Shown: positions 1 to 64,000 of the stretch, piece by piece
Numbering within the stretch: the first letter of the stretch is position 1
How the letters are laid out: the number at the start of each line of letters is the position of its first letter
DNA from: a virus
Reading direction: 5' to 3' (one strand)
DNA: 64,000 nucleotides
Virus record (IMG/VR): IMGVR_UViG_3300045988_157201
Translations under genes and position numbers: made by a program
The notes under the pieces: generated by a model
Told to the model about the DNA's origin: nothing
What the model saw: only the letters and a program-made list of their open reading frames with translations
The model's database searches: none

Positions 1-32
1 TGGTAACTATAAAAAGAATAATTAAGAAAAGT

Positions 33-278
33 ATGGCACAAGATACTGTGAATCTAAAATTCTTTAAGTGTAATGCTTGTAAATGTATTTTTGAAACAAC
101 TATAGATGATTGTGATTGGGTTTGCCCAATTAATTCTGCAACTACAGTTTTTATATCACTTTGCCCGTCTTGTGGGAAAGTATGTTATAAAGAAGAAATA
201 AAGGAACAAACAATAAGAGAAAAAGAACTTGAAATAAACGAACTCAAGAAAAGAAATGAAGAAAAGGAAACAATTTGA
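33..278 (+). CDS. small Cys-rich zinc-ribbon-like protein
   Basis: 81-aa ORF with paired cysteines (CNACKC, CDWVCP, CPSCGKVC). TGA stop overlaps the TTG start of the next ORF. Confidence 0.45.
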   Translation: MAQDTVNLKFFKCNACKCIFETTIDDCDWVCPINSATTVFISLCPSCGKVCYKEEIKEQTIREKELEINELKKRNEEKETI

Positions 279-520
279 TAAAAATAGAAAATGAATGTGT
301 AGATTGTCCTAAAGAAATAGGTTGTATTGGCGACCTATGCCCTTACAAAAATGTTACACGATATTATTGCGATTGTTGTGAGCAAGAGAGTGAACTATAC
401 AATTTTGACGGAGAAGAGTTGTGCGAGGATTGCGTAAGAGCAAGACTTAAAGAGTGTTTTGATGGTTATACACTTAAAGAACAGGCAGAAATATTAGGAC
501 TTGATTTGAGTAAAGCTTAA
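275..520 (+). CDS. small Cys-rich protein
   Basis: 81-aa ORF with CVDCP, CPY, CDCC, CEDC cysteine pairs. TTG start coupled to the upstream stop (TTGA). Confidence 0.45.
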   Translation: MIKIENECVDCPKEIGCIGDLCPYKNVTRYYCDCCEQESELYNFDGEELCEDCVRARLKECFDGYTLKEQAEILGLDLSKA

Positions 521-561
521 ACATTAAATAAAATACAATTTAAAATAAAGGAGAATAATTA

Positions 562-1209
562 ATGCTTTATTTAACAGATTTAAGTTTAAAATATGCAATA
601 GATATATGTTTAACAAAGCCAAAATATGTAGTGTATATTGCAGAACTTGATGATATTAGTATTAAAAAAACTTTTTATTATTTACTTGGTAAAATCACTG
701 ATGATTCAATTGCCGGCAAAGGATTTACTAATACATTTGGTGAAATCGACTTTCGGAATGGGAGTTACATCCGTGTTATTGATGCGTCAACAACAGCAAA
801 ATATAATCATTGCCACTTGCTAATTGTTGATAATAAAATTGACATTGATACAAGGGAAATATTAAAAGCATTTGAAATAAGAAATTATGATAAAGAAAAA
901 GAAATTGAAGAAAAATTTAATAAGGAAACAAAAGGAGAACAACTTATGAATATAGTACAGGTTAATTTTATTAATAGTATTACGCAGAAAAGATATACAT
1001 ATAAAGTTCCAAACGGCATTAGCCTTAACAAAGGTGATATTATTCGAGTGAGAAATAAAGACGGTAAAGAAGCTATTGCCGTTTGTGCAACCGATAGTGA
1101 AAATCTTTCTGATAATGCCGTTGATATGGTTATGGACGGTCTTGATGTATTGAGCGATGTTATAGGTGTTTATAACTTAGTTAAATTTCAGGAGACGACT
1201 AATGAGTAA
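562..1209 (+). CDS. hypothetical protein
   Basis: 215-aa ORF with AAGGAG about 8 nt upstream of the ATG. Its stop overlaps the start of the next gene (ATGAGTAA). No motif recognised. Confidence 0.5.
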   Translation: MLYLTDLSLKYAIDICLTKPKYVVYIAELDDISIKKTFYYLLGKITDDSIAGKGFTNTFGEIDFRNGSYIRVIDASTTAKYNHCHLLIVDNKIDIDTREILKAFEIRNYDKEKEIEEKFNKETKGEQLMNIVQVNFINSITQKRYTYKVPNGISLNKGDIIRVRNKDGKEAIAVCATDSENLSDNAVDMVMDGLDVLSDVIGVYNLVKFQETTNE

Positions 1210-1777
1210 TGGGTTTAAGAATGAAAATGATGAAATAAAAGACAACTTAAAAGCAGAGAACAGAATTGATAATGATAATGAACTATATTCTTATATAAAA
1301 GATTTTGCAATATTAAAATTAGAAAGCGAGACTAAACGAGAGAATTTTTTAATTCGACAATCAACGAGTTTACAGATAATATCTTTGTTTACAATAATTG
1401 CTTTGTTTATAACGGCACCTACTATTATTGAGTATCGTGGTAAAATACCCCTTGAGTTTTTATTATTTTCGTTTTCAATAATTACAATATTTTTATTGAT
1501 TAGTTTACTATTCGCTTTGTTGGTACAAAAGAAAGAATTACAGGCAGCCCTTCCTGATGTAGATGTATTTATGCAACATATGATAGACAACTATGAAATT
1601 TATTTGTCGTCTATTCAGCGAGATAGAGCGTTTACTGAACTTGTAGGGAAAGTGCAAAAATGCAAAAACAAAATAAATAACAAAAGAACAAAAAAGATTG
1701 ACTGGTCTATGTGGTTATTTTATGCAGCGTTATTTTTAATAATTATTTTTATTGGTTCGTACATAATGTGTAGATAA
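1202..1777 (+). CDS. multi-TM membrane protein
   Basis: 191-aa ORF: polar N-terminus, hydrophobic hairpin (LQIISLFTIIALFITAPTII and FLLFSFSIITIFLLISLLFALLV), helical linker, C-terminal TM (MWLFYAALFLIIIFIGSYI). Translationally coupled to 562-1209. Confidence 0.5.
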   Translation: MSNGFKNENDEIKDNLKAENRIDNDNELYSYIKDFAILKLESETKRENFLIRQSTSLQIISLFTIIALFITAPTIIEYRGKIPLEFLLFSFSIITIFLLISLLFALLVQKKELQAALPDVDVFMQHMIDNYEIYLSSIQRDRAFTELVGKVQKCKNKINNKRTKKIDWSMWLFYAALFLIIIFIGSYIMCR

Positions 1778-1819
1778 AAAAATAATACAATGAAATGTAA
1801 CAAAGGAGAATGATAAATA

Positions 1820-2926
1820 ATTAATAAAAAACTAAAAGTTCTAAGCCTGTTTGACGGAATTAGTTGTGGAATGATAGCTTTACGAAAGGCTAATATTCCT
1901 GTTGAAAGTTATGATGCTTATGAAATTGATAAATATGCCATTAAAGTATCAGAACATAATTTTCCAGAAATAAAGCAACACGGTGATGTGTTTAATGCTG
2001 ATTTTAGTCAATACAATGGCATAGATATTCTTATGGGGGGGTCGCCTTGCACTTATTGGTCGATTGCTCAAAGAAAGAATAGAGAAACAGAATCAAGTGG
2101 TCTTGGCTGGAACTTGTTTCAGCAATACATAAAAGCACTTAAAGAAACTAAGCCAAAATATTTTATATATGAGAATAATTATTCAATGAGTAAATCCATA
2201 AGAGATAGTATAGATAAATCTTTTGGAATTGAGAGTATAATGATTAACTCAGCTTTAGTATCAGCACAACAGCGTAAACGCTTATATTGGGGTGGCAAAA
2301 GGAATGATGATGGTAGCTATAGTAGGGTAGACATTAAACAACCTATTGATAAAGGCTTAGTTGTGAATGACATTCTCGACAGTGGAACATCTTGGACTGA
2401 TAAAAGCTATTGCTTAACAGCGAGCTATAATGGTGCTGTAGCTTGGAATACGATTGAAAGAAAACAAAGAACTATGATAGCTGAATCTGTTAATTTTGAT
2501 ATTTCAACACCTACAAAAGTTGGAGCAATGCCAAGACCTAATGGGGAATTAAGTAAAAGTCAAGGTTTGAGATTATACTCGACTGATACAAAAGGTGTCT
2601 GTTTAATGAGCAATGGCGGTGGATTAGGTGCCAAAACAGGGTTATACGCAATACCTCAATTTGAAAATAATCTTAAAAAAGATACTATTTATGAAGTAAT
2701 AAACAAGACAATTAACATTAAAGGTAAAAATTATCCGATAAACTTAAAAGACGGATATTATACAATAAGGAAATTAAGTGTGAGTGAAGCAAAAAGGTTA
2801 CAAACTATACCTGAATGGTTTGATATGAGTGTGATTAGTAATAATCAAGCATATAAATGTTTAGGCAATGGTTGGACTGTTGATGTTATTGCTCATATAT
2901 TGGAAAATATTAAGGAAAATTTATGA
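1820..2926 (+). CDS. DNA (cytosine-5)-methyltransferase
   Basis: Motifs: LFDGISCG (motif I), GGSPCTYWS (PC catalytic motif IV), ENN (motif VI), QRKRLYW (motif VIII), GNGWTVDV (motif X). Motif I lies upstream of the first ATG (1871), so an ATT (1820) or ATA (1817) start after GGAGA (1805-1809) is inferred. Confidence 0.85.
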   Translation: MNKKLKVLSLFDGISCGMIALRKANIPVESYDAYEIDKYAIKVSEHNFPEIKQHGDVFNADFSQYNGIDILMGGSPCTYWSIAQRKNRETESSGLGWNLFQQYIKALKETKPKYFIYENNYSMSKSIRDSIDKSFGIESIMINSALVSAQQRKRLYWGGKRNDDGSYSRVDIKQPIDKGLVVNDILDSGTSWTDKSYCLTASYNGAVAWNTIERKQRTMIAESVNFDISTPTKVGAMPRPNGELSKSQGLRLYSTDTKGVCLMSNGGGLGAKTGLYAIPQFENNLKKDTIYEVINKTINIKGKNYPINLKDGYYTIRKLSVSEAKRLQTIPEWFDMSVISNNQAYKCLGNGWTVDVIAHILENIKENL

Positions 2927-3171
2927 TAAAGAAACTATTATGCATATTATATGGGTTGTTCTCATATGCAGTTTTCATTTTACTTATTTTTGCTCTTCTA
3001 CTTAATATTATCGCTTTAATTGTAAATGCGAGCATTGATAATAACTTTACTGTAAGTATATGGGAATGTGTTTTGCTACCATTTATCATATACTTTGCAG
3101 TTAGATATTATCGTCCTTGTTATCCTCGTTGTTTAAACCAATCTAATAAATTATTACATAAAAGGAGATAA
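2923..3171 (+). CDS. small membrane protein
   Basis: 82-aa ORF with two long hydrophobic segments. ATGA overlap with the MTase stop. Confidence 0.45.
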   Translation: MIKKLLCILYGLFSYAVFILLIFALLLNIIALIVNASIDNNFTVSIWECVLLPFIIYFAVRYYRPCYPRCLNQSNKLLHKRR

Positions 3172-3172
3172 A

Positions 3173-3745
3173 ATGAACAAACAAATTTTTATTATTAATG
3201 GTTCTGGTGGAGTAGGTAAAGATACATTTTGTAGAATGGTAGAAGAGTCCTTGCCTTTATTTGCGGACAAGTTTGACGGTGTGAGAATTATGCCTGTAAA
3301 AACAATTTCATCAGTAGACCAAATTAAAGAAATTGCAGAATTTGTAGGTTGGAACGCTAAATTTAAAACCGAAAAAGATAGAAAATTCCTATCCGACCTC
3401 AAAGACCTATGTAGTGAGTATAGTGATTTTTCATTTAATTATATGGCTATACAAGTTGAATCATTCAGAGAAAGCAACAGATATGTGTTATTTATACATA
3501 TCAGAGAGCCAAAAGAAATAGAAAGAGCAAAACAGGCGTTTAATGCTAAAACAATCCTTATTAAGCGTGATAATGTAAAACATATTACTTCCAATAAGGC
3601 TGACAGAGAAGTATTTGATTATGACTACGATATTGTAATTAATAATAACGGAAGTAAAGATGAACTTCTTGATGTCGCTGAAGAATTTTGCGAGGACTTA
3701 TTGAATAACACACTTAAAAGTGAATATCAAAGTAAGGAGAATTGA
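3173..3745 (+). CDS. P-loop kinase, dNMP-kinase-like
   Basis: N-terminal Walker A (INGSGGVGKDTF), about 190 aa, strong AAGGAGA RBS. Sits next to ThyX-like and dUTPase genes. Confidence 0.5.
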   Translation: MNKQIFIINGSGGVGKDTFCRMVEESLPLFADKFDGVRIMPVKTISSVDQIKEIAEFVGWNAKFKTEKDRKFLSDLKDLCSEYSDFSFNYMAIQVESFRESNRYVLFIHIREPKEIERAKQAFNAKTILIKRDNVKHITSNKADREVFDYDYDIVINNNGSKDELLDVAEEFCEDLLNNTLKSEYQSKEN

Positions 3746-4426
3746 ATGGGCAAAGTAATTATTTTACCAGAAACAACTAAAAATCCAATTACATTGATTG
3801 GTGAAAGAGCCGGTTATTGTTGGGGTGGTGATGTGTCAAACCCCGAAAAAAATTATAAACGGGGTCTTGATTGCATTAAATCAAACCACGGCAGAACTTT
3901 TGAGTTTGTAAATATTGAAACTGTTATCACAGGTTATTCAGCAAGAGTTATTCGTGAGTGGTACACACATATTGGCGGTAGTCCTACAAGGCTACAAGAA
4001 AGTACAAGATATGTTGATGGTACTAATTTTGATTATGTAATACCACCAAGTATTGCAAGTATTAAATCAAACGAAGCTTTAGAATATTATCATAATGCAA
4101 TGATGACAATAAAAGAAGCTGTCACAAATCTTAAGTTTTGTGGTGTTCCAAAAGAAGATTACGCTATGCTACTTCCTTTAGGTATGAAAACAACTATTGT
4201 TGACAAGAGAAATTTAAGAAATATTGTTGATATGTCAAGACAAAGAGAGTGTAATAGAGCGTATTGGGAATACAGGAATTTATTTGCAGATTACAAAAAG
4301 GAATTATCCAAATATTCTGATGAGTGGAAAACATTGGTTGATTTATTATTTATGCCTAAATGTGAAGTTTTTGGTTATTGTCCAGAAAAGAATAGTTGTG
4401 GCATAAAACCTAAATGCAAAGAGTGA
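3746..4426 (+). CDS. thyX: ThyX-family (flavin-dependent thymidylate synthase-like) protein, divergent signature
   Basis: NHGRTFEFVNIETVITGYSARVIREWYTHIGGSPTRLQESTRY and NLRNIVDMSRQRECNRAYWEYRNL resemble ThyX blocks. The canonical RHR of the ThyX motif reads THI here. Confidence 0.6.
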   Translation: MGKVIILPETTKNPITLIGERAGYCWGGDVSNPEKNYKRGLDCIKSNHGRTFEFVNIETVITGYSARVIREWYTHIGGSPTRLQESTRYVDGTNFDYVIPPSIASIKSNEALEYYHNAMMTIKEAVTNLKFCGVPKEDYAMLLPLGMKTTIVDKRNLRNIVDMSRQRECNRAYWEYRNLFADYKKELSKYSDEWKTLVDLLFMPKCEVFGYCPEKNSCGIKPKCKE

Positions 4427-4456
4427 TAACATAAAGAAGTTAAAGGGGTTGATAAT

Positions 4457-5077
4457 ATAGCAAAAGATTGGACAGGCAATTACAAGAGCGTTTATACAAC
4501 ATTAGGAGCAAGCAATCACACTGATAAAGAACGAGAAGAAAATGATTATTACGCTACCGAACCAAGAGCGACAGAATTATTACTTGAAGTTGAAAAGTTT
4601 TCCCCTGATATTTAGGAATGTGCTTGTGGAAGTGGAGAAATTTCCAAAGTTCTTGAAGATAATGGTTATAATGTAAAATCAACTGATATTGTTTATAGAG
4701 GTTTTGGAGAAGAACAGTCGATTGACTTTCTTAATTCAAAAGAAAATACACATGAAAATACATATGATGGTGATATTATCACCAATCCTCCATTTAAGTA
4801 CGCACTTGAATTTTGTCAGAAAGCATTAAGTATTATATCTAACGGACATAAAGTGGCAATGTTCTTAAAATTGCAGTTCTTAGAAGGTAAGAAAAGAAAA
4901 TCATTCTTCTTGGACAATCCGCCTAAAACTATTTATGTTTCAAGTTCAAGATTGTTGTGTGCTAAGAACGCTGACTTTCAACGAATGAGAGATGGTGGCG
5001 GTAGTGCAGTAGCTTACGCTTGGTATGTGTGGGAAAAGGGATATAAAGGTAATACAGTTATAAAGTGGATAAATTAA
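4457..5077 (+). pseudogene. N6-adenine DNA methyltransferase interrupted by an in-frame TAG, no canonical start
   Basis: One frame reads KDWTGN...YYATEPRATELLLEVEKFSPDI*ECACGSGEIS...DIITNPPFKY...AYAWYVWEKGYKG. TAG at 4613-4615 sits where relatives have Trp (IWEPACG). No ATG/GTG/TTG between the upstream stop (4427) and the conserved N-terminus. ATA at 4457 follows AAAGGGG. Confidence 0.65.
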
Positions 5078-5177
5078 AACGAGGGCTTGAAATGAGAATT
5101 TTAAGACAAGGAAACAAAAGCCAATACAATCCACCTGTATGATATTAATATAAAGAGTAAAGAAAGGAAAGATAAAT

Positions 5178-5531
5178 TTGAAAACTAATTCTTATAGATA
5201 TGTTAAAAAAGCAATACCGATTGAAGCCTTTAAGTACGAAGGTGATTTAAGTGCCAATAGTAAATATTGCGTTCCGAGTTGGGCTATCGAAGCATATGAA
5301 AACGGAATACTTTACTACAAAGAAACAGATGATAGTTCTTCGGAATTATTTGCAAAAACACTTGAGGGTGATATGCTTTGTGAAGTAGGTTGTTATATTA
5401 TACAAGGCGTTGAGGGTGAAATTTACCCGTGTAGAAGTGATATTTTTGATAAGACTTACGAAAAAGTGAAAAACGGTATTTCTTACAAACCTTATACTAA
5501 TGAAGAAGTTGTAGACAATGCGTTTGAGTAA
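5178..5531 (+). CDS. hypothetical protein
   Basis: 117-aa ORF, TTG start 6 nt after AAAGGAAAG. Confidence 0.45.
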   Translation: MKTNSYRYVKKAIPIEAFKYEGDLSANSKYCVPSWAIEAYENGILYYKETDDSSSELFAKTLEGDMLCEVGCYIIQGVEGEIYPCRSDIFDKTYEKVKNGISYKPYTNEEVVDNAFE

Positions 5532-5547
5532 GGAGTCCTAATACATA

Positions 5548-5739
5548 ATGACTTTATCTTTTATAGCAACAATTATTATAACTATTTTGTTTGTCATTAT
5601 AGGTATTAGCCTTGTTGGTTGGCAAATTAAAGAGAAAGCCTTTACAGGTGTAAATCGAGAAACAATACTTATTCTTGATTTATTATATTTTATAGAAGCG
5701 TTTGTTATATTATTAAACGCATATACAAATTTGAGGTGA
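5548..5739 (+). CDS. small membrane protein
   Basis: 63-aa ORF with two hydrophobic helices. GGAG upstream. Confidence 0.4.
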   Translation: MTLSFIATIIITILFVIIGISLVGWQIKEKAFTGVNRETILILDLLYFIEAFVILLNAYTNLR

Positions 5740-5761
5740 TTGTACGGGAATAGGAGAAATA

Positions 5762-6043
5762 ATGCTTTTAATTTTAATAGTTGTCCTTATAGTATTGATG
5801 CTTATAGATTATTTTGCGGACGAAAATAGAAAAAAGAACAGCCACAACAAATATAATAAAAATTTTTCTGAAGAAAAGTATGGATTTACTGTTGTAAGTC
5901 ACAATTCTTTGTTTGAATTCTATGAAGTGTATGATAATGAAACTAAGGTAATGTATGTAATCTCTGACGATTATCACAACGAGGGGTCTATTACTCTTCT
6001 TGTTGACGAAAACGGCAAACCTAAACTATATAAAGAAAATTAA
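5762..6043 (+). CDS. small N-terminally anchored protein
   Basis: 93-aa ORF with N-terminal TM (LLILIVVLIVLMLI). AGGAGA RBS upstream. Confidence 0.4.
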   Translation: MLLILIVVLIVLMLIDYFADENRKKNSHNKYNKNFSEEKYGFTVVSHNSLFEFYEVYDNETKVMYVISDDYHNEGSITLLVDENGKPKLYKEN

Positions 6044-6080
6044 AAACAATAAAACCTTCAAAAAAAAGAAAGAGGTGGTT

Positions 6081-6308
6081 ATGATTTCTCACAAACATTC
6101 AAAACCAAAATATTCAAATCAGCAAATACATCTATCGTCAGCAAAAAAACATTATTTAAGTTTTGATGAAGTTGGGCGTATTTATAAGGTTTGTGACGAT
6201 TATAACATTAGATTGAAATGGCATCAAAAAGTAAGGCTGTTCTTTATTGGAATTATTCCAAACAAGATATTCAACAAACTTTACGACTTTAAACATTTAA
6301 AATATTAA
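6081..6308 (+). CDS. small basic protein
   Basis: Start moved to the internal ATG (MISHKHSK) preceded by AGAGGTGG. The upstream part of the 6000-6308 ORF overlaps the previous gene. Confidence 0.4.
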   Translation: MISHKHSKPKYSNQQIHLSSAKKHYLSFDEVGRIYKVCDDYNIRLKWHQKVRLFFIGIIPNKIFNKLYDFKHLKY

Positions 6309-6505
6309 AGTTGTTATATTATAATATTGTAAGTGATTCAATAAACTTAAAATATGATACAATAAGCAGAACTTACATATAAGCGCTTGCATTTGGGTTA
6401 TATTACATTTTGTTTCAATTAATAAAATAACACTATCAAAATGTAAAAACACAATACAAGTAAAATACAAAGTAAATAACTTCATTTAAGAAAGGATAAA
6501 CACAT

Positions 6506-6952
6506 ATGAAAGTAAATATAAAGAAAATTAATTCAAATGCAACAACTCCGACCTATGGTTCAACCGAAGCAGCAGGACTTGATTTATATGCTTTGATTGA
6601 TACAGAAACTAATTCCTTATTTATTCCGTCACATACAACGGTAAAAATTAATACAGGTATTGCAATGGAAATTCCAAAAGGCTATTTTGGTGCAGTATAT
6701 GCTCGTAGTGGTTTAAGTATCAAGAATGGTCTTAGACCTGCAAATTGTGTTGGTGTTATTGATAGTGACTATCGTGGTGAAATTATTGTAGCACTATACA
6801 ATGACTCTATGGAAGATAGAATTGTTTATAATGGTGACAGGATTGCTCAGATTGTAATTACACCATATCTTCATATCGAGCCTAACGAAGTAACTGAACT
6901 TTCAGATACAGAGCGTGGCGAGGGTGGTTTTGGCTCAACAGGTATGAAATAA
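6506..6952 (+). CDS. dut: dUTP diphosphatase (trimeric dUTPase)
   Basis: All five dUTPase motifs: AAGLDL, ARSG, GVIDSDYRGEI, RIAQ, RGEGGFGSTG. RBS AAGAAAGGA. Confidence 0.9.
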   Translation: MKVNIKKINSNATTPTYGSTEAAGLDLYALIDTETNSLFIPSHTTVKINTGIAMEIPKGYFGAVYARSGLSIKNGLRPANCVGVIDSDYRGEIIVALYNDSMEDRIVYNGDRIAQIVITPYLHIEPNEVTELSDTERGEGGFGSTGMK

Positions 6953-6981
6953 AAAAATCAAGTAAATTGTGGTATTAGTTT

Positions 6982-7200
6982 ATGGATAAAATGATTTTTA
7001 CAGTTAAAGAAGTTTCAGAGATAATTCATACCAATCAAACATATGTATATTCATTAATTAAATCAGGTTTGCTACCAGCTTTAAAGCTCGGTTCATATAA
7101 AATACGGAAAGAAACTTTGGCTAAATTTCTTGAAGATTACGAAGGTTGTGACTTGACAAACCCCTTTGAATATGTGTATAATAAACAAGCACATAGTTGA
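6982..7200 (+). CDS. excisionase-like helix-turn-helix DNA-binding protein
   Basis: 72 aa. FTVKEVSEIIHTNQTYVYSLIKSGLLPALKLGSYKIRKETL matches the Xis/MerR-type HTH_17 pattern. It sits immediately before the attP-like region and faces int. Confidence 0.6.
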   Translation: MDKMIFTVKEVSEIIHTNQTYVYSLIKSGLLPALKLGSYKIRKETLAKFLEDYEGCDLTNPFEYVYNKQAHS

Positions 7201-7232
7201 TATTTACTGGCACTTACTATTACCACTCGTCT

Positions 7233-7617
7233 TTTTGGTGGACAATTTCCATATTCTCTTTTCTGTCCTCTTTTTGTCCACCAAAATTGAGTTGGCTTAA
7301 ATTATTACAGATTAAAATAAGTTATAATAAGTTATTCATTATTGGATTATTTGACTATTTTTGTGTGTTTAAAGTCATAATAAATTAGAATAAGTTATAA
7401 TAAATTAAAATCTGGAAAACGGTTTAAGAGTGGGTAATAACCCGATGGTAGGCGCTACAGTTGCATGTGCAGTTGCAGTTTACGAGGGATTAAATAAATA
7501 AATATAGCCACTTTTAAGGATAAACGATAATAATTACTACTTTACAATATATCTCATATACTATTTAAATCACCGTTTGTCCACCATTTGTCCACCAAAG
7601 AATAAGGGCGTGGACAA
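7233..7617. promoter_or_regulatory. attP-like recombination region (arm-type repeats plus GC-rich core candidate)
   Basis: Five copies of TTGTCCAC(C): 13-bp inverted pair TTTTGGTGGACAA (7233-7245) / TTGTCCACCAAAA (7274-7286), two direct copies (7576-7596), one inverted (7609-7617). ATAAGTTATAATAA repeated at 7327-7340 and 7400-7413. GC-rich island at 7410-7500. Confidence 0.5.
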
Positions 7618-7631
7618 ATGATAATACCACA

Positions 7632-7667
7632 TAAAAAAATAAGGAGTAGATTTAATTTCTACTCCTT
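7632..7667 (-). terminator. rho-independent terminator of int
   Basis: 10-bp perfect stem AAGGAGTAGA / TCTACTCCTT (7641-7650, 7658-7667) followed on the minus strand by a U-run (plus-strand A-run 7633-7639). Confidence 0.7.
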
Positions 7668-7704
7668 ATAATTTTGCCCTTTTGTTTCAATTTCTGTTTA
7701 ACAT

Positions 7705-8904
7705 TTATTTAAACATTCCATTAAGAATGTTATTGCCCTTTTCATTTAATTTATCTGAAGCGTGTTGATATACTTGCATTGTAACGGATATATCTTTATG
7801 ACCTAACCTTTCTTGTGTGTATTTTATCGGCGCGTCTGCTTCAGCTAACATTGTAGCGTGAGTATGTCTAAAAGAATGAAAGGTGAACTCTTTAAAGCCC
7901 AAATTGTAATGAATAACTCGACTTGTGTTTTGCATAGTGCGAGGGTTGATATAGCTTCCGTCCTGTCTTACAGTAACAAGATTAATCCTTTTTCCCACAC
8001 CTGTGTCATTTAAAAAATTATTTTCATCTCTGTATTGATGTTTATATAACTCTTTATAAAAAACTTCTGCCCTTTGTTGTTTATCCTTTTCCTCTAATAA
8101 TAGGTTACATAATTCATCATCTATTCCAATCGTTCTAAATGAATTATATTTAGGATTTGAAAAATACCACTTATGTTTTGATTCATCCCATTGAACTTGC
8201 TTGTTGATTGAAATTGTTTTATTTTCAAAATCAATATCATCCCAAGTTAAAGCATATGCTTCACCTAATCGTAATCCACATTTATATCCTAACTGCATAG
8301 GGATATAAGTAGGGCTTCCTTCTGGAAATCTTTTAAATATTTTTGCTATCCATTCTTGAGGAATATAAACATTTGGGTGACTCTTTGTTGGGCTATTTGG
8401 AACTGCTCTTTTAGACGGCATTTCAACATCTTCCATAGGATTGACTTGTATAAACTTTGCTGTCTTTATAGCATAAATTAAAGATTTATTTATAATATGT
8501 TTCAAGGCATCAAGCGTATTAAAAGAATAACCCTTGTTAAACATATCAAATATAAAATTTTGAAGTAACATTGTTGATATAGATTTTAATTTATATTTTC
8601 CGAAATACGGCTTAATATAAAGTCTTATCTTTTTTTCATAGTTTGTTACAGTAGTAAGGACAAGGTTATTTCGACAATCTTTCTCCATCCAAAAATCAAG
8701 ATAATCACTATATGATATTTCGGACGGAGTAAAGGACACTCCTGTATTATTATATTCTGCAAGGGCTTTAACTCCCGCTTCTAAAGCTTCTTTTTTCGTT
8801 TTGAAACCGCTTTTTGTAATCTGATTTCTTTTTCCCCCAATTTTCGCTGCTTCAAATCTGTACTCCCATTTATTACCACGCTTTCTTGTGGTAACTTCTG
8901 CCAT
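7705..8904 (-). CDS. int: tyrosine recombinase (phage integrase)
   Basis: C-terminal HSFRHTHATML...GHKDISVTMQVYQH (R-H-R-Y family signature) and an N-terminal SAM-like arm/core-binding region. Start taken at MAEVTTRKRGNKWEYRF after GGAGTGAT. Confidence 0.9.
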   Translation of the reverse strand: MAEVTTRKRGNKWEYRFEAAKIGGKRNQITKSGFKTKKEALEAGVKALAEYNNTGVSFTPSEISYSDYLDFWMEKDCRNNLVLTTVTNYEKKIRLYIKPYFGKYKLKSISTMLLQNFIFDMFNKGYSFNTLDALKHIINKSLIYAIKTAKFIQVNPMEDVEMPSKRAVPNSPTKSHPNVYIPQEWIAKIFKRFPEGSPTYIPMQLGYKCGLRLGEAYALTWDDIDFENKTISINKQVQWDESKHKWYFSNPKYNSFRTIGIDDELCNLLLEEKDKQQRAEVFYKELYKHQYRDENNFLNDTGVGKRINLVTVRQDGSYINPRTMQNTSRVIHYNLGFKEFTFHSFRHTHATMLAEADAPIKYTQERLGHKDISVTMQVYQHASDKLNEKGNNILNGMFK

Positions 8905-8935
8905 TTTTATCACTCCTTTTATATAAATTATTTTT

Positions 8936-8964
8936 AGTATAGCAAAACTAAAATTATAAGTCAA
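8936..8964 (-). promoter_or_regulatory. sigma-A type promoter for int
   Basis: On the minus strand: TTGACT, 17 nt, TATACT. Located about 30 nt upstream of the int start. Confidence 0.5.
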
Positions 8965-9000
8965 TATAAAAATTTTCCAATTCTGAATATTGTTTTATAT

Positions 9001-9030
9001 TGACACTCATAAAAAAGTATTACAGTGTCA
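9001..9030. promoter_or_regulatory. inverted repeat, operator candidate
   Basis: TGACACT-N16-AGTGTCA in the int/repressor intergenic region. A second palindrome, AACATT-TG-AATGTT (9071-9084), lies inside the repressor promoter spacer. Confidence 0.35.
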
Positions 9031-9060
9031 GTAATTATTTATAAAATCTGTCTTTTACAC

Positions 9061-9089
9061 TTGACATTGCAACATTTGAATGTTACAAT
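9061..9089 (+). promoter_or_regulatory. sigma-A type promoter for the repressor gene
   Basis: TTGACA (9061-9066), 17-nt spacer, extended -10 TGTTACAAT (9081-9089). Confidence 0.6.
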
Positions 9090-9132
9090 AGTAACATACT
9101 ATTAAGTAATAACAAAAAAAGGAGAAATCATT

Positions 9133-9630
9133 ATGGAAATGAAAATGAAACAGTATATAATTACCGAACTTAGAGAGAAAGCCGGATTAAGTCAAGAAGA
9201 ACTTGCTAACAAAATCGGAGTAACTCGTCAACAGGTGTCACGATGGGAAAATATTGCGTACAACGAAAGAACAAATATATCAGAAGAAAACACAAAGAAA
9301 TTAGAAGAATTATTTGGTGTAGAAAGTATTAACAATTATAATTTTCTTGATAATAAAGAAGAATTAATACAGTTAGCAAGAGAGGACGGCAGATACGCAG
9401 CTACTTATGCAAAAGAACATAATAAGCAAAGAGAACTGTCAGTTTTTCGTAATAAAGTAGTTAGAGCAATAGAAGGACAAGATAGAGATGGTGTTTTGGG
9501 TAACTTATTACAAATTTCTTGCTTATGCAATTATGAAATCCAAAGTTTTTACACAATGTTACAAAGCAAAGAGTTGTTTAAAGACCTTGTTTATAGTTTT
9601 ATAACAAGTTCGTGTGCAAGCATAGAATAA
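9133..9630 (+). CDS. XRE-family HTH transcriptional repressor (CI-like)
   Basis: N-terminal LREKAGLSQEELANKIGVTRQQVSRWEN HTH_3 pattern. Divergent from int. AAGGAGA RBS. The C-terminal domain shows no S24 peptidase motif. Confidence 0.75.
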   Translation: MEMKMKQYIITELREKAGLSQEELANKIGVTRQQVSRWENIAYNERTNISEENTKKLEELFGVESINNYNFLDNKEELIQLAREDGRYAATYAKEHNKQRELSVFRNKVVRAIEGQDRDGVLGNLLQISCLCNYEIQSFYTMLQSKELFKDLVYSFITSSCASIE

Positions 9631-9654
9631 CACATAGAATAACAAACTAAACAA

Positions 9655-9684
9655 AAAGAGGAAAGTATTTTTACTTTCCTCTTT
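9655..9684. terminator. bidirectional rho-independent terminator
   Basis: 13-bp perfect stem AAAGAGGAAAGTA / TACTTTCCTCTTT with a TTTT loop. The U-tail is better on the minus strand (UUUUUGUUU) than on the plus strand. Confidence 0.7.
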
Positions 9685-9756
9685 AGTGATGTTTGTATTA
9701 TTAATACTGTCATCAAACATTAAAGAATATCTTATTTAATCCATAAAAAAACAGGT

Positions 9757-9888
9757 ATTTTTTAAAATCCACTTTGGATAGATTAATAACAAGGGTGTAA
9801 ATAGATATTCTTTAAAATCCACTTTGGATAGATTAATAAAATTTTTTAAACGAATATTGTTTAAAATCCCATACGGAGAGATTTATAA
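9757..9888. repeat. three tandem units of about 50 bp (29-nt core TTTAAAATCCACTTTGGATAGATTAATAA)
   Basis: Cores at 9761-9789 and 9811-9839 are identical. The third, at 9860-9888, matches 23/29. Each is preceded by a conserved TATT, and each core holds a small hairpin (ATCCA-CTT-TGGAT). Confidence 0.8.
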
Positions 9889-9933
9889 AAAAATAAAGCA
9901 TTAACATTAACAGCATCGCTACTGTTAAATATT

Positions 9934-9961
9934 ATTATAGCATAACTTTTATAAAAGTCAA
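9934..9961 (-). promoter_or_regulatory. sigma-A type promoter (leftward)
   Basis: Minus strand TTGACT (9961-9956), 16-nt spacer, TATAAT (9939-9934). Confidence 0.55.
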
Positions 9962-9990
9962 CACATTCTATTTAAATTCTTAGAATAATA

Positions 9991-10019
9991 TTGATTTTTT
10001 AAATACAACGCTATATAAT
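9991..10019 (+). promoter_or_regulatory. sigma-A type promoter (rightward) for 10055-10930
   Basis: TTGATT (9991-9996), 17-nt spacer, TATAAT (10014-10019). Confidence 0.5.
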
Positions 10020-10054
10020 ATAAATAAAAAAATATAAAAAAAGAGTGCTGTATT

Positions 10055-10930
10055 ATGACGGATATTAGTTTTAAAAATCTATCAAACAAAACAACTATTG
10101 AAGTTTCTCCAACCTTTTTAGATAAAATTGCTAAAGAAGCATTGCCAAAAATAAACAATTCATTTGTTCCACCTTTATTCAGTGAATACTGTATATCTAT
10201 CATTGAAAAGAATGGCAATTTTAATTATTTTAAAACAAATCTTATTTTAGAAGATAAAACATTCAATTCTTTACCGCAGGAAATCCAAGACAAACTTGTT
10301 ACTGAAACTTTAAGAGAAAATAATTGTTCAGTTGATGAGATAAGTGTAATATATGTCAAATACACTTCGGCAACTGAATGGACTATTATATTTTTTGACG
10401 GTTGTTTTCATAAGAAAATATTTACCGTAGACTGTGAATATGGTGTAGATAACAAACAAGGATATTTCTCTACAATAAGGCAATTTTCTAACAAATATTC
10501 AAAGTCAGAAATGCAAGCTATTGTTGAAAAATATATTTTTTGGATGCTTTGTGTTAGTTGGTATATGCAAAATATTAATAATTTTATTGAATATGATTTT
10601 ATTCAAGTAGACAAACTATCACCAAAGAAAAGAAAGAATGATACAGTATCAAATAGCAAACAAACCAACAATAAATATGTCCAAAAAATAAAAATAAAAT
10701 CAAAAAAGAAAAAATATATCTTAAATGAACAAACTGTTAAGCCTAAAAAGACCTATAATAGAGTAAAAACTTGTTGGTATGTAAGAGGATATTATCAGAG
10801 GTTTGGAAAAGATAAAACACTAAAGTATATTCCACCACGAATAAATTATCGTGATAAAGAAAAGATTGAGGACAACAGGAAGTTACCTTTTTATAAACAA
10901 ACCTATCAGCTTATTGATGATAAATCGTAA
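10055..10930 (+). CDS. hypothetical protein with highly basic C-terminal region (moron position)
   Basis: 291-aa ORF with its own promoter and terminator, between the immunity and lysis modules. The C-terminal third is Lys-rich and ends in CWYVRGYYQRFGKDKTLKYIPP. Confidence 0.5.
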   Translation: MTDISFKNLSNKTTIEVSPTFLDKIAKEALPKINNSFVPPLFSEYCISIIEKNGNFNYFKTNLILEDKTFNSLPQEIQDKLVTETLRENNCSVDEISVIYVKYTSATEWTIIFFDGCFHKKIFTVDCEYGVDNKQGYFSTIRQFSNKYSKSEMQAIVEKYIFWMLCVSWYMQNINNFIEYDFIQVDKLSPKKRKNDTVSNSKQTNNKYVQKIKIKSKKKKYILNEQTVKPKKTYNRVKTCWYVRGYYQRFGKDKTLKYIPPRINYRDKEKIEDNRKLPFYKQTYQLIDDKS

Positions 10931-10934
10931 AAAA

Positions 10935-10964
10935 TAGGGATGTGCAAATTAACGCACATCCCTA
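10935..10964. terminator. bidirectional terminator between convergent genes
   Basis: 11-bp perfect stem TAGGGATGTGC / GCACATCCCTA. An A-run precedes it and T-rich sequence follows. Confidence 0.6.
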
Positions 10965-11015
10965 AACTATTTATTTTCTTTATAATATAAAATGATAATC
11001 GTTCTTGTTTATTAT

Positions 11016-11219
11016 TTATTCAGTCACTTCTGGCAAGCCACCAATGCTTGTAAGCATAGAAAGCAAACCCGCTAATACACTTGCAGATACAACAGCAACC
11101 CAATTTACATCGCTAATCATTACAGTAGCACCGATAGTAGCAACAGCAGTCTGTGCTACCGTCTTTATAGCACGAACACCTGCACACTTTAACCAAAGTT
11201 TCCAATTAGTCTTTTTCAT
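11016..11219 (-). CDS. holin (r1t/LL-H-like pattern)
   Basis: About 67 aa with two hydrophobic helices: IKTVAQTAVATIGATV...VNWVAVVSASVLAGLLSMLTSIGGLPE. Last gene of the lysis cassette. Confidence 0.6.
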   Translation of the reverse strand: MKKTNWKLWLKCAGVRAIKTVAQTAVATIGATVMISDVNWVAVVSASVLAGLLSMLTSIGGLPEVTE

Positions 11220-11235
11220 ACACATTCCTCCTACT

Positions 11236-11475
11236 TTACTGTTTATTTTCTAAATTATTAATTCTCTGATTTAAATTGCCAATTTCTTCATTAATAACGG
11301 CGTCTTGCGTTTCAAGATGATAAACTCTTTCGATTACACTGTTGTGTTTGTCTACTTTTTCTTCAAGCTGTTTAATACGGTACAATGTTAATTTTGAACT
11401 TGCAATAATACCTAAAATCGAGCCAATAGCAGAACCACCTAAACCTATTAAAGCGACAATTACTTCTGTTGTCAT
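11236..11475 (-). CDS. membrane-anchored coiled-coil lysis-cassette protein (XhlA-like?)
   Basis: 79 aa with an N-terminal TM (VIVALIGLGGSAIGSILGIIA) then a heptad-rich helix. Located between endolysin and holin. Confidence 0.45.
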   Translation of the reverse strand: MTTEVIVALIGLGGSAIGSILGIIASSKLTLYRIKQLEEKVDKHNSVIERVYHLETQDAVINEEIGNLNQRINNLENKQ

Positions 11476-11493
11476 TACTTCACTTCCTTATGC

Positions 11494-12462
11494 TTATGTA
11501 AGTGTAATCTGCACACGGTCAATGGCTTTACCATTTTTACCTGCATAGCCGTCCTGTCTTGTATCTTCCTCGGTATTATGTTGCCAATCGTACCAATAAT
11601 TATTGCCTTGCCCACAAACCTTATAAGTAGCTTTATAATCACCAACACCACTAAATTCAATTTGAATAGTATCAATAACTTTACCGAGAATACCAGCATA
11701 ACCATTATTGCTATCTGCCTTATTATAACCGTCTACCCAGTCAAGCCAATCACCGTCACGAAGATGTACCCTATATCTGATATTACCTTCCGATACCTTA
11801 ATCATAAGACCGCTGATAGCCTGTTTGAATCTACCTGCAACACCACCAAGACCTTTTACCTCTCTGTACCATTTACCGTCTGCGTAAACACGATATGTAA
11901 TAGTTGGCTTCTTTGGCTTTGAATTACCACCAAGTTGTTTTGTAACCTTCTTGGCTAAATCACCCAAACGGTTATAAAGCCAATCACCCGGACAAGCCTT
12001 GTTATCAAACCATCTATGCACTGTAATAATCATCTCATCCGATTTCGGACTGTAATCAAGTGTCTTATTCTTATCATTAAACCACAAGAGCTTTTTCTTG
12101 CCATTACGCTTGCAAATATCAACACAGAGTTTTATAAGACTGTGGTAAACATTGCTGTTCATCTCGTAAGGATGATATGTTTCACTTGCACACTCAATGG
12201 TGACTGCTCTCTGGTCGTTACTATTGCTCGAAGAACACCAAGAACGATTACCCTCGTCAACGCAGAGTAACATTCTACCATCCGCACCGATACCGTAGTT
12301 ACAGCTTGCCTCTCGGTTGGTATCCATAAAGATATTGCCGAGCGTTTCAACCGAACACTGACCGACAACACAGTGAGGAGTAATGCGGTCAATACTATGT
12401 GTTCTTGCTCCCGAATGATTCGGACTAAGTTTTGTGTAACTAACAAGTTTTGAATTACTCAT
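11494..12462 (-). CDS. endolysin: N-acetylmuramoyl-L-alanine amidase (Amidase_2/PGRP) with ChW-like wall-binding repeats
   Basis: N-terminal ITPHCVVGQ...CNYGIGADGR...VTIECASE...HRWFDNKACPGDWLY. The C-terminus has three repeats of the type DGDWLDWVDG...GYAGILGKVIDTIQIEF. Confidence 0.85.
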   Translation of the reverse strand: MSNSKLVSYTKLSPNHSGARTHSIDRITPHCVVGQCSVETLGNIFMDTNREASCNYGIGADGRMLLCVDEGNRSWCSSSNSNDQRAVTIECASETYHPYEMNSNVYHSLIKLCVDICKRNGKKKLLWFNDKNKTLDYSPKSDEMIITVHRWFDNKACPGDWLYNRLGDLAKKVTKQLGGNSKPKKPTITYRVYADGKWYREVKGLGGVAGRFKQAISGLMIKVSEGNIRYRVHLRDGDWLDWVDGYNKADSNNGYAGILGKVIDTIQIEFSGVGDYKATYKVCGQGNNYWYDWQHNTEEDTRQDGYAGKNGKAIDRVQITLT

Positions 12463-12503
12463 AAAATTTCCTCCTTGCCTTTTATATTTTAATATGATAT
12501 AAT

Positions 12504-12659
12504 TTAATTAGATTTATCGTCATTGTTTTTTTTGTTATCATTATTTTCGTCATAATGTTGACAAAGTAATTCAATTCCAACTACAATCGTTCCAATAATT
12601 ACAATAGATAATATTATTGGAAACATTATTGGTGATACATTATTAAAAATAAAATTCAT
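12504..12659 (-). CDS. small single-TM protein (below the ORF-track cutoff)
   Basis: Hand-translated 51 aa: MNFIFNNVSPIMFPIILSIVIIGTIVVGIELLCQHYDENNDNKKNNDDKSN. First gene of the lysis cassette, possibly a second holin or antiholin. Confidence 0.35.
   Translation of the reverse strand: MNFIFNNVSPIMFPIILSIVIIGTIVVGIELLCQHYDENNDNKKNNDDKSN
12558..12587 (+). promoter_or_regulatory. sigma-A type promoter for 12681-13259
   Basis: TTGACA (12558-12563), 18-nt spacer, TACAAT (12582-12587). Confidence 0.4.
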
Positions 12660-12680
12660 AAGAACAAAACACCCTTTTCT

Positions 12681-13259
12681 TTGATAAATAATAATATGAA
12701 AAATAAATTAAAAACCATATGTAAAAACTTATATAAAAAATTAAAAAGTAATGAATCAAGAACTAAAATACTTGTTGCGTTATTTTTAACAGGAACAATA
12801 TTCTTAATAATAGGAATATATAGAAAAAACATAGGACAACATTCCGACAACTTCACATATATAACATCTATTTCTTTTGCTATTTGGTGGATTTTAATGC
12901 CCATTACTGGAGCGGAGAAAGATAAAGTCGCCAAGAAAACCTGTATTTATATATTAATGACCTCAGTCACTCTTTATACATTATCTTATTGTTTAAACAT
13001 ATTTTTTATAGCAAGTCCTACAACATCACAATTAATTCTTTCTGCAATATTGATATTTACAGTTGTAATCTTTTTTGTTGATGTTTTTCAAACATTGTTT
13101 CATATAGTGTTACCGCTTATAAGTAAGGCGTGGGGCAAACTTTCGTCAAAAGAACCAAGCCCATTTATGAATTTCATCAAGAATACTATGGCTGGATTAG
13201 TAACTGTTACAGCCTTTATCACAGCCATAGCTGGTCTAATTAAATTATTTACACCTTAA
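12681..13259 (+). CDS. polytopic membrane protein, opposite-strand moron
   Basis: 192-aa ORF (the ATG at 12696 is the likelier start) with about five hydrophobic helices. It is the only plus-strand gene inside the late region and has its own promoter and terminator. Confidence 0.5.
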   Translation: MINNNMKNKLKTICKNLYKKLKSNESRTKILVALFLTGTIFLIIGIYRKNIGQHSDNFTYITSISFAIWWILMPITGAEKDKVAKKTCIYILMTSVTLYTLSYCLNIFFIASPTTSQLILSAILIFTVVIFFVDVFQTLFHIVLPLISKAWGKLSSKEPSPFMNFIKNTMAGLVTVTAFITAIAGLIKLFTP

Positions 13260-13281
13260 AAATAAAATATAAATTCTATCA

Positions 13282-13312
13282 ATGGAGTAACAAAGCGTTA
13301 CTCCATTTTTTT
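13282..13312. terminator. terminator between convergent genes
   Basis: Stem ATGGAGTAAC / GTTACTCCAT, loop AAAGC, then TTTTTT (13307-13312). Confidence 0.7.
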
Positions 13313-13357
13313 AACAGTTTGCTTTTGTATTATCAACAATTAAATGTCTATAAATCA

Positions 13358-15352
13358 TCACTCTACCTCGTTTCCGTCAACTGTAACTTTCCAATCACAG
13401 CGCTCCGCAGGTGCAGAATACATCTTTTTGACTTCTGAAATATTAATACACTTTTCAATATTAACAGTGCTTGGAGTATCAGAATATGCGCCTTTGAGAG
13501 TTCTTGCTTGGATTTCCGTTCCACCAAAATCACAATTTCTGATTGTAATATTCGAGCCTGTTTTCATATGTAAGCCGAAGCTGCTATTATCTGCATTATC
13601 GTGATTTTGATAACCTATCGTGCAATGCGTAGGTATGATTTTACAATTTTCAATTAAGCCGACTTCGCCAAAGCTATGACCGCAACCAAAAACTGGCACT
13701 GTTGTTTTATCTGCATAATCTACGCAATCAGCACGACCGCCCCACTTGAAAATACAATTTGCCACAACCCAATTTGTCGCATAACCTGTTCCACCACTCT
13801 CAAGGTGTATGCCATACCTGATATTTTTACAATCAAATGTAAAACCTTTGATGTGAGTATGGACATTCAAATCAAGATGAAACGGACATTTTTTGATTAT
13901 ATCCCCAGATTTCAAAGTAGACTTATCAAAGCCTGTTGCTCCGTCCCACTTGATTACAGTAGCTTGCGGATTGTATATGTTTTCGGACTCATAGTAAACA
14001 TAGTCTTTAGTCATTACTCCTCTGTAACCTACAAGTCCCACATCGGACATTCCTGCAAACTTGTCTTGCATATCGGTATATGTGCCAGCCATAACAACAA
14101 TAGTATATCTATTATGATAACTGTTATCAGAAAAGCTATCATTAGCAGACTGAATAGAATTGAACTTCGTAACCCCAAACCCCTCAGTGGTTTCATTGTA
14201 ATCGTTTGAAACATACAAATAATGCATTGTGTAATCAGGGGCTTGATACAGTTCAGGCTTAATATGAGACTTTATCAAGTCAGGGTTAGAATAAGCTGTA
14301 CGCTTGTTATTCTGTTCAAGTTGAAGATTACAACTGTTGTCAACAAGTCTATTTGTAGCAACTGCAATTTTAATCGAATTTACGGTTGCATTTTCTGTCG
14401 CTCTATAAGTGGCCGCTGCATTTTTAAAAGCACTAACTTCTGACAAGAGCCAAGATGAACTAATTGCCGTCTGCTCATTTGCAGGATAGAACACACAACC
14501 GCCGTTTGTAATATTAGCAAAATTCTGCAACGATAAGCAATACGCTTTGCCTTGTTCAAGAGTAACCGCACGCTTGAGCTTGAGATAAAAATTAACCGCA
14601 GCGGTAGATGTGCCGCTCAAACTGATTTTATTATTTTTAACAGAAACAGTAACTCCACTTGCTGTCTGTTCTGTATCTTCAAGTGAACTAAGATTAATAC
14701 TTTTTGTTATATCTAAAAGAGAACTTTCATCAAGTTTATTGTTTAAAAGGTTTGTCATTTCAACTTTTGTATAAGCATTGTTTATCCCATAACCTTCAAG
14801 CGTAGTTGACTTATTAGCTTTTGCAATCTCAATCTTTTCTAACGCTTGAGTTATTGCCTTATTCGTCAAAGGATTTACCGAAATATCACTAAGTTCTGTA
14901 TCCATAGCGACAGTACCCTCAGGTGTTAAAACAGCCACTTTAGCCAACGCCTCAACTAAAGCTGTGAAGAAGTTTGATTTTTCAATCTCTTGGTTTGCAA
15001 CTGACGAATATGTAACAATATTAATACCACCAAAAGACAAAGTTCCTTCATCACTCTGCACAACAATCTCTCCTGCTGATGTTCCTCTGTTAGCTGTCAA
15101 AGCCCCATTAACAGGCAACTCAACTTTTCCTTTAATTGCAGAAAGAGTATTGACAGTAAGACAACAAGCGTTGCCTTTAGAGTCAGTGGCTTTGTAAAAA
15201 ATGTTTGTGCTATCGCTCAAATCTATTGGCTCGTCACCGTCACACAGAATAAAAACAGGATGTTTAATCAATGCTTCATTCTGATATGTTACAATATTTA
15301 CATTATTATTTATCCAACAATTTACTTTGTATTGAATATTTTTTGCTTTCAA
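13358..15352 (-). CDS. tail fibre / receptor-binding protein with beta-helix C-terminal domain
   Basis: 664 aa, TTG start after GAGGTGA. The N-terminal roughly 120 aa resemble the BppU-type baseplate attachment domain. The C-terminal half has beta-helix-like repeats (IENCKII, ITIRNCDFGG). Last structural gene. Confidence 0.6.
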   Translation of the reverse strand: MKAKNIQYKVNCWINNNVNIVTYQNEALIKHPVFILCDGDEPIDLSDSTNIFYKATDSKGNACCLTVNTLSAIKGKVELPVNGALTANRGTSAGEIVVQSDEGTLSFGGINIVTYSSVANQEIEKSNFFTALVEALAKVAVLTPEGTVAMDTELSDISVNPLTNKAITQALEKIEIAKANKSTTLEGYGINNAYTKVEMTNLLNNKLDESSLLDITKSINLSSLEDTEQTASGVTVSVKNNKISLSGTSTAAVNFYLKLKRAVTLEQGKAYCLSLQNFANITNGGCVFYPANEQTAISSSWLLSEVSAFKNAAATYRATENATVNSIKIAVATNRLVDNSCNLQLEQNNKRTAYSNPDLIKSHIKPELYQAPDYTMHYLYVSNDYNETTEGFGVTKFNSIQSANDSFSDNSYHNRYTIVVMAGTYTDMQDKFAGMSDVGLVGYRGVMTKDYVYYESENIYNPQATVIKWDGATGFDKSTLKSGDIIKKCPFHLDLNVHTHIKGFTFDCKNIRYGIHLESGGTGYATNWVVANCIFKWGGRADCVDYADKTTVPVFGCGHSFGEVGLIENCKIIPTHCTIGYQNHDNADNSSFGLHMKTGSNITIRNCDFGGTEIQARTLKGAYSDTPSTVNIEKCINISEVKKMYSAPAERCDWKVTVDGNEVE

Positions 15353-15366
15353 GTTATCACCTCATT

Positions 15367-17904
15367 CTATTCACTGAAAGTCCAAGCTGACTCAATAACA
15401 CTTGTTTGATTTATAGTGCTAAATAGTTTTGTAAATTTCATTTTTAAAGGTTTTGTATTATAGTCTGTATTAAAAGTCAAACTGAAATCAGTATCATCGT
15501 CATACCTAATGTGCATAGCCATAAAAACAGGATATTGACAAATCCCTGACTTCGTTTCTAAAATTACAGAATATCCTAAATACATATCTTCTATATTAAA
15601 TTCGTTGATTTTTAAAATATTTGCTGTACCAACGCTAAATTCATAGCAGTGCTTGCTTATATAAGAATTAAAATCCGATATTACTTCGTTATAAATACTA
15701 TCCAAAGTATTTATAATATCTGTGGAGGTATAAGTATCACTAAAGGTGGCATTTTCGTTAGTCCAATCTCCCTCAATAATAAAATCATTCAATGCCAAAA
15801 TTTCTTTTGATGATAATATTGAGGTGTTTATACCTTTGCTTTCCTTATCTTTAACCATCTTGTAATTCAATGAAAACTTAAGAGAAATTTCTTTCATTTT
15901 ATTATAGTTTTGGTTGTAAGATTTAAGGGCATTATCATAAGACTTCCTTACATTTTCATAAGCATTTGCGGCTTCATATAATTCATTATATAAATTTTTA
16001 CTATGATAATTTTTATAATCGTTAATCGGTTTATCACTTGATGTTAATTCCGCAGTTGCCAAAGGGTAGTCTGTTATATATTTAACTCCACTCGGATAAC
16101 CGTTTGGATAATCGTCAGCTAAATAAATATTAATTTTATCAGCTACACTTCTATAAGAAGTTAACGCCTCTGAAACTTTAGTTTTTAGCTTAACTGTTTC
16201 AAGATTAGCTTCGATTAATTTCCGTGCATAATTAGTATAAGTGCTTCGATTATTTTCTATTTCTTTCAAAAAAGACTGAACTGCGGCAAGCAAAGTCCTG
16301 TTCTTGTCCTTATCAGCAATAAAATCCATATAACTTAAGTAACTATCAAAATTGTATAAAATATTATTACCTGTCGGATTGATTAAGCCAAGTCCGTACT
16401 TATCATCTGCCGAATGAACTCTTAAAGCTGTGACGCATCTACTATCAGTAGTATGCATATTTGTTTGTTTTATCGCATTATCCCAAGATAAATATAAGGA
16501 AGATTGACAACCTAATTTTCCACCAACAAATCCTTTAAGAGAATCTTCATCAACCGTACCACTGATAATATGAATTAATTTTCTATCAGTATCAAAAATA
16601 AAGTAACATTGATATGCTGATTGTACATCGTTAATAAGAAACGAGTATAAATTTACATTGTCCAAATCATCAAAAGTTCTATACTTTGAACAAACATTCG
16701 GAGAAATATATCCAATATTCCAAGTGGGAATAAAGTCTAATATCTGATTTATTAATCCCCTGTCCATTCTTTGCGGAGAGCAATAGGGAATAGGTACACT
16801 TGCTCCCGAAGTTGAGTAATCTCTAAGCCAAGTATTCCCCTGTACAACATCAACTATTTTATCAGGAATATACAGAGGAAGTGTGCTTTTTGATAAAGAA
16901 AAAGTCTTTTTAGAAAGTGTATATTCATAACTATATGCTGTTATATTTTTATACGGAATTACACCTTCGTTAATTTCTTCAATTGAAGTTACCACCCACC
17001 ATTTTGCACCACAAGTAAATTCTTTCAATCCCTCAGATGAACCCTCAAAAGAAGTACAATATCTTTGACCGCTGAACACTTTTATATAGCCATATTTAGG
17101 CGAGTAACCACGGTACGAGTCCTCACTACTTCCATCGTGTTCCAAGTCAAAGAATTCAATCCTAATGTAACCGGTTGTTAGTCGCTCTTCACTATCATCG
17201 TCATAAGGAAATTTAATCTCTACTCTACCTATTGGTAAATATTTAGCGTAGTGTTCTTCCATTCCTTCTTGAACACCAAGATAAGTTTTTGAATCAGCTT
17301 CTCTGTAATAATGAATACGATAACCAAATTTGTTACTACTTAGCATAGCCACAACATCACCTGTGGATACTGGAATAAAATCTTCACAGGCATAATGTTT
17401 ATACGCAGAAACACCGTCATAAACAGCAGATAAATTATCAGATTTGTCTAAAATAGAGCCGTTAGAATCGTTGATGTAACAGCCCCATCGCCAATTATAT
17501 CCACTATTACTTCCAATATCAAACAGTTCTACTTCTTCTTTAACTTTAAAGCCTGATAAATAATTATTCATTTCAAAAGTCATACTTGAATCAGGTCTGC
17601 CATCTTTATTGTTTAAATCAACAAAATAATTATCTTTTATTTTATTCCCACTAAATTTAAAATAATCATTATTGTCATTAAGATATAAAATGCTACCTTC
17701 AACAATATCGTCATAGCATTGATTGTCTATGTATTCATATGATTGCATATCATAGATTTTTTGAGGGATTTTAAATGATAGTTCCGAAGCCGTACCAAAT
17801 CTAATATCTTCTGAAAGATTATTAACACCGTTTATTTGACAAAGAATTTTACGCCTGTCTGGTGTGTATAAAACTATTTCTGGTATTTTATTTATTTTAT
17901 TCAT
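15367..17904 (-). CDS. tail-associated (Tal-like) baseplate/tip protein
   Basis: 845 aa, immediately downstream of Dit, with ATGA-type coupling. Position and size are typical of the siphovirus Tal. Ends with TAG. Confidence 0.6.
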   Translation of the reverse strand: MNKINKIPEIVLYTPDRRKILCQINGVNNLSEDIRFGTASELSFKIPQKIYDMQSYEYIDNQCYDDIVEGSILYLNDNNDYFKFSGNKIKDNYFVDLNNKDGRPDSSMTFEMNNYLSGFKVKEEVELFDIGSNSGYNWRWGCYINDSNGSILDKSDNLSAVYDGVSAYKHYACEDFIPVSTGDVVAMLSSNKFGYRIHYYREADSKTYLGVQEGMEEHYAKYLPIGRVEIKFPYDDDSEERLTTGYIRIEFFDLEHDGSSEDSYRGYSPKYGYIKVFSGQRYCTSFEGSSEGLKEFTCGAKWWVVTSIEEINEGVIPYKNITAYSYEYTLSKKTFSLSKSTLPLYIPDKIVDVVQGNTWLRDYSTSGASVPIPYCSPQRMDRGLINQILDFIPTWNIGYISPNVCSKYRTFDDLDNVNLYSFLINDVQSAYQCYFIFDTDRKLIHIISGTVDEDSLKGFVGGKLGCQSSLYLSWDNAIKQTNMHTTDSRCVTALRVHSADDKYGLGLINPTGNNILYNFDSYLSYMDFIADKDKNRTLLAAVQSFLKEIENNRSTYTNYARKLIEANLETVKLKTKVSEALTSYRSVADKINIYLADDYPNGYPSGVKYITDYPLATAELTSSDKPINDYKNYHSKNLYNELYEAANAYENVRKSYDNALKSYNQNYNKMKEISLKFSLNYKMVKDKESKGINTSILSSKEILALNDFIIEGDWTNENATFSDTYTSTDIINTLDSIYNEVISDFNSYISKHCYEFSVGTANILKINEFNIEDMYLGYSVILETKSGICQYPVFMAMHIRYDDDTDFSLTFNTDYNTKPLKMKFTKLFSTINQTSVIESAWTFSE

Positions 17905-18752
17905 TAAAAACCACCTAATCTATGTAAAGTCTTATACCTATAAGTGAGGCTCTCAATATAAGGTACTATACTTTCTTTTTCGTCTTGCTCATTCATCCAA
18001 TAGGCAGAAAAATTTATTATATTAACTCCATTAATCATTTTTAATGGAGGGGAAAAATTTAAGGGAGGTATTATAGAAATATTTGCACCTGTGCTCGAAC
18101 TACAAGTGCCAAATTTTGTATTTATGTTATAAGTAACATTATTATCTGTCATTGTATCAGACAAATAAATAGTTCCATTACTACCAAGCATTGTTAGATA
18201 AAAAACATCATTTTTCATTGTCTTACTAAACGGTTTTAGTTTTATTTCAATATTAGGAAAAACAAAAAAATCTTTTACCGTCTTTACATTTATTGAATGA
18301 GCTGCTAACAAATTATTAAAAGAAACTTCCTCGTCTTTGTACCAAAAACCACTTGCATTTTGTAATGTACAACGAAAGCCCCTTAGTCCTTGTACATCAA
18401 TAATATCTTCATCAGGGATAAGAATAGCGTTTAAATAATAATTTCTTCTTTCGTCTATTGTCACAAAACGCTTATATCCATCTTGCCCAAATAGCCATTC
18501 TTTTACTTCATCAATTTTATCAATAGGAATTTCATTATCCAAACTTAATATCTCAATTCCAAAACTAAGTGGTTTATCAGCATATTTCAAACCATACAGC
18601 AAATGGTCGGAAGCCTTTGGTAATACATCTGTAACAGCTTCGTATTCTGCACCAGTCGAAACACTCCCAAAAGCACTGCTTTCATAAACAAGCATTAAAT
18701 TGTATTGGTTTGAATTTATCCCATTGTATTCAAATAAACACTCTCTATACAT
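17904..18752 (-). CDS. distal tail protein (Dit)
   Basis: About 280 aa directly after the tape measure. Start taken at MYRECLFEYNG after GGTGGTGA. Confidence 0.6.
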   Translation of the reverse strand: MYRECLFEYNGINSNQYNLMLVYESSAFGSVSTGAEYEAVTDVLPKASDHLLYGLKYADKPLSFGIEILSLDNEIPIDKIDEVKEWLFGQDGYKRFVTIDERRNYYLNAILIPDEDIIDVQGLRGFRCTLQNASGFWYKDEEVSFNNLLAAHSINVKTVKDFFVFPNIEIKLKPFSKTMKNDVFYLTMLGSNGTIYLSDTMTDNNVTYNINTKFGTCSSSTGANISIIPPLNFSPPLKMINGVNIINFSAYWMNEQDEKESIVPYIESLTYRYKTLHRLGGF

Positions 18753-18826
18753 AAATATCACCACCTGTTCTTTCATATATAAGGCATAGACGGAAAATCA
18801 CCTATGCCTTATTTTTATTTACTTGC

Positions 18827-21800
18827 TTATATGTTAAATTTATTATTAACAATAGATGTCATAAGTTTATTAATTGCCATATCAGAAATTCTGTTAGCCT
18901 GTTCTTTGAGAGCATTGACCGTTGTTTGAGTAGCATCGCCTTGAATAACTACATTTATAGAACTTGTCATAGATGTGTTATTAATACGAGGAACATTACT
19001 CTTTTGATTTAGAAAAGCAGAAGGATTAGAAGCTATGTCATATAGTGTGTTAGTCATAGTCTTACTAAATACAGGATTTCCCTCTGGGAGAATAGTATAT
19101 CTACCTTTGCTTAACTGATAGGGGATTAATTCAGTATTAATCCCCTCCTCGTCAACAATAGATAATCCACCTTTTGCAGACTTTGTTCCGTTAGCATATT
19201 TACCGGAAGGAAGGGGTAGATACGCCTTGGTTATGTATTTAGACGGGTTTGCAATCCAAGATGATAGTGTCGGAACTTTTCCAAAAGGAGTATTCACATA
19301 TTCGCTTTCAGATTTATTACCATTTTTATTACCATTGCCTGACTTGTTTCCTGATTTTTTGCTGTCGTCATTAGGCAAAACTTCTAATAATTTTTCAACC
19401 TTTTCACGATAATCATCAATAGCCTGTCCGTTGTTAGTTATGCTTGTTGTAGTGTCATCAATCGAATCACTAACCGAGTCAATAGCGCTTGAAACATCAT
19501 CAATCTTTCCACTAACTGTATAAATTTCTCCTTGCATTATATCAAGTAATGCAAGTGTACCAATATTAGAGTTGTTGTATTCAGATAATGCAATTTGAGC
19601 ATTATCCCAAAGATAGTCAAATTCACTCTTACTCTTAGTTGTATAAGTGGAAATATAATTATACAGTTGTCCGTAAAGTTCACCACTATCGTTATCAATT
19701 CTACTACAAGCATCCCTGTAAAGTTTAACTTCATCACTAAGATAATCGTCAATAGAATTAATAAGATTATCCCAATACTCATCTTGTTGCTCTTTCATTT
19801 TATCAAGAGCGTCTGACCTCATATCATATTCTCTATCAGTAAGAGTATCAAGCATGTCATTGCGACTTGAGTTAAGTGTGTCTTGAGCTTCTTTTGCGTT
19901 CTTTTTGCCGGCACTACTATCATCAAGGCTTGCGACCGCTGACGATAAGGAATCTTTAGCCACTGTATTTTGACTTTCTGAAATCTTTTTATTCCACTCA
20001 TACTCGTTCTTTTCAGTTTCAAGAAGTTCTTTCCTCTTATCAATTAACTCGTCAATAGATTCCTTTTGCTTTTCATACTCATCTTTGATTAATTCATTCT
20101 CTTTTTTGATTAAGTCTGTAACAAGGTCAACTAAATCCGAAATATTACTCTTCGCATCTTCAAGAGATTTTTCCTGCTTTTCAAGTGCGTCTTTTTGATT
20201 TTCAAGAATTTTCTTTTGAGCCTTTAAAGCATTTTCTGCTCCCTCTGTGTACCCAAGGAAAGCATCAGTATTTGATTCTAAAGAAGTTTCAGCTTGGTCT
20301 ATTAAAGCAATATATTGAGAATATTGAGTTAAAACGCCCTTAATGGCGTCTTTGCTTACACCCTCAGCTAATTTATGGGCAATAGCAAGTTTTAATGTAG
20401 CTTCAGTGAGATTATTTGTACTACCTGTTAAATCATCATTACTTTTTGATTGTGTTTCAGTTGACAGAGAATTAATATTGCTAATAGCAGATTGCAATTG
20501 TGTATACTTTAAATTCTCTAATTGAGCCTTCGCAAGAGCAATATAGGATTTTTTGTTTATTTGTAACTGCCCATTTTCATTAAATAAAGTGCTAACATAA
20601 TCATCGCCAGCCTCAATAATATCCTTTAAATTATCAAAGGTAAAATAGCCATTTTCATTGTAATCTGCGACAACAGAACTAAGAGACTCATAAGTAGTAG
20701 CAAGACTATCCATTGTTTTCTTGAGAGTCTCCATTCTTTCAGTTAATCTATCATCTGCTATAGCATATTGCCAATCTTCTGATTTTGTTATTGCTTCTTG
20801 AACAGCACTTGAGAGTTCGGGGAAAATTGAAGCAAGTTGATTTGTAATTTCTACCTGTACGCTTTCCGATTCGGTAGCATCTAAACAAGCCTCTTTGAAT
20901 TTATTAAATTCCTTAGCCGAAGTTGGGATGCCTTCGCTAAGTTCTTTTGAATAAATTGTATTTTGCGCTCTTGCTTTGAGATAATTATTAATTAAATCAT
21001 AGTTATCATCTGTACTATCAGTATCAGCAAAAATTTCTTTTAAAGTTTTGTAATAGTCCGAAGTGATTAATTTATCTCCGCCTTTACCTAACTCATTTGC
21101 TTTTGTTTCAATAGCAGAAATGGCTTTTTGAACTTTGTTATAATAATCTAACATTGTTTCTATGTTAGCAGTGTCAATATTAACACCAAAAGTAAAAGTC
21201 CGATTTCCTATTCCGTTTTGAGTGGCACTGGATGAACCTTCTCCGACATATTTGCCAAGGATATCAGAAGTAATCTTGTAAGCATCTTCACTACTACCAC
21301 CCGAAATGTCTGTTAAAGATTTGTCATCTACCGCTTTCTTTTGAAAAGATGACCTTCCTCTATTTTTGATTTTATCTTCTGTTTCGGCACGAGCTGCGTT
21401 ACTTCTATCATAGGCTGTTTGTAAATCAGCTTTAACTGAAGCCAAAACTGAATCAGCGTATTTTTTCTCCGCATTGGTAGCGTCTCCGAGAAGTTGAATT
21501 TTATCCTTTAACTGCTCGTTAACATTCTTAATAGCAGTCTCTTTTTCCTGTTCAGTTGCTTCTGTTCCAAGACTTGCATATAAGTCCCAAGCCTGCATTG
21601 TTTTATTGATAGCCTCTGCACTTTTATCTGCTTGTTCAATAGTATCTTCGTATGCTTGTCTTTGTGCTTCTTGATATGAGTTCCACATAGCAACACCGGC
21701 ACTGATAGCAATAGTAGCAACTGCTATCCAAGTTGAAACAGATGAAAGAATACCTTTTGAAATTGAAATCTTTTTAGCAGATTGTTCAGCAGCTTCTCCA

Positions 21801-24742
21801 CTTTTGATAAAAGCCTTAGCAGCATTATAAGATTCCACACTAATATGCCCTTCTTCTCTCAACAAGTCAAGATTAGCGGAAGTCAAATTTCGTGTGCCGT
21901 CAGTAATACCTTTTAGTACAATTTCGCCTTTTGTAAACTGTGTCATTTTCTCAAGGTCAGCAACACTTATCTTATGAAAGTCAGATAACAAAACCGCATT
22001 TTTTAAAGATAAAGCCTCAGTAGCCTGTGATAAAGAATTAGTAGCAAGTATCTGTTCCTGAAAGGCTTTTGGTATTTCAGTCGCATTTAAAACCGCTTTT
22101 TTTTGACTGTCAGAAAGTCCTTCTAAAGACTGTTTCATAGCCTCAAATGGCATATTGCCATCGGAATCCTTTAATGATGACAATGTAGATATTTCTGTAA
22201 AAGCAGTTGAAATATTGCTAATATTTCCTTTGATTGTACCTAAGTTCTTTATTAAATTTCCAATTCCTATTGCACTAATGGCAACAGGGAGTAGACCTAT
22301 TTTGTTAATTAAACCGTCTAAGCCATTTACTAAATCAGTTAACGCCCCAACAATATCTTTGATTTCGGAACTATTTATAAAATCTGTTGACAAACTCTGA
22401 AAAGAAGATTGTAAAGTATTTATTCTACCCTCAATACTATCCAACCAACGCTCTTGTTCTTTTAACGCAGACCCGTCTGAATTTTCAGAAGATACAAATG
22501 CTTTTTCAGCCTGTTTAAAGTTAGTAATTAATGCCGCTATTTGGTTGGCTCTTTGCTTTCCTGAAATAGTTTCCAAAAGTTCAGCTTGATTAGTTGAAGA
22601 TAAGCTACTATATACTTCGCTAATTTCTTTTATAATTTCATATGTAGATTTGAAATTATCGTTTTTATCAAAAATATTTACTTTACCATTTGTAAGGTTA
22701 AGAATTTGAGTCTGCATTTTAGAGATAGATTCAACATTATCATCAACTTCCTCACCTAATGACTCAAGTTCACCTTTCATACCTCTTAATCTAAGACTCA
22801 ACACTTTAATGGAGTTACCCATTTCAGAAGCACTTTGGGTAATTTCAGTACCAGCAGTAAGCAGAGCAATAGTTTGGTCTATGTCATTACCTGCAACCGC
22901 TAAAGCCGCAGCCGAGTTAGCAAGTCCGTCACCCAAATCGCCCGAACTAACAGCAAAGTTATTTGATACTTCATTAAGTTTATCAATAATGCTTTCAGAT
23001 TCACTTGCGTTCATATTAAACGCTTTTAATGTTGATACAATAGTAGAAGTGGCTTCATCAATACCACTTAAATCATCACCAACATTTTTATACATAGTTG
23101 CAACTTTAGCCAAATCCTCAGACTCGCTAACAGTATATCCAAGTCGAGCAAAATCCGCTGTTGCATTAATAAAGTCAGACAAGTTAGAACCAAGTTCTTG
23201 CGAGTCTTTTTTAGCATTTTTCAAAAATCTACTATAAGAGCTATCAGTTTCATCTGTAACTTTCTTTAACTCAACCATAGCAGAGTCAACATCTTTTATA
23301 TTTGAGTAAACATTTTTTAAGCCTTGAATAGCAAGATAAAATAATCGCGAAGCACTAAAAAAGTAACCAAAATGTTTCCAAGCCTCTTTTAATCCACTCA
23401 CAAAAGTACCCGTTGCTACTCCTGCTTCCCTACACTTAATCTTGAAAGTTGATAGTTGTGCATTAAATTCTGATAAATCAGCAGTTGTTCTAAGTTCCTT
23501 ACTTTTGGATATAAGATTATTTAATTCATTACTTAGAGAAGTATTATATTTAATCTTTGTCCAAGTATTAGCAAGCAACCTAACTTCACTTTGAGCTTTT
23601 TCAATTTTTGAATTTAAAATTGATTGTTGTTGTGCAGAATCCTTAACTGATTTATTGGCACTTTTGATTTCTGCATCAAATTCTTTATATTTAGCTTTTA
23701 AAACTGATACTTGTGCATTAAATTCTGTTAAGTCAGCATTAGTTTTAAGTTCTTTACTTTTAGATATAAGATTGTTTAATTCATTCTTTAAAGAATCATT
23801 TTCAATCTCACTCCAAGTATTAGCAAGTGTTCTGACTTCGCTTTGTGCTTTTTCAATTTTTGAATTTAAAATTGATTGCTGTTGTACGGCGTCTTTAACT
23901 GGGCTATTAGCACTTTTTACTTCGGCGTTATATTCTTTATACGCTAACTGACATTTTTTTAATTGAGTTTCTAACTGACTAAGTAAATTAAGTTGCTCTT
24001 GTTCAGGAAGATTACCTGAATATTTTGTTCGTAAGTTATTTAATTTTTGTTGTTCTTCTGTTAACTGATTAAATGCATTATCAGTTTTTTCGGTGTCCTG
24101 AATAGGGAAAGCCATATAATTAACTTTTTGATTAAACTCATCTATCTTAAAAGAAGTGTTTTTATAGCTTTCTTGTAATTTATTTAGTCTTTCCTGTTGC
24201 TTTTTAAAAACATTGTCCATTTTGCCATAGTCAGTATTCATACTGCTTATGTGCGCTTCAAACTGTTCACTTTCTTGATTAAACTGATAAACGGCTTTGG
24301 TAGTTCTTTTTAAGCCGTTCTCAAGCTCCTGAACATATGTAACAGTTGCTTTAGTTCCATTTTCAAAATCAACAATGCCCGATTTTGTTCCTGTAAATGA
24401 AACATTTGAAACTTTGCCTAAATTTTTACCGATGTCAGAAGCTACACTTTCAAGTTTTTGCTTTACAACATCAATTTGTTTAACATTTAAAATATCATTG
24501 AAATTAGCTTGTCCTAAGTCAAGCCTCATACCAGAAAAACTATTTTGAATAACCTTTTGTGCTTGCTGTGTAGCTTTTGAAATACCAGATTTGCTAATTT
24601 CATTAACAGAAATGTCAACTTTAACTTTATTAAGTTTACTACCTAAAGTTTCAATTTGTTTGTTTATTTCCTTAACTGCGTGTTCTTCATTAAGTTTCGC
24701 AGTAACTAATATCGTGGATTCGTGACCTATATTTCCTGCCAT
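18827..24742 (-). CDS. tape measure protein
   Basis: 1971 aa, largely coiled-coil, with hydrophobic glycine-rich segments mid-protein. AGGTGGTGA RBS. Lies in the canonical position between chaperone-position genes and Dit. Confidence 0.9.
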   Translation of the reverse strand: MAGNIGHESTILVTAKLNEEHAVKEINKQIETLGSKLNKVKVDISVNEISKSGISKATQQAQKVIQNSFSGMRLDLGQANFNDILNVKQIDVVKQKLESVASDIGKNLGKVSNVSFTGTKSGIVDFENGTKATVTYVQELENGLKRTTKAVYQFNQESEQFEAHISSMNTDYGKMDNVFKKQQERLNKLQESYKNTSFKIDEFNQKVNYMAFPIQDTEKTDNAFNQLTEEQQKLNNLRTKYSGNLPEQEQLNLLSQLETQLKKCQLAYKEYNAEVKSANSPVKDAVQQQSILNSKIEKAQSEVRTLANTWSEIENDSLKNELNNLISKSKELKTNADLTEFNAQVSVLKAKYKEFDAEIKSANKSVKDSAQQQSILNSKIEKAQSEVRLLANTWTKIKYNTSLSNELNNLISKSKELRTTADLSEFNAQLSTFKIKCREAGVATGTFVSGLKEAWKHFGYFFSASRLFYLAIQGLKNVYSNIKDVDSAMVELKKVTDETDSSYSRFLKNAKKDSQELGSNLSDFINATADFARLGYTVSESEDLAKVATMYKNVGDDLSGIDEATSTIVSTLKAFNMNASESESIIDKLNEVSNNFAVSSGDLGDGLANSAAALAVAGNDIDQTIALLTAGTEITQSASEMGNSIKVLSLRLRGMKGELESLGEEVDDNVESISKMQTQILNLTNGKVNIFDKNDNFKSTYEIIKEISEVYSSLSSTNQAELLETISGKQRANQIAALITNFKQAEKAFVSSENSDGSALKEQERWLDSIEGRINTLQSSFQSLSTDFINSSEIKDIVGALTDLVNGLDGLINKIGLLPVAISAIGIGNLIKNLGTIKGNISNISTAFTEISTLSSLKDSDGNMPFEAMKQSLEGLSDSQKKAVLNATEIPKAFQEQILATNSLSQATEALSLKNAVLLSDFHKISVADLEKMTQFTKGEIVLKGITDGTRNLTSANLDLLREEGHISVESYNAAKAFIKSGEAAEQSAKKISISKGILSSVSTWIAVATIAISAGVAMWNSYQEAQRQAYEDTIEQADKSAEAINKTMQAWDLYASLGTEATEQEKETAIKNVNEQLKDKIQLLGDATNAEKKYADSVLASVKADLQTAYDRSNAARAETEDKIKNRGRSSFQKKAVDDKSLTDISGGSSEDAYKITSDILGKYVGEGSSSATQNGIGNRTFTFGVNIDTANIETMLDYYNKVQKAISAIETKANELGKGGDKLITSDYYKTLKEIFADTDSTDDNYDLINNYLKARAQNTIYSKELSEGIPTSAKEFNKFKEACLDATESESVQVEITNQLASIFPELSSAVQEAITKSEDWQYAIADDRLTERMETLKKTMDSLATTYESLSSVVADYNENGYFTFDNLKDIIEAGDDYVSTLFNENGQLQINKKSYIALAKAQLENLKYTQLQSAISNINSLSTETQSKSNDDLTGSTNNLTEATLKLAIAHKLAEGVSKDAIKGVLTQYSQYIALIDQAETSLESNTDAFLGYTEGAENALKAQKKILENQKDALEKQEKSLEDAKSNISDLVDLVTDLIKKENELIKDEYEKQKESIDELIDKRKELLETEKNEYEWNKKISESQNTVAKDSLSSAVASLDDSSAGKKNAKEAQDTLNSSRNDMLDTLTDREYDMRSDALDKMKEQQDEYWDNLINSIDDYLSDEVKLYRDACSRIDNDSGELYGQLYNYISTYTTKSKSEFDYLWDNAQIALSEYNNSNIGTLALLDIMQGEIYTVSGKIDDVSSAIDSVSDSIDDTTTSITNNGQAIDDYREKVEKLLEVLPNDDSKKSGNKSGNGNKNGNKSESEYVNTPFGKVPTLSSWIANPSKYITKAYLPLPSGKYANGTKSAKGGLSIVDEEGINTELIPYQLSKGRYTILPEGNPVFSKTMTNTLYDIASNPSAFLNQKSNVPRINNTSMTSSINVVIQGDATQTTVNALKEQANRISDMAINKLMTSIVNNKFNI
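23450..23945. repeat. about 243-bp (81-aa) tandem duplication inside the tape measure gene
   Basis: The protein repeats ...QQQSILNSKIEKAQSEVR(T/L)LANTW...NELNNLISKSKEL(K/R)T(N/T)ADL(T/S)EFNAQ... The DNA copies are offset by about 243 nt. Confidence 0.8.
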
Positions 24743-24801
24743 ACTCTAATTCTCACCACCTAATGAAAAAGAGATGACAGAAGCCACCTCAATTTTAATT
24801 A

Positions 24802-25353
24802 TTATTTAAATCTATATCCTTTATCATAAAGACTCATCTCAAAAATATCTCTCAATAAGCCACTTCTACTATTTAATTCTTTGACTGTAGCAGCAGCGAA
24901 AGGTCTTGCCTGTAAATACCTGTATTTTTTATTTGACAAATTATTGATTGTATAACCTATTCCACCAAATTTAGCCGTATATTTTTTTTCACCCAATTCA
25001 ATAAGTTCAGGCAAACTAAACGGAGTCTGAAAAACTAAATCACCATAATTATTTAACATTAAATTTGGCTTTGCTTTACTAAAAACAGCCACAGTATGGT
25101 CGAAACTACCCATTCTACCCAATAACTTTTTGTCCCATTCATCTCTATCCAATAAACTATATCGTCTGACATAATGGGGAATATTGTTTTTTTGCCCTCT
25201 ATGATAATGAATTTTATATCTTTTATACACACTGCCCTCGGCGTGAGTTATAGCTGAATCAGTTACATACTCCGACACCTCATTAGACATCACATTATCA
25301 ATATCGTTACTAAGAGCTTTTATAAAATCCTGAACTGAATTAAAAATTGCCAT
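24802..25353 (-). CDS. hypothetical protein (tail module)
   Basis: 183-aa ORF immediately upstream of the tape measure. Confidence 0.45.
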   Translation of the reverse strand: MAIFNSVQDFIKALSNDIDNVMSNEVSEYVTDSAITHAEGSVYKRYKIHYHRGQKNNIPHYVRRYSLLDRDEWDKKLLGRMGSFDHTVAVFSKAKPNLMLNNYGDLVFQTPFSLPELIELGEKKYTAKFGGIGYTINNLSNKKYRYLQARPFAAATVKELNSRSGLLRDIFEMSLYDKGYRFK

Positions 25354-25377
25354 TTTACTTAATCAGTTATCCTTTGC

Positions 25378-26031
25378 TTAAATAAAAGGCTTAAGAACTT
25401 CTTTATTTGAGCCATTTTCAATATTACTGTTCAAAGTTGAAACTTGATTTGCAACCTCTTTAATGCTTGAAAGCATTTTATCATTACCAAAGAGTTCGTC
25501 AAGTTTTTCACTTACCTTGTTAATAATTTTAATACCCTCTTCGCACTCAGAAGTTAAACTATTCAATTTTATCTCGAAATAACTGTTTTTTGAACTTAAT
25601 TTATCTTTTATATAACAATCTACAATATTTTCAATCATCACAAGACTATCGAAATAACACGAAACGCTTTTATCTGTCTTACTACAAACAAAGTCGATTA
25701 TGTTTCTTGCAATTTTATAATTTGTTTCATAGTCTATAATTTCAAATTCTTTTTCATTACCATTAACATCTGTCTCTTTGACCTTTTTTGTAACAAGAGG
25801 AATATTAGTAAAAACTTTTAACCAAGCAATATTTGTAACAACCTCATAATATTGAGGACAATATTCATTATCTATAAAAATTATCTGTTCAGCTAAAATA
25901 GGAACAAAGTCTAAATCAGCAAGTGACTTGATATTTTTATAAACTTCAAACATAAAACCGTTCTCTAAAGTATATGATACACTCTCGTTTTTTGAGAGCC
26001 CTTTAATTTGCGTACTTGTCAATTTTTTCAA
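25378..26031 (-). CDS. hypothetical protein (tail assembly chaperone position)
   Basis: 217-aa acidic protein upstream of the TMP. No slippery-site overlap with the next ORF was seen. Confidence 0.4.
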   Translation of the reverse strand: MKKLTSTQIKGLSKNESVSYTLENGFMFEVYKNIKSLADLDFVPILAEQIIFIDNEYCPQYYEVVTNIAWLKVFTNIPLVTKKVKETDVNGNEKEFEIIDYETNYKIARNIIDFVCSKTDKSVSCYFDSLVMIENIVDCYIKDKLSSKNSYFEIKLNSLTSECEEGIKIINKVSEKLDELFGNDKMLSSIKEVANQVSTLNSNIENGSNKEVLKPFI

Positions 26032-26521
26032 AGAAATCCACCTCTAATAATTTTTGATTTTCTGTTTTATTTAAAGTTGCAACCGTTGGAAACCTTTTTC
26101 TTATTCGTCTTTGTTTTTGAATAAACTCATAATCTAACCAACCACCGTCTACTTTTGAGTAAGCTACCCAATAATAGTCTATCTCTGGAAATGTTTTCCA
26201 AAACAATTTCCTTTTTAATTTAGCCACGGAGTCAGGCATACCCTTAGTGTCTAACACAAATTCTTTGCCATTTGTTAATTTAACATAAAAATCTGCAACA
26301 TATGTAATCGCCCTAACATTATGACCTTTTCTCTTAAATTCATTTTGTAGTACATATTTCTTTTGCAATTCATATTTTGCAATTATGCCACTTTGCACAT
26401 CCGGCAAAATGACTTCCTCATAAAATCTCTTTTCTAAACCACTATCAAAAATAATTCCGTCATTTGAAGTTCGTTTAATAGTATTTTTATCTACATTAAA
26501 TTTTGTTCTGCTTTTTTTCAT
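26003..26521 (-). CDS. DUF1064-family (PD-(D/E)xK-like nuclease fold) protein
   Basis: IFDSGLEKRFYEE...GIIAKYELQKKYVLQ...RAITYVADFYV...FVLDTKG...KLKRKLF follows the DUF1064 consensus (FDS..E...Y..L, itY.aDF, D.KG, lK.KLf). Confidence 0.65.
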   Translation of the reverse strand: MKKSRTKFNVDKNTIKRTSNDGIIFDSGLEKRFYEEVILPDVQSGIIAKYELQKKYVLQNEFKRKGHNVRAITYVADFYVKLTNGKEFVLDTKGMPDSVAKLKRKLFWKTFPEIDYYWVAYSKVDGGWLDYEFIQKQRRIRKRFPTVATLNKTENQKLLEVDFFEKIDKYAN

Positions 26522-26595
26522 TGAGTTATTATACCTTGTTGTAAAAAATGGGAGAAACAGTTTGTCTACCGTCCTCCCATTAAAATTACAAAATA

Positions 26596-26919
26596 TTAGT
26601 TTTTATTTCCCTTTGTGAATTTCTTAACAGTGCCATCTTTAAGATTCTCCTTGCTTGATTTTGTTATGATATTATCATTATCATCAACTTCAACAGTCTT
26701 TAAATTCTTAATATCATTTATAACAATATCAGCAAAGGCTTGAGATGTACTTTCACCATTCTGTGGAGAAACTTTAGATTCAGTTTCCTCAAGATACTTT
26801 TTTCCACATTCAAAAGAGCAAACTACACTTCGCCAATTAAATGTACCTGTTGTTGAAATATTAACTCTGCAAGGATTGAACGGTTTAGAACAAATAGGAC
26901 AGGTTTTATACACCTTCAT
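26596..26919 (-). CDS. zinc-ribbon protein
   Basis: 107 aa with CPICSKPFNPC ... CSFECGKKY. Confidence 0.45.
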   Translation of the reverse strand: MKVYKTCPICSKPFNPCRVNISTTGTFNWRSVVCSFECGKKYLEETESKVSPQNGESTSQAFADIVINDIKNLKTVEVDDNDNIITKSSKENLKDGTVKKFTKGNKN

Positions 26920-26931
26920 ATTAATTTCACC

Positions 26932-27735
26932 TTATACTTCAACATAATCAGCAGCATCGTCATTAAAAAACTTCCAACGACCAATAATCTGATTAGCACC
27001 ACATCTTGCTTTGATACACTTGCCTTCAAAACTCTGGTTAGCCTGACCGTCACCAATGGTTGTCTCCATAGTGCCTGTTGGGTCAACAATATAAGCATCG
27101 TACTGCCACATTCTTACTGTGTTACAAGCATCTTCCCATTGACCTGTAACACGAACAGCAATCTTTTCTGATACTTTGTCAGCTCTTCTGTCTACAGAAG
27201 CACCTTCGGCAATCTTCCTTGTATAAGTCACAATCGCCATAGTTCCGTCAGGATGCTCATTTGCCTCAAACTCAATAAAGCCAGCAGTAGAAGTATCCTT
27301 TACAGGTGCAGTATATTTTACAGATTCACCAGCCTTGGCTGCTGTATCAACCTTATATGTTTTGTCACCAACTTTAACAGACTCAATACCATCTAATGGC
27401 ACATATGTAAGTGTTGCCTTATTCTTAGTAATTGCTACCGAATCATCCCAACCAATCTGAATTGAACCATCCTCAACTTCTGTGCCATAGCTGTCAGCAA
27501 GGAGATTTGCACTCACCATACCTGCTGTCCAACTAAGAGTTGTATTAGGATTTCTTTTAAGAACGCCAATGATAGAACCCTTTGAACCTACAAGGTCAGT
27601 GTTGTCCTGACCGTCCTTAACTGAAAACTGTGTAATTTCATCACATCTATACTTGTAAGCACCAAACATAGGTGTAAATACATCAACAGTATCAACACTT
27701 GTAAAAAGGACATCATTAATGTTAAACTTCGCCAT
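26932..27735 (-). CDS. major tail protein (by position)
   Basis: 267-aa ORF, strongly expressed-looking (GGAGG RBS), upstream of the chaperone-position genes and the TMP. Confidence 0.5.
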   Translation of the reverse strand: MAKFNINDVLFTSVDTVDVFTPMFGAYKYRCDEITQFSVKDGQDNTDLVGSKGSIIGVLKRNPNTTLSWTAGMVSANLLADSYGTEVEDGSIQIGWDDSVAITKNKATLTYVPLDGIESVKVGDKTYKVDTAAKAGESVKYTAPVKDTSTAGFIEFEANEHPDGTMAIVTYTRKIAEGASVDRRADKVSEKIAVRVTGQWEDACNTVRMWQYDAYIVDPTGTMETTIGDGQANQSFEGKCIKARCGANQIIGRWKFFNDDAADYVEV

Positions 27736-27791
27736 ATTTACCTCCGTTTAATTATTTTTTATTATTATTTGATTATAAGAAAAGACCAAAA

Positions 27792-28607
27792 TTATTTGTC
27801 AAATTCTAAGACAAAACAAGATTGGTCTTTTGTTGATAATTTTTCACTTAATACATTACCTGTATAAACACCGATAGCAATATTACTTATATGAATATTA
27901 TGCAATATTTGTTTTACCGACAAAGTAAATTCAATGTACTTTATATTCATTACTGTTTCAAAATTGTATTTAAAATCTTTATTATTAACCATTGTAACAA
28001 GATAGGACTCTAAAACACTATATTGTCTTGGATTTTTAGCTTTCTTTTTTAAATCTCTTTTTAATAAAGTGACAGCTCTATCTAAAACATATCTACCGGA
28101 AGCACCGCCAATATCTTCTTTTCTGTCATCTCTTTTTTCGCCAAGAATTTTACGAATAGCTACAGCAATTTTATCCATATCATTTTCTGTAATAATAACT
28201 CTTTGTAAGTTATCAATTATAAAATAATGTTTTTTGCCATTTTCATTATCGGTTGTCATACAAATCTGAATATCAGAAATATTAAAGCCTCTAAAGAACA
28301 TAGAAAAAATATTTGCGTTTCTCTTCTTATTTACGCCAAACAGTTTTATTATTTCTTCATCAGTTCCACAGGATAATATTTTCAACTCATAAAGTGCCTG
28401 AATAAACAAATCATAAAAATTCAATGTTATATAATCAATTTTATTTAGCCATAGTTCTGCCCTGCGAGTGAAAGGCATAGCCGTCAAATGATACGCTAAC
28501 AGAAAATAATCATCTTCGTTTTCATAGACTTCCTTAAAAGTTGGAATGTAAACCTGTACATATTGGTTTATAGTAATCGTATCATTAAGAAAAATTTTAT
28601 TTTGCAT
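27792..28607 (-). CDS. virion morphogenesis-module protein, unassigned
   Basis: 271-aa ORF between the neck genes and the major tail gene. Confidence 0.4.
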   Translation of the reverse strand: MQNKIFLNDTITINQYVQVYIPTFKEVYENEDDYFLLAYHLTAMPFTRRAELWLNKIDYITLNFYDLFIQALYELKILSCGTDEEIIKLFGVNKKRNANIFSMFFRGFNISDIQICMTTDNENGKKHYFIIDNLQRVIITENDMDKIAVAIRKILGEKRDDRKEDIGGASGRYVLDRAVTLLKRDLKKKAKNPRQYSVLESYLVTMVNNKDFKYNFETVMNIKYIEFTLSVKQILHNIHISNIAIGVYTGNVLSEKLSTKDQSCFVLEFDK

Positions 28608-29085
28608 ATGTTAAATTACCTTTATCAGTAATATTATTAAAATCTCTTACCGCATAAGTAAGTTGATAACCGTGATAATCTTGAGTTGCCGTAAAATTAC
28701 CATCGAACTTAACTAAGTTCATTTCACCTAATGCTATTTCATTAGTTCCGTTAAACAGATTATCTATGACAGTTGCGATTAAGGTTGTACGCTTACCTTT
28801 ATCCGTTCTTAACAAACTATCGTGACAAAAAATATAAAAATTTATATACAGCATTTTTTCAGTTTTGCCACCATAAACTTCACCGCTAATACCAAAGCAA
28901 ATATAAGTTTTAGCACTATCGTTAACCTTTGGATAATAAACTTCCGGTCGAATACAATCCCATTTTAATTTATTGCAATCATATTCTATATCACCGTTAT
29001 CAAGTAATCTTTGAACATCCTTGTCCTGACAAAGTTTTTTTAAAATTTGAGCCTCATAAATATTTAAATTATTTAATTTTGCCAA
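28597..29085 (-). CDS. neck/tail-completion protein (by position)
   Basis: 162-aa ORF overlapping the next gene by 11 nt. Confidence 0.4.
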   Translation of the reverse strand: MAKLNNLNIYEAQILKKLCQDKDVQRLLDNGDIEYDCNKLKWDCIRPEVYYPKVNDSAKTYICFGISGEVYGGKTEKMLYINFYIFCHDSLLRTDKGKRTTLIATVIDNLFNGTNEIALGEMNLVKFDGNFTATQDYHGYQLTYAVRDFNNITDKGNLTYAK

Positions 29086-29091
29086 TAATTA

Positions 29092-29889
29092 TCACGCCCA
29101 ATCATCCAATAATTCTTTGTTTTGTTGTGAGATATTAGGATTTTTATATTTATCTCTTAAAACATCTGTTTCTACCTTATTAGCAATGCCATTTTCAATA
29201 TCATCATTGATATACTCCGTCTGACATTCTACAAGTGTCCAAGTGTTTACACCCTTATCATTGAAATTTTTTGTTGTATCATCAGTTTGTGTTATTTTAT
29301 ACGCAGTAGGGTGTTCTTTATTTTTATCCATTAAAATCCTTGTATCACGCTCTACTTTGTTGGTTTCATCATTGCTTTGAATATATATCATATATTGAGC
29401 TGTACCAACCACTGTCTTATTAGCTTCTTTTACACCACTATTGTATTGAGTGGCATTAGTTGAATACACAGGATATTCAAGAACAGTATAATCAGTTTCA
29501 GGGTTAATGATAAATTTTAACGACCAATTACAATAATACATAACTGCTTTTTCATAAAATTTATTGTCATCAACCAATCCTACAACAATCCAATAATTGT
29601 CTTTGTATTTTATGTAGTCACCACTTGTCAATGTGCCAACAGGGCACAGAACTTGTCTTTTCTTTGAACTTTCATCATTATCTGATGTTACTTGCTGAAC
29701 AATTCCCTTAAAAGGAATACCGTTTTCCTGTTTTAAATCAGGTTTGCAAGGGTAATAAAACATATTATTACCCAATGGACTGTTAAGCATATCATCTATG
29801 TATGGAGATTTAAAAAAATCAAAGTCTGTATTCTCATTACCCCCCGTATAAGAGGGTGGAGAGGAGAATTGAGTCCATTCTTTAGCCAT
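29092..29889 (-). CDS. virion morphogenesis-module protein, unassigned
   Basis: Start taken at MAKEWTQF, 5 nt after GGTGGTGA. Confidence 0.4.
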   Translation of the reverse strand: MAKEWTQFSSPPSYTGGNENTDFDFFKSPYIDDMLNSPLGNNMFYYPCKPDLKQENGIPFKGIVQQVTSDNDESSKKRQVLCPVGTLTSGDYIKYKDNYWIVVGLVDDNKFYEKAVMYYCNWSLKFIINPETDYTVLEYPVYSTNATQYNSGVKEANKTVVGTAQYMIYIQSNDETNKVERDTRILMDKNKEHPTAYKITQTDDTTKNFNDKGVNTWTLVECQTEYINDDIENGIANKVETDVLRDKYKNPNISQQNKELLDDWA

Positions 29890-30223
29890 TGTCATCACCA
29901 CCATAAGCCGGCTGTTTTGCTTGGTCTAATTTTAACTCTACTTTTGCTCTTGCATATTTAAGTTCTTCAAATGTCATTTTCTTAGCTGTGCCTGTATCGT
30001 TTAATGATAAATCCTTACCGATAATATTTATTTTCTTGTTTTGTCTATCAAATTCTCTTTCAAGATAATAAACTTTCATAATATCAGCAATTATTCCCAT
30101 AGTTTTAAGAGAAACTTTTTTATTAAAATTTCCTGAATCAGAATCATAGTCTAAGTCACTAACTTCTCTTTCATATTCTGCTATAGCCAATTCAGCCCAT
30201 AATTTAGTTAATCCCTCTGGCAA
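29882..30223 (-). CDS. head-tail connector-size protein
   Basis: 113-aa ORF with a TTG start, in the head-to-tail joining region. Confidence 0.35.
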   Translation of the reverse strand: MPEGLTKLWAELAIAEYEREVSDLDYDSDSGNFNKKVSLKTMGIIADIMKVYYLEREFDRQNKKINIIGKDLSLNDTGTAKKMTFEELKYARAKVELKLDQAKQPAYGGDDNG

Positions 30224-30297
30224 TAATGATATTTCTACATATTTCGTCTCAAAAATATTAATAATTTGTTCTAATGATGTTATAACATCACCGCCAA

Positions 30298-30807
30298 TTA
30301 AAGTTCACCGTTTTCTGCCATTGTTGAAAATTTATAACCCGTCAACTGTTCAATAGCATTTTTTTGAGCAACTGTTGCCTTATCAATTCCTGCTTGAGTT
30401 GCAAGGTCAATAAGTGCTTGCTTATCGCCCTCATTATGAATACACTTCTCAATTTCAGCCTTAAACTTCTTAATATCCTTTAAAGCCAACATCTTTTTAA
30501 CATTATCCAAAGTCAAAGTATCAGTATGTAATTCTTTTGAGTTTGTAATATGAAAGATAGCATTTCTTACAGCTTCATCTTCGATAAAGATACGAGCGTT
30601 AGAACCTTTAGTATCAACACCTGTAAACATTACATTATTCATACCAACCTGATTTTCAACTTCCCGATAAGTTAAGCCATTCCACCTTTTTACACCAGCA
30701 GGAATAACAATGTCAGAACGATTTTCACTATCTCTAAAATGTAAAGCATAATTTCTCAGATTAGTGATGGCAATTCTGCCGTCTGTATTAATTGTGTTAT
30801 TCGTCAT
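30298..30807 (-). CDS. hypothetical structural-module protein
   Basis: 169-aa ORF downstream of the capsid gene. Confidence 0.4.
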   Translation of the reverse strand: MTNNTINTDGRIAITNLRNYALHFRDSENRSDIVIPAGVKRWNGLTYREVENQVGMNNVMFTGVDTKGSNARIFIEDEAVRNAIFHITNSKELHTDTLTLDNVKKMLALKDIKKFKAEIEKCIHNEGDKQALIDLATQAGIDKATVAQKNAIEQLTGYKFSTMAENGEL

Positions 30808-30912
30808 TTTTCATTCCTTTTATTAGATTTATGAGTGAGCCAATTAATTTTTGGCTCACTCATATTAAGTACATTTATTAAAATGTGAGATTATTTCACT
30901 TATACTGAAATA

Positions 30913-32001
30913 TTAATCAGCCTTTGTAACAAGACCAATCTCAAACTCTCTACCCTTAGTAACATCAGCACCAAGTTCCATATCAAATCTTGTGATTACA
31001 GAACCTGTTGAAACATCATTACCTGCCATAGTAGTAAGACCGCCTCGTCTAATAATATCAACAGGAGATGTAATACCCTGCGGCACAAAGTAAATATCAT
31101 CAGTATTAATATATGTCTCAAACGCACTCTTATCAGCAAGTGGCTTAGCAAAGTTATATCCATTTGGAAGTACAATAAGGTTTGAACCCTTATAATCACC
31201 GTTATAGCCCTGCTTTGCAATCTCATCTACCTGTGAATCAGTATAGAACGGGAGAGATGTAGACGCTACACTTTTATAACCATTGAAACCAGAAATGGTG
31301 GCAATATTATTGTAATCCGAAAGAATTGATACCTTACCCATTCTACGAATCTTAGCTACCATATTATCAATGGCAGTCTGAGTAAGATTACCAGAATATT
31401 CCTCATAAAACTTAACACCTGTTGTGTTATTCTTAAGTGCATCCTTTAAAACACCAAGAACATATGTAACACCCTTATTGTGCATAGTAGCCTGAATCTG
31501 CTCAATTTCCTGTGCATTTGTACCAAGGAAATCCTTACTCTCAAACTCACGATAATTATATCTCATACCTGCTGAAATGGTCTGAGTCTTGATAGGATAA
31601 CTAATTTCCTTACGGTCAGCAAACGATACATCTGAACCCTTAGCCTGAATGTCAGCACCAAGATTTTCATATGTCCAAGTATGCTTTACAGGAGTTGCGT
31701 CCATACCAATAGTTTTATAATTACCGAGAAGTGAATAAATCTGCATCTGCTTTACAAGAAGTGGCTCAATACCAATCTTAAAAATAGTATTAAGTTCAGC
31801 TCTTGCGGTAGTGTCACCAGCAGCGGCTCTCGAACCAAGTCTTGACATAAGTTCTACTGTTGAATCAACTTCCTTGCCATACTTTGAAGTATCAAGACCA
31901 CGATGAAGTGCCATATTAATTTCAGCAACACGCTTAATCTTGTTCATATCACGAACTCTTGCTTCTTCTCTATGCTCGTTATTAAGTTCAATCTTATACA
32001 T
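30913..32001 (-). CDS. major capsid protein (by position and size)
   Basis: 362 aa, following the scaffold-like gene and a small accessory gene. GGAGG RBS. Confidence 0.6.
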   Translation of the reverse strand: MYKIELNNEHREEARVRDMNKIKRVAEINMALHRGLDTSKYGKEVDSTVELMSRLGSRAAAGDTTARAELNTIFKIGIEPLLVKQMQIYSLLGNYKTIGMDATPVKHTWTYENLGADIQAKGSDVSFADRKEISYPIKTQTISAGMRYNYREFESKDFLGTNAQEIEQIQATMHNKGVTYVLGVLKDALKNNTTGVKFYEEYSGNLTQTAIDNMVAKIRRMGKVSILSDYNNIATISGFNGYKSVASTSLPFYTDSQVDEIAKQGYNGDYKGSNLIVLPNGYNFAKPLADKSAFETYINTDDIYFVPQGITSPVDIIRRGGLTTMAGNDVSTGSVITRFDMELGADVTKGREFEIGLVTKAD

Positions 32002-32020
32002 ATAATTTCTTACCTCCTAA

Positions 32021-32479
32021 TTAAACATTTACAGAAATTTCAAGACCATTACCTGCATAGTTTGTCTTATTAAGAACCGTGAAGGTAACTGCATAACCAC
32101 TTGCATCCGAAGTCTTTTCAAACTCACCCTTTGCATTAGCAACCAAAGTATCGCCCTTGGAAACACTTGAATACGCTGTTGCAAGAATAGTATCATTAAT
32201 TTCAAGCACTACATCTTTCATAGTTGCTGTGTCAAAAATTCTTGCAAATTCACCAATTGCAATCTTATAGTCATCTGTCGAACCTACAAACTCGACAGGT
32301 TCTCTTTCATTAATAACAAGCCAAAGTGCTTGCTTCGCAGTTGTAGCAGTAGGAAGTGCAATAGTGCCAGCCGCTCTGTCATATGTAACAAGATAACCAT
32401 TCTTGAGTTCAGCGGGAGCTTTTACATTACCTACATTGCGTACAGTCTTAAAGTCGCCAATATTTTTAAACTTTACCAT
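32021..32479 (-). CDS. head accessory/decoration-like protein
   Basis: 152-aa ORF between the scaffold-like and capsid genes. Confidence 0.35.
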   Translation of the reverse strand: MVKFKNIGDFKTVRNVGNVKAPAELKNGYLVTYDRAAGTIALPTATTAKQALWLVINEREPVEFVGSTDDYKIAIGEFARIFDTATMKDVVLEINDTILATAYSSVSKGDTLVANAKGEFEKTSDASGYAVTFTVLNKTNYAGNGLEISVNV

Positions 32480-32494
32480 ATTTATTCCTCCTAA

Positions 32495-33658
32495 TTAACA
32501 CTCAAATAATGAGCTTTCATCATTTTCATTGCCAATATTTGATTCGTCAGGCATTGAAATATCTAAAAATAAGTTTGTGTCAAACGAATTTAGTTCATTT
32601 GATTTTGAATTTTCTTTCTTGATTGAATCAAAACTAAAAGCCTTAGCTTTCATTACAATATCATCAACACTAAAGCCACAACCCTTTGGATTTTCTCTAA
32701 ATGAATTAATTTCAACTTCAATAGCCTTTTTACAATCATCCGAAAAGTCCTTCAACTTTTCATCAAGAGCATTACATTCAGACTTCTTTTCAATTTCAGC
32801 AAGCTGTGTTTCAATTTCGGCTTTACTTGATTTAACCTCATTGATTTCATTAGTAAGAGAAGAAATAGTTTCATCTTTCTCTGTAATAACCTTATTAAGA
32901 CTTTCAACTTTTTCATTAAGTTCAACAATTTTGCTATTAAGTTCAGTTACTTCTTTTGAAGCTTCAATTTCAGCTTTTAAAGAATTTACTTCCCCTGTAA
33001 TCTTATCGCAAACTTCCTTAAACATCTGTTCAACAGTCATATCAGTCTTTCCTCCTTCATCTTTGTTATGTTTTGCGTTAAGCTCTGTAACAATGGCACT
33101 GTCGTCACCTTGTTTTACAAGTTCACCTAACAAATTAAAACCACAATACTTATAAGCAATCGGTACTCTGCCATCACCTACATAATCATTTTTGTATTTG
33201 ATTTCACCACCATTTATAGGAAGTCCAACAATTTCAACGCTTCCATATAAGGTTTTGCCCTCTTTGAATTTTTGACGGTAATTATCTATAAAAGCACCAT
33301 ACCTAATATAATCCAATTTACCATCAGCCATCGCCACTTTTGTAGGCTTACCGTCTATTACAATTTCAGATATATAACCTTTGGAGAAATTACCCACTAC
33401 ACTTGCATCAGCACATTGCAACATACCTTTGCGGTCTTGTGTTCTACCGTGACCCCATATTTCAGTTTTTTCATCATCAATAAATTCCGCAGTAATTGAT
33501 ACTCCCTCAATCTGGCTTAAAGCCTGACTTACATACGGTTCTTGCCAAGATATACCATTATTTTGGTACTCTTCTGATGTTTCAAAGACTTCGTGTAACA
33601 CAAACTTAATAGGAACATAATCAGAAACCTGCTCATTGCTTAATTCGTATATATACAT
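32495..33658 (-). CDS. scaffolding-like protein
   Basis: Start at MYIYELSNEQ after AAGGTGGTG. The C-terminal half is a long heptad-rich coiled coil (KAEIEASKEVTELNSKIVELNEKVESLNKV...). A protease-scaffold fusion cannot be excluded. Confidence 0.5.
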   Translation of the reverse strand: MYIYELSNEQVSDYVPIKFVLHEVFETSEEYQNNGISWQEPYVSQALSQIEGVSITAEFIDDEKTEIWGHGRTQDRKGMLQCADASVVGNFSKGYISEIVIDGKPTKVAMADGKLDYIRYGAFIDNYRQKFKEGKTLYGSVEIVGLPINGGEIKYKNDYVGDGRVPIAYKYCGFNLLGELVKQGDDSAIVTELNAKHNKDEGGKTDMTVEQMFKEVCDKITGEVNSLKAEIEASKEVTELNSKIVELNEKVESLNKVITEKDETISSLTNEINEVKSSKAEIETQLAEIEKKSECNALDEKLKDFSDDCKKAIEVEINSFRENPKGCGFSVDDIVMKAKAFSFDSIKKENSKSNELNSFDTNLFLDISMPDESNIGNENDESSLFEC

Positions 33659-33790
33659 TCGTTTTTTCACCACCTTCTGCATTAGCATAAGTGTATAAAT
33701 GTGTAAAATTTCACTCGCCAATTTTACACATTCAAAAAGAGGTCATCTCAAAACAAGACAACCTCTAATTTAATAAATTATTTATTCACC

Positions 33791-35437
33791 TTAGCCATTT
33801 GGAGAGGGTGAATTATTTGCATTATTATTTTTTGATGTTATAGTATTTTCATTTTCCAAATTCTCAACACTCGGTCTACCAATGTCATTTTTACCTGAAT
33901 TTGTGTACATAGATTGATGAGGTGGGAACAATTCATCAAAGTTTTGTTCTCGCTCATATTTCATAATATCTATATAAACATCAGGCTCAATACCTACCGA
34001 AGCAATTAATGGGGTCATTGCACCACCACAATCAGCATAGAGAGATTTGCATTTATTGAAACACTTATCTCTATTGAATGGTGTGATTGGTAATACATAC
34101 ATACTAACGCAATTTTCAATATCTTTAATTACATTAAAATTGATACACTTATTTAATTCTTCAATATAATCTTCAATAATAGAATATACATCACTTGCTA
34201 CCAACTCAAGATTTAACAAAGCCGTTGCGTAGTTAGAGCCACTTGATTTTGAACCACCATATAATGCTGACGGAGAAAAGCCAAAAGATTCAGCAACATC
34301 ATCTTTTATTGACTTCTCATTCTTTTCGTCAAATAAACTTGTGTCAATAGTCAGTTTATTTATTTGAGTACCTGCCGCCAATGACAAGACAGAAGCTCTC
34401 TGCGTATTAGGTTTCTGACTAACGGCACCTTTTAAGGCTTCGTGCTGTTTAATTTGCTGTTCCTCTGTTAATACGCTTTTTCCTGTACCGTCATTACGCA
34501 TAGGGAATACTTGATATATCAAATTATTATTAATATTTGAGAGAACACCTCTCTTTGTATCAATAAAATAATTAGCATATAAAATTTCATCTAACGAGGT
34601 TAAAGCTAAAGGAACGCCCCATTTATCTCTTAAAGTATTGTTAATAGCCGTATATATTGTTTTACGCCAATCTAATACAACCCAATTTCTGCCATTATTA
34701 CCTGTTTTATCCCAAATATTATAAGCTCTTGAAATTTCTTTTGGCATTGTAAGTAATTGCCTTTTAATTTCATTCTCGGAATAGCAGTCTTTGAAATATT
34801 CTAAATTAAAAGCTATGACAGGTACACCATTATATCGTGAAACTAATTGACAATACTCATTAGGCAAAGAATATATATTTACATCATATTCAGTGTTATT
34901 TTTACTGTTAATTTCACCAATTAGTTGAACATCAACATCACTCATATACTTATTCACACCTAATGCTTTTCTTGGAGTTGCCTCAAAATAATAATAACTT
35001 GTACCACCAATACATACTTTCTTTGTGTTATCCCTAATTTGTTTCTTATATCTTATTTGCTTTAAAACAGCATTGTATTTTTCCTTGTTTTTAAGAAAAC
35101 TCTTTGTGTTACTTTTACCCTTTGGAGAGTGTAATACATAACTCAAATAGTGCATTGAAGCCATTTTGTTAATGCCAGATTTAATTGCACCATTAGTGTT
35201 ATACGCCCATACACCTAATTTATAAGCACTCATTGGATATTGTTGTGGCGAAGAGACAATTGTTTCTACTTGCTTTAAGGAATATCCCAAAGCCGAAGCT
35301 AAAGAATTTCTACAATCTTGGCTACCGCAAAAACCAACAAAACTATAAAATCCGTCAATAAATTCAGCCGAATTTAATTCAGTATTATTGTTCTGCGTTT
35401 CAACAGAAGTGTTAATTTCGTTGTTTCGTTTGAACAA
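33791..35437 (-). CDS. portal protein (by position and size)
   Basis: 548 aa immediately after the large terminase. TTG start at 35437, or ATT at 35449, which is better spaced from GGTGGTGAG. Confidence 0.65.
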   Translation of the reverse strand: MFKRNNEINTSVETQNNNTELNSAEFIDGFYSFVGFCGSQDCRNSLASALGYSLKQVETIVSSPQQYPMSAYKLGVWAYNTNGAIKSGINKMASMHYLSYVLHSPKGKSNTKSFLKNKEKYNAVLKQIRYKKQIRDNTKKVCIGGTSYYYFEATPRKALGVNKYMSDVDVQLIGEINSKNNTEYDVNIYSLPNEYCQLVSRYNGVPVIAFNLEYFKDCYSENEIKRQLLTMPKEISRAYNIWDKTGNNGRNWVVLDWRKTIYTAINNTLRDKWGVPLALTSLDEILYANYFIDTKRGVLSNINNNLIYQVFPMRNDGTGKSVLTEEQQIKQHEALKGAVSQKPNTQRASVLSLAAGTQINKLTIDTSLFDEKNEKSIKDDVAESFGFSPSALYGGSKSSGSNYATALLNLELVASDVYSIIEDYIEELNKCINFNVIKDIENCVSMYVLPITPFNRDKCFNKCKSLYADCGGAMTPLIASVGIEPDVYIDIMKYEREQNFDELFPPHQSMYTNSGKNDIGRPSVENLENENTITSKNNNANNSPSPNG

Positions 35438-35472
35438 TTTATCAAAAATTCCTATAATCTCACCACCATTCT

Positions 35473-37308
35473 TTAATTACACAAAGGAACATAATTGTTT
35501 ACAGAAGTTCCTCCTGCCAACTCATAATCAGACTTTCTTCTCAAATGATATAAAAAATGACCTAACATAATGAAAGTATAGAAACGGTCATCGTGCATTT
35601 TGTTTTCTTTATCTTTTGGGAGTGCATATATAACATTTTTACTTGAATTATTCGTAAAACGATGAATTGAAGTAATTTCACTTTTTAAAGCATCAATGTT
35701 TAAAAGTGCATTTTCTTGCTCATCAGTAAGAGAAATATCTTTATAAATTTCTTCGTTTTCTTTGTTTTCATCATTTTCATAAATTCTTATACTGCCATTA
35801 CCACTATATTCTTTAGGAAATTTTATTAAATCCATTGATAACATTTCAAGCGTTTCTTCGACCATAATGCGTTTCATTGCACGAGGGTCAATGAGTTCAA
35901 CTTTATCTAAAGCGTTTGGATAAAGCTCATCATAATTTTCATACAATTTATAATCCCGGTCTATTAATCCCTTGTGTTTCTTTCCAGACTTATCTTCCCA
36001 ATCTCGCAACAGGCGGTCGCCATATTGCTGACCGCCACCGCCAGCACCAGAGTCAATTAGCAATTTATAAACAAATTCATAATCAGGAGCATTACCATTA
36101 TAATCAACCAACATTTGCCTGATTATTTCAATCTGTTTATTTGAATCAAGTTTATATCCGTGCTTATTACCAATATCTACCAAATTTACACAATTAACAA
36201 TTCGACCATAATATCCGATTTCATCATCAAAACAAATTTCCATTACAGTAACGACACTGTTATCTATTGTTCTTGCCGGGTCAAATGCAAGAACATACAT
36301 ATGTTTACCTTCCCTAAACAAGACAGGAAATTCAAATATTGAATTTCTTACAACGGTTCCCATTTTGATTATTTGATTCACACCGCCATCAACAATTGGT
36401 TGATTATAATACTCTCTTAATGCCTTTATACGATTAACTTTTAATGCCGCCTCTACTTTGTCCATAGTCAACAAAGGAGTCCATTTTTGCCCCTCTATAT
36501 AAACTTCTATAGCAGTTGTACAATCCATATCACAACAGAAATAATTTCTATCTCCGGCAATCATCCGCTTTGCAAATTCCTTATAATGCTTATAGAAAAT
36601 TGTTGTTGTATCATTCTGTGAAGAAGCATAGACCAACTGTGTAGGGCATTGTCTTTTTTCAATTTTAGGCGAATATGTATCTTGTGTAGATGTTTTAAAA
36701 TCTGTATTCTGAGTTGCAAAGGCTTCGCAGACAGCTATCAGTTCATCGTTACAAAAAGCAGCTTCATCAAAAAATACAAGTGTTGCACGCCTACTTCTTG
36801 TGTTATCTGGCTTTGAGTTAAGTGTACAAATCTGACTGCCATTAAAAAATTCAACGGAATATCCACTTGAAAGATGAGAAAAACCTGTTTGTGACGGAGG
36901 CTTGATAACAATTTCATTCTTTACAATAGGCTTTAAACTTTTTATCGAATTAGCTGTTTTGCCTGTATTGAGAATAATCTCCTCAATCTTTGAAAATGTT
37001 TCTTTTGCCTGTCCGCCAACAGACGATATAATATAAATAGACTGATTCTCATAAAGAATAGCTTTTAAAATTATAAATATTGAACCAAGGAATGATTTGC
37101 CAAAGTTTCGACTGCAGCACCAAACAGAGTGACCTGCGTTCCAAGCAGATTGTAAAATATATTTTTGGCTATCAAGTAGCTTAATGCCTAATAAATCTTC
37201 GCAAGCAATACAAGGATTCTTTCTGTAAAACTCAATCATCTTGGCATCAAGTTCAGCAATTCTGCGTTTTCTCTCAGTCATAATCAGTCTGGTTTTACTC
37301 TGAATCAT
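35473..37308 (-). CDS. terminase large subunit
   Basis: 611 aa. Walker A-like SRNFGKSF, Walker B LVFFDEAAF, C-terminal nuclease-size domain. Overlaps the upstream gene. Confidence 0.8.
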   Translation of the reverse strand: MIQSKTRLIMTERKRRIAELDAKMIEFYRKNPCIACEDLLGIKLLDSQKYILQSAWNAGHSVWCCSRNFGKSFLGSIFIILKAILYENQSIYIISSVGGQAKETFSKIEEIILNTGKTANSIKSLKPIVKNEIVIKPPSQTGFSHLSSGYSVEFFNGSQICTLNSKPDNTRSRRATLVFFDEAAFCNDELIAVCEAFATQNTDFKTSTQDTYSPKIEKRQCPTQLVYASSQNDTTTIFYKHYKEFAKRMIAGDRNYFCCDMDCTTAIEVYIEGQKWTPLLTMDKVEAALKVNRIKALREYYNQPIVDGGVNQIIKMGTVVRNSIFEFPVLFREGKHMYVLAFDPARTIDNSVVTVMEICFDDEIGYYGRIVNCVNLVDIGNKHGYKLDSNKQIEIIRQMLVDYNGNAPDYEFVYKLLIDSGAGGGGQQYGDRLLRDWEDKSGKKHKGLIDRDYKLYENYDELYPNALDKVELIDPRAMKRIMVEETLEMLSMDLIKFPKEYSGNGSIRIYENDENKENEEIYKDISLTDEQENALLNIDALKSEITSIHRFTNNSSKNVIYALPKDKENKMHDDRFYTFIMLGHFLYHLRRKSDYELAGGTSVNNYVPLCN

Positions 37309-38452
37309 TTATTTCGCCCTTGTTGTTCTTTTGAATTTTCTTTAATTCAGTTAATTCAGTTTTAATTTGTTTATTGTTTTTATTTAATTCTTCAATTTTT
37401 TCGGTCAAATTAACAATTTCAACATTCAACAGTCTATTCTTTTCAAGTTCATCATCTAATTGCTTGTCTTTTTGAACTATTAATTCTCGCTGAATATCAA
37501 ACATTTCTTTCTGGTCGCTTTCATCAAAAAAACCATTTTTACGAATAGCTTTCATTGACTGTTCTATAGCCCATAGACTACCCTCAGACTGTAATTGTTT
37601 ATAATAATTTGTTTCAGCAGCATCAAAATTTTTTTCTCTTAATTCACGCTGTAAATATGTAAAAGTACCTTTACCAGCTTTTTTATTACTTCTATTCTTT
37701 ACAGAAATTTCATTTTCTTTAGCAATTTTATCATTATTACCAACCTTAGCTGTAATAATGTCGCTAAGCGCTTTAATTTCACCTGACTCGGTTGTTGGAT
37801 TAAGTGCTGCCATTTTAGCATTACATTTCTGTATCATTTCATTATTTATAACAATCTGTAAAATCTGAGATTTTTTATAAGCATCATCTTGAGTTTCTTC
37901 ATCAAGAAAATCTACAAGAGTGTTATATAAATATTTCCTGCTTTTTTCTTGAAAGTCATCGGCAGGGAAAGGGTCATAGCCATAAACATCTATAACCATT
38001 TGCCTATTTTGATTTTCTTCTTTACTCCATTGCCCTGCACTTGTTTGGTCTACAACCTTAATGGTTGTTTCACCTAACTTGCCTTCGACAACACTCGTAA
38101 TAAAGGTTTTACCTCTATATTGCACATTATTTAGAAGTCTTGCATAAACACCAGCACTAAAAGTATCTCTATCTCTCATAACACTTTCGTAAAGAACTTC
38201 ATCATAATACCAATCCATAACTGAACAAATAGTTATCAAAGCCATTCGTTCAGACTTATACTTTTTGTTTGCCTGAGTGTATAAATCCTGCAAGCATACA
38301 GAGCATATATCACCATATCCTGAATTTCTTTGAAAGTATAAAGATTGAGATGATTTATAAAAATTGCCCTTAGCGGTTTTAAACGATTTGCCACATAATC
38401 GGCAGTTATATGTAATTGACAATCTTGGATTTAGAACATTTGCGTTTGCCAA
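37295..38452 (-). CDS. putative terminase small subunit / DNA-recognition protein
   Basis: 385 aa directly upstream of and overlapping TerL. N-terminal CRLCGKSF...CSVC zinc finger, C-terminal coiled coil. TTG start. Confidence 0.4.
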   Translation of the reverse strand: MANANVLNPRLSITYNCRLCGKSFKTAKGNFYKSSQSLYFQRNSGYGDICSVCLQDLYTQANKKYKSERMALITICSVMDWYYDEVLYESVMRDRDTFSAGVYARLLNNVQYRGKTFITSVVEGKLGETTIKVVDQTSAGQWSKEENQNRQMVIDVYGYDPFPADDFQEKSRKYLYNTLVDFLDEETQDDAYKKSQILQIVINNEMIQKCNAKMAALNPTTESGEIKALSDIITAKVGNNDKIAKENEISVKNRSNKKAGKGTFTYLQRELREKNFDAAETNYYKQLQSEGSLWAIEQSMKAIRKNGFFDESDQKEMFDIQRELIVQKDKQLDDELEKNRLLNVEIVNLTEKIEELNKNNKQIKTELTELKKIQKNNKGEINDSE

Positions 38453-38554
38453 CTTATCACCGCCTTATCTTTGTATATAAATAAACTTAAAACAAGGAGC
38501 TTATGCGATAAGCCATCACCCCTTGCAAAAGAACTATTATGTTCTTTTTTTACA

Positions 38555-39832
38555 CTAACTACTCGAAGTAAGACTTTTAGCAACGCTATTAATAGATGAT
38601 TCACTTAATTGGATGTCATACAAACATTCAATAGTCTTATTTGGAGTTGCTACTACAATGAACTGTTCCGCTGTATTTGACAGTCTCTTTTGTATAGCAT
38701 AATTATCAACACCGGACATACAGCCACTCTGTACGACTTTAGTATCATAAATTGATAACATAGCATTGCTGTGTCTATGTCCTATTAAAATGCCGTCAGG
38801 TTTAACACCTGTCATCATTGTCAAATTCTGAACTACGCTTATTGGATTATCATATGTACCGTGAACCGCATACCATAATTTATCATATACTTTAAAACAC
38901 ACCATAGTGTCATCCACTGAATTTTCGGTATAAATATGCACATTTTTATAATTCTGTAAATTTGCCTGCATATAAAACGGAACAAGAGAATCAAGCTCTT
39001 CGCCTTTTAGAGAATCTTCTTTATCAGCCATAACCCTTGAATGATTACCGCTAACTGAATAAATACTAATATCCACAAACTGATTAGCAAGGTCTCTTAC
39101 AAAATTAGATAAATAAGTAGAGGTTGTTTTTATTTGTCTAACTACATCTTCATTATTCTCTAATCGTAAATTGCGGTGAATAATACCACTAATCAAATCA
39201 CCGCCAAGAACAATAACAGCATAATCAGACTTGTGTCGTTCTTTTATTTCACATATCTTATTAAAATATTCCTTTAACCTACATATAAGTTCTTTTGTGT
39301 CATAATTATTCCAAGCATTTTTGCAAACCACACCTGTATGGACATCACTTACAGGGATAATCAATGTTGACGAATCTTTTATACTTAAATTATTCTTTCT
39401 TACACACACTTCGTCACATATAGGTTCAACATTTTCTTGAATAATCCTTTTAACAAGGTCTGCGAAACTTTCTCGTCTTGATTCTTCTCTTTGCAATCGC
39501 CTTAGTTCATTGCGTTCATCACGAATTTTATATTTTTCATTTTCAAGTTCCCTGCGAGCCTGTTTTAATTCCTCAAGATACTTACTATCATCAGCCTGTT
39601 TTGCTTGTAATTCGTCCATTTTACCAAGCATATACTTATAGATAGCATATCCGCCAAATTCAGTATTTTGTGCTTTTCTTAAACTATCTCTATGAATTTT
39701 TAACCCCAAAACATCTACAATGTCTTGCCATTCTAAATCATCAGGTCTTTGGTCTAACAAAATACCGATAAGCCTGATACCATAGTCTCGCCAATTTTCA
39801 TTAGGCAGCTGCTGATACTTTGTGTCAAGCAT
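38555..39832 (-). CDS. calcineurin-like metallophosphoesterase with N-terminal coiled-coil extension
   Basis: Ordered motifs SDVHTG (DxH), LGGDLISG (GD), SGNHSR (GNH), HGT, GHRH. Ends with TAG. Confidence 0.7.
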   Translation of the reverse strand: MLDTKYQQLPNENWRDYGIRLIGILLDQRPDDLEWQDIVDVLGLKIHRDSLRKAQNTEFGGYAIYKYMLGKMDELQAKQADDSKYLEELKQARRELENEKYKIRDERNELRRLQREESRRESFADLVKRIIQENVEPICDEVCVRKNNLSIKDSSTLIIPVSDVHTGVVCKNAWNNYDTKELICRLKEYFNKICEIKERHKSDYAVIVLGGDLISGIIHRNLRLENNEDVVRQIKTTSTYLSNFVRDLANQFVDISIYSVSGNHSRVMADKEDSLKGEELDSLVPFYMQANLQNYKNVHIYTENSVDDTMVCFKVYDKLWYAVHGTYDNPISVVQNLTMMTGVKPDGILIGHRHSNAMLSIYDTKVVQSGCMSGVDNYAIQKRLSNTAEQFIVVATPNKTIECLYDIQLSESSINSVAKSLTSSS

Positions 39833-40058
39833 ATCGGTTAAATTTCTTTCTATTAAACTTATTAGAATTATATCTTGTTCTCAATGTTTTATTCGCAATC
39901 TCATTTGTATCTTTAATAAGTTCAAGATATTTTCTAATTTCGGGGCAAAAATATTTATGTCTCTTTGATTTTTGGGCTACTGTTCTTCTAAGTTCAGCCA
40001 TTGGATATTTTGCCCTGATTTTAAGACTTTCTTCTTTTGTAATTGGAAATATAATCAA
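39825..40058 (-). CDS. small basic protein
   Basis: 77-aa Lys/Arg-rich ORF overlapping the next gene by 8 nt. Confidence 0.4.
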   Translation of the reverse strand: MIIFPITKEESLKIRAKYPMAELRRTVAQKSKRHKYFCPEIRKYLELIKDTNEIANKTLRTRYNSNKFNRKKFNRYA

Positions 40059-40081
40059 TCACTCTTTCATATTTATATTTT

Positions 40082-40121
40082 AAAAAAAGAGAGTGTAAGT
40101 AGGGGAGTTATTACACTCTCT
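40082..40121 (-). terminator. rho-independent terminator after the RNAP gene
   Basis: 11-bp stem AGAGAGTGTAA / TTACACTCTCT followed on the minus strand by a 7-U run (plus-strand A-run 40082-40088). Confidence 0.65.
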
Positions 40122-40242
40122 TCTCCATATCCACTTTTTAGCAAAGGCTAAAAAATGGCTTAAATACTGTGTTTTTCGGGTGTCGTGCCTTGAAAAATCT
40201 TAGTTTTTTGCCGTTTTTTGCAAAAAAATCGAAGAAATTACA

Positions 40243-40954
40243 TTAATTATTCTCTCTATACTTATAAGAAAAATCATATAATTTCACAATCTGATTATCT
40301 GCATTTGTCTTACATTCTTCAAGTTCAAACATTTTTTCTTGATTATTCCTTATTAAATCGGCAAAATCCATATTCTTATACGAGAACATAGCAGACATAA
40401 TCAATGAAGAATAACTTTTATGTGTAGGTTTTTCGATTAATGAAAGAAGATAAGTTATAGTTTTATGAGAAATTTTAAGTGAATTTATGTATTCAATGCA
40501 ATCTTCTTTAATATTTTCAACCATACCTACACAATCTTTATACGAAAAAGATTCATCGTTCTCACTATCAGTGCTCTTTCGATTTCTATACATTACCCAA
40601 AATGAATTAATTTCATCTTTTGTATCTTGAATTGCCAATAAAATTCTTTCGACCTGTTCATAATACACTTGTCCTTCAATTTCATTAAGAGGCTTAAAAA
40701 TTTCAGAAAAACCTAAATCTTGTTCATTTCTTTTTATACGAGAAACTTTATTTAAAACAAGTTCTATGTAATCCATTGTGGTATGATACAATTGATAAAC
40801 TTTATTATTATTTCCATATCCCTTGTATTGGTCTAAATACTTAAAAAAGAATGGTCGTATATATTTTTTATTATCATCATAAATTGCATATTTGGCTTTT
40901 AGTATATTCAACTCTTTTGTATTATTTGCGGGATTTTCTCGCTTTGCTGAGTCT
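40243..40954 (-). CDS. YonO/RdRP-like single-subunit RNA polymerase, exon 2
   Basis: The frame stays open upstream of the annotated TTG and reads DSAKRENPANNTKELNILKAKY...IRPFFF. It joins exon 1 in frame after removal of the intron at 40955-41309. Confidence 0.6.
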
Positions 40955-41309
40955 CCTTGTGTTCACCAAAGAGCGTTAATCTCTGGCAGTTCTCTTACGA
41001 ACTTCTTGTGCTCACACACAAGAGCAGACTATATCTTCATCCGTTCTGGAGTACACTACTGTTACTCACTTGAGTAAACTTAGTCGTTGGACTTTACCTT
41101 ACGGTCTTAGCTGCTGATTAACAATTATTTATGTACTTAGGATTTAACCATATACCATATTACTGATTTTTTCTACTTTCGTAACTTTCACACTTATGCC
41201 TATGTTCCAAGGCATTATGTTGTAGTTCAGTAATCTTTATGCCGTCCCAGCAATCCAATGTATTTATTATTGTACACATTCCTGTATACCGAGACCTTCT
41301 CTCACAAAA
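40955..41309 (-). ncRNA. group I intron (ORF-less, about 355 nt)
   Basis: Minus-strand RNA carries P (AUUGCUGGGA, 41242-41256), Q (AAUCAGCAGC, 41110-41119), R (GUCCAACGACUAAG, 41079-41091) and S (AAGAUAUAGUCU, 26-37 of 410xx) elements. P4 and P7 pairings are possible. U precedes the 5' splice site, G precedes the 3' splice site, and local GC is higher. Confidence 0.8.
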
Positions 41310-43435
41310 ATCTCTAAATTGCTCATAACATCTAATTGAGCAATGTCAGCATATAACTCCTGCACTATACTTGATTGAATATCATTACCTTGGTAAATTA
41401 ATTCCCAAAGTTTTGAATTTAACTCTTGAGATAAATTTATAATCTCACCAATCTTATTAGTTCCTGTCTTTATATCAAGGTCGGCTTTATCTTCTGGTGT
41501 ATATCTTCTTTTACACTCTGTACTTTCAACTAACTTTGTCGGTACAAGGAAATTATTATAATTCCTCATAGCAGAATCAAATAATATTTTATTATCCGTC
41601 AATAAAATTGTGTCTGAGTCAAAATCACAACCAGATAATTGCTCTAACAGATTATCACCAATACTATTAACACAAACTATTTCATTACTTAAATTGAAAT
41701 ATCTCTCAATATTTTTATTTATTTCATTTTTGCAGCACAAGATATTTCCCATTGTAATATGTGGAGACCTACTACCTAATAAATTTGCACCGTTCTCAAA
41801 CATTTTACAGTGAACCGTTCCACTTTTAATTTCACTTATTCCATTAAATTTTCCGATACAAGACTTTAACATCTCTAAAGGATTTCCAAATAAAGTTGAA
41901 TAATTACCGTGAACTAATATATGACCTTTCCTACAGTTCTTAACAAAAGCCTTAACAGTTTCATTGCGAAATTCTTTATACATTTTTGTTTTGCTAAATT
42001 TACTGTTTAATCCAAGTAGGTAATATACAATATCGTTTTTAGTAACAAGACTTCTACTTTTACTATAATCTGGCATTGAGTATTTTAAATGATACCTAAA
42101 AACCATTTCATTTGTTTTAAGCAAATTGATATATTCAAGTGTAGGCTTTAAAAACTCTTTTACTTCTTTTTCACTCATTTGTAAAGTGTTAAGTAGCTGA
42201 TAATGAGTTTGTACCATCCTACCGTCAAAGTAGTGTGTGGGTTTTTCGTGTTTAACAATTCCAAACTGTGGTTCAATAGTCCATAACCAATCTTCCAATT
42301 TGCCAAATTTTAAGTATTTAATACTGCTTGGAGTGGTAATTAATTTTATTTCAGACAAACTTTTTGCTTGAGTATAACCTTTTAATTGTGATATTTCAGT
42401 AATGTCATTATCCTCAAACCATTTTTGTATATTTGTATTAAAGCAAGCTGATTTAAAAAATCTTGTTCTCAAAAGTAACATACCATAATTTTTATACCGC
42501 TCTCCAAATTTACTTACATCCAACAAAGACTGTCCGTCAAAAATACTGTTTGCCATATTAACTTTTTGAGGAGATGTAGTTAAACGGCAACCTTCATTAA
42601 TTTTTGTCGCCATACAATTAATTGTAAATTTACTTTTATAATCATCAATTACCAATATTTCGTTAGAATAAATGTCAACCGTGTCTATAATTGAAGAAAG
42701 TGTCAAAGCCATATATGGTTCAAGACTTGCCAAATCACAATCGCTACCGTTTTTTATATCCAAACCGCACAAACTCCACTTGTGCATTTTTTTATAAAGT
42801 TTTTCGTCTATAAACAAACACTTTCCAACTCGACTACTTCCACTACTTCTTTTAAAACGAACATATTTAATGCCGTCACACACAAATCCCTCTTTGTACA
42901 ACGATTTGCGAATATCCGATACCGTGTTGAGTGTTTTAAAATTTCCCTTAACCCTATAAACTTTTAATTCGGAATCATAACAAAAATATTTTCCTAACAA
43001 ATCTTGTGACAGGGGAGAGGTCACAAGATAATCAGTAGTAATATCTTTTTCTTTAAAATTTTTTGAAACAGCTTTTATTGCTATAAGTTTACCGTCTTTT
43101 ATACAAACATTATCATTTAACTCAATTTCATATTTGCTATACCCAAACTTGACATACAACCCAAAACCTACATTGTTAAATTCTTTATTGCTATAATCAA
43201 AGGTCATATTAATAATATGCTTGCTGTATTTTTTTTGCCCTATGTATTCAAAAAAGCGTTTATTTCGGTAAACTTCTTTGTGAATGTCTATCATTTTTAT
43301 TAAATCCAAGCTATAATCAAAAGTAGCAAGGAACTTCTTTATATTCAAATCTCCATTTCTGTCTCTTAGTGTATAACCATTCATTTGCTTGTTAATATTG
43401 TGATTGGCTACATACACATCTTTTCCGTCAAGCAA
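41310..43435 (-). CDS. YonO/RdRP-like single-subunit RNA polymerase, exon 1
   Basis: Motifs LRTRFFKSAC, GSRSPHITMGNI, LSGCDFDSDTILLTDN (Asp triad like NADFDGD / DxDGD), then ...AQLDVMSNLEI at the exon end. Start is TTG at 43435, or ATA at 43489, which lies 7 nt after AGGGGTG. Confidence 0.6.
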
Positions 43436-43550
43436 CGGAATATTTACAGCCTCAATATCAGGCTTATAACAATTACCTTGATATGTTATGCTGTAACACC
43501 CCTAAAAGAATATATTAAATATCACTCTCCTAATTTTATTATTATTATTT

Positions 43551-44261
43551 TTAAATTAACTTAGTGTAGCAGATGAGTAAAACTAAACACCACATAACAT
43601 CTTCAAATAATGTACCAAATGTATCATAATACATCGGCATAACTGCATCACCTCGTATGAAGTACAAATATTCACGAACAATATTAGAAAAATTAACAAT
43701 ATTAAAAATATTAGTTAAATTATAATTTATGAAATGTTTTGATGGCAATTCTCCAATCATATGGCGCATAATTGAACTTATACGCCTCTGAAAAGACTTA
43801 TTTTCTATGTCAACAAATAGCTCTTCTTCATTTCTTTCACAAACTTCTTTATAAGTCCTATTATTCCATAACGGAATATTAGAACTTTTAAAACTTGTAG
43901 CTGCAAACGCTTTTACTAAATCTTCTATTGATTCATCAGTAGGTAGTTTAAAGTCATAACATTTTATCTTATTAGAAAATAAAAATCTATCTTCTAACCC
44001 TTGCACATTTACTTTACTCAAAAGCTCTTTTTCATAAATAGTCTTTGCGATAGACACAATCGCTTTAAAAAGACCGATATATCTTTCGACCTCATTGTCA
44101 AAATAAAGCAAATCTTCAAACTCAAAAGTCCATTTATCATTTTCATCACATTGCACTTCAAATACATACAAATGCGTTTTGTTTAAATCATAATCTATGT
44201 ACACAGTTCCTTGGTCTGTATATCCACACACAAAAGGCTTAATTGCCACTGGTGTAATCAT
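43551..44261 (-). CDS. hypothetical protein
   Basis: 236-aa ORF. No motif recognised. Confidence 0.45.
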   Translation of the reverse strand: MITPVAIKPFVCGYTDQGTVYIDYDLNKTHLYVFEVQCDENDKWTFEFEDLLYFDNEVERYIGLFKAIVSIAKTIYEKELLSKVNVQGLEDRFLFSNKIKCYDFKLPTDESIEDLVKAFAATSFKSSNIPLWNNRTYKEVCERNEEELFVDIENKSFQRRISSIMRHMIGELPSKHFINYNLTNIFNIVNFSNIVREYLYFIRGDAVMPMYYDTFGTLFEDVMWCLVLLICYTKLI

Positions 44262-44263
44262 TT

Positions 44264-44563
44264 TTAATCAGTCCTTTCTGAATCCATTTTTGCACCGCAA
44301 ATAGGACAATAATTTAAAATAGAACAATAATTTAAGCATATCTTTTCAGGTATGTCATCAATATCTATTAAAGTATTACAATTAGAACACCTCAACTTGT
44401 ATTTATATTCAATCCACTTTGCGTGTTTAATCTCTTGTACATCAGCTTTCGGTATAGCATTAATAATTGAATCAATAAATAATTTATCTTTGGGATAATA
44501 CTTTCTCATCCATAAGAACACTGCTTTACGCTCAATATAATCTTCACATTCTTTTTCAGCCAT
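44264..44563 (-). CDS. zinc-ribbon protein
   Basis: Start at MAEKECEDY, overlapping the MazG stop. The C-terminus reads CSNC...YCPICGAKMD. Confidence 0.45.
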   Translation of the reverse strand: MAEKECEDYIERKAVFLWMRKYYPKDKLFIDSIINAIPKADVQEIKHAKWIEYKYKLRCSNCNTLIDIDDIPEKICLNYCSILNYCPICGAKMDSERTD

Positions 44564-44894
44564 TATTGTCTCTTTCCAATTTATCACTATTTTTCCCCAT
44601 TCTTCTTTCAAGCCGCTCAATCTTTTTCTGTTTCCATTTATTCACTTCTTTATCACATTGAAACATTATCTTGCATTGTTCAAGCATAATTTCAACATCT
44701 GCCATTTCTTCAAAAATATTATCAACAGATTTCAAATCATCTTCAAGTGATATTTTTTCTTTAGTATAATTTAATCTTATAAGGCTTTTACACAAAGCCT
44801 GCGACAATTCAGACAACTCTTCGACCGTCTTTATCATCTGATTTTCAACACCGTATGTATTGATTGCTTTATACATAGTCTCTTTTGATGTCAT
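44556..44894 (-). CDS. MazG-like nucleotide pyrophosphohydrolase
   Basis: About 112 aa with TVEELSELSQAL and EEMADVEIML (the EExxE/D metal-binding helices of the all-alpha NTP-PPase fold). Confidence 0.6.
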   Translation of the reverse strand: MTSKETMYKAINTYGVENQMIKTVEELSELSQALCKSLIRLNYTKEKISLEDDLKSVDNIFEEMADVEIMLEQCKIMFQCDKEVNKWKQKKIERLERRMGKNSDKLERDNNG

Positions 44895-45058
44895 TATTCT
44901 GCCTCGCTTTCTAGCCAATGTTTTTTGCAATCAATGCAGTTACCGTGAAATTTATTACAATATTCCATCGGAACATGACCGACACACCCGAGCAAAGTAA
45001 TATCACCTTGAACCATTTCGTCAATTGACATCTGTTTGATTTTCTCGTAATTAGTCAT
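44894..45058 (-). CDS. small Cys-rich protein
   Basis: Start at MTNYEKIKQ, overlapping the upstream stop. Contains CVGH...CNKFHGNCIDC. Confidence 0.4.
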   Translation of the reverse strand: MTNYEKIKQMSIDEMVQGDITLLGCVGHVPMEYCNKFHGNCIDCKKHWLESEAE

Positions 45059-45473
45059 TGTTTTCCTCCTTATCCATTCTCGCACCGCAATGTGGGCAAT
45101 AGTTTTCAAATTGATAACGGTTGTTAATGACTTGATAAACAACCTCTCTCCCGCAAGTTAAGCAGTATGCTTCCGCTTCACCTACTTTTCTGTCTTTCTT
45201 TTTTACCCACTTTGAGAGTTTAACTTCGTCAACAACTTTAAGTTTAATTTTTATACGACTGATTTTTTTAATGTGGGACAATCTAAAAACACAATTACTA
45301 ACAACCTTATCCCCACAAGTGCAGAAATATCGTAACTTTGGTATTGACAAATTAGCGTCATTTTCAAAGGCTTTTTCACCTGTTTTATGTAAAATGCCCT
45401 CAATCACCGTTCCGTCAAAAAGTACGATTTCAACATATTTCCCTAAATGTCTTTCGAGTTCATATCTTGTCAT
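45051..45473 (-). CDS. hypothetical protein with C-terminal zinc ribbon
   Basis: Start at MTRYELERHLGK after AAGGAG. The C-terminus reads CLTCG...YCPHCGARMD, similar to the 44264-44563 product. Confidence 0.45.
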   Translation of the reverse strand: MTRYELERHLGKYVEIVLFDGTVIEGILHKTGEKAFENDANLSIPKLRYFCTCGDKVVSNCVFRLSHIKKISRIKIKLKVVDEVKLSKWVKKKDRKVGEAEAYCLTCGREVVYQVINNRYQFENYCPHCGARMDKEENND

Positions 45474-45543
45474 AATTTTTACTCCTTTAAAGTTCTGACT
45501 TTTTCGCCATATCTGCGAGTTTGACCTCTGAATAATATTTCTC

Positions 45544-46026
45544 TCATTTATTTTCACCCTCCTCAACAGGCTGATTCGTTATTTGTTTCATCAAGTCTCT
45601 TTTCCATCTAATTTTCTTCTCTCTCGGTACACCGTTATCACGACATCTGTTTCCGCTCCATATCACGCCTCCCGCACTTCCTTCGCAGACAAAATTGCTT
45701 GCTCGTAAACTCACACCACTCTCCGATTGCAATGTGTAGGTTATTATCTTTTTATAGCCCATATTTTTTGCAATTCTACAGCACGCACCGTATAGCATAC
45801 TACACCCATTCTTGTATCCATCAAGTACGCAAACCCTGTTAATTTCGCACGTTTCGCCATTATCATAATATCTGCTCACAGGTCTGCCACATACAGCACA
45901 ACCAATTAATTTTGCATTATCATACAACCCAACGCAAAACTTACATCCTACAGTCGCATTATGATGTCTGTGATGTAAATTGATAAAGTTACTTGCTTCT
46001 CTAAATGTCACAGGCTTAATTTCCAT
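45544..46026 (-). CDS. GNAT-fold protein of the XF1762/Mom-like type (possible DNA base modification enzyme)
   Basis: EASNFINLHHRHHNATVGCKFCVGLY ... INRVCVLDGYKNGCSMLYGACCRIAKNMGYKKIITYTLQSESGVSLRASNF matches my recollection of the Mom-related acyltransferase family. Not verified by search. Confidence 0.45.
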   Translation of the reverse strand: MEIKPVTFREASNFINLHHRHHNATVGCKFCVGLYDNAKLIGCAVCGRPVSRYYDNGETCEINRVCVLDGYKNGCSMLYGACCRIAKNMGYKKIITYTLQSESGVSLRASNFVCEGSAGGVIWSGNRCRDNGVPREKKIRWKRDLMKQITNQPVEEGENK

Positions 46027-46112
46027 CACTCTTCACCGCCCTCAATAGGAATATGCTGATTCCAACATTCAACGCAGTTATGACCTTTTCTTGTAATACC
46101 AAACATACGATT

Positions 46113-46517
46113 CTAACCCTCTTTGTCTACAATTTGATTTATAACATTTTTGCACTCTGCAACAATTTCTTCTGTTGTCCATCGCTTTTCCCATTCTCCG
46201 TCAACACCAAACATATTTATATAAGAATTAGGTATATAATCACCGTAGTGAGCATAATCCCATCCAATATACCATTTACCATTAGTTCTTTCTGTGTCTA
46301 TAGCAGATAAGTAATCTCTACCGTAAGTTAATCCTCCATGACAGTCAATATCATTCTCATTATAATCTTTATTTGCCAATGAAGTGTTTGACACATCTAC
46401 ATAAGCACACGGATGTGTTCCATAACTAACAACATAAAAACAAAAACCTTTATAATCTCCTGCTGCTAAAATTTCTCCTTTTTTACTTCTGTTAGGTGTG
46501 TATATCATCTGTTTCAT
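46113..46517 (-). CDS. hypothetical phage protein
   Basis: 134-aa ORF with conserved-looking blocks THPCAYV, CHGGLTY, GWDYAHYGDY. Confidence 0.45.
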   Translation of the reverse strand: MKQMIYTPNRSKKGEILAAGDYKGFCFYVVSYGTHPCAYVDVSNTSLANKDYNENDIDCHGGLTYGRDYLSAIDTERTNGKWYIGWDYAHYGDYIPNSYINMFGVDGEWEKRWTTEEIVAECKNVINQIVDKEG

Positions 46518-46641
46518 CTTATTACCTCCGTTGAAAAGTTTCGCCTATAAAGGCTCTTTAACTTATTAAAATATTGGTTTTATTTTTAGTCGTCATCTTC
46601 TATACATATATTTTTCAAATATTTGTCAATGGTTGTAGATT

Positions 46642-46752
46642 TCATTCTTTCACCTCTACAAATTCACCGTTTTCTTCTTCAAATACAGTGTTTTCTGCGT
46701 ACCGTTTGCCTCTGCAAACTAAACCCTTGTTAAATGCTTTATAACCTTTCAT
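46642..46752 (-). CDS. 36-aa fragment paralogous to the N-terminus of the 63086-63910 product
   Basis: Hand-translated MKGYKAFNKGLVCRGKRYAENTVFEEENGEFVEVKE, compared with MIKGYKGFSKGLVCRDKQYAENTVFNCESG. Confidence 0.4.
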   Translation of the reverse strand: MKGYKAFNKGLVCRGKRYAENTVFEEENGEFVEVKE

Positions 46753-46758
46753 TATTTA

Positions 46759-47007
46759 TCATTCCTCACTTTCTTTTATTTTATATTGTTGCATCTCGTT
46801 TTCTGACAAACTGACACCATCGTCAACCAACCTTGAACAGTATGGACACACACATTGTATAGTAAAACCTGCTATTTCATAATAACAATTATATTGAGTA
46901 ACTGTTTCATATTCTCGACAGTTTGCTATAAACTTACAACCACAGTTAGAGCAGTCAAACTTCCTTAACTCTAACTTGTCAGGATTCCCTTGCTTGATAA
47001 TCGTCAA
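46759..47007 (-). CDS. zinc-ribbon protein
   Basis: 82 aa with CSNCGC ... CPYCSRL. Confidence 0.45.
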   Translation of the reverse strand: MTIIKQGNPDKLELRKFDCSNCGCKFIANCREYETVTQYNCYYEIAGFTIQCVCPYCSRLVDDGVSLSENEMQQYKIKESEE

Positions 47008-47318
47008 ATTTATATCTCCAATCTATATGTAATTAATCTATATCATCAAATTCAGCAATTACGCTGTTGTAAATGCTCTGTCTTTCTCTAAGGCTCTGCT
47101 GATATTCCTTTTCTGCCAACATATCTTCATCAGCAATATTCCAAAAATCACATTCTAAGCAGTTCTCCTTGCAAACATCGCACCATAAGCACTTTCTGTA
47201 TCTGTTCGTAATTCAAAATTCCTTTCATCTTAATATTCATTTATCACAATCCTTTCTGACCTTGTTTTTCTCAAATTTATGTGAACAATTTGGCTTGTCT
47301 TATTACTAAACCCGTATA

Positions 47319-48374
47319 TTATTCTTCTCCAAACTCACCATCACTTTCTGCTATTTCTTTCTGTAATTTTTTCATTCTTCTATTTTCAATTTTCTTTTTA
47401 TGCTTTAAAAATATGCAATCCAAATATTCCTTGTCTTTAGGCAATGAATACATATTCTTATAGGATTTTCCAATATGCTTATCCCACTGACTTCTTGAAT
47501 ATAAAATACCATTTTCCCTCAAAAGGTTTATGTGATTTAAAATACCATTTTGAGTCATCCCTGTCATATTGCTAAGATTTTTATAAGATAACCAAGCAAT
47601 TTGATTATTAAAGTATTTTGTACGCTTAGACATAAGAAATGTCATTGTACAAAACAATTTCAAAACCAATACAGAACTAACTCCATTTATCTGACTACAT
47701 TGTGGTAACCAACTATTATATATAGCAATTTTATCTTTCCTTGATTCACCATTAAAGAATGGTTTAAACAATAACCTTATATATTCATCTGATAATTTAA
47801 AACCTCGTGTATCAATTTCTTTATTGAAAATGCGATTATATCTACTTATGAAATCAACCTTACGCTTTTTTGAGTATCCTACAGAAGTGATATACCCATA
47901 CTTCTGCATTTCGTATAATCCCTCATAAAAGTAACTTTCCATTTTCTTTAAATGAATCTCATTAAAATCAGGAAACATCTCCATCAAGACAAGTCTGAAA
48001 TTAAACTTTGAAACAAATTCCTCAAATCTGATTAAAGTTAGATTGATTAATTTGGTTTTATTCTCATCATTTTCAATTCTCGCATAATATTTTTCTATGA
48101 CTGTCAAAGGATAATCAACCTTGATTAAATTATAAATAGGTTCATAGCTCTTCAACTTTTCATCAGTTCGCTTTTTTATCAAGGACTGCCTTGATAAATG
48201 AAGTTCGTATTTTGCTCCGGCTTTCACATAGTTAAAACTTTTCTGAATAATATAATACGCTAACAAAAGTTTCTGATTGTAGCTTTTGCTTATGGGATTA
48301 ATCAATGAACTCTTATCTATAATAGTCATAATTGCATTTTCACCATCAGGTTTCCAAAAATAAATAATTATCAA
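47319..48374 (-). CDS. putative winged-helix DNA-binding / replication-initiator-like protein
   Basis: First gene left of the ORF-free region. The C-terminal WLSYKNLSNMTGMTQNGILNHINLLRENGILY is wHTH-like. The start is ambiguous: TTG abuts the RBS, in-frame ATA/ATT lie at +3 to +9, and there is an ATG at 48329. Confidence 0.35.
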   Translation of the reverse strand: MIIIYFWKPDGENAIMTIIDKSSLINPISKSYNQKLLLAYYIIQKSFNYVKAGAKYELHLSRQSLIKKRTDEKLKSYEPIYNLIKVDYPLTVIEKYYARIENDENKTKLINLTLIRFEEFVSKFNFRLVLMEMFPDFNEIHLKKMESYFYEGLYEMQKYGYITSVGYSKKRKVDFISRYNRIFNKEIDTRGFKLSDEYIRLLFKPFFNGESRKDKIAIYNSWLPQCSQINGVSSVLVLKLFCTMTFLMSKRTKYFNNQIAWLSYKNLSNMTGMTQNGILNHINLLRENGILYSRSQWDKHIGKSYKNMYSLPKDKEYLDCIFLKHKKKIENRRMKKLQKEIAESDGEFGEE

Positions 48375-48850
48375 CCCCTTTTACTTCTTTTTTATTTACA
48401 GTAAGCAATTACAATGAATATTTGCTGTTTCTATATGCAGATATTGCAGAAAACTATTTTTTCAAAACCATTTTTTTGTATCACATTTGAATATATTATA
48501 TATAGGCAAGCTCCTTAGCTTAATATATATTAATTTATATAAATAATTAATTAAATATATTAATATAATAGAATAATTATTAATCTGTAAGATTAATAAT
48601 TATTCTTTCTTTGGTTCTTTCTTTATAACTCAAATAAAAAATAAAAAATAATCTCAAAAAAAATAAAAAATATAAAATGAGTCACCGTAAAGTAAATATT
48701 AACTTGTCAAGGAACACAAGAATGTATGCAATGTAATTGTTGAGTTCGCTTTTTACAAAAGCGGAATGAAAAATATTATGGACAACCCTGAAATGGTAAG
48801 TCCATAAAAACAATTCAGTCGTTGTAAAAAACGAAATAAATTACATTTTA

Positions 48851-48879
48851 ATTATACACAACGATACATAAAAAGTCAA
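48851..48879 (-). promoter_or_regulatory. consensus sigma-A promoter (early-left)
   Basis: Minus strand TTGACT (48879-48874), 17-nt spacer, TATAAT (48856-48851). This implies a leader of about 470 nt before 48374. Confidence 0.6.
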
Positions 48880-49410
48880 GAGAAATATTAAAAAAATCTG
48901 AAAAATATTTCCTAAGTGCATTTCCAAAATGCCAAGTTTAATATTTCTAAGTGCCAAAATGGCACTTAAGGTTAGCCAGAAAGAGCATAACAATGTGTTA
49001 TCTGAACATCAGTAGAGAAATAAATGTCAGTATGAAATAAACATACATATGTAATAGAAAAATTTGACCTATAAGACGAGTTTATGAGTTAGGAATGAAA
49101 TTATATTCTTGAAAGATTATAAATGCCTTACAGGTCAAATAAATACATATAAATAGTATATTCACTTATTAGATATGTTTGCCAACAGTAAACCATTATT
49201 GTATTATACCTTTAAACGGCTTAGAATTGACTTGTATTGAGTTTTATGCGTTTATGTATGAATTTATATTAATTACTAAAAAATGCAATACAAGTCAAAT
49301 GAGAGCATTTTAGAGATAAGTGGATTGGTGTAATTGTAGTTTGAGTTAAGTTTTTACCGAAGTTAAAGCGAGGAATTAGTCTATGGCAAGCTACATAAGA
49401 AGTATGGCGT

Positions 49411-49472
49411 TAAATTAATTATTTTTGATTATTCGTCAGCAAGCTGTCTCATAATCAAAAATAATTAATTTA
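49411..49472. repeat. 22-bp perfect inverted repeat with 18-nt loop
   Basis: TAAATTAATTATTTTTGATTAT (49411-49432) and ATAATCAAAAATAATTAATTTA (49451-49472). Confidence 0.85.
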
Positions 49473-49794
49473 ACTTTGGCGTACCCAAAATTCGCAAAGC
49501 TCATTTTGTTTACGCTGACAAAAAAAGATATTGAGATTTCTGTTTTAGGGGAGTGAGTTTATGGGTGTAAATCAGGAATATAAAAATAGCCTGCTAATTT
49601 ATAGCAGACTTGAGTTAATGTGGCTATTGAATTGTAGGGGTTTATTATTCTGATGTTTTTGTTTATGCAATATTATTTTAAGTAAATATTACTTTAAGTA
49701 AATTTATTAAAGTAAAATATGATATTTTATACAGTCAGTAATATAATGAATTATTTAAAACGAAAACGATAATAGGTTTTTCAGTTCACCGAAA

Positions 49795-50105
49795 GGTGTT
49801 TTGGGAATATGAGTGTAAGTTTTAAGTTGGATAAGTGTGTAAATATGGGATAAATCCTATATTTTTGTAAGGTTTAAGGTATTGAATTTGAGATTGTATT
49901 AATGAACAGGAATTTGAGGTATTTGTGGTTTAGGTCATTTTGGCTATTTTTGAGGTAGTTTGAATGGATTTGGATAGTGTTGTGTTAGGGTGATAAATGG
50001 CTATTTTATGCGGCTTTTAGGTAATAGGTGTGGGGATTGAGATATGGGTGTTTTTGGTATGAAATGAGGGTTTAGGTGGTTAAAAGGTGGTTAAAAAAAT
50101 AGGGC
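49795..50105 (+). other. C-depleted G/T-rich tract
   Basis: Hand count for 49801-50100: about 90 G versus 8 C. Degenerate GGTTTAGGT-like motifs recur. Confidence 0.85.
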
Positions 50106-50464
50106 TGAAAACGATTTTTATGGGTTCGATTCGGTGGATGAGTTCGATGGTCTTTTTAGAACTACTACGCCCTTTGTTTCAGATTAGAAGGGTTGCCAAA
50201 ATGTAAAATACCCCCCCTATGTTAGTTAGTGGTAGGTAGTAGGTAGGGCGTTGAATTATGCGGTATATCGGGGCGTGTTTTAGTGATATTTAACTTTGCA
50301 AAAACGGCTTGAATACTGTATTTTTTGAAGTTTTACGAGAAATAAAAGAGCCGGCAAAAGTCCGCAAAAGTGCAAAAAGCGGACATTTGAAAAAATGGGC
50401 AAAGATCAAGGATTACAAGATATACAGTTATATATTTACTGTTTTTGTAGTATTTTGCGGCAAA

Positions 50465-50504
50465 ATAGGGCAAGGATAAAATCTGAATAGGGCAAGGATA
50501 AAAT
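50465..50504. repeat. direct repeat (iteron-like) ATAGGGCAAGGATAAAAT x2
   Basis: Exact 18-mers at 50465-50482 and 50487-50504 (22-bp period). Confidence 0.85.
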
Positions 50505-50590
50505 TTAACAAAAAATCATTGAAAAGCGGGTGAAAAAGCGGTAAAAATTGTATTATTCAGCTAAAATTAATAATCGTTCTCATTTTGAGA

Positions 50591-50719
50591 CTTTGTTAAA
50601 ATTTTAACAAAGTTGTTCGATATCAAACAATTAACATTCTAACTATATTGTTAAAAGTTTAACAAACTTCAATCATATAAAAATAGTTCGATATCAAACT
50701 AAATCGTTAAACTTTTAAC
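50591..50719. repeat. alternating palindrome / 14-mer cluster
   Basis: 22-bp perfect palindrome CTTTGTTAAAATTTTAACAAAG (50591-50612). Related TTGTTAAAAGTTTAACAA (50648-50665) and GTTAAACTTTTAAC (50706-50719). Exact GTTCGATATCAAAC at 50615-50628 and 50686-50699. Confidence 0.85.
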
Positions 50720-51059
50720 AATATATCCGGCTGTACGCTCATATACTCATTTACGCTTTTACGCTCACGCTCATATATCAATAATCATTCAGTAATCAGC
50801 TAATCAACGTTCATTCAATCAGCTTTAATCATTACAATATATTAATTGCATTCTTGTAACACTTATTACAATTACACTTATTACAACTGCATAGCTGCAC
50901 TTGCATCAATCTACCCACCCACGCAAAAATGCCTTTTAAATGGCTTATAACGGTTCAAACAGTCAAGTAATATAATTACTCTAATAGACTATAAAAACGC
51001 TTGTAGGGCTATTTAAAAGGCTTATATAAAGTATATAAGGATAGACAAGTAAAAGTGCA

Positions 51060-51275
51060 TCAATCAATCACACCATCTCGCTTTAGGCAAGCGTAAAAAT
51101 ACTGCGTTGCTGTCTGATTATGACTGTTTAAGTAATTATCTATCTTGTCAATGTCAGTTAATTTTATGCAAATAGTGCGATTTTTATATGTTTTCGCTTG
51201 ATATTTTGCACTTGCACGCAACTGTGCAGCTGTACTTTTTTTAATTTTTGGTTGTATATTATTATTAATAGTCAT
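51060..51275 (-). CDS. small basic DNA-binding-type protein (ribbon-helix-helix-like?)
   Basis: 71 aa. The N-terminal KKSTAAQLRASAKYQAKTYK then RTICIKL (beta-strand) then helices. The only minus-strand gene right of the ORF-free region. Confidence 0.35.
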   Translation of the reverse strand: MTINNNIQPKIKKSTAAQLRASAKYQAKTYKNRTICIKLTDIDKIDNYLNSHNQTATQYFYACLKRDGVID

Positions 51276-51311
51276 AATTAATCATTTCTTGTATAATATA
51301 TATAAAAATAA

Positions 51312-51376
51312 TATAAATATTAGTGATATGTTTTTGCAAAATTACACTTGTAAAGTATAAATATTAGTGATATAAT
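51312..51376 (+). promoter_or_regulatory. rightward promoter(s) with an 18-bp direct repeat
   Basis: TTGTAA (51348-51353), 17 nt, extended -10 TGATATAAT (51368-51376). Alternative: TTGCAA (51334-51339), 16 nt, TATAAA. TATAAATATTAGTGATAT repeated at 51312-51329 and 51356-51373. Confidence 0.5.
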
Positions 51377-51935
51377 AGTGTCAACGAAAAGAGATAAAGA
51401 AACAAAAAAACAAATACATAATATCTCATATCGTTATTGTAGAAATTCAATTGTTACAACTCACAACACAAATATTTTAAACATTTTAATTGTGTTGCGT
51501 AAATCAAAAAATGTTCGTACCTTGAAAACTGAATGAACTTGCAACAGTCTTGAGCCTGCACACATCTATACATTAGTATAGTAGTAGTGCCTCTAAAGTC
51601 CTTAGACGAAGTATGTCAAAATTCGCATAAAGAAAAATAGCAATAAAAAATGTACTATTGAATGTATGCGACCGGCGATATATTGAACCTTTGAGCTTTA
51701 AGCCCTCAATGAAGATAGCTATTACTATGCCGTCAATGGGTGAAGTGCACCCTTCAAGCTGTTGATACTCAAGTCAAACCTTTATTTTTGATTTTAATTA
51801 TTTTAACTTTTTAGGCGATTGCACAAAACAGTAATAATAATTATAGCGTTTATTTTGTGTAAATTGCATAATTTAAAAAGCTGATTTTGTGCAATCTATA
51901 AAGAGTTAAAATACTCTTAATGTGTAATTTCCATA

Positions 51936-51964
51936 ATTATACATTAAATACATAAAAAAGTCAA
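51936..51964 (-). promoter_or_regulatory. consensus sigma-A promoter (leftward, faces the rightward promoter)
   Basis: Minus strand TTGACT (51964-51959), 17-nt spacer, TATAAT (51941-51936). Confidence 0.55.
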
Positions 51965-51991
51965 GAAAAAATTTAAAAGGAGTAAATAAAA

Positions 51992-52252
51992 ATGACAAAA
52001 GAGGCTATATATAAAAGATATAAGAATCAAAAGCCAGTGGGGACTGTATGTTTTAGTAATACTTTTGGGCTTCAGGTTTACGAGCCTGACGAAAACGATA
52101 AATACGATTGTGATTATATATGCAGTTGGTACAGCGGCGAGAGAGAGTGTGGATTCCATAAGCATATGGTGCACTACTCAACTTCGGGTAGGGCTTTTAT
52201 TAGAAAAGGCTCTTTAAGAATCTATCTGGATGAAGTCATGAGAACTGCATAA
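51992..52252 (+). CDS. hypothetical early protein
   Basis: 86-aa ORF with AAAGGAG RBS. Confidence 0.5.
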   Translation: MTKEAIYKRYKNQKPVGTVCFSNTFGLQVYEPDENDKYDCDYICSWYSGERECGFHKHMVHYSTSGRAFIRKGSLRIYLDEVMRTA

Positions 52253-52278
52253 AAAGTCGTTGCGGCGACTAAAAAAAG

Positions 52279-52328
52279 ACCGTTAGGATGCAAGCGTTCC
52301 GCCCATTGTGGGCGGAGGTCGGGAAACC
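52279..52328 (+). promoter_or_regulatory. GC-rich conserved stem-loop element, copy 1
   Basis: Stem TTCCGCCC (52297-52304) / GGGCGGAG (52310-52317), loop ATTGT. Homologous to 54696-54748, including the flanks. Confidence 0.6.
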
Positions 52329-52372
52329 GAAAAATCAAAAAAATCAAAAAACAAATAAAGGAGTTAATACAT

Positions 52373-52732
52373 ATGATGACATTAGCAAAATTAACAGAAT
52401 TAGTAAATCATTGTGTAAACGCAAAAATTGAGATTGAAGAAATTAGTGCTGATACAAAAATTGAGTTTGAAGTGGAAAGCGACTTTGATGTAGAAACGCT
52501 CAGCGGCGGTTATTACTTCGATGATTTAACAGAAGCATATAGCTATTTAAAAGAATCGCTTGATATACAAACTGACCCTGAAGCGCTTGAGTGCGACGAT
52601 GCTCCCGCAAAAATCAACGGTGTAGGCTTGTATTTACATTTTAATTCAGATGATATAGAAACGATTTGCATTGCATATTACAGCCGCAAAAGTGATACTG
52701 AATTTTATGACAGACTTATTGCGATGTTTTGA
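52373..52732 (+). CDS. hypothetical acidic early protein
   Basis: 119-aa ORF with AAAGGAG RBS. Confidence 0.5.
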   Translation: MMTLAKLTELVNHCVNAKIEIEEISADTKIEFEVESDFDVETLSGGYYFDDLTEAYSYLKESLDIQTDPEALECDDAPAKINGVGLYLHFNSDDIETICIAYYSRKSDTEFYDRLIAMF

Positions 52733-52808
52733 CCGTAGCGACAAAAGCATTGACAGCTTTATAAATGCTGTTGCGGATGCCGTTGCAATCTAAGTTTTAA
52801 AAAATCGT

Positions 52809-52837
52809 TTGACGGATTACTTATTATATAATATAAT
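52809..52837 (+). promoter_or_regulatory. sigma-A promoter bracketed by an 11-bp inverted repeat
   Basis: TTGACG (52809-52814), 17 nt, TATAAT (52832-52837). Inverted repeat GATTACTTATT (52815-52825) / AATAAGTAATC (52846-52856). Confidence 0.55.
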
Positions 52838-52875
52838 TATTGTACAATAAGTAATCTAAAAAGGAGGAATATATA

Positions 52876-53070
52876 ATGAAATATAAAGAAATTGAGACAA
52901 AAACAAAAGGTATTGACCTGCCTGCGACAGCAGTCAATGAAGATGGCGAAAATGTCATTATTGATTGTATAGACAATTGTTATAGAGTAACAACACTCCA
53001 AAAAAATGGGTGGTGCAAAACAAACATATATCACCCGGATGGGACAATAGAAGAATTATACGGAAAGTAG
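52876..53070 (+). CDS. hypothetical small protein
   Basis: 64-aa ORF with AAAGGAGG RBS. Confidence 0.5.
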   Translation: MKYKEIETKTKGIDLPATAVNEDGENVIIDCIDNCYRVTTLQKNGWCKTNIYHPDGTIEELYGK

Positions 53071-53122
53071 GTATGTATAAGCAGGTAAATTTATATATAT
53101 AGTTGAATAAATTAAAGGGTTA

Positions 53123-53164
53123 AAGACTCAGAGTTCAAACAAAATGGACTTTGAGTCTTTTTTC
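53123..53164 (+). terminator. rho-independent terminator
   Basis: 12-bp stem AAGACTCAGAGT / ACTTTGAGTCTT (one G-U pair) followed by a T-run. Confidence 0.7.
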
Positions 53165-53255
53165 GATTTTTAAAATTTGTTTAGCGGTTGCGAATTGAAA
53201 CAAAACCGCTACCATATCGAATTAAACAAATTATTATAAAATGGAGGCATATATT

Positions 53256-53675
53256 ATGAATAAAATTTTATATCTTGAAAAAAGAGGTTACAATTTTTCA
53301 GACGGTTTAGACGGTGGCGAAAGCATCAAAACTGTATCAGATGTTGGTAATTATCGTGTGTGTACGCCTGATGAATGTGTTATCGGCAAAGATGGCAACA
53401 AATATTTTCTTGAGTTTTCAAGATGGGATAAATACCATTACAGAACAGAGAACAAAAGAACAGGAAAGCCATTAAAAAAGCCCGTTCGTGAGTTAATAAT
53501 GGCGAATGCGGTACATACAGATACGGAATACACCGCAAACGATGGATTTTGCTATCGCAATTCAAAACTTGAAAAGCAAATTAATTCAATTGATAGGTTA
53601 TATACACTTGAAAATATTTTACAAATTGTAAATGAAATCAGCAAAGACAACTACATTAAAATTGAATTTATTTAA
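53256..53675 (+). CDS. hypothetical protein
   Basis: Start moved to the ATG at 53256, 9 nt after GGAGG. The ATG at 53241 is part of the RBS. Confidence 0.5.
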   Translation: MNKILYLEKRGYNFSDGLDGGESIKTVSDVGNYRVCTPDECVIGKDGNKYFLEFSRWDKYHYRTENKRTGKPLKKPVRELIMANAVHTDTEYTANDGFCYRNSKLEKQINSIDRLYTLENILQIVNEISKDNYIKIEFI

Positions 53676-53925
53676 TTAATTAATACAGAGCAAATATAAC
53701 GCTGATGGGCGGAAGTAGGGCAATCCCACTTCCGTTAAAGCTACAAGCCGTAGATCCAAAGTAACGGCTATGTTTGCGAAAAATTAAAAAACAGGGGTGT
53801 TGTAAAATGAAATTTGAAATAATTAAAAAGCACTATGCTAACAACAGAGCTTTTGAAGGGCTGAGCTTATCAACCCTACCCCACATCAAATTAAATTAAA
53901 ATTTAATAAAAGGAGACAACAAACT

Positions 53926-54405
53926 ATGAAGTACAAGAATTATGAAGATTACAGAGCAAAAACTCAACAGGAGTTTAACAACCTACCAATTTTCTTTGCG
54001 TTCTCTAATAAACAATTTAAAGAGGCTATGGAAGCAAGAGGACTAAAGGAAACAGACACAGACAAGATATATAGACTTGGTGGCGGCTACGGAGGTTTTT
54101 ATCTCAAAAGCGATGCCGATATTATCAGAGACTATATAAACAAGCCGGCTGAATTGCCCGACCTTATGAAAGACAAGGATTTTGCTATATCAGCGTTTGA
54201 ATATGAAATGAGAAATCACGAATACGCCATTAATTGGCAAGGTGCATATGATGTATGTTCTTGCTTCGGTCATTGTAGGTACGGCGAAAATAAAGGCTAT
54301 ACAGACTATTTAAAGGAAATCGGATACTCAGACGATGTTATACAGTGTTACAAGGAAGCAAGGAAAAGATACTATAAGTATTGCGAAGAAAACGACTTGT
54401 TTTAA
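53926..54405 (+). CDS. hypothetical protein
   Basis: 159-aa ORF with AAAGGAGA RBS. Confidence 0.5.
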   Translation: MKYKNYEDYRAKTQQEFNNLPIFFAFSNKQFKEAMEARGLKETDTDKIYRLGGGYGGFYLKSDADIIRDYINKPAELPDLMKDKDFAISAFEYEMRNHEYAINWQGAYDVCSCFGHCRYGENKGYTDYLKEIGYSDDVIQCYKEARKRYYKYCEENDLF

Positions 54406-54448
54406 TGTCGGGTGTAAACTCAAAACATTATTAAGAAAGAGTGCTAAT

Positions 54449-54649
54449 ATGAGTAAAAAATCCTTGAAAGTTACTAAATGCGAGGGTGAGGGACAAGGCT
54501 CTTGCAAGATGTGTTCCGATAATGGCAAATGGAATAGAAGTTGGATGTGCTTTTTATATCACATAGAGGGATATAAAGGCTGTTACTGTTCAGATTGTGT
54601 CAAGAAAATTGTTCAGAGCGATTCAGGAAAAGAGGGTACAAGGTTATAA
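54449..54649 (+). CDS. small Cys-rich protein
   Basis: Start at MSKKSLKV. Contains CEGEGQGSCKMC ... CYCSDC. Confidence 0.45.
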   Translation: MSKKSLKVTKCEGEGQGSCKMCSDNGKWNRSWMCFLYHIEGYKGCYCSDCVKKIVQSDSGKEGTRL

Positions 54650-54695
54650 AACTATAATATAGAGCCGTCAAAGCCGTCAAGCCGGCTATAAACAG

Positions 54696-54748
54696 TCCAT
54701 TAAGGCTTGAGCGTTCGCCTGCCATTGTGGTGGGCGAGGTTGGAAACA
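54696..54748 (+). promoter_or_regulatory. GC-rich conserved stem-loop element, copy 2
   Basis: Stem TTCGCCTGCC (54714-54723) / GGTGGGCGAG (54729-54738), loop ATTGT. Two extra stem positions relative to copy 1 are G-U/U-G pairs. Confidence 0.6.
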
Positions 54749-54804
54749 AACACACAATTCAAATTTAATTCAAATTCAAACAGATTTAATTAGGAGGAAC
54801 AACT

Positions 54805-55812
54805 ATGGATGAATGCACATTAAATAAATTTGAAAATATTGAAATTAAAAACGATACAAGAATTGCAAAAGATGACCTTGCATTTTGTGAATCTAATCAA
54901 AGATTATATCTTAAAGTTCTCAAAAATTATCAAAATATTTATAGCAACTTGCTAAAGGTACTGCAAAAAGAACAATCACAATTTGAAGAAATTGAGATGG
55001 AAAATACTTTTACTAAAAACGGATATTCTTATAAAAAATACGATTATCATTTTTTATCAATAAATAAAGAAGATTTTGCAGAAATAAGATCTGGAGTTCA
55101 CAAAATTTTTATCACAACTATTGTTGATTATTTTATTGAAAAATACGGTGTAGAATTAAATGTAAAATCTGTTGACGAAATACTCGGAATTGAAAAGCCA
55201 AAGCAAGTTGATGGTAATTATTGGGGCTATCGCAACCTAACCAATGAAGAAATTGATAAAATCAAAGAAAGAAACAGAGAATATGAAAAATCTATGGATA
55301 AATACAGAGATAAAGTTATTACAGCAAAAATTGATTTTAATACTATCATTGATGATATTTTCGTCCAATTAGACGGATATTCTTTTGTTGACAAAGTTAA
55401 GAAAGAAATCATTGCTTCTTGCAAGTCTGCTTGTTTTAATCAATATAGAAAATATGGTTATGTTGAATTAAAAAAGAATAAAATTTCAATCGAAACAGGT
55501 TTTGATAGTCATTTTAGTAGTATATGGAAAGAATATGAAGCAAGCACAGATAATTCAGCATTTAGGGCAATAATGAGAGCCTTATCATTCTTTGATAGCG
55601 GAGAAAATAACATTTCCATTTATGATAGCTGGTATTACTCATTCATTTATTACAATAAAAAAGAAATAGATGGTATTTACGGCTTGCATTCCGCATACGG
55701 AAATAAGGTTGAATCATTCAAATTTTATAAAAACGGAAAGTGGGAAATAAAGTTTATTTCAGAGGAAGAAGCACAGAAATTCTTTGATATGTACTGCAAA
55801 TTGGAGGCTTAA
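54805..55812 (+). CDS. hypothetical protein, paralog A
   Basis: 335 aa. The N-terminus (LNKFENIEIKNDTRIAKDDLAFC) and C-terminus (FYKNGKWEIKFISEEEAQKFF) align with the next gene product. Confidence 0.55.
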   Translation: MDECTLNKFENIEIKNDTRIAKDDLAFCESNQRLYLKVLKNYQNIYSNLLKVLQKEQSQFEEIEMENTFTKNGYSYKKYDYHFLSINKEDFAEIRSGVHKIFITTIVDYFIEKYGVELNVKSVDEILGIEKPKQVDGNYWGYRNLTNEEIDKIKERNREYEKSMDKYRDKVITAKIDFNTIIDDIFVQLDGYSFVDKVKKEIIASCKSACFNQYRKYGYVELKKNKISIETGFDSHFSSIWKEYEASTDNSAFRAIMRALSFFDSGENNISIYDSWYYSFIYYNKKEIDGIYGLHSAYGNKVESFKFYKNGKWEIKFISEEEAQKFFDMYCKLEA

Positions 55813-55816
55813 TAAT

Positions 55817-56587
55817 ATGAATTTGTTAGATAAATTTACGGATATAAAAGTAGATAATTCAAAGAGATTACCGGCGGAAGATATAGAACATTGTAAGATT
55901 GAAGAAGAAATGTTTTTGAATGCGTACAACGCATATTCAACGGCTTATAACAGTGTCAAAAATGCTTTTGATAGGCAAAATGAATTTGATGGCGGAAAAT
56001 ATAGCGGCTTTATCTGGGAATATTGCGATTGTGGAGTAAATGATTTAAGAGATAAACTAATATCTCTGAAGTCATCCTTTATAAGTAAGATTGTCGGATA
56101 TTTTAATCGAAAATATCACTTGAATTTATCCAGCAATAACAAATTTGATGGAACTACATATCATAAAGATTTAAGTTTAGATGTTATCACAATAGAGGAA
56201 GTTTTGGATGAATATATTTTCGGAAGATCAGAAGGATTGACATTTACAGAATGTGCAATTAAACAAGCTATGGGGAAGAACGACATCAAACGGCAAGAAT
56301 GGAATAAATGGTGTGAAAAATGGAATTATTCAGTTAAAGGAAGAGCTATTAAATTCCAATACCCAATCACAGACCAAAAACCGCTTCTTTACTTATACGA
56401 TAACAACGAAACAGAAGTATGTTCGACATTAAAACATAATAAGATAGATTCTATTCAAGAATTTAAGAATGGAAGTGTATCAGTTAAGTTTTTGTCTGCT
56501 GAATTTGCATTAGAATTTGCAAAGAAATATCTTGGATATATTGAAATGACCGATGAAGAAATAGAAAAACTGAAAGCAGGAAATTAA
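55817..56587 (+). CDS. hypothetical protein, paralog B
   Basis: Start at MNLLDKFTDIKVDNSKRLPAEDIEHC after GGAGG. The C-terminus is FKNGSVSVKFLSAEFALEFA. Confidence 0.55.
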   Translation: MNLLDKFTDIKVDNSKRLPAEDIEHCKIEEEMFLNAYNAYSTAYNSVKNAFDRQNEFDGGKYSGFIWEYCDCGVNDLRDKLISLKSSFISKIVGYFNRKYHLNLSSNNKFDGTTYHKDLSLDVITIEEVLDEYIFGRSEGLTFTECAIKQAMGKNDIKRQEWNKWCEKWNYSVKGRAIKFQYPITDQKPLLYLYDNNETEVCSTLKHNKIDSIQEFKNGSVSVKFLSAEFALEFAKKYLGYIEMTDEEIEKLKAGN

Positions 56588-56588
56588 A

Positions 56589-59500
56589 ATGAAATATATT
56601 GTTGAAAATTTGATAATTCCACAAGATAAACGGGCAGAGATTAACAACAAAATTCTTTATTTGATTGACAACGGAATAGCGGAAGAAAACGGAATAACTG
56701 CAACTGACATAGCAAGCTCATACACCGGAAACGGTGGATTAAGTGGAGAAAAATTTTCAAACTATGAAAATTATTATGATTATTCAGAAGCCAAAAAAGA
56801 ATTTGAACAAGGACAGTTTTTTACACCGTATGCCATTACCGATTTTGTAATACAATGTTTGAAGCCGGACAAATTCGATATAATTATGGATTTAACTTGT
56901 GGTCACGGAGCTTTTGTAAATTCCGTTCCCCAGGAAAGTAATTTCTTTGGTTGTGAAATTGATATGAAATCTTATAAGGTTGCAAAATATTTATACCCAA
57001 AAGCAAATATCCAGTGTTCAGATATAAGAGTATATAATCCTGAAATAAGAGCAGATGTCATTGTCGGAAATCCACCATTTAATTTGAAGTGGCAAATCGG
57101 AGATACGACTTATGTATCACAACTATACTACACAATTAAAGCATCGGAGAATATTAAACCGGGTGGTTTAATGGCTCTGGTAGTTCCATCAAGTTTTCTG
57201 GCGGATGATTTTTCCGATAGAGGAATGATAGAAGAGGTTTCAAAAGAATGGAATCTATTATGTCAGTTTGACATTCCTTCAGATACATTCAAAAATCTCG
57301 GCGTTACTAATTTTTCTACTAAAATTATGTTTTTTCAAAAGAAAAGCGAACATATTTTAGATGTAAAATTTAGCACGAAAAAAATTGTAATTGATTGTCT
57401 TAATATAGAATCTTCAAATTTCATTTATGAAAATTATATAAAGCCTGTAATCACTTTAAGAAATGAGTTGAAAAATCGGTTGTTTTTTGAAAATTTACAC
57501 GATGGCAAGACTCAAGAACAAAAACAATTTGAATATAAAGTTAAAAAAATGATGTTTGATATTAAGAGAAATCCTGCTTTACAGGATAAATATGCAAAAT
57601 GCAGCGAGTATCTTTACAAATACCAAACACAGAAAATGCCAGAAGGAATGAAGTATGAAGAATGGGAAAAGAAGAAAATCACGCCTAATAAGGTACTTGC
57701 TTATTTAAGAAAAGTTATCAAATCTGAACATAAAATCGAAATTGATAAGATTGAATTAGTAAAAACTGATTATGGCTTAAAGTTAAAACCATATAGCCGT
57801 AAAATGAAAATCTTATTGAATAAACAATATGGAGATTTTGGAAAATTTGTATCTATTAACGATATTGTTTCAGGTCAATGTTCATATCAATTTGAAAACA
57901 AAAAGTATGAAAAACTTATTGATAAGAAAATTAAAGATTTTCAAAGTAATGAAGTATCATTTAAGGATATGGAACAAAATTCTGATATAATGAAATTTCT
58001 TGATAATTTTTCTATCCACGATTATAACAAAAATGAAACTTATAAGTTGACGGAAAAGCAAAAAGAAGATATAAATAAACTTTTGCAAAAAAGATATGTT
58101 TTCTTGCAGTGGGAACAGGGTAGCGGAAAAACTTTTGCCGGCATAGCTCAAATGGATTATAGATTCCAACACAACAATATCAGAAATGCTTTTGTAGTCT
58201 CTACTGCTATTGCGATAAATAACAACTGGCAAGATTGCCTTGAGGCTTACCATTATGACTATATAAGAATCAATAGTTATTCGGATATTCAGAAAATTAA
58301 AAAAGGACAAATTGTTTTAATTACTCTTGATATACTCAATACTTTACAAAAACATATTAAGAAATTTGTTAAAATGCAATCTCAAAAAGTTATGCTTGTA
58401 ATGGATGAAAGCGATAGCATATCAAATCAAAATAGTAAGAGAACAAAAGCAGTATTAAGTTGTTTTAGAAAAATTAAATACAAAGTATGTATGACCGGAA
58501 CAAGCACACGAAACAATATTTGTGAAATTTACCCTCAACTTGAATTGCTTTACAATAATAGCGTTAATATGTTGTGTGAATGTGAAACTGTTTATATTGT
58601 GGATAAAAATAAGGATTCTGAAACCAAAGGCGAAATTATTTCCGATTTTAATGAACAATATAATAATCCATTCCCAGCATATAAGAAAGGATATTCATTA
58701 TTCAGCAAATGTTTTCTGCCAGATAAAATCACTGTATTTGGAGTTGTTAAAAAGACACAAGATATATATAATTCAGAAGCATTGAAAAGGTTGCTTGACA
58801 AAACAGTAATCACAAGGAAATTTGAAGAAGTCACAGGCAAGAAAATTTACGAAATTAAAAATGTCACTTGTAAATTCACACCGGAAGAAGAAGCACTATA
58901 TTCAATAGCAATAGAGGAATTTTATAAAATGCAATATCTATTTAAGACAACAGGAAACAGCAGAAAAGATGCTATGTTGAGAATCTTAAATCAATTAACT
59001 CTTTTGCTTAAAATATGTGCTTGTCCTCACACATTCAAAGAATATTCTTCAACTGAATTGTCGAGTAAATATAAAAAAGTATTTGAGATGATTGAAAAGT
59101 GGAATAATGAAAGAATTGTAATAGGTGTTCGCCACGTTGACAATGTTTATTCTTATGCCACAGCAATTAAGGAATTATATCCGAATAGACCATTGTTTGT
59201 TATTACCGGAAATAACACGACATTAAAGAAAAGAATATCAATTTGTAATGAACTGAAAAAAACAAGAAATGGTATTTTAATTTGCACACAGCAATCATTA
59301 TCGTGCAGTATGAATATTGACTTTGTAAATAAGTGTATTATTCCAGAATTGCACTGGAATAATGCAAGTATGAGTCAGTTTTATTTTCGATTTATCAGAT
59401 TCACTTCTACGGAATGGAAGAAAATATATTTTGTAACTTATGAAAACAGTATAGAAGGAAATCTGTTAAAAATGATTCTGTGTAAAGAAAAATTGAACCT

Positions 59501-59651
59501 TTTTATGAAAGATGAAAAAGTCGAAGATGATGACCTATATAACAAGTTTGGGATTAACGAAATGATGCTAAAGGCGTTAATGACAAAAGAAAAGGATGAG
59601 AAAGGCAATATTAAAATCTTATGGGGTCATCAAAAAATCACAAACGATTAA
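56589..59651 (+). CDS. N6-adenine DNA methyltransferase fused to an SNF2/DEAD-like helicase
   Basis: The N-terminus has DLTCGHGAF (motif I) and VGNPPFNLKW (NPPF motif IV). The C-terminal half has EQGSGKTF (Walker A), VMDESDSI (DExx), MTGTSTRNN (motif III) and QFYFRFIRF (motif VI-like). Confidence 0.75.
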   Translation: MKYIVENLIIPQDKRAEINNKILYLIDNGIAEENGITATDIASSYTGNGGLSGEKFSNYENYYDYSEAKKEFEQGQFFTPYAITDFVIQCLKPDKFDIIMDLTCGHGAFVNSVPQESNFFGCEIDMKSYKVAKYLYPKANIQCSDIRVYNPEIRADVIVGNPPFNLKWQIGDTTYVSQLYYTIKASENIKPGGLMALVVPSSFLADDFSDRGMIEEVSKEWNLLCQFDIPSDTFKNLGVTNFSTKIMFFQKKSEHILDVKFSTKKIVIDCLNIESSNFIYENYIKPVITLRNELKNRLFFENLHDGKTQEQKQFEYKVKKMMFDIKRNPALQDKYAKCSEYLYKYQTQKMPEGMKYEEWEKKKITPNKVLAYLRKVIKSEHKIEIDKIELVKTDYGLKLKPYSRKMKILLNKQYGDFGKFVSINDIVSGQCSYQFENKKYEKLIDKKIKDFQSNEVSFKDMEQNSDIMKFLDNFSIHDYNKNETYKLTEKQKEDINKLLQKRYVFLQWEQGSGKTFAGIAQMDYRFQHNNIRNAFVVSTAIAINNNWQDCLEAYHYDYIRINSYSDIQKIKKGQIVLITLDILNTLQKHIKKFVKMQSQKVMLVMDESDSISNQNSKRTKAVLSCFRKIKYKVCMTGTSTRNNICEIYPQLELLYNNSVNMLCECETVYIVDKNKDSETKGEIISDFNEQYNNPFPAYKKGYSLFSKCFLPDKITVFGVVKKTQDIYNSEALKRLLDKTVITRKFEEVTGKKIYEIKNVTCKFTPEEEALYSIAIEEFYKMQYLFKTTGNSRKDAMLRILNQLTLLLKICACPHTFKEYSSTELSSKYKKVFEMIEKWNNERIVIGVRHVDNVYSYATAIKELYPNRPLFVITGNNTTLKKRISICNELKKTRNGILICTQQSLSCSMNIDFVNKCIIPELHWNNASMSQFYFRFIRFTSTEWKKIYFVTYENSIEGNLLKMILCKEKLNLFMKDEKVEDDDLYNKFGINEMMLKALMTKEKDEKGNIKILWGHQKITND

Positions 59652-59743
59652 CTAAAAGTAAAAAAGAGAGGTATAAATAAATGAAAGATAATAAATTTAC
59701 AAAGAGAATGAGTGACAAATGGAAATTGGCTTGGCAATAAATC

Positions 59744-59857
59744 TTTAAAGGAACATTATGTTCCTTTAAAAAATAGGCATAAATATCTAATTGGACAAGT
59801 TGTCCAATTAGAAGCATAACAAACGCAAATCTTTAACTGAACAATATGTTCAATTAA
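59744..59857. repeat. three tandem palindromic hairpin units
   Basis: TTTAAAGGAAC-ATTAT-GTTCCTTTAAA (59744-59770), CTAATTGGACA-AGT-TGTCCAATTAG (59787-59811), TTAACTGAAC-AATAT-GTTCAATTAA (59833-59857). Each is preceded by AAAT(A)TCT. A degenerate fourth copy lies at 63925-63951. Confidence 0.8.
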
Positions 59858-59899
59858 AAAATACATATCAATCAAAAAGTCAATCAGAAAGGAAGTTAT

Positions 59900-60880
59900 A
59901 TGAAAATGGAAAACACATTACAGACAATTCAGCAGAAAGAATTATTGCTGACTGAAACAAAGCAAAAGGAATTAAGAGAACAGTATATAGACCGTGTGGA
60001 TGTCTTAGAAAAGGTTAAAAGCCTTATTATGCTGCCTGACGTTGAGCTTATGACGGTGGCTCAAGTGGCGGATTTTTATGAGGTTGATGTGAATACTGTT
60101 AAAAAGGTTTATCAGCGTAACAGAGCTGAAATTGACGAGGACGGGGTTATTAATTTATCACCTAAATTCTTAAAGGGACAACTTGTCCCTTTAAGAAAAT
60201 GCAATCAATTAAACGGTAAATGCGAGGTTGAATTTAAAGACGGCACAAAGCTGATTTTACCAAACAGAGGTTTAAAAGGTTTCCCTAAACGAGCCGTATT
60301 AAGAATAGGTATGTTGCTCCGGGATAGCAAGGTTGCAAAGGAAGTCAGAACACAACTTCTGAATACCTTTGAGGAAGCACCTGCCGAGGCTAAAACAGTG
60401 AATATCAATGAGGAATTGGATATACAAGCGAAAATCGGTCAAGCGTTTCTGTCAGGTGATATTATGCAGATTGCAGAAGCTGTTACGGAGGGGATGGCTT
60501 ATAAGAATAGGCATATTGCCAAACTTGAAAGTCAGAATGATGATTTAAAACTTGTAAACGGTACATTGACAGATAAAACACTATATTGGGCAGATAGAGC
60601 CTGTCTAAATAAAGCAATCCGCACTATGGCTAATGTCAGAGGTGTTCCAATAGGTCAGGTATGGAAAGAATTGTACGATGAGTTATTATATGGTTATCAT
60701 ATTAACCTTAAAGCAAGAGGTGGCAAGCCGTATATTGCACATATCAGAAAAGAAGAATGGGCGAATGTGGTTAAGGTATTTACCGCTATGTGCGAGAAAA
60801 GATACCTTAATACTGCCGATATATTAAGGAAAGCAAAGATAAAAACAGAGAATAAATCAAAGAGTGGAAAGGAAGATTGA
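59900..60880 (+). CDS. putative DNA-binding / antirepressor-like protein
   Basis: 326 aa. MTVAQVADFYEVDVNTVKKVYQRNRAEI (HTH-like) and PKRAVLRIGMLLRDSKVAKEVRTQLLN resemble ORF6N/KilA-type phage regulators. Assignment is weak. Confidence 0.35.
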   Translation: MKMENTLQTIQQKELLLTETKQKELREQYIDRVDVLEKVKSLIMLPDVELMTVAQVADFYEVDVNTVKKVYQRNRAEIDEDGVINLSPKFLKGQLVPLRKCNQLNGKCEVEFKDGTKLILPNRGLKGFPKRAVLRIGMLLRDSKVAKEVRTQLLNTFEEAPAEAKTVNINEELDIQAKIGQAFLSGDIMQIAEAVTEGMAYKNRHIAKLESQNDDLKLVNGTLTDKTLYWADRACLNKAIRTMANVRGVPIGQVWKELYDELLYGYHINLKARGGKPYIAHIRKEEWANVVKVFTAMCEKRYLNTADILRKAKIKTENKSKSGKED

Positions 60881-61500
60881 TGATGAGCTATCCTATTGTA
60901 TTTCAAACTAAAGTTGTTAAAATCAATGATAATGAAATTATCCATTTCAATAAAATTGGTTGCAATAATGATACTGCGGGCAGAGTGGCGAATGTATATG
61001 AAGCAAAAATCCGTACTATTGAAGATTTCAAGCGTATGGCTGAAGGATTTATTCGTATGGCTGAAGGATTTATTATAAATTCAAAACCTTATAAGGAAAC
61101 AGGTATATTTGAACTCAAGGTTGGTAGTAAATGGTGTTCTTTCTATGATTATGGAATGTATTTATTAAGAGCATTAAAAAGGGCTGATAATTTGGAAACA
61201 TTCAAAAATAATTACGCCTTTAGAGCTACCGTTATAAAAGGTATTGAGGCTACAGATATTGATAATGCTATTCACAAAGTATTCTCAATCATAGAATATC
61301 CTAATATATTCGATATGTTCTATGAATTAAGGTCAGATAACAGAGTTTTTGAAGGCATTGACTTCGGTAAGGCTTCTTGCCGTAAAGTAGTTGATTACAT
61401 TTACGATATTAAAGATTCTATTGATTTAATTAAAGAAGGATTCCCTATTGAATGTTACATCAAAAAGAATAAAAAAGGAGAAACAAACGATGCCAACTAA
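60877..61500 (+). CDS. hypothetical protein with internal 7-aa duplication
   Basis: 207-aa ORF, ATGA-coupled to the upstream gene. Contains RMAEGFIRMAEGFI. Confidence 0.5.
   Translation: MMMSYPIVFQTKVVKINDNEIIHFNKIGCNNDTAGRVANVYEAKIRTIEDFKRMAEGFIRMAEGFIINSKPYKETGIFELKVGSKWCSFYDYGMYLLRALKRADNLETFKNNYAFRATVIKGIEATDIDNAIHKVFSIIEYPNIFDMFYELRSDNRVFEGIDFGKASCRKVVDYIYDIKDSIDLIKEGFPIECYIKKNKKGETNDAN
61033..61074 (+). repeat. perfect 21-bp tandem duplication
   Basis: CGTATGGCTGAAGGATTTATT at 61033-61053 and 61054-61074, in frame. Confidence 0.9.
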
Positions 61501-62038
61501 AGCAAGAAAATCAGCAGAGGTAAAAGCTGCCGAGAAAATAATCAAACTAATGGATAAAGCAGACAAAAAGCCTAAATACGCAGGTGCATATATTAATGAT
61601 AAAGGAAAACAAGTTATAGGTTGTATGTTTATGGTGGTTAGACTTAATGAGTCGTTACCGGTTGCTCAAGCAGAGCAGAGAGCGACCTTTCTTGACAGAG
61701 CTTTTGATATAAACAAAGGAGAGGAGCAAACTATACTTGAAATTCCTTTAATTGCGGATTTAAAAGACTATATTAAAGCTAAAAAGGAGCAAAATTCTGA
61801 AAAGTACAAAGGCAGAAATAAAGAACCTATATCTTATGATTTTGGTATAACGGAAAGTAATGTAATACTTCCGCTTGTTAATGCAGAATATCTGTTAATA
61901 ATGCTTGAGGTGTTAGGGAATGATAGTCAGGTAACTTGGAGTCATTCAAAAGAGCCTTATTATAATAAGGGCTATATTTTCTTTAAATCAAGCAAGGGCG
62001 ACGGAATACTTTGCCCTGTTCGTAGGAGTGATATATAA
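61490..62038 (+). CDS. hypothetical protein
   Basis: Start at MPTKARKS after AAAGGAGA, overlapping the upstream stop. Confidence 0.5.
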   Translation: MPTKARKSAEVKAAEKIIKLMDKADKKPKYAGAYINDKGKQVIGCMFMVVRLNESLPVAQAEQRATFLDRAFDINKGEEQTILEIPLIADLKDYIKAKKEQNSEKYKGRNKEPISYDFGITESNVILPLVNAEYLLIMLEVLGNDSQVTWSHSKEPYYNKGYIFFKSSKGDGILCPVRRSDI

Positions 62039-62051
62039 AGGAGGAGAAGTT

Positions 62052-62204
62052 ATGAATAATACATATAAAATAAAGGCTTATAAACAGCGACAAAAGGCTG
62101 TTAGAGCCGAGATAATTATAACTGTTATTACATTTGCTGTTATGGCTGTTGTAGGCTATAATGCTATTTTCTACGGTTGTAAATGGCTATGTTCGATAGT
62201 GTGA
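62052..62204 (+). CDS. small single-TM protein (below the ORF-track cutoff)
   Basis: Hand-translated 50 aa: MNNTYKIKAYKQRQKAVRAEIIITVITFAVMAVVGYNAIFYGCKWLCSIV. AAGGAGGAG RBS. Confidence 0.45.
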   Translation: MNNTYKIKAYKQRQKAVRAEIIITVITFAVMAVVGYNAIFYGCKWLCSIV

Positions 62205-62290
62205 ATATAGTTTATGCAACAAAATGTACAAACTTGCAAAAATTAGTTAAAAATGCAGGATAAAGCATAAGGATATACATATAGTGAACT

Positions 62291-62319
62291 ACCCACCACC
62301 TAAAGGTAGTGGGTTTTCT
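62291..62319 (+). terminator. candidate rho-independent terminator
   Basis: ACCCACCACC-TAAA-GGTAGTGGGT (one mismatch) followed by TTTTCT. Confidence 0.45.
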
Positions 62320-62382
62320 GGCTGAATATTTATAAACTTGCAGAATTTCAGCATTTTTGCAAGTTGGATTGGGGATTGAAAT

Positions 62383-62610
62383 ATGAGATATAAATTACTT
62401 AGAACAATAAATAACGAACCTGAAACATTCGGTGTGTACGATACATTTTCTCAAGCGTATGGGGAGATGGAAAGAGATTATTATAATTATATGTCTGACT
62501 GTGAAATCATACATTACAACGAAATTTGCGCCAATGAGGCTGTTGTGGTTGACAACGAAGATGAGTGCCACTGGCTGATTATAGAGGAAAGAGAGGAACA
62601 TAATGTCTGA
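62383..62610 (+). CDS. hypothetical small acidic protein
   Basis: 75-aa ORF. Confidence 0.45.
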   Translation: MRYKLLRTINNEPETFGVYDTFSQAYGEMERDYYNYMSDCEIIHYNEICANEAVVVDNEDECHWLIIEEREEHNV

Positions 62611-62749
62611 ATATATTATTGAACATTTTACTGCGAATGTGAATTATAGAGAACAGTGTATGAGAGATTGGTATTTAATGTCAATCTCTGAAAGAACTGT
62701 ATATGATGATAACTTTAATGTGTACATGGCTGAAAGGTTATTAAAGTGA
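62603..62749 (+). CDS. hypothetical small protein (below the ORF-track cutoff)
   Basis: 48 aa: MSEYIIEHFTANVNYREQCMRDWYLMSISERTVYDDNFNVYMAERLLK. Overlaps both neighbours (ATG within the upstream stop region, GTGA with the next start). Confidence 0.4.
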   Translation: MSEYIIEHFTANVNYREQCMRDWYLMSISERTVYDDNFNVYMAERLLK

Positions 62750-62955
62750 GTGATTTGTTTGCTGTCTGTGGGTGCAGTAATCAAACCGAGAACATAACAT
62801 TGTATGGTTTATTTGACAATTATCCGCAGGCAATAAAACAAATAAATATACTGTTACCTTTGATTAGAGATGGACAGATAGCAGATAGACAAAAAGATAC
62901 CATAGAATATATAAATTTACTACAAAATTCAAAAATAATTGGTAGTTTTTGGTAA
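62746..62955 (+). CDS. hypothetical small protein
   Basis: 69-aa ORF, GTG start coupled to the upstream TGA. Confidence 0.4.
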   Translation: MSDLFAVCGCSNQTENITLYGLFDNYPQAIKQINILLPLIRDGQIADRQKDTIEYINLLQNSKIIGSFW

Positions 62956-63085
62956 AATAATTGCAATTATTTTTAAACTGTGATACGATTAATAAGAGGA
63001 GAAAGTTTTGGAATATAAAATCATCACCGATAAATCTAAAAGAATGTTTGCAATACAGAAAGCAACAATAAAGGAGAAATAAAAA

Positions 63086-63910
63086 ATGTCAGAAAAAATG
63101 ATAAAAGGATATAAAGGTTTCAGCAAAGGATTAGTATGCAGAGATAAGCAGTATGCCGAAAACACGGTGTTTAACTGTGAAAGTGGTATGTATTTCTGTG
63201 AAAATCCGTTAAATGTATTGAAGAACTATCCGTTCTATGCCTCAGAAACAAAAAGTTTTTCAGAGTATGCAGAAGTTGAAGCACCAGAAGATGTTACAGA
63301 GAGTAAAGGTAATAAATCTGTTACAAAACAACTTAAAATTGGCAGTAAAATTTCTTTTGATGAATTAATTAAAGCAGGTGTTGAGTTTAATTTGTCAAAA
63401 GCGAAATTTGATAAAGAAAAGTCTATTGCTACTGGCAAATACAGTGGAGCAAGTGCTACGGGTGATTACAGCGGAGCAAGTGCTACTGGTGACTATAACG
63501 GAGCAATGGTTACAGGCATATGCAGCGGAGCAAGTGCTACGGGCAGGCGCAGTGGAGCAAGCGCTGTTGGTTGGCGCAGCAGAGCAATGGTTGTTGGCGA
63601 TTACAGTGGAGCAATGGTTACAGGTTATTTCAGCGGAGCAAGCGCTACAGGCAGGCGCAGTGGGGCAATGGTTGTTGGCGACGATTCTCAAGCTATGTGT
63701 AAAAACAACAGTGTTGCTGTGGCTATTGGTAGAGATTCTATGGCTAAAGGTGATATTGGTTGTTATATCGTTCTGACTGAGGTTAAGTGGGATTTTGAAG
63801 CAGATACGAATAAAATCATTGATTGCAAATGCTTTAAAGTTGATGGCGAGATTATTAAGGCAGATACTTTTTATACATTGGTTGATGGCAAGCCTGTTGA
63901 GGTGGAGTAA
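63086..63910 (+). CDS. repeat protein (9-aa GDYSGASAT-type solenoid-like repeats)
   Basis: 274 aa. N-terminal KGYKGFSKGLVCRDKQYAENTVF domain, about ten 9-residue repeats, then a C-terminal globular part. AAAGGAGA RBS. Confidence 0.6.
   Translation: MSEKMIKGYKGFSKGLVCRDKQYAENTVFNCESGMYFCENPLNVLKNYPFYASETKSFSEYAEVEAPEDVTESKGNKSVTKQLKIGSKISFDELIKAGVEFNLSKAKFDKEKSIATGKYSGASATGDYSGASATGDYNGAMVTGICSGASATGRRSGASAVGWRSRAMVVGDYSGAMVTGYFSGASATGRRSGAMVVGDDSQAMCKNNSVAVAIGRDSMAKGDIGCYIVLTEVKWDFEADTNKIIDCKCFKVDGEIIKADTFYTLVDGKPVEVE
63434..63700 (+). repeat. about ten tandem 27-bp coding repeats
   Basis: G(D/K/R)YSGASATG / GAMVTG units. They generate the spurious overlapping ORFs on both strands (63378-63776, 63395-63958, 63520-63702). 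Confidence 0.85.
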
Positions 63911-64000
63911 AATAATAATCATTCTTAATGGGGCAAAATGTCCAATTAAAAAATACATATAAAATACATATCAATTAAAAAGTCAACCAGAAATGAAGTT

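Follow-up and report, generated by a model that had tools for sequence, protein, structure and literature searches.

A group I intron without an open reading frame in a gut-phage gene for a YonO-like RNA polymerase

Here we report a 355-nt intron in the gene for a YonO-like RNA polymerase of a gut phage of about 100 kb that has prophage relatives in Clostridia. The intron lies at 41309..40955 on the minus strand of IMG/VR record IMGVR_UViG_3300045988_157201, which was analysed as a stretch of 64,000 nucleotides (the window). On the strength of a full-length match to Rfam model RF00028, an exact presence/absence polymorphism and covariation of its helices, we regard the segment as almost certainly a bona fide group I intron, presumably phage/Firmicute IA-like and without an open reading frame (ORF), and infer that it is spliced. 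Group I introns are a well-known kind of mobile element; what appears new is the host gene family.

The gene is interrupted between two ORFs, 41267..43435(-) (722 aa) and 40243..40911(-) (222 aa), and the gap between them was confirmed. A first-pass annotation, made from the letters of the DNA, had described this gap as richer in G + C than its surroundings and as an intron within the polymerase gene; the G + C content of the 355-nt segment is 37.5%, compared with 29.5% in exon 1 and 26.3% in exon 2. Exon 1 (41310..43435, minus strand; 708 codons and 2 nt), supported by the ORF call and a match to phrog_8308, carries the motifs R556-x-P558 and D604xD606xD608. Exon 2 (40243..40954, minus strand; 1 nt, 236 codons and the stop) opens with A|GAC UCA GCA AAG, which encodes D710-S-A712-K713 after the junction, and the intron interrupts the codon for the invariant Ile709 in phase 2. 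Read through without splicing, exon 1 continues for 14 codons to a stop (722 aa versus 708 full codons), as the annotation had stated. The frame of exon 2 is shut by a TGA (40965-40963) located 9 nt upstream of the junction, and its first in-frame start is a TTG at 40911, 14 codons past the junction and after the invariant motif.

Removal of the segment joins ...QLDVMSNLEI|DSAKRENP... and restores QLDVMSNLEIDSAKRENPANN without an insertion or deletion. The spliced frame is open over 945 codons, reading ...SNLEIDSAKRENP..., and the proposed restoration of the frame is borne out by the homologs: more than 3000 relatives were found, and the motif is contiguous in all 26 uninterrupted homologs included in the junction comparison. 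In alignments A1 and A2, no variation occurs at I709, D710, A712 or K713; the invariant I-D-x-A-K motif that these residues form, where the annotation had proposed an AVDxxK-like motif, lies about 100 residues past DxDxD. The match to phrog_8308 covers profile positions 23-639 with the first ORF alone and extends in one stretch over profile positions 23-799 once the exons are joined. The polymerase match is single and uninterrupted in 78 of 80 viral loci, which contradicts the possibility, raised in the annotation against its own reading, that the two ORFs are always separate genes.

Judged by its predicted structure, the spliced 945-aa product is a YonO/QDE-1-type two-barrel RNA polymerase, with DNA-dependent RNA synthesis as its predicted activity. 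The AF2 model (pLDDT 77.9, pTM 0.72) matches RDR2 and QDE-1 with E-values of 3.5e-13 to 1e-10 over 800-900 columns (TM about 0.43), and also the phage P32 gp64 RNAP (E 3.6e-5). Both the metal-binding DxDxD triad and the R-x-P motif of the beta'-like barrel are present, and D604, D606, D608, R556 and P558 are invariant in the family alignments. At the sequence level, the protein is matched by phrog_4291 'RNA-dependent RNA polymerase' (E 8e-4) and weakly, by tblastn, by an 835-aa protein of SPbetaL8 that is annotated as hypothetical (E 8e-4, 21.6% identity). A Pfam search with the spliced protein gave no match; PF05183 was detected in three of 16 members of the polymerase family, the window protein not among them. 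Searches of PDB sequences, whether by the protein or by a profile, returned nothing meaningful, and the placement came from the fold search. The earlier assignment to the YonO type agrees with the fold match to QDE-1/RDR2 (E about 1e-13) and with the weak similarity to the SPbeta-type 835-aa protein. YonO of the Bacillus prophage SPbeta (PMC5467207) and QDE-1/RDR2 share with the window protein the DxDxD and R-x-P motifs and the presence of both barrels in a single chain, whereas identity to the SPbeta-type protein is only about 22%. The polymerase gene is situated directly upstream of packaging genes and structural genes that share its strand.

The comparison with intron-less homologs, which the annotation had proposed as a check, gave a clear result: exactly 355 nt are missing in six genomes that are about 98% identical (L001, L002, L006-L009). 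Five records contain the intron (the window, L209, L010, L207 and L208) and represent three haplotypes, between which the intron differs by three substitutions, all structure-neutral: at a loop position, in an A-U pair that becomes G·U and at a junction position. A block of 1.74 kb around the intron is identical in the window and L209, whose backbones are 2-3% different, and the intron is identical in two backbones with 39 differing exon positions. The intron-less site reads AATCTCGAAATTGACTCAGCA and a variant site TTAGAGATAGAC; an exact 29-mer search in viral contigs yielded nothing beyond a contig already known. In exon 1, synonymous and nonsynonymous differences number 27-31 versus 4-6 against intron-less alleles and 16 versus 3 against L010. 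The corresponding values for exon 2 are 8-9 versus 9-10, against intron-bearing and intron-less relatives alike, a pattern that probably indicates a less constrained C-terminal domain and may alternatively include some relaxation of selection on exon 2.

Positions 1-253 of RF00028 were aligned to 41295..41005(-) with 38.8 bits and an E-value of 2.3e-8 in a local scan of 651 nt. The search suggested in the annotation thus returned a full-length match, though in a local scan only and short of the 50-bit gathering score of the model, which is an annotation cut-off and no biological property. In scans of the whole window against Rfam (at the gathering score and at E <= 0.01), the intron is absent from both lists. 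These lists contain two Pistol ribozymes and nothing else. L278a, a member of this intron family by nhmmer (E 7e-57 with the profile of structure alignment A3), scores 96.1 bits and is above the threshold. The minimum free energy (MFE) of the window intron has a z-score of -3.4, and none of 100 shuffled sequences folds equally well. Its interior contains no ORF of endonuclease length in the ORF list, as had been claimed. In DNA sequence, the intron matches an annotated group I intron of Clostridium phage D-1873 at 70-75% identity, and sites in phages of Staphylococcus, Enterococcus, Bacillus and Listeria match at 70-75% over 50-80% of its length.

The core strings AUUGCUGGGA, AAUCAGCAGC, GUCCAACGACUAAG and AAGAUAUAGUCU, which the annotation had taken for the elements P, Q, R and S, are found on the minus strand and are placed as P4, P4', P7 and P7' by the RF00028 alignment. 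From an alignment of related phage introns, RNAalifold recovered P2-P6, P8 and P9 without prior structure. With P7 added, 95.4% of the cells in the ten introns pair, compared with 32-40% in slid controls; compensatory changes affect 45 pairs, compared with 4-15 in slid controls, and the observed values were reached in none of 500 shuffles. All five pairs of P7 are invariant in nine distinct sequences, so that covariation is silent on this helix and speaks neither for nor against it. As P4 is invariant as well, the support for both helices comes from the model match.

All elements of the fold are on the minus strand. The P2 hairpin (41272..41289; GUAUACA/UGUGUAC with a GGAA loop) has six of its seven pairs changed on both sides. 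P3 is formed by the 5' strand UACAUU (41257..41262) and its partner AGUGUA (41052..41057, paired as 41057-41052), both supported by RNAalifold and pair counts, with compensatory changes in four of six pairs. The P4-P5 domain (41112..41252) consists of P4 (UGCUGG 41252-41247 / UCAGCA 41117-41112), P5 (41242-41240 / 41123-41121), P5a (41234-41227 / 41166-41159; eight of eight pairs compensatory), two P5b hairpins, of which one (41184-41173) has a GAAA loop, and a further hairpin with UAUGG/CCUAAG (41152-41148 / 41141-41136), which we take to be a putative 11-nt GAAA-tetraloop receptor. P6/P6a (41091..41111) is a GCU...AGU stem around ACC-GUAA-GGU in both the RF00028 alignment and RNAalifold. The 5' strand of P7 (GACUA, part of element R; 41081..41085) pairs with 41031-41027 to form a pseudoknot with P3, and its 3' strand follows J8/7 in element S (GAAGAUA UAGUC; 41027..41038), which is invariant in A3. 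Between P7 and P3', a P7.1-like hairpin (UUACUC-AAGU-GAGUAA, 41062..41077) appears in the MFE fold with partial covariation and is an insertion relative to RF00028. P8 (UCC-AGAAC-GGA, 41040..41050) was placed by the RF00028 alignment, and the P8 helix is 81% paired in the family. The P9 domain spans 40966..41022(-): the hairpin CUUGUG...CACAAG noted in the annotation is P9 itself (CUUGUGU-GUGA-GCACAAG, 41022-41005; six of seven pairs compensatory), followed by P9.1 (41002-40989) and P9.2 (40986-40966), both drawn from the MFE fold with covariation visible in A3 columns 400-440. Class IA2 introns are described as having a pair of hairpins, P7.1 and P7.2, in the stretch from P7 to P3', together with a P9 domain extended to P9.0/9.1/9.2 (PMC4227781); compared with that description, the window intron has a single hairpin at this place (41077-41062), and P9, P9.1 and P9.2 are present.

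The splice sites had been predicted from an internal guide, and all of the elements named are in place: the 5' exon ends in GAGAU (41314-41310), the guide GUCUC is at 41295-41291, and the last base of the intron is G40955. P1 (41291..41314, minus strand), as read from the sequence, pairs GAGAU with GUCUC and places the U41310·G41295 wobble at the 5' splice site. The intron begins with UUUUGUG, of which U1-U4 (41309-41306) are able to pair with G11-G14 (41299-41296), and ends with ACAAGG. Its terminal omega-G is G40955, whereas the other register (ATT|GAC) would terminate in A. Guide and exon change together at four further insertions, among relatives that include ones at other sites; the P1 pairs are GAGAU/GUCUC in the window and L278c, UUGAGAU/GUCUCAA in L237, AUUGAU/GUCAGU in L273 and CGGUU/GACCG in L278a (exon/guide). 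Intron-bearing alleles read TTA GAG AT|A at the site, compared with CTC GAA ATT in intron-less alleles, a cluster of synonymous changes, and the GAA>GAG difference completes P1. On inspection, the 3' exon offers at best a weak P10 pairing.

By the general chemistry of group I introns, the guide GUCUC would pair in the pre-mRNA with the last five exon bases GAGAU to form P1 with its U·G wobble. P7 would bind an external guanosine for the attack after U41310, G40955 would then take the same P7 site, and the exons would be ligated to ...GAG AUA GAC..., with the expected junction ...AAUUUAGAGAU|AGACUCAGCAAAG.... Both the exact ligation point and the ability to self-splice without protein help are predictions from the sequence. 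Spliced RNA would give the 945-aa polymerase, and unspliced RNA only the 722-aa product, which would lack D710, A712, K713 and the C-terminal 236 residues. Production of the full-length polymerase would therefore depend on splicing, and presumably, if YonO is a guide, so would late transcription.

A decayed remnant that no longer splices, with the polymerase gene reduced to a pseudogene or to a truncated 722-aa protein, appears improbable. The RF00028 score below the gathering threshold would agree with such decay, as would the higher nonsynonymous fraction in exon 2 than in exon 1, and the absence of an endonuclease gene marks the point in the homing cycle where intron decay is expected. Yet every core helix is intact, the three substitutions between haplotypes leave the structure unaffected, and two backbones with 39 differing exon positions carry the same intron. 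Exon 2 is open and of full length, with D710, A712 and K713 intact, in all three intron-bearing haplotypes, and the GAA>GAG difference improves P1.

Another origin to be weighed is that of an ORF-less IStron: a group I intron that stayed in place when its IS200/IS605/IS607 transposase module was excised, and that would have arrived by transposition rather than homing. In the phage collection, the best matches come from Clostridium phages D-1873 and c-st, where an OrfB/TnpB transposase follows the group I intron; they correspond to the IStrons CbISt3/CbISt4 of these C. botulinum phages (PMC4227781); they are the closest full-length ribozyme DNA match there, with 71% identity over intron positions 45-324, and ORF-less IStrons are documented (PMC4227781). 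Nevertheless, we consider this origin very unlikely. Group B IStrons follow GG-ending sites, with G instead of U at the last exon position, and have a CGG end and a long AU-rich inverted-repeat stem (PMC4227781), and group A inserts after TTGAT, ATTAT or TTTAT and ends in TCAG; the window intron follows GAGAU with the canonical U·G and ends in AAGG. It contains no ORF, no IS module and no long AU-rich inverted-repeat stem, and its termini resemble neither group A nor group B. Instead, its P9.1 and P9.2 are hairpins of the ordinary kind and covary with their counterparts in ORF-less relatives, and the ORF-bearing relatives in the polymerase family carry HNH endonucleases and no transposases. 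Least probable of all is a truly split polymerase, in which proteins of 722 aa and about 222 aa assemble and the structured RNA is an intergenic element: two ORFs can be called and split polymerases are known in other phages, namely the multi-subunit RNAPs of jumbo phages (PMC2919709), but the break falls within the codon of an invariant residue, the frame of exon 2 is closed just upstream of the junction, a start at TTG 40911 would lose D710-A712-K713, and the gene is uninterrupted in 78 of 80 viral loci and unbroken in genomes that are about 98% identical.

Relatives of the group I intron occur elsewhere in the polymerase gene family. A distant homolog, L237, carries the same intron family at the identical nucleotide, with an HNH_3 ORF (Pfam E 5.7e-10). 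HNH_3 is also encoded by the relative in L278c, and HNH-bearing relatives in the family are found in L237, L278c, L281 and L284. The same ribozyme with guide GUCUC follows GAGAU at two gene positions, 665/666 (L278) and 709/710 (the window and L237), and L273 has a close relative 4 nt away with a retuned guide. Introns are present at three further sites in other polymerase homologs, one of them directly before the DxDxD catalytic motif. The short inserts at the DxDxD site gave no match in a pooled covariance scan, and that of L279 reached 19 bits (E 0.014) in a local scan; these inserts are read as introns because of their similarity to L278b (58.7 bits) and the NUMOD4-HNH ORFs of the long versions. 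An insert in L046, where the match is about 400 nt longer than in its relatives L017 and L018, was rejected, as it looks like an in-frame protein insertion with the same frame on both sides. None of 120 loci retrieved with the intron-core pattern encodes a polymerase relative; the two closest ORF-less relatives of the intron are L177 and L171. A phmmer search found no HNH-like ORF anywhere in the window, nor is there a free-standing endonuclease gene near the polymerase gene. The window intron presumably either derives from the HNH-encoding version seen in L237 or travels as its passenger, and its spread among co-infecting relatives would probably proceed by recombination, with co-conversion of flanking exon sequence. 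A broader reading, which we offer tentatively and think rather doubtful, is that the YonO-like genes of phages of gut Clostridia are a hot spot in which one intron family moves between sites and genomes; the occurrence of the ribozyme at 665/666 and 709/710, together with the retuned relative in L273, is a pattern that guide-directed reverse splicing, rather than endonuclease homing, would produce.

The IA introns of Firmicute phages (Staphylococcus Twort/K-like, Bacillus SPO1/Bastille, SPbeta bnrdE/F) have the same P1-P9, a P7.1-type insert and P9.1/P9.2; they likewise interrupt an essential phage gene within a strongly conserved motif and are likewise present or absent between near-identical genomes. 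The window copy differs in its location in a YonO-like single-chain polymerase gene, in the lack of an endonuclease ORF and in having one hairpin between P7 and P3'. Introns in the genes of phage multi-subunit RNAPs are already known: Pseudomonas phage PhiPA3 has a group I intron with the HNH endonuclease gp210 in a multi-subunit RNAP gene (PMC11620839), and a mobile intron splits gp273/274 of phage 201phi2-1 (PMC2919709). As in the window, these are group I introns in a conserved region of a phage two-barrel RNAP gene, with HNH-bearing relatives in both settings. Their host genes, however, encode beta/beta'-like subunits of the multi-subunit enzymes of jumbo phages with Gram-negative hosts, whereas the window intron is an ORF-less copy in a single-chain YonO/RdRP-like gene of a gut phage of about 100 kb. 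With these precedents, the surprise is smaller than first rated. The annotation knew of no intron in a YonO-type RNAP gene, and likewise no report of one was found in the literature searched.

The basic understanding of group I introns is unchanged by this finding. Gene callers split the polymerase into two 'hypothetical proteins' and default Rfam thresholds miss the intron; once it is recognised, a 945-aa polymerase is recovered, and this holds for other interrupted homologs as well. Copies with and without the intron, ORF-less as well as HNH-bearing, are available for the same site, for one shifted by 4 nt and for a distant one with the same 5-nt target; together they form a comparison set that could serve to study how introns without an endonuclease persist and move. 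The single-chain two-barrel polymerases of the YonO/RdRP-like type join the essential phage genes that are colonised by group I introns, and the positions that they occupy are the most conserved ones, immediately ahead of DxDxD and within the invariant I-D-x-A-K. As introns mark functionally critical residues, I-D-x-A-K is flagged as a motif of interest in YonO-type enzymes. If these genes are indeed a hot spot, the efficiency of splicing could time the late programme of the phages, since the polymerase is presumably needed for late transcription.

The YonO-like RNA polymerase gene of the window appears as two minus-strand open reading frames, ORF1 (722 aa, 43435..41267) and, downstream of it, ORF2 (222 aa, 40911..40243). 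The 355-nt element that separates them (41309..40955, minus strand) is a real ORF-less group I intron, which the first-pass annotation had read correctly to the nucleotide, with splice sites that are predicted. The G + C content of the segment is 37.5%, compared with 29.5% and 26.3% in the flanking coding sequence, in agreement with the enrichment noted at first pass. The four core strings named there were all found on the minus strand, and the P9-like hairpin, the exon end GAGAU (41314-41310), the guide GUCUC (41295-41291) and the terminal G (40955) were each present as described. The proposed splice, which joins 41310 to 40954, restores a single open frame of 945 codons containing ...SNLEIDSAKRENP.... 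Ile is restored in two possible registers, AT/A and ATT/ (the slash marks the junction); the original coordinates were kept because only the AT/A register gives both U·G at the 5′ site and a terminal G.

When a short stretch (40800-41450) was scanned with the Rfam model RF00028, the search suggested in the first-pass annotation, the model was matched over its full length (positions 1-253) at 41295..41005(-) with 38.8 bits (E 2.3e-8), which falls short of the gathering score of 50. Scans of the full window, one at Rfam gathering thresholds and one by E-value, yielded no RF00028 match because of speed filters and the gathering threshold, so that routine annotation would call two hypothetical proteins. 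In the RF00028 alignment, the elements originally named fall in P4/P4′ and P7/P7′, and P2, P3, P6, P8 and P9 are also present; relative to the model, P5 is longer by an insertion of ~120 nt, and a hairpin of 20 nt separates P7 from P3′. The minimum free energy fold of the segment had a z-score of -3.4. A blastn search showed 70-75% identity between the segment and a feature annotated as 'Group I catalytic intron' in Clostridium phage D-1873, as well as matches to about 140 records of Staphylococcus, Enterococcus, Bacillus, Listeria and Clostridium phages.

Viral contigs searched with a degenerate pattern of the core yielded 120 related introns, the nine closest of which were aligned with the window intron (alignment A3). 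Without a supplied structure, RNAalifold recovered P2, P3, P4, P5, P5a, P5b, P6, P8 and P9, with compensatory changes in 45 of 72 pairs. After the P7 pseudoknot had been added, 95.4% of the cells paired, compared with 32-40% in controls whose partners were slid by 1-3 columns; pairs changed on both sides numbered 45, compared with 4-15 in the same controls, and none of 500 shuffles reached any of the observed pairing measures. P4 and P7 are invariant in A3 and therefore supported by the model match alone. The three substitutions between intron haplotypes comprise one in a loop, one A-U to G·U change and one in a junction. A decayed intron or a pseudogene is disfavoured, since the core is intact and covarying and exon 2 is open in three haplotypes. 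Exon 2 (40243-40954) differs from intron-bearing and intron-less relatives by 9-10 nonsynonymous and 8-9 synonymous changes, and exon 1 differs from intron-less alleles by 4-6 and 27-31, respectively (3 and 16 from the intron-bearing contig L010); the exon 2 ratio could reflect either a less constrained C-terminal domain or relaxed constraint.

More than 3000 proteins of 900-1060 aa match the spliced product without interruption, among them protein P0001 at 98% identity. The sequence QLDVMSNLEIDSAKRENPANN runs continuously across the junction in 26/26 aligned homologs, and two alignments, one with an SPbeta-type protein among its members, show no variation at I709, D710, A712 and K713. ORF1 by itself matches phrog_8308 over profile positions 23-639; once the exons are joined, the match covers 23-799 without a break. 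Exactly 355 nt are absent from the contigs encoding P0001 (L001, L002) and from IMG/VR contigs L006-L009, all 97.7-98% identical to the window across many kilobases; together with the lack of indels in the aligned homologs, this confirms the junction. Four human-gut contigs of 94-101 kb (L010, L207, L208, L209) carry the intron at this junction. The first-pass annotation had considered that homologs might always encode the two ORFs as separate genes, but the polymerase match is single and uninterrupted in 78 of the 80 viral loci encoding relatives. A polymerase truly split into two polypeptides is likewise disfavoured, because the break lies mid-codon and no start codon precedes the motif: a TGA that lies 9 nt before the junction closes the frame of exon 2, in which the first start codon follows the invariant motif, so that no independent gene retaining this motif is possible.

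Directly downstream of the polymerase gene, the same strand carries a metallophosphatase gene, a 611-aa ORF that we take from its sequence to be a putative large terminase, and a long run of large ORFs. Such a position would suit a polymerase that acts in late transcription as YonO does (PMC5467207), a role that the gene may have. Pfam and PDB sequence searches with the spliced protein gave no match; PF05183 (RdRP) was found in 3 of 16 members of the polymerase family, and a Spbetavirus protein of 835 aa was matched by tblastn (E 8e-4). An AlphaFold2 model of the spliced protein (pLDDT 77.9, pTM 0.72) matches Arabidopsis RDR2 and Neurospora/Thielavia QDE-1 over 800-900 columns (E 3.5e-13 to 1e-10), and also phage RNA polymerase 8f72 (E 3.6e-5). 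D604xD606xD608 and R556-x-P558 are invariant, and the corresponding residues are common to all two-barrel polymerases (PMC2919709).

Elsewhere in the window, a 161-aa ORF (45544-46029, minus strand) matches the Mom family (PF25680, E 1e-10), which suggests a DNA-modification function in the phage, and more weakly a GNAT acetyltransferase (PF00583, E 0.0013, under the family cut-off). Where the minus-strand genes switch to the plus strand, ~4 kb (48375-52372) are without an ORF of at least 90 aa. This stretch ends at the first of two Pistol self-cleaving ribozymes (RF02679, gathering score 34.5), located at 52255-52323(+) (62.4 bits) and 54672-54744(+) (57.3 bits), just upstream of plus-strand ORFs 52373..52732 and 54805..55812, respectively.

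In Clostridia genomes and MAGs (prophages), polymerase relatives are interrupted at several conserved points. Locus L237 carries a 1140-nt intron of the same family at the same nucleotide as the window, with an HNH_3 ORF inside (E 5.7e-10; RF00028 31.6 bits), and L273 a 570-nt ORF-less intron 4 nt downstream of that site (nhmmer E 1e-72 against the A3 profile). A single homolog, L278 (JAZUGJ010000187.1), contains three group I introns: L278a at 562/563 (3645-3938, 294 nt, RF00028 96.1 bits), L278b within the codon for Cys603, only 2 nt ahead of the codon for the first catalytic Asp (4059-4321, 263 nt, 58.7 bits), and L278c at 665/666 (4532-5822, 1291 nt, 42.3 bits), which encodes an HNH endonuclease (HNH_3). 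Inserts related to one another and to L278b break further homologs at residue 604/605, within or beside the catalytic DxDxD; they measure ~340-370 nt in L272 (3771-4110), L279 (3762-4106) and L280 (3798-4169), and ~1060 nt, with NUMOD4 and HNH_3 ORFs, in L281 (3786-4848) and L284 (3774-4830). The short inserts, related to L278b by blastn and weak on RF00028 (19 bits for L279), are candidate ribozymes. A segment of L046 (5280-5518), a 55%-identical homolog whose match is ~400 nt longer than in its relatives L017 and L018, is probably a protein insertion rather than an intron, since the two sides share one reading frame. Although the nearest phage-database matches of the window element are IStrons (PMC4227781), it does not fit an ORF-less IStron, as its termini and last exon base fit neither IStron group, the inverted-repeat stem is missing, and its ORF-bearing relatives in the polymerase gene carry HNH enzymes, not transposases.

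The guide of the window's group I intron family covaries with the 5′ exon at each insertion (exon/guide): GAGAU/GUCUC in the window (709/710), UUGAGAU/GUCUCAA in L237 (709/710), AUUGAU/GUCAGU in L273 (4 nt downstream), CGGUU/GACCG in L278a (562/563) and GAGAU/GUCUC in L278c (665/666). The same guide and the same five exon bases thus occur at two gene positions (L278 4532 and window 41310), which suggests guide-directed site switching; at its own 665 site, the window has GAGAT and no intron. Alleles with the intron read TTA GAG AT/A GAC and all ~98%-identical intron-less alleles CTC GAA ATT GAC, which amounts to four synonymous differences in 9 nt at the junction in a gene that differs by ~2% elsewhere; through the GAA to GAG change, P1 loses an A·C mismatch. 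Around the intron, a block of 1.74 kb (window 42532..40791(-), -1223 to +164) is identical between the window and L209, outside of which their polymerase genes differ at 39 positions (2-3%). Such a block in diverged backbones would be expected from co-conversion during intron transfer or from ordinary mosaic recombination.

Established here at the sequence level are the fold, the signatures of the splice sites, the presence or absence of exactly this segment among alleles, and the restored motif. Guanosine-initiated two-step transesterification would produce the 945-aa polymerase, and the full-length enzyme would depend on splicing. Splicing may need a protein cofactor, and may be partial or regulated. 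The intron would have spread through recombination, with an HNH endonuclease of the L237 kind assisting either in trans or at an earlier time.

That group I introns interrupt essential phage genes within conserved motifs is textbook knowledge. PhiPA3 (PMC11620839) and 201phi2-1 (PMC2919709) are published cases of phages with introns in genes for multi-subunit RNA polymerases, and in crAss-like Zeta phages the polymerase ORFs are fragmented even within DxDxD (PMC10136315). The first-pass annotation was aware of no intron in a YonO-type RNAP gene, and none in a YonO-like single-chain polymerase is reported in the literature searched, most subscription journals lying outside its scope. The intron is no conceptual surprise; its value lies in better annotation, in drawing attention to the I-D-x-A-K motif and in what it offers to work on intron mobility, and the most interesting part is the multi-site colonisation of this polymerase gene family.

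Follow-up and report, generated by a model that had tools for sequence, protein, structure and literature searches.

A 2.7-kb gene-free hub in a gut Clostridia phage looks like a composite cis-acting control region with a candidate replication origin

The DNA analysed here, a stretch of 64,000 nt (the window), comes from a temperate siphovirus-like phage of gut Clostridia with a genome of roughly 100 kb. At the point where its two gene arms diverge, which is both the gene-orientation switch and the minimum of cumulative GC skew, lies a hub of 2685 nt (48375-51059, unstranded) without any ORF of at least 60 aa on either strand. It is the largest such gap in the window, followed by one of 668 nt that directly adjoins the side of the hub (51276-51943) and one of 426 nt. 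No long ORF arises in the hub when TGA or TAG is read as sense, and an alternative genetic code was rejected, since a long ORF appears only with TAA as sense, a trivial outcome in AT-rich DNA; no peptide was found in common between the type-A, type-B and L040 hubs, so small conserved ORFs were rejected as well. The first-pass annotation had singled out this region as a conserved non-coding hub at the divergence of the gene arms, which proves genuine. Nearly all the items it listed are present in the sequence where it had placed them, including a consensus leftward promoter, a hairpin (given as 16 bp, with perfect arms of 17 nt), a palindrome, AT-rich repeats (given as 49676-49720) and a C-depleted tract, and the promoter, palindrome, iteron-like and origin-like features are supported.

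Beside the hub, the leftward operon codes for a wHTH protein (47319-48374, minus strand), a Mom-like protein and others, followed by structural and lysis genes; the adjacent operon also contains Pistol ribozymes. Types A and B, L040 and L031 all have homologues of the wHTH protein adjoining the hub. Its matches to HTH_36 (E 0.0017) and to the PHROG ‘replication initiation O-like’ (E 5.6e-4) are weak, the type-B homologue exceeding the Pfam HTH_36 gathering score (29 vs 25 bits), and together they weakly suggest an initiator. The AlphaFold model is unusable (pLDDT 35), a profile search against the PDB found no relative, and protein databases hold only two relatives, the more distant on a contig without the upstream region; a search of genome contigs for further relatives gave no match. 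In several related hubs (L040, L099, L146, L152), the first leftward gene is instead an antirepressor (P22_AR_N, AntA, Bro-N), and the right flank always carries RHH-like or HTH_26 genes.

The left part of the hub contains the following elements:

48520-48569, unstranded: pure A/T tract, promoter-rich, a candidate DNA-unwinding element (base composition)
48570-48624, plus strand: terminator-like hairpin of 17 bp with the conserved T-rich box CTTTCTTTGGTTCTTTCTTT after it (inverted-repeat search)
48730-48845, minus strand: 115-nt leader hairpin immediately downstream of PL1 (folding z)
48851-48879, minus strand: PL1, a consensus sigma-70-type leftward promoter (TTGACT-17-TATAAT, 11/12 matches) heading the 37-kb leftward arm
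48948-48968, unstranded: operator-like palindrome TAAGTGCCA-AAA-TGGCACTTA, ~70 nt upstream of PL1
49063-49299, unstranded: TTGACYTRTA-type sites in two inverted pairs (49063-49075/49127-49139 and 49226-49239/49286-49299), with 46-51 nt between the arms

Runs of 65 nt without C and 52 nt without G begin at 48519-48520, and the equivalent A/T tract of type B spans ~100 nt. The type-B counterpart of the hairpin (48570-48586/48590-48606 in the window) has kept its position and T-rich box with a wholly different sequence; a terminator scan calls it as a terminator (18 pairs, 6 G-C), whereas the window stem fails the G-C criterion of the scan because it is almost all A-T. Lying in the wHTH leader, this hairpin could be an attenuator or a short antisense RNA. 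The leader hairpin, with z of -6.2 (minus strand) and -4.5 (plus strand), is 98-100% identical across six relatives, and type B holds another set of hairpins at this offset. Type B also has a leftward promoter at the same relative place as PL1 (L020 485-458) and an inverted pair with the spacing and offset from the core of the TTGACYTRTA-type pairs (L020 583-594/644-655). Furthermore, relatives carry an indel just upstream of the operator-like palindrome (48900-48950), which suggests from the alignment a variable number of operator-like sites.

The elements of the left quarter (48520-48880) may form a unit that gates the leftward operon: PL1, as a strong promoter, would start a structured untranslated leader, which would end at the terminator-like hairpin, the T-rich box and the pure-AT tract. 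Known arrangements of this kind include the lambda PR'-6S RNA-tR' late-operon attenuator and the countertranscript-controlled rep leaders of pT181 and pIP501. The likeness, confined to the left quarter, lies in a consensus promoter, a structured and untranslated leader of ~280 nt, a hairpin with T-rich box and a 37-kb operon; the window differs in its (almost) all A-T hairpin, and a Q-like antiterminator or a countertranscript is only hypothetical here.

The centre and right side of the hub, with the adjoining DNA, contain:

49409-49474, unstranded: long palindrome or hairpin with 32-nt arms and a 2-nt loop (inverted-repeat search)
49588-49610, minus strand: hairpin with T-run resembling a terminator of leftward transcripts, on the left border of the C-depleted arm
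49650-50160, plus strand: C-depleted, G/T-rich arm, its minus strand G-depleted and essentially unstructured
49669-49747, plus strand: three 16-nt AT-rich tandem repeats (49669-49716), then a rightward promoter-like site, ATGATA-17-TATAAT (49719-49747; repeat and promoter scans)
50131-50217, plus strand: single-copy bipartite core, Box A and Box B, conserved in at least 14 lineages
50360-50384, unstranded: conserved GTCCGC-N13-GCGGAC hairpin or inverted repeat amid phased A-tracts
50464-50547, plus strand: direct repeats, two copies of AATAGGGCAAGGATAAAAT and the 11-bp GAAAAGCGGGT/GAAAAAGCGGT, with phased A-tracts (repeat search)
50590-51059, plus strand: G-poor, C-rich arm including inverted 14-mers GCCTTTTAAATGGC (50931-50944/51008-51021)
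50593-50725, unstranded: swappable cassette of three 18-19-bp semi-palindromes TTGTTAAAAnTTTTAACAA, spaced 55-57 bp, and two 14-mers GTTCGATATCAAAC
51060-51275, minus strand: ORF71, a conserved small RHH-like protein outside the hub, transcribed toward it
51312-51376, plus strand: PR, an extended -10 rightward promoter with two TATAAATATTAGTGATAT operator-like repeats (promoter and repeat scans)
51799-51964, unstranded: very stable hairpins (plus-strand z -8.7 to -8.9) overlapping PL2, a leftward near-copy of PL1 at 51964-51936 (24-nt near-copy, 51955-51978)

The most deeply conserved of these is the core. Box A is degenerate (GGTGGATGAGT…GAAC, with GAAC at 50159-50162), and Box B (AATGTAAAATACCCCCCC, 50200-50217) contains a C7/G7 run; the core reads …GAAC-N37-AATGTAAANTACCCC in the window and G(G/C)GTGTGAGTGGAACACAT - about 30 nt - AAATGTAAANTACCCC as a consensus. 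The spacing of the two boxes is fixed at 41 nt across at least 14 lineages, the core occurs once in the window, and core and arms are found again in many gut Clostridia phages and prophages. Compared by eye with known consensus sequences, the core was rejected as a sigma-70, ECF or sigma-54 promoter, as a dif/Xer or CRP-like site and as a pMV158-type nick site (CTACTACG being present in type A only), because a needed second element is absent or unconserved. In alignments read by eye, no sigma-70 -10 element lies at a fixed distance from the core in either orientation.

Flanking the core, the arms are compositional extremes. All eight of the lowest-C and all eight of the highest-GC-skew 300-nt segments of the window fall in 49551-50250, with C at a minimum of 2.7% (against a median of 17%) and GC skew up to +0.84. 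Type B, L040, L041, L099, L106, L146 and L149-L152 likewise have this C-depleted arm upstream of their cores, and the G-poor arm is far more extreme in L040, L149 and L146 (G 2-6%). The terminator-like hairpin at the left edge has a comparable hairpin with T-run, judged by eye, on the minus strand of a type-B hub (L020 1088-1127). Beyond it, the long palindrome (z -4.9 on the plus and -8.0 on the minus strand) has a single variable position, which covaries (G-C, T-A, with G.A intermediates); at the same offset from the core, type B has two palindromes of unrelated sequence with 26- and 28-nt arms. To the right, every hub of type A or B has the GTCCGC hairpin at 160-255 nt past Box B, with an invariant stem and a variable loop centre, and the 10-11-bp phasing of A-tracts is the strongest in the window at 50476-50675. 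A type-B equivalent of PR, with ATCAC-type palindromes, lies at L020 2633-2661.

With at least three repeated candidate binding sites, the cassette and the direct repeats at 50464-50547 are iteron-like. The direct repeats differ in copy number among relatives, and close relatives have other palindrome sets and one to four tandem repeats at the cassette position, so that swaps and copy-number changes occur among otherwise 90-99% identical relatives. ORF71, kept in types A and B, L146, L148 and L149 (its RHH assignment is weak, with an RHH_7 match at E 0.05 in the L146 homologue only), was rejected as the protein that binds the cassette, since its alleles assort independently of the cassette types, and no gene co-varying with the cassette was found within +/-10 kb. 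ORF71 homologues used as anchors to further hubs led instead to a chromosomal locus of Ruminococcus sp.

Across the hub as a whole, identity to six relatives reaches 0.99 at 48560-48890 and 0.92-0.98 at 49000-50160, most of it (0.92-0.99) above the 0.885 of third codon positions in the neighbouring gene, although, in mosaic relatives, recent recombination and not constraint could be part of the reason for such high local identity. About 21% of 150-nt segments in the hub fold with z < -3 and 11% with z < -4, as against 3% and 0% of 96 segments from the coding arms; this sevenfold excess of very stable local folds, accompanied by an enrichment of inverted repeats, scores on both strands, as DNA palindromes do. 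Sigma-70-like promoter matches show no overall enrichment in the hub (33 observed vs 27.8 +/- 5.9 expected). By DNA similarity, no match to the hub was found among 50,697 phage records (blastn) or in known phages and plasmids.

What persists between types A and B is position. The T-rich box and the core are 1611 and 1621 nt apart, a global alignment of the two hubs scores ~10 sd above block-shuffles, and their folding-energy profiles correlate at r = 0.29-0.34, a value reached by 0 of 240 circular shifts. Hairpins have been replaced by unrelated ones at unchanged offsets, and the adjacent wHTH protein is only 28% identical between lineages that share the layout. Judged by these sequence comparisons, phage lineages have retained the arrangement of cis elements that makes up the hub.

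Built of DNA sites and hairpins, the hub looks like a composite cis-acting control region and not like a gene for a giant RNA. We consider it to be a replication origin plus an early/left-operon control region, with a probability of about 0.55. The centre and right side (49400-51059) would most likely be the origin zone, in which long hairpins, a single-copy recognition core, a small hairpin in phased A-tracts (bent DNA) and the cassette could act together, with the semi-palindromes serving as a binding array for an initiator or accessory protein and the two strand-asymmetric arms, whose single strands presumably cannot fold, flanking the centre. Both an AT-rich unwinding candidate (48520-48569) and bent-DNA phasing (50476-50675), as expected of iteron/initiator theta origins of the lambda O, RepA_N or PLE type, are present. 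Moreover, in two independent lineages (L040, L149), a cluster of three perfect DnaA boxes is found 280-450 nt past Box B, the position occupied in the window by the palindrome cassette (+393 to +525); the hub of the window itself has no DnaA-box cluster. Host DnaA may take the place of the cassette in these relatives. DnaA boxes can also act as transcriptional operators, and the small RHH/HTH genes and antirepressor-headed operons fit an immunity-type regulatory region equally well.

Known origins offer several points of comparison. The first-pass annotation held the hub to be far larger than a normal phage ori or operator region, a claim that does not stand, as the ori of the PLE satellite sits in a 2.7-kb non-coding region between divergent operons, with semi-palindromic iterons converging on A-tracts (PMC7145576). 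Hub and PLE region share their size, their place between divergent operons, several repeat families, an ori (proposed, in the hub) that is only part of the region and semi-palindromes of the same form as the TTGTTAAAAnTTTTAACAA units. They differ in host phylum and lack homology, no RepA_N domain was found among the window proteins scanned, and strand-depleted arms or a core shared with other elements are not reported for PLE.

In the lactococcal c2-type phages (Ceduovirus), the ori likewise lies in a non-coding region between divergent arms, alternative ‘ori types’ exist, and the non-coding transcript PE1-T is implicated in transcription-mediated initiation (PMC7150918; NC_001706 annotation). 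Like that region, with its flanking early promoters, the hub is non-coding, lies between divergent blocks, is bounded by promoters and contains neither RBS nor ORF, and the exchange of ori types among otherwise conserved genomes recalls the swappable cassette. The PE1-T strand is G-rich (25% G, 15% C) and has a G7 run; in the window, both properties would also be found in a transcript that ran leftward as far as Box B. However, the c2 region measures 611 bp compared with 2.7 kb, has no extreme C- or G-depletion and no described counterpart of the bipartite core, cassette or DnaA boxes, and blastn of the hub against c2, bIL67 and 923 ori types among the phage records found no similarity.

In transcription-primed R-loop origins of the ColE1 and mitochondrial (CSBII) type, the promoter lies some hundreds of nt upstream, the RNA is G-rich on a template rich in C, the hybrid is anchored at a G-run/C-run, and the displaced strand carries accessory DnaA box and hairpin (pas/ssi) signals. 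For comparison, the window has a skewed arm, a C7/G7 run within Box B and long hairpins past the arm, its relatives have DnaA boxes, and promoter-like sites occur at 49719-49747 (plus strand) and 51964-51936 (minus strand). Unlike these origins, its arms converge from both sides, the element is ~5x larger, and no RNA I-like regulator was identified in the window.

A bolder extension of the origin reading, tentative and in our estimate unlikely, is that the core and two strand-depleted arms represent an undescribed, widespread class of phage origin in gut Clostridia with transcription-primed initiation. A G-rich, C-poor transcript would make a persistent R-loop across one arm, anchored at the G-run/C-run of Box B; DNA synthesis would displace the other arm as a strand unable to fold, onto which the helicase would be loaded with the aid of DnaA boxes or phage-specific palindromes and ssi-like hairpins. 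For nearly every uncultured gut phage, origins and early control regions have yet to be described. If core and arms do mark an origin, they would provide a sequence rule to find origins in many Clostridia phages and prophages, a handle to build replicons for hard-to-engineer gut Firmicutes and a natural system in which to test R-loop-primed or DnaA-assisted initiation in phages.

The alternative with the most appreciable minority chance takes the hub as a purely transcriptional control or insulator region, resembling a second immunity region in the style of P22 immI or P1 ImmI. The antirepressor/wHTH operon would be controlled by small RHH/HTH regulators, operator palindromes and convergent promoters, together with leader or antisense RNAs, and the arms would be Rho-utilisation tracts for transcripts crossing the centre, because the crossing RNA becomes C-rich, G-poor and unstructured. 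Consistent with this, PL1 and PL2 are near-copies, PR faces PL2 with an overlap of ~550 nt, terminator-like hairpins stand at 48570-48624 and 49588-49610, operator-like repeats occur, and the flanks hold the antirepressor genes and the ever-present RHH-like or HTH_26 genes described above; furthermore, the minus-strand RNA of the left arm would be rut-like in being nearly structureless (mfe -0.5 to -5 kcal/mol per 150 nt). Yet a single intrinsic terminator would insulate far more cheaply, and transcriptional control leaves unexplained the three-DnaA-box clusters of two lineages, the phased A-tracts, the pure-AT tract and a length of 2.7 kb conserved to within 10 nt, as well as a core that keeps no -10 element at a fixed distance.

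We strongly doubt that the hub is a packaging or terminus region (pac/cos or concatemer junction) with the core as the site of terminase recognition or cutting. As with the repeat arrays beside the T7 terminal repeat, the G-rich strands of the hub would run 5'->3' toward this site; a single-copy, highly conserved 17-20-mer between polarised arms would suit it, and the AT tract on the left border of the type-B hub is a breakpoint in several assemblies. However, the breakpoints are spread over four different places in a low-complexity run of AT, the core coincides with no contig end, and the large terminase gene is 11 kb off (35473-37308). Contig ends were rejected as genome termini, being scattered in low-complexity AT sequence, and one 100.2-kb contig closes on itself apart from ~13 nt, which implies a circular or permuted map.

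Large structured ncRNAs, whether GOLLD-, ROOL- or OLE-like or of a new class, are a highly improbable content of the hub. The first-pass annotation had raised this prospect for a region that is indeed large, conserved, non-coding and rich in stable local folds, some of its hairpins hold position while their sequence changes, and the Pistol ribozymes of the adjacent operon show that the phage uses structured RNAs. A scan of 48375-51059 against all Rfam 15 families, GOLLD, ROOL, OLE, HEARO and 6S among them, gave no match at gathering score, and at E<=10 only eukaryotic miRNA/snoRNA noise (19-30 bits vs cut-offs of 43-83); a tRNA/tmRNA search of the hub found none. On the core, the sole deeply conserved segment, RNAalifold recovered 0 conserved pairs from 10 and then 14 diverse homologues on both strands. 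The GC-rich segment at 50165-50280 exists, but the helices proposed for it are unsupported (folding z ~ +1): GCCCUU/AAGGGU is broken in most close relatives (AAGAG or ACGAG), and RNAalifold does not recover ACGCCC/GGGCGU, which by eye had looked compensatory when the two types were compared. Moreover, ~500 nt of the hub are incapable of any G-C pair, the stable folds score on both strands, and the structures of types A and B differ in form and are not one family. A phage block that is large, conserved, hairpin-rich and devoid of ORFs does not in itself point to a giant structured RNA.

Neutral spacer DNA or gene remains in decay, for which the absence of ORFs and the near-third-codon-position rate of 50300-50570 (identity 0.84-0.88) could speak, are largely refuted, as hub length is the same in lineages with a flanking protein only 28% identical, conservation over most of the hub exceeds that of third codon positions, the hubs have no remnants of peptides in common and the core is present in at least 14 lineages.

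An attP within the hub was rejected; the attP-like region of the window lies beside the integrase at 6990-7700, where repeated TTGTCCACC arm sites accompany an Xis-like ORF.

The hub between the two gene arms (48375-51059) is free of any ORF of 60 aa or more, as originally described, and its 2685 nt form the largest ORF-free gap of the window, with the runner-up (668 nt) directly adjoining. Reassigning TGA or TAG opened no reading frame in the hub, and the corresponding hubs in divergent relatives share no peptide with it. The promoter, the palindrome with 9-bp arms, the AT-rich tandem repeats and the C-depleted tract all lie where the first-pass annotation had placed them, as does its hairpin, whose arm measures 17 bp. 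C content falls to 2.7%, more extreme than anywhere else in the window (median 17%), and locally stable folds occur in the hub at about seven times their frequency in the coding arm.

The window covers most of a ~100-kb temperate, siphovirus-like phage, with 95-103 kb viral or metagenomic contigs from the human gut as close relatives (~90% identity). One related contig self-closes except for ~13 nt, and the map is therefore circular or permuted. The long leftward arm, which also carries an endolysin, a portal protein and a 1971-aa tape-measure-sized ORF, terminates at 48374, and the rightward early arm begins at ~52 kb and includes a 1020-aa methylase-helicase related to one of Clostridium phage D-1873. 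The layout of the hub was derived from three sets of sequences: about 12 close relatives (type A), a divergent lineage (type B), and more distant lineages to which the conserved core led.

Features of the gene arms and the hub, from left to right
7705-8964 (-): integrase, on the long leftward arm
9133-9630 (+): repressor-like HTH gene, on the long leftward arm
35473-37308 (-): large terminase, leftward arm
48520-48569: pure-AT tract
Right of the pure-AT tract: 17-bp hairpin, then the conserved box CTTTCTTTGGTTCTTTCTTT
Directly downstream of PL1: 115-nt leader hairpin (z -6.2)
48851-48879, leftward: consensus promoter PL1
Between PL1 and 49409: operator-like palindrome and two inverted pairs of TTGAC-type sites
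49409-49474: palindrome with 32-bp arms
Between that palindrome and the C-depleted arm: terminator-like hairpin, leftward
Left of the core: C-depleted arm
50131-50217: single-copy bipartite core GAAC-N37-AATGTAAAATACCCCCCC (GAAC of Box A, 50159-50162; Box B, 50200-50217)
Within phased A-tracts: GTCCGC-N13-GCGGAC element, stem invariant, loop variable
50593-50725: cassette of three semi-palindromes and two 14-mers
Right of the cassette: G-poor arm
51060-51275 (-): ORF71, a small RHH-like gene oriented toward the hub

This layout is conserved well beyond its sequence. The distance from the T-rich box to the core is 1611 nt in type A and 1621 nt in type B, although only islands align, and the core-registered folding-energy profiles of the two types correlate at r = 0.29-0.34, a value reached by none of 240 circular shifts. 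Type B carries an unrelated hairpin, called a terminator by the scan, in place of the 17-bp hairpin, as well as long palindromes of unrelated sequence at an offset equal to that of 49409-49474, a palindrome whose sole variable position covaries. Among type A relatives, identity over most of the hub (0.92-0.99) exceeds that of the neighbouring gene at third codon positions (0.885). The order C-poor arm, core, G-poor arm recurs in at least 10 lineages, among them large viral contigs (87-175 kb) and assemblies of Lachnospiraceae, Robinsoniella and other Clostridia. The cassette position holds differing palindrome sets in close relatives, with an 18-bp tandem repeat present one to four times; the unit, TTGATCTGTTTCAAGTTC, occurs in 4, 2 and 1 tandem copies in the otherwise near-identical phages L003, L006 and L009 (equivalent to ~50750-50900). 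The poly-C run of Box B varies from 6 to 8 C among relatives, and one distant locus, L040, has a second, slightly differing Box B copy ~700 nt upstream.

We find the hub best explained as a replication origin combined with a control region, of a known general kind. One ground for the origin is the changing content of the cassette position among close relatives. L040 and L149, two mutually independent distant lineages, each carry three perfect DnaA boxes within 34-42 bp at this position, which cannot be due to chance. The box reads TTATCCACA, with clusters at oriented positions 9312-9383 in L040 and at +281 to +323 from Box B in L149. Origin-compatible features of the hub include the AT tract, iteron-like repeats and bent DNA, the phased A-tracts around GTCCGC-N13-GCGGAC giving the strongest curvature signal of the window, and the hub sits at a switch of skew and gene orientation, which is likewise compatible with an origin. 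The first leftward gene beside the hub (47319-48374) encodes a wHTH protein with weak similarity to ‘replication initiation O-like’/HTH_36 proteins; its type B homologue, only 28% identical, exceeds the Pfam threshold. Precedents exist: in the PLE satellite of Vibrio cholerae, divergent operons are separated by 2.7 kb of non-coding DNA, of which the RepA_N-dependent ori is one part only (PMC7145576), so the size of the hub is no obstacle, and lactococcal c2-type phages place their ori in a non-coding region between divergent arms, with interchangeable ori types (PMC7150918).

The main rival is a purely regulatory region. An antirepressor is the first leftward gene in several related hubs, and PL2, a 24-nt near-copy of PL1 (51964-51936), stands face-to-face with the extended -10 rightward promoter PR, with ~550 nt of potential antisense overlap. 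The left quarter of the hub, moreover, looks like the promoter, leader and terminator gate of the leftward operon. Because of this gate-like quarter, the PL1/PL2/PR arrangement and the antirepressor-first operons, the hub would be a composite, joining an early, left-operon control region to a replication origin. PR, with two TATAAATATTAGTGATAT repeats, lies in the second ORF-free stretch (51276-51990; 668 nt), which also holds PL2 and a very stable hairpin pair on the plus strand (z -8.7 to -8.9).

In c2-type phages, a non-coding transcript is implicated in initiation (PMC7150918; NC_001706 annotation), and the c2 PE1-T strand is moderately G-rich with a G7 run, which makes a transcription-primed mechanism attractive, but we consider this specific model unlikely for the hub. 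RNA transcribed centre-ward from the arms would be G-rich and prone to R-loops; outward, it would be poor in G, rich in C and rut-like. In the core, neither orientation shows a -10 element conserved at a fixed distance, and no fold is conserved. A single-stranded arm, from either strand, can form no G-C pairs, and minus-strand fold energy is near zero. Together, the bipartite core, the strand-depleted arms and the swappable binding-site cassette form an undescribed and widely shared signature that merits experimental follow-up.

The hub is not supported as a giant structured RNA: the proposed GOLLD- or ROOL-type ncRNA found no Rfam 15 match at gathering score, the hub giving only sub-threshold miRNA/snoRNA-type matches at E<=10, and a tRNA search found none. 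The GC-rich segment, for which helices had been suggested, folds no more stably than shuffles, and one of those helices is broken in most close relatives. No other part of the hub is conserved between distant lineages, and for this segment RNAalifold returned zero pairs on both strands with 10 and then 14 diverse sequences. Outside the segment, the strong folds of the hub score on both strands, like DNA palindromes.

The only Rfam 15 matches above gathering score in the window are two Pistol ribozymes outside the hub (gathering score 34.5). Both are full-length, at 52255-52323 (+; 62.4 bits), just after a stop at 52252, and at 54672-54744 (+; 57.3 bits), just after a stop at 54649, each lying in a short gap between successive ORFs of the rightward early operon. 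The first is 90-94% identical in relatives, compared with only ~50% for the preceding ORF.

Homologues of ORF71, 59-79% identical, occur on a Ruminococcus sp. chromosome, which hints at a Clostridia host. Their loci (L125-L136) share the chromosomal order ValRS - ORF71-like - MerR - MatE, found on hundreds of contigs from a gut bacterium that is very common and carries the annotation Ruminococcus sp., suggesting gene exchange between phage and host. Beside the integrase gene, a Xis-like HTH ORF precedes an attP-like non-coding stretch (6990-7700) with repeated arm-type sites TTGTCCACC / GGTGGACAA, placing the integration module 40 kb from the hub. Two phages, L018 and L019, have a 98% identical helicase module and a wholly different, gene-dense region upstream (before the equivalent of 54792), so the hub and early genes behave as an exchangeable module. 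A Mom-like DNA-modification gene (45544-46029, -) and a fused N6-methylase/SNF2-helicase gene (DarB-like; 56589-59651, +) flank the hub region on opposite sides, and genes for thymidylate-synthase-like, dNMP-kinase-like and dUTPase proteins stand at the start of the window; this whole set hints that the phage DNA may be modified. In one large viral contig (L148), a TnpB/Cas12f-like (OrfB_IS605) gene (75-1193, -) lies ~2.3 kb left of the hub core.

What the first reader, a model, noticed from the sequence alone, without database searches (positions are those of the whole stretch)
54805..59651. Three-gene cassette: two paralogous unknown proteins plus an N6-MTase::SNF2-like helicase fusion
The 1020-aa product of 56589-59651 combines a gamma-type N6-adenine MTase (DLTCGHGAF, GNPPF) with a helicase core (GSGKT, DESD, TGTS, QFYFRFIRF). 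The two genes immediately upstream (335 and 257 aa) are tightly spaced, with 4-nt and 1-nt gaps. They are clear paralogs of each other at both termini and have no motif I can recognise. MTase-helicase fusions are known as antirestriction proteins (P1 DarB) and as parts of BREX- and DISARM-like defence systems. This compact architecture with a duplicated partner, preceded by the conserved structured leader (54696-54748), does not match any system I know. It could be an early anti-defence module or a prophage-encoded defence/exclusion system.
Basis: partly seen in the sequence, partly recalled or inferred. Interest (0 to 1): 0.7.

Follow-up and report, generated by a model that had tools for sequence, protein, structure and literature searches.

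The report
DarB-like methylase-helicase with conserved partner
A temperate phage of low-GC Gram-positive bacteria carries an early operon with a DNA adenine methylase fused to a DNA-tracking motor, two copies of an uncharacterised partner protein and a self-cleaving RNA in front; the enzyme type is already known as a probable counter-restriction device, but its near-obligatory partner family appears undescribed.

Summary
The genes are A (54805-55812, 335 aa), B (55817-56587, 256 aa) and C (56589-59651, 1020 aa), separated by 4 nt and 1 nt. A and B are true paralogs, both in phrog_27491. C has an N-terminal YTGxGG (LPD36-like) region, a gamma-class N6-adenine methylase, a helical linker and a SWI2/SNF2 ATPase, with all catalytic motifs intact.

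This is the "methylase-helicase dyad" that Iyer et al. (2017) described, with phage P1 DarB as its archetype. The claim that it matches no known system is therefore only half right.

What I found beyond that: C belongs to a very uniform ~1000-aa family in Bacillota, Bacteroidota and their phages. In 150 of 160 loci retrieved with C alone, an A-family gene lies upstream on the same strand, and in 121 of them it is adjacent. The A family has no Pfam, NCBIfam, PADLOC or PDB relative. The two-paralog layout (A-type plus short B-type) recurs in three diverged lineages.

The "structured leader" is a Pistol self-cleaving ribozyme (57 bits against a threshold of 34.5). A second copy lies 2.4 kb upstream. 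It is not specific to the cassette.

Most likely function: an early counter-restriction or self-protection methylation machine. No known defence system matches. Interest is moderate.

The parts
54672..54744 (+). Pistol self-cleaving ribozyme (Rfam RF02679), 60 nt upstream of the start codon of gene A. The predicted cleavage is at the G|U step between 54739 and 54740.
   Evidence: cmscan gives 57.3 bits against a gathering score of 34.5, E 8e-8, with the full model matched. The pseudoknot (P1 loop UCAAGCC with GGCUUGA) is compensated in the second copy (UUGC with GCAA), read directly from the sequences. The cleavage position is inferred from the class consensus (PMC4604425) and was not tested.
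54805..55812 (+). Gene A, 335 aa, the long (A-type) member of the partner family phrog_27491. It is preceded by an AGGAGG ribosome-binding site.
   Evidence: phrog_27491 at E 3e-35. The AF2 model has pTM 0.73: a mostly helical protein with a C-terminal three-strand-plus-helix unit. No PDB fold match at E<1 and no PDB sequence match. No Pfam, NCBIfam or PADLOC hit.
55817..56587 (+). Gene B, 256 aa, the short (B-type) paralog of A. It lacks two internal segments of A (roughly residues 120-165 and 232-275).
   Evidence: phrog_27491 at E 3e-21. Outside the window's lineage, its closest relatives are the short copies that sit next to C in the two-copy loci L027 (37% identity) and L144 (34%).
56589..56798 (+). 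Gene C, residues 1-70: N-terminal helical region with the YTGNGG motif (LPD36-like).
   Evidence: It aligns with the N-terminus of phage D6 DarB, including YTGEGGL. The motif is at residue 45. Y45 is nearly invariant and G47, G49 and L51 are invariant in the family alignment. LPD36 is defined in PMC5512222.
56799..57374 (+). Gene C, residues 71-262: gamma-class N6-adenine DNA methyltransferase domain of the EcoKI/TaqI type.
   Evidence: Pfam N6_Mtase at E 1e-11. PDB sequence hits to StySJI M, TaqI and EcoKI M. Motifs FFTP at residue 77, DLTCGHG at 101 and NPPF at 161; their core residues (T79, D101, G105, G107, N161-P162-P163) are invariant in the 21-sequence family alignment.
57375..58040 (+). 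Gene C, residues 263-484: basic (pI 9.25) helical linker followed by a small alpha/beta unit. No TaqI-like beta-rich target-recognition domain is evident from the predicted secondary structure.
   Evidence: AF2 secondary structure, no Pfam hit, pI.
58041..59651 (+). Gene C, residues 485-1020: SWI2/SNF2-type ATPase (double-stranded-DNA translocase), followed by a low-confidence C-terminal tail and the stop codon.
   Evidence: Pfam SNF2-rel_dom, DEAD, ResIII and Helicase_C. Foldseek matches to Chd1, Mot1, SsoRad54, Ino80 and ZorD at E 1e-17 to 1e-13. Walker A GSGKT at residue 511, DESD at 606, TGTS at 636 and Q..R..R at 930; their core residues are invariant in the family.
52255..52323 (+). Second Pistol ribozyme in the same early transcription unit, between ORF 51992-52252 and ORF 52373-52732. 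It is context for the cassette, not part of it.
   Evidence: 62.4 bits against a gathering score of 34.5.

Best explanation
The cassette is an early-expressed counter-restriction or self-protection module of a temperate Bacillota phage. C is a motor-driven DNA adenine methylase. The SWI2/SNF2 ATPase would track along double-stranded phage DNA while the EcoKI/TaqI-type domain deposits N6-methyladenine. Replicating and progeny genomes would then be marked, or host type I-like enzymes blocked, as proposed for the DarB class. A and B are non-catalytic partner subunits that probably form a complex with C. Their genes are translationally coupled to C and sit on its upstream side almost everywhere. 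They would either load or target the enzyme on DNA or control its activity. The Pistol ribozyme cuts the early polycistronic RNA 65 nt before gene A, releasing an A-B-C message with a 5'-OH end.

Shown: gene structure, domain identities, intact catalytic motifs, homology to the DarB N-terminus, near-obligate A-to-C gene linkage, and ribozyme identity. Inferred: methylation of phage DNA, translocation, the A/B-C complex, the anti-restriction outcome, and the effect of ribozyme cleavage.
For: C has the LPD36-like, methylase and SNF2 architecture with all motifs intact and invariant across the family. Its N-terminal 285 residues are homologous to DarB of the P1-like phage D6 (E 5e-16), and it hits the PHROG 'DarB-like antirestriction' family at E 7e-17. 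The architecture and its proposed counter-restriction role are described in PMC5512222. No nuclease domain was found, and no defence-system model matches A, B or C beyond single domains.

Homologs lie on phage genomes, including Tenacibaculum jumbo phages and Clostridium phage D-1873, and on IMG/VR contigs. In 150 of 160 loci found with C alone, an A-family gene lies upstream on the same strand, and in 121 it is adjacent. In 24 of 25 loci found with A, or with the C hits in the phage collection, C is within about 5 kb.

Long A-family proteins carry the polyvalent-protein domains LPD29 and LPD25. LPD29 genes lie near the module in L004 and in a Bacteroides locus, and LPD29 occurs in Aca-regulated anti-defence operons. 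The cassette sits in the + strand early region of a temperate phage that has an integrase, a repressor-like gene and an endolysin.
Against: No experiment exists for any member of this ~1000-aa family. The mechanism of the archetype DarB is itself undefined, and plasmid-based DarB assays were confounded by restriction alleviation triggered by the DNA alone (PMC11109961). DarB acts as a virion-packaged protein on injected DNA, whereas C lies among early genes rather than structural genes. It therefore could not protect the incoming genome unless it is packaged, which is unknown. The SNF2 half did not align with DarB in the tblastn search (one search aligned only residues 12-285). A/B function is inferred from linkage only; they have no recognisable DNA-binding or catalytic fold. 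In Bacteroidota the module sits at island edges with DUF4121 and DUF4313 genes, so the element type there is not settled.
Confidence: 0.5

Rival explanations
1. It is a defence or superinfection-exclusion system carried by the prophage, working like BREX, DISARM or MADS. C would methylate the lysogen's own DNA, and together with A/B it would block unmethylated incoming DNA without a classical nuclease.
For: The phage is temperate (integrase and repressor-like gene). The best PADLOC and NCBIfam hits for the methylase domain are MADS MAD2 (E 2e-18 and 7e-13), and there are weak hits to the DpdE and DrmD helicases. SNF2 ATPases do occur in defence systems; ZorD is among the fold matches. BREX also lacks an obvious nuclease.
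Against: The hits cover single domains and fall far below the family cut-offs (47.7 bits against 720 for MAD2). None of the other defining genes (PglZ, BrxC, DrmA/B, other MADS genes) is nearby. A and B match no defence model. The module is also present in Tenacibaculum jumbo phages described as lytic. It associates with domains typical of invading elements.
Confidence: 0.13
2. It is a DNA-metabolism accessory. The SNF2 motor would act in phage recombination, replication-fork or transcription-complex remodelling (like RapA or UvsW). The methylase would mark phage DNA for a phage-internal purpose such as timing of packaging or late transcription, and A/B would be adaptors to the replisome or RNA polymerase.
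For: The cassette lies in the early/replication-side region, on the same strand as a second DNA methylase, a dNMP kinase and a thymidylate synthase further along. Phage SNF2 helicases have been proposed as recombination or RNA-polymerase-recycling factors (PMC7824862).
Against: The methylase and its LPD36-like N-terminus are specifically DarB-like. The fusion partners and neighbours are conflict-type domains, not replication genes. No replisome genes are consistently linked in the loci inspected.
Confidence: 0.15
3. A and B are negative regulators or antidote-like partners that hold a potentially harmful, promiscuous methylase-translocase in check, rather than targeting subunits.
For: Each A-family gene sits upstream of C, usually tightly coupled. 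A and B are mildly acidic (pI 5.5) while the linker and motor of C are basic (pI 9.2). The A family diverges faster than C, for example 28% against 48% identity to D-1873 and 69% against 85% to L004.
Against: At least one locus has an A-family gene with no C nearby (L006). A few C genes lack A (L050, L054, L062, L105). Nothing shows that C is toxic.
Confidence: 0.12

Closest known systems
Phage P1/P7 DarB and the 'DNA methylase-helicase dyad' (LPD36 - adenine methylase - SF2/SNF2 ATPase) of polyvalent proteins (Iyer et al. 2017, PMC5512222)
   Same: It has the same N-terminal YTGxGG (LPD36-type) region, the same EcoKI/TaqI-like gamma N6-adenine methylase with the TP and NPPF motifs, and a helicase-like ATPase C-terminal to it. 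Sequence homology to the D6 DarB N-terminus is direct. It is carried by invading elements.
   Different: It is 1020 aa, against 2255 aa for P1 DarB (PMC11109961) and about 2280 aa for the D6 homolog (6.8-kb gene), with no further domains. The motor half did not align with DarB in tblastn. It is encoded among early genes rather than with virion genes. It is accompanied by a partner family (A/B) unrelated to P1 Ulx. No antirestriction phenotype is known.
Type I restriction-modification methyltransferase core (HsdM2-HsdS) with the HsdR motor
   Same: The methylase domain, and the region just N-terminal to it, align with HsdM of EcoKI and StySJI. An SF2 translocase is coupled to the methylase. A separate, faster-evolving partner protein rich in long helices is encoded next to it. 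There are two paralogous partner genes here, which recalls half-HsdS subunits.
   Different: There is no nuclease domain. The motor is fused to the methylase and is of the SNF2 type rather than HsdR type. A/B show no fold or sequence similarity to HsdS or to anything else in the PDB.
BREX, DISARM and MADS methylation-based defence systems
   Same: They also contain an N6-adenine methylase and SF2/SNF2 helicase domains, and there are weak domain-level matches to MAD2, DpdE and DrmD.
   Different: None of the other defining genes is present, scores are far below the family cut-offs, and the module is carried by phages including ones described as lytic.
Pistol self-cleaving ribozyme (Rfam RF02679; Weinberg et al. 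2015; Harris et al. 2015, PMC4604425)
   Same: The leader matches the full covariance model well above threshold and has the pseudoknot. It sits in a Firmicutes phage context, as is typical for the class.
   Different: Nothing structural differs. Its position directly in front of this cassette is particular to this genome.

Membership tests
DarB-like methylase-helicase dyad (Iyer et al. 2017) | N-terminal LPD36 domain: helical, with a GxG[GAS] motif between helices | tested here: met
   YTGNGG at residues 45-50 lies between predicted helices. It aligns with YTGEGG of D6 DarB. G47 and G49 are invariant in the family. No Pfam LPD36 model matched, so this rests on the pairwise alignment and the motif.
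DarB-like methylase-helicase dyad (Iyer et al. 2017) | EcoKI/TaqI-family gamma N6-adenine methylase with an N-terminal TP motif and NPP[YF] | tested here: met
   FFTP at residue 77, motif I DLTCGHG at 101 and NPPF at 161. Pfam N6_Mtase. PDB hits to TaqI, EcoKI M and StySJI M.
DarB-like methylase-helicase dyad (Iyer et al. 2017) | SWI2/SNF2-clade SF2 ATPase fused C-terminal to the methylase | tested here: met
   Pfam SNF2-rel_dom and Helicase_C. Foldseek matches to Chd1, Mot1, SsoRad54 and Ino80. Motifs I, II, III and VI are intact.
DarB-like methylase-helicase dyad (Iyer et al. 2017) | Delivered with the DNA: virion-packaged, encoded with late or structural genes (as for P1 DarB) | tested here: not met
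   By genomic context only. The cassette lies in the + strand early region at 48-64 kb, while the structural and lysis genes are on the - strand at 11-48 kb. Actual packaging cannot be tested here.
DarB-like methylase-helicase dyad (Iyer et al. 2017) | Protects DNA against type I restriction | not testable with these tools
   This needs phage genetics.
Type I R-M (HsdM/HsdS/HsdR) | HsdS specificity subunit with two target-recognition domains and conserved coiled-coil helices | tested here: not met
   The A model (pTM 0.73) has no PDB fold match at E<1, although HsdS structures are in the PDB to my knowledge. A profile search against PDB sequences found nothing.
Type I R-M (HsdM/HsdS/HsdR) | Endonuclease (PD-(D/E)xK) domain on the motor subunit | tested here: not met
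   No nuclease family was found in C by Pfam, NCBIfam or PADLOC.
BREX / DISARM / MADS defence systems | The full gene set (PglZ and BrxC; DrmA and DrmB; MAD1-8) scoring at family level | tested here: not met
   There are only domain-level hits: MAD2 at 47.7 bits against a cut-off of 720, and DrmD at E 0.005. Neighbouring genes carry none of these families.
Pistol ribozyme (RF02679) | Covariance-model score above the gathering threshold over the full model | tested here: met
   57.3 and 62.4 bits against 34.5, covering model positions 1-68 of 68.
Pistol ribozyme (RF02679) | Pseudoknot between the P1 loop and the P2 internal loop | tested here: met
   Copy 2 pairs UCAAGCC with GGCUUGA (7 bp). 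Copy 1 pairs UUGC with GCAA. The pairing is kept through changes on both sides (sequences).
Pistol ribozyme (RF02679) | Self-cleavage at the conserved G|U step | not testable with these tools
   The predicted sites are 54739/54740 and 52318/52319. An in vitro transcription and cleavage assay is needed.
PHROG families phrog_24008 (C) and phrog_27491 (A, B) | Significant match to the family profile | tested here: met
   C matches phrog_24008 over its full length with E 0 (1355 bits). A and B match the C-terminal 270 positions of the 722-position phrog_27491 profile.

The most novel reading that the evidence does not exclude
The A family is the missing DNA-targeting or loading subunit of a widespread, nuclease-free, type-I-like 'translocating methyltransferase' holoenzyme. 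One A-type homodimer, or here an A:B heterodimer, would dock its long helices onto the helical linker of C. This would set where or on which DNA the motor-methylase acts, defining a new class of mobile-element epigenetic counter-defence machine with an unknown fold. Working out this compact system would also explain how DarB-type proteins work.
Probability: 0.2. Interest if true: 0.7.

Novelty: new variant of a known kind. Interest (0 to 1): 0.45.

Why it matters
How methylase-helicase fusions of the DarB type defeat restriction has been unresolved since the 1980s, and a 2024 study still calls the mechanism undefined (PMC11109961). DarB itself is huge, virion-packaged and hard to assay. The family found here is a compact, uniform ~1000-aa version with one or two small partners. 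It is abundant in gut Bacteroidota and Bacillota mobile elements: more than 1600 clusters at 90% identity for C, and 767 representatives at 50% identity for the partner. That makes it a tractable model. It also gives the partner family, which has no annotation in any library searched, its first functional context. The Pistol ribozyme directly in front of the operon offers a concrete case for asking what these ribozymes do in phage early transcripts, which is also still unknown (PMC6765202).

Tried and rejected
- **Near-identical phage genome.** A megablast of the cassette against 50,697 phage records found nothing. Relatives had to be found at the protein level.
- **Known domains in A/B.** Pfam (also at E up to 10), NCBIfam, PADLOC, a PDB sequence profile search and PDB Foldseek all gave nothing. 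The only structural matches were Tenacibaculum phage homologs in BFVD.
- **A/B as HsdS-like specificity subunits.** Rejected as family membership because there is no fold match. Kept only as a functional analogy.
- **A/B as an acidic DNA mimic of the Ocr/ArdA type.** Their pI is about 5.5, only mildly acidic, so this is not supported.
- **A/B related to P1 Ulx, the small Dar protein encoded next to darB.** There is no similarity.
- **A family related to part of C.** hhalign gave probability 0.6%.
- **N-terminal extensions of long A-family proteins.** Mostly no Pfam domain, with only LPD29 and LPD25 in some.
- **Genes between A-like and C-like in the Clostridia subgroup with a 2-5 kb spacer.** No Pfam hits.
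- **Methylome lead.** The Prevotella intermedia prophage orphan methylases with the putative 'BA' specificity are genes of about 0.8 kb, not this family. A full-text search for 'WviII' returned only irrelevant crystallography papers.
- **Ribozyme as a conserved part of the cassette.** Rejected. It is absent upstream of A in L004, L009, L010 and L013. It lies 1.5 kb upstream in L011 and L012. Only three weak hits were found among about 150 distant loci.
- **Supplementary tables of Iyer et al.** Not held. I could not check whether the A family corresponds to one of their unnamed LPD domains.

Full report
**1. What is there**

The ORF scan shows three consecutive + strand genes:
- A, 54805-55812 (335 aa).
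- B. Its real ATG is at 55817 and it ends at 56587, giving 256 aa.
- C, 56589-59651 (1020 aa).

The window is a temperate phage or prophage of about 31% G+C. It carries an integrase (7705-8964, - strand), a repressor-like gene (9133-9630) and an endolysin (11494-12462, - strand). A large - strand structural block spans 11-48 kb, including a terminase-like gene distantly similar to those of Bacillus phages Staley and Slash and Clostridium phage c-st. A + strand block of small early genes spans 48-64 kb and contains the cassette. IMG/VR holds contigs of 54-128 kb from one sample that are 95-100% identical in these proteins.

**2. Protein C**

Pfam finds N6_Mtase (residues 65-262), SNF2-rel_dom/DEAD/ResIII (485-813) and Helicase_C (827-938). 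The motif order is TP motif FFTP at residue 77, motif I DLTCGHG at 101, then motif IV NPPF at 161. That is the gamma arrangement, and the closest solved methylases are TaqI and the type I HsdM proteins.

The AF2 model (pLDDT 77, pTM 0.55) shows four parts:
- a helical N-terminal region;
- the Rossmann-type methylase;
- a basic helical linker (273-381) followed by a small alpha/beta unit (388-486);
- a two-lobed ATPase.

Foldseek places the ATPase among bona fide SWI2/SNF2 translocases: Chd1, Mot1, Sulfolobus Rad54-like, Ino80 and the Zorya protein ZorD, with E 1e-17 to 1e-13. Judged from the predicted secondary structure, no TaqI-like beta-rich target-recognition domain is apparent, and no nuclease domain was found.

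Residues 12-285 align with the N-terminus of the DarB homolog of the P1-like phage D6 (24% identity, E 5e-16). The alignment includes the motif YTG-x-GGL (C: YTGNGGL; D6: YTGEGGL). This corresponds to the GxG[GAS] signature of the LPD36 domain that Iyer et al. found N-terminal to the methylase in the 'DNA methylase-helicase dyad', which they report as the third most prevalent domain of polyvalent proteins and for which DarB is the archetype (PMC5512222). PHROGs agrees: C is a full-length member of phrog_24008, annotated only as 'helicase', and it also hits the 'DarB-like antirestriction' family at E 7e-17.

**3. The C family**

More than 1600 clusters at 90% identity match at E<=1e-20. The 120 best listed are 984-1033 aa long and, where named, are called 'N-6 DNA methylase', 'DEAD/DEAH box helicase' or 'SNF2-related'. 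In a 21-sequence alignment the core residues of all methylase and ATPase catalytic motifs are invariant.

Carriers include:
- Bacillus, Paenibacillus, Clostridia and Lachnospiraceae;
- many Bacteroidota (Bacteroides, Prevotella, Alistipes, Phocaeicola);
- a few other phyla;
- many IMG/VR contigs.

Among deposited phages, full-length homologs occur in Clostridium phage D-1873 (48% identity), the Tenacibaculum jumbo phages pT24, PTm1 and PTm5 (39%) and human faecal phage contigs.

**4. Proteins A and B**

They are paralogs. BLASTP gives E 1e-7 and 4e-4 for the two ends, and both hit phrog_27491. B lacks two internal segments of A.

An exhaustive profile search found 767 representatives at 50% identity with E<=0.001 and 161 with E<=1e-30. 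Most are solo proteins of about 270-340 aa. Some are 500-1000 aa with the A domain at the C-terminus. A few of the long forms carry the polyvalent-protein domains LPD29 and LPD25.

The conserved features are:
- an N-terminal peptide, L-x-K-F...R....D;
- a helix with F..I..YF..KY;
- an IF.QL.G.SF segment;
- a C-terminal K-N-G strand-helix unit.

The AF2 model of A is reasonably confident (pTM 0.73). It is mostly long helices with a small C-terminal beta-alpha unit. It has no PDB fold match at E<1, and the only BFVD matches at E<=0.001 are the Tenacibaculum phage homologs. There is no PDB sequence match and no hit in Pfam, NCBIfam or PADLOC. A and B are mildly acidic (pI 5.5), so they do not look like an Ocr-type DNA mimic.

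**5. Linkage**

Starting from A (or from the C hits in the phage collection), 24 of 25 loci have a C homolog on the same strand within about 5 kb. The exception, L006, places the A-like gene among DUF932, YAcAr and RelB/Fic genes.

Starting from C alone gives 80 genome loci and 80 IMG/VR loci. Of these 160, 150 have an A-family ORF upstream on the same strand, and 121 have it adjacent (at most 100 nt away). Of the ten without one, six have too little upstream DNA, leaving four genuine exceptions: L050, L054, L062 and L105. The conserved unit is therefore a pair, one A-family gene followed by C.

The two-paralog state is found in the window's lineage (L004/L005, L009-L013, L107-L112) and also in L027 and L144. 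In those two loci, a long A-type protein is followed by a short copy next to C. Those short copies are the closest relatives of B outside its own lineage, at 37% and 34% identity, against about 22% between B and A. B therefore represents an older, distinct subtype rather than a recent duplicate, which suggests that A and B have non-redundant roles.

The A family diverges faster than C: 28% against 48% identity to D-1873, and 69% against 85% to L004.

**6. The leader**

A second copy lies at 52255-52323 (62.4 bits) in the same transcription unit. The pseudoknot is maintained by different sequences in the two copies.

By alignment to the class consensus, cleavage should fall at 54739/54740. That would leave a 65-nt leader with a 5'-OH end on the A-B-C message; this is an inference. 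Pistol ribozymes are known to be concentrated in Firmicutes and next to phage genes, and their biological role is still open (PMC4604425, PMC6765202).

A covariance model built from the two copies found the ribozyme in only some of the near-identical relatives. There it lies 1.5 kb and 4.5 kb upstream of A (L011, L012 and L107-L109). It is absent from L004, L009, L010 and L013. Only three weak hits appeared among about 150 distant loci. It is a mobile feature of these early regions, not part of the cassette.

**7. Mechanism**

The best-supported reading is a counter-restriction or self-protection methylation machine of an invading element. The supporting points are:
- specific homology to the DarB N-terminus;
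- intact methylase and motor;
- no nuclease;
- no match to any defence system;
- presence in phages described as lytic;
- LPD29 and LPD25 as fusion partners or neighbours, with LPD29 recently noted in Aca-controlled anti-defence operons.

The step from architecture to 'processive methylation of phage DNA' is inference, following Iyer et al. The step from gene linkage to 'A/B are subunits of C' is also inference.

Two cautions apply. DarB's own mechanism is undefined, and its plasmid assays were confounded. And C is encoded with early genes rather than virion genes, so it would protect replicating or progeny DNA rather than the incoming genome, unless it is packaged.

The rivals cannot be excluded computationally and are scored in the rival explanations:
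- a prophage-encoded exclusion system;
- a replication or transcription accessory;
- A/B as inhibitors of C.

**8. Comparison and novelty**

The domain architecture of C is a known kind, and the genes already sit in PHROG families and in deposited phage genomes, annotated as 'helicase' and 'hypothetical'. Three things appear new relative to the libraries and papers I could search:
- the compact stand-alone form as a large, uniform family;
- its near-obligate partner family of unknown fold;
- the recurrent A-type plus B-type pair.

I could not check the supplementary domain lists of Iyer et al., so the A family may correspond to one of their unnamed LPD domains. I rate the finding as a new variant of a known kind and of moderate interest.

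Noticed in passing
window 52255-52323 (+) and 54672-54744 (+): Two Pistol self-cleaving ribozymes (62.4 and 57.3 bits; gathering score 34.5) divide the + strand early operon into segments. The first lies between ORF 51992-52252 and ORF 52373-52732, the second directly before gene A. The pseudoknot pairing is kept by different sequences in the two copies.
   Followed up: yes
L001 (Clostridium phage D-1873) 3735-3795: A RAGATH-18 RNA (64.9 bits; gathering score 44.9) lies about 2.3 kb upstream of the A-like/C-like pair in D-1873. This is another ribozyme-associated RNA motif in the equivalent early region of a related phage.
   Followed up: no
window 1871-2926 (+), 3173-3745 (+), 3746-4426 (+): The same phage encodes a second, separate DNA methyltransferase (351 aa, phrog_116, E 8e-44), followed by genes resembling a dNMP kinase and a thymidylate synthase. 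It therefore carries at least two DNA methylases.
   Followed up: partly
window 7705-8964 (-), 9133-9630 (+), 11494-12462 (-): An integrase (phrog_1, E 2.5e-70), an HTH repressor-like gene and an endolysin mark this as a temperate phage. The lysogeny module lies between the + strand nucleotide-metabolism genes and the - strand lysis and structural block.
   Followed up: partly
L023 6585-8765; L028 5576-7939; L032 5401-7974; proteins P0060, P0063, P0097: Long forms of the partner family (650-1000 aa) carry the A domain at the C-terminus. It follows a conserved N-terminal domain (LPD29 in L032), an LPD25 in some, and a short motif of the form NGIEI.F..KP......LKE.GFRWS....WWA. This matches the 722-position architecture of phrog_27491. 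The function of these extensions is unknown.
   Followed up: partly
L014 8966-13731 and L017 8921-10774 (Oscillospiraceae prophages): In one Clostridia subgroup, 2-5 kb holding three to five genes with no Pfam domain lies between the A-like gene and C. This includes a conserved 290-aa ORF. A DUF932 gene lies a few kb upstream.
   Followed up: partly
L069 (Bacteroides ndongoniae) 6112-6750, 13265-13855, 15560-16579; L054 4221-5519: In Bacteroidota the pair sits at the edge of an integrated element, next to host genes (YceG; metK in L054). It is flanked by DUF4121, DUF4313 and an LPD29-DnaJ protein. I did not establish whether these elements are prophages or conjugative transposons.
   Followed up: no
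window 63086-63910 (+): A 274-aa protein (DUF7666, phrog_4433) contains about nine tandem decapeptide repeats of the type GDYSGASATG or GRRSGASA(T/V)G.
   Followed up: no
window 59742-59812: Two perfect hairpins lie back to back just downstream of the stop codon of C (TCTTTAAAGGAAC...GTTCCTTTAAAGA and TCTAATTGGACAA...TTGTCCAATTAGA). The terminator scan scores them on the - strand only. Their role is unclear; they could be operators, a terminator or a recombination site.
   Followed up: no
window 54449-54649 (+) and 53926-54405 (+): Immediately upstream of the ribozyme are a 66-aa cysteine-rich protein that looks like a zinc ribbon and a DUF7659 protein (E 2e-22). Both are uncharacterised.
   Followed up: no
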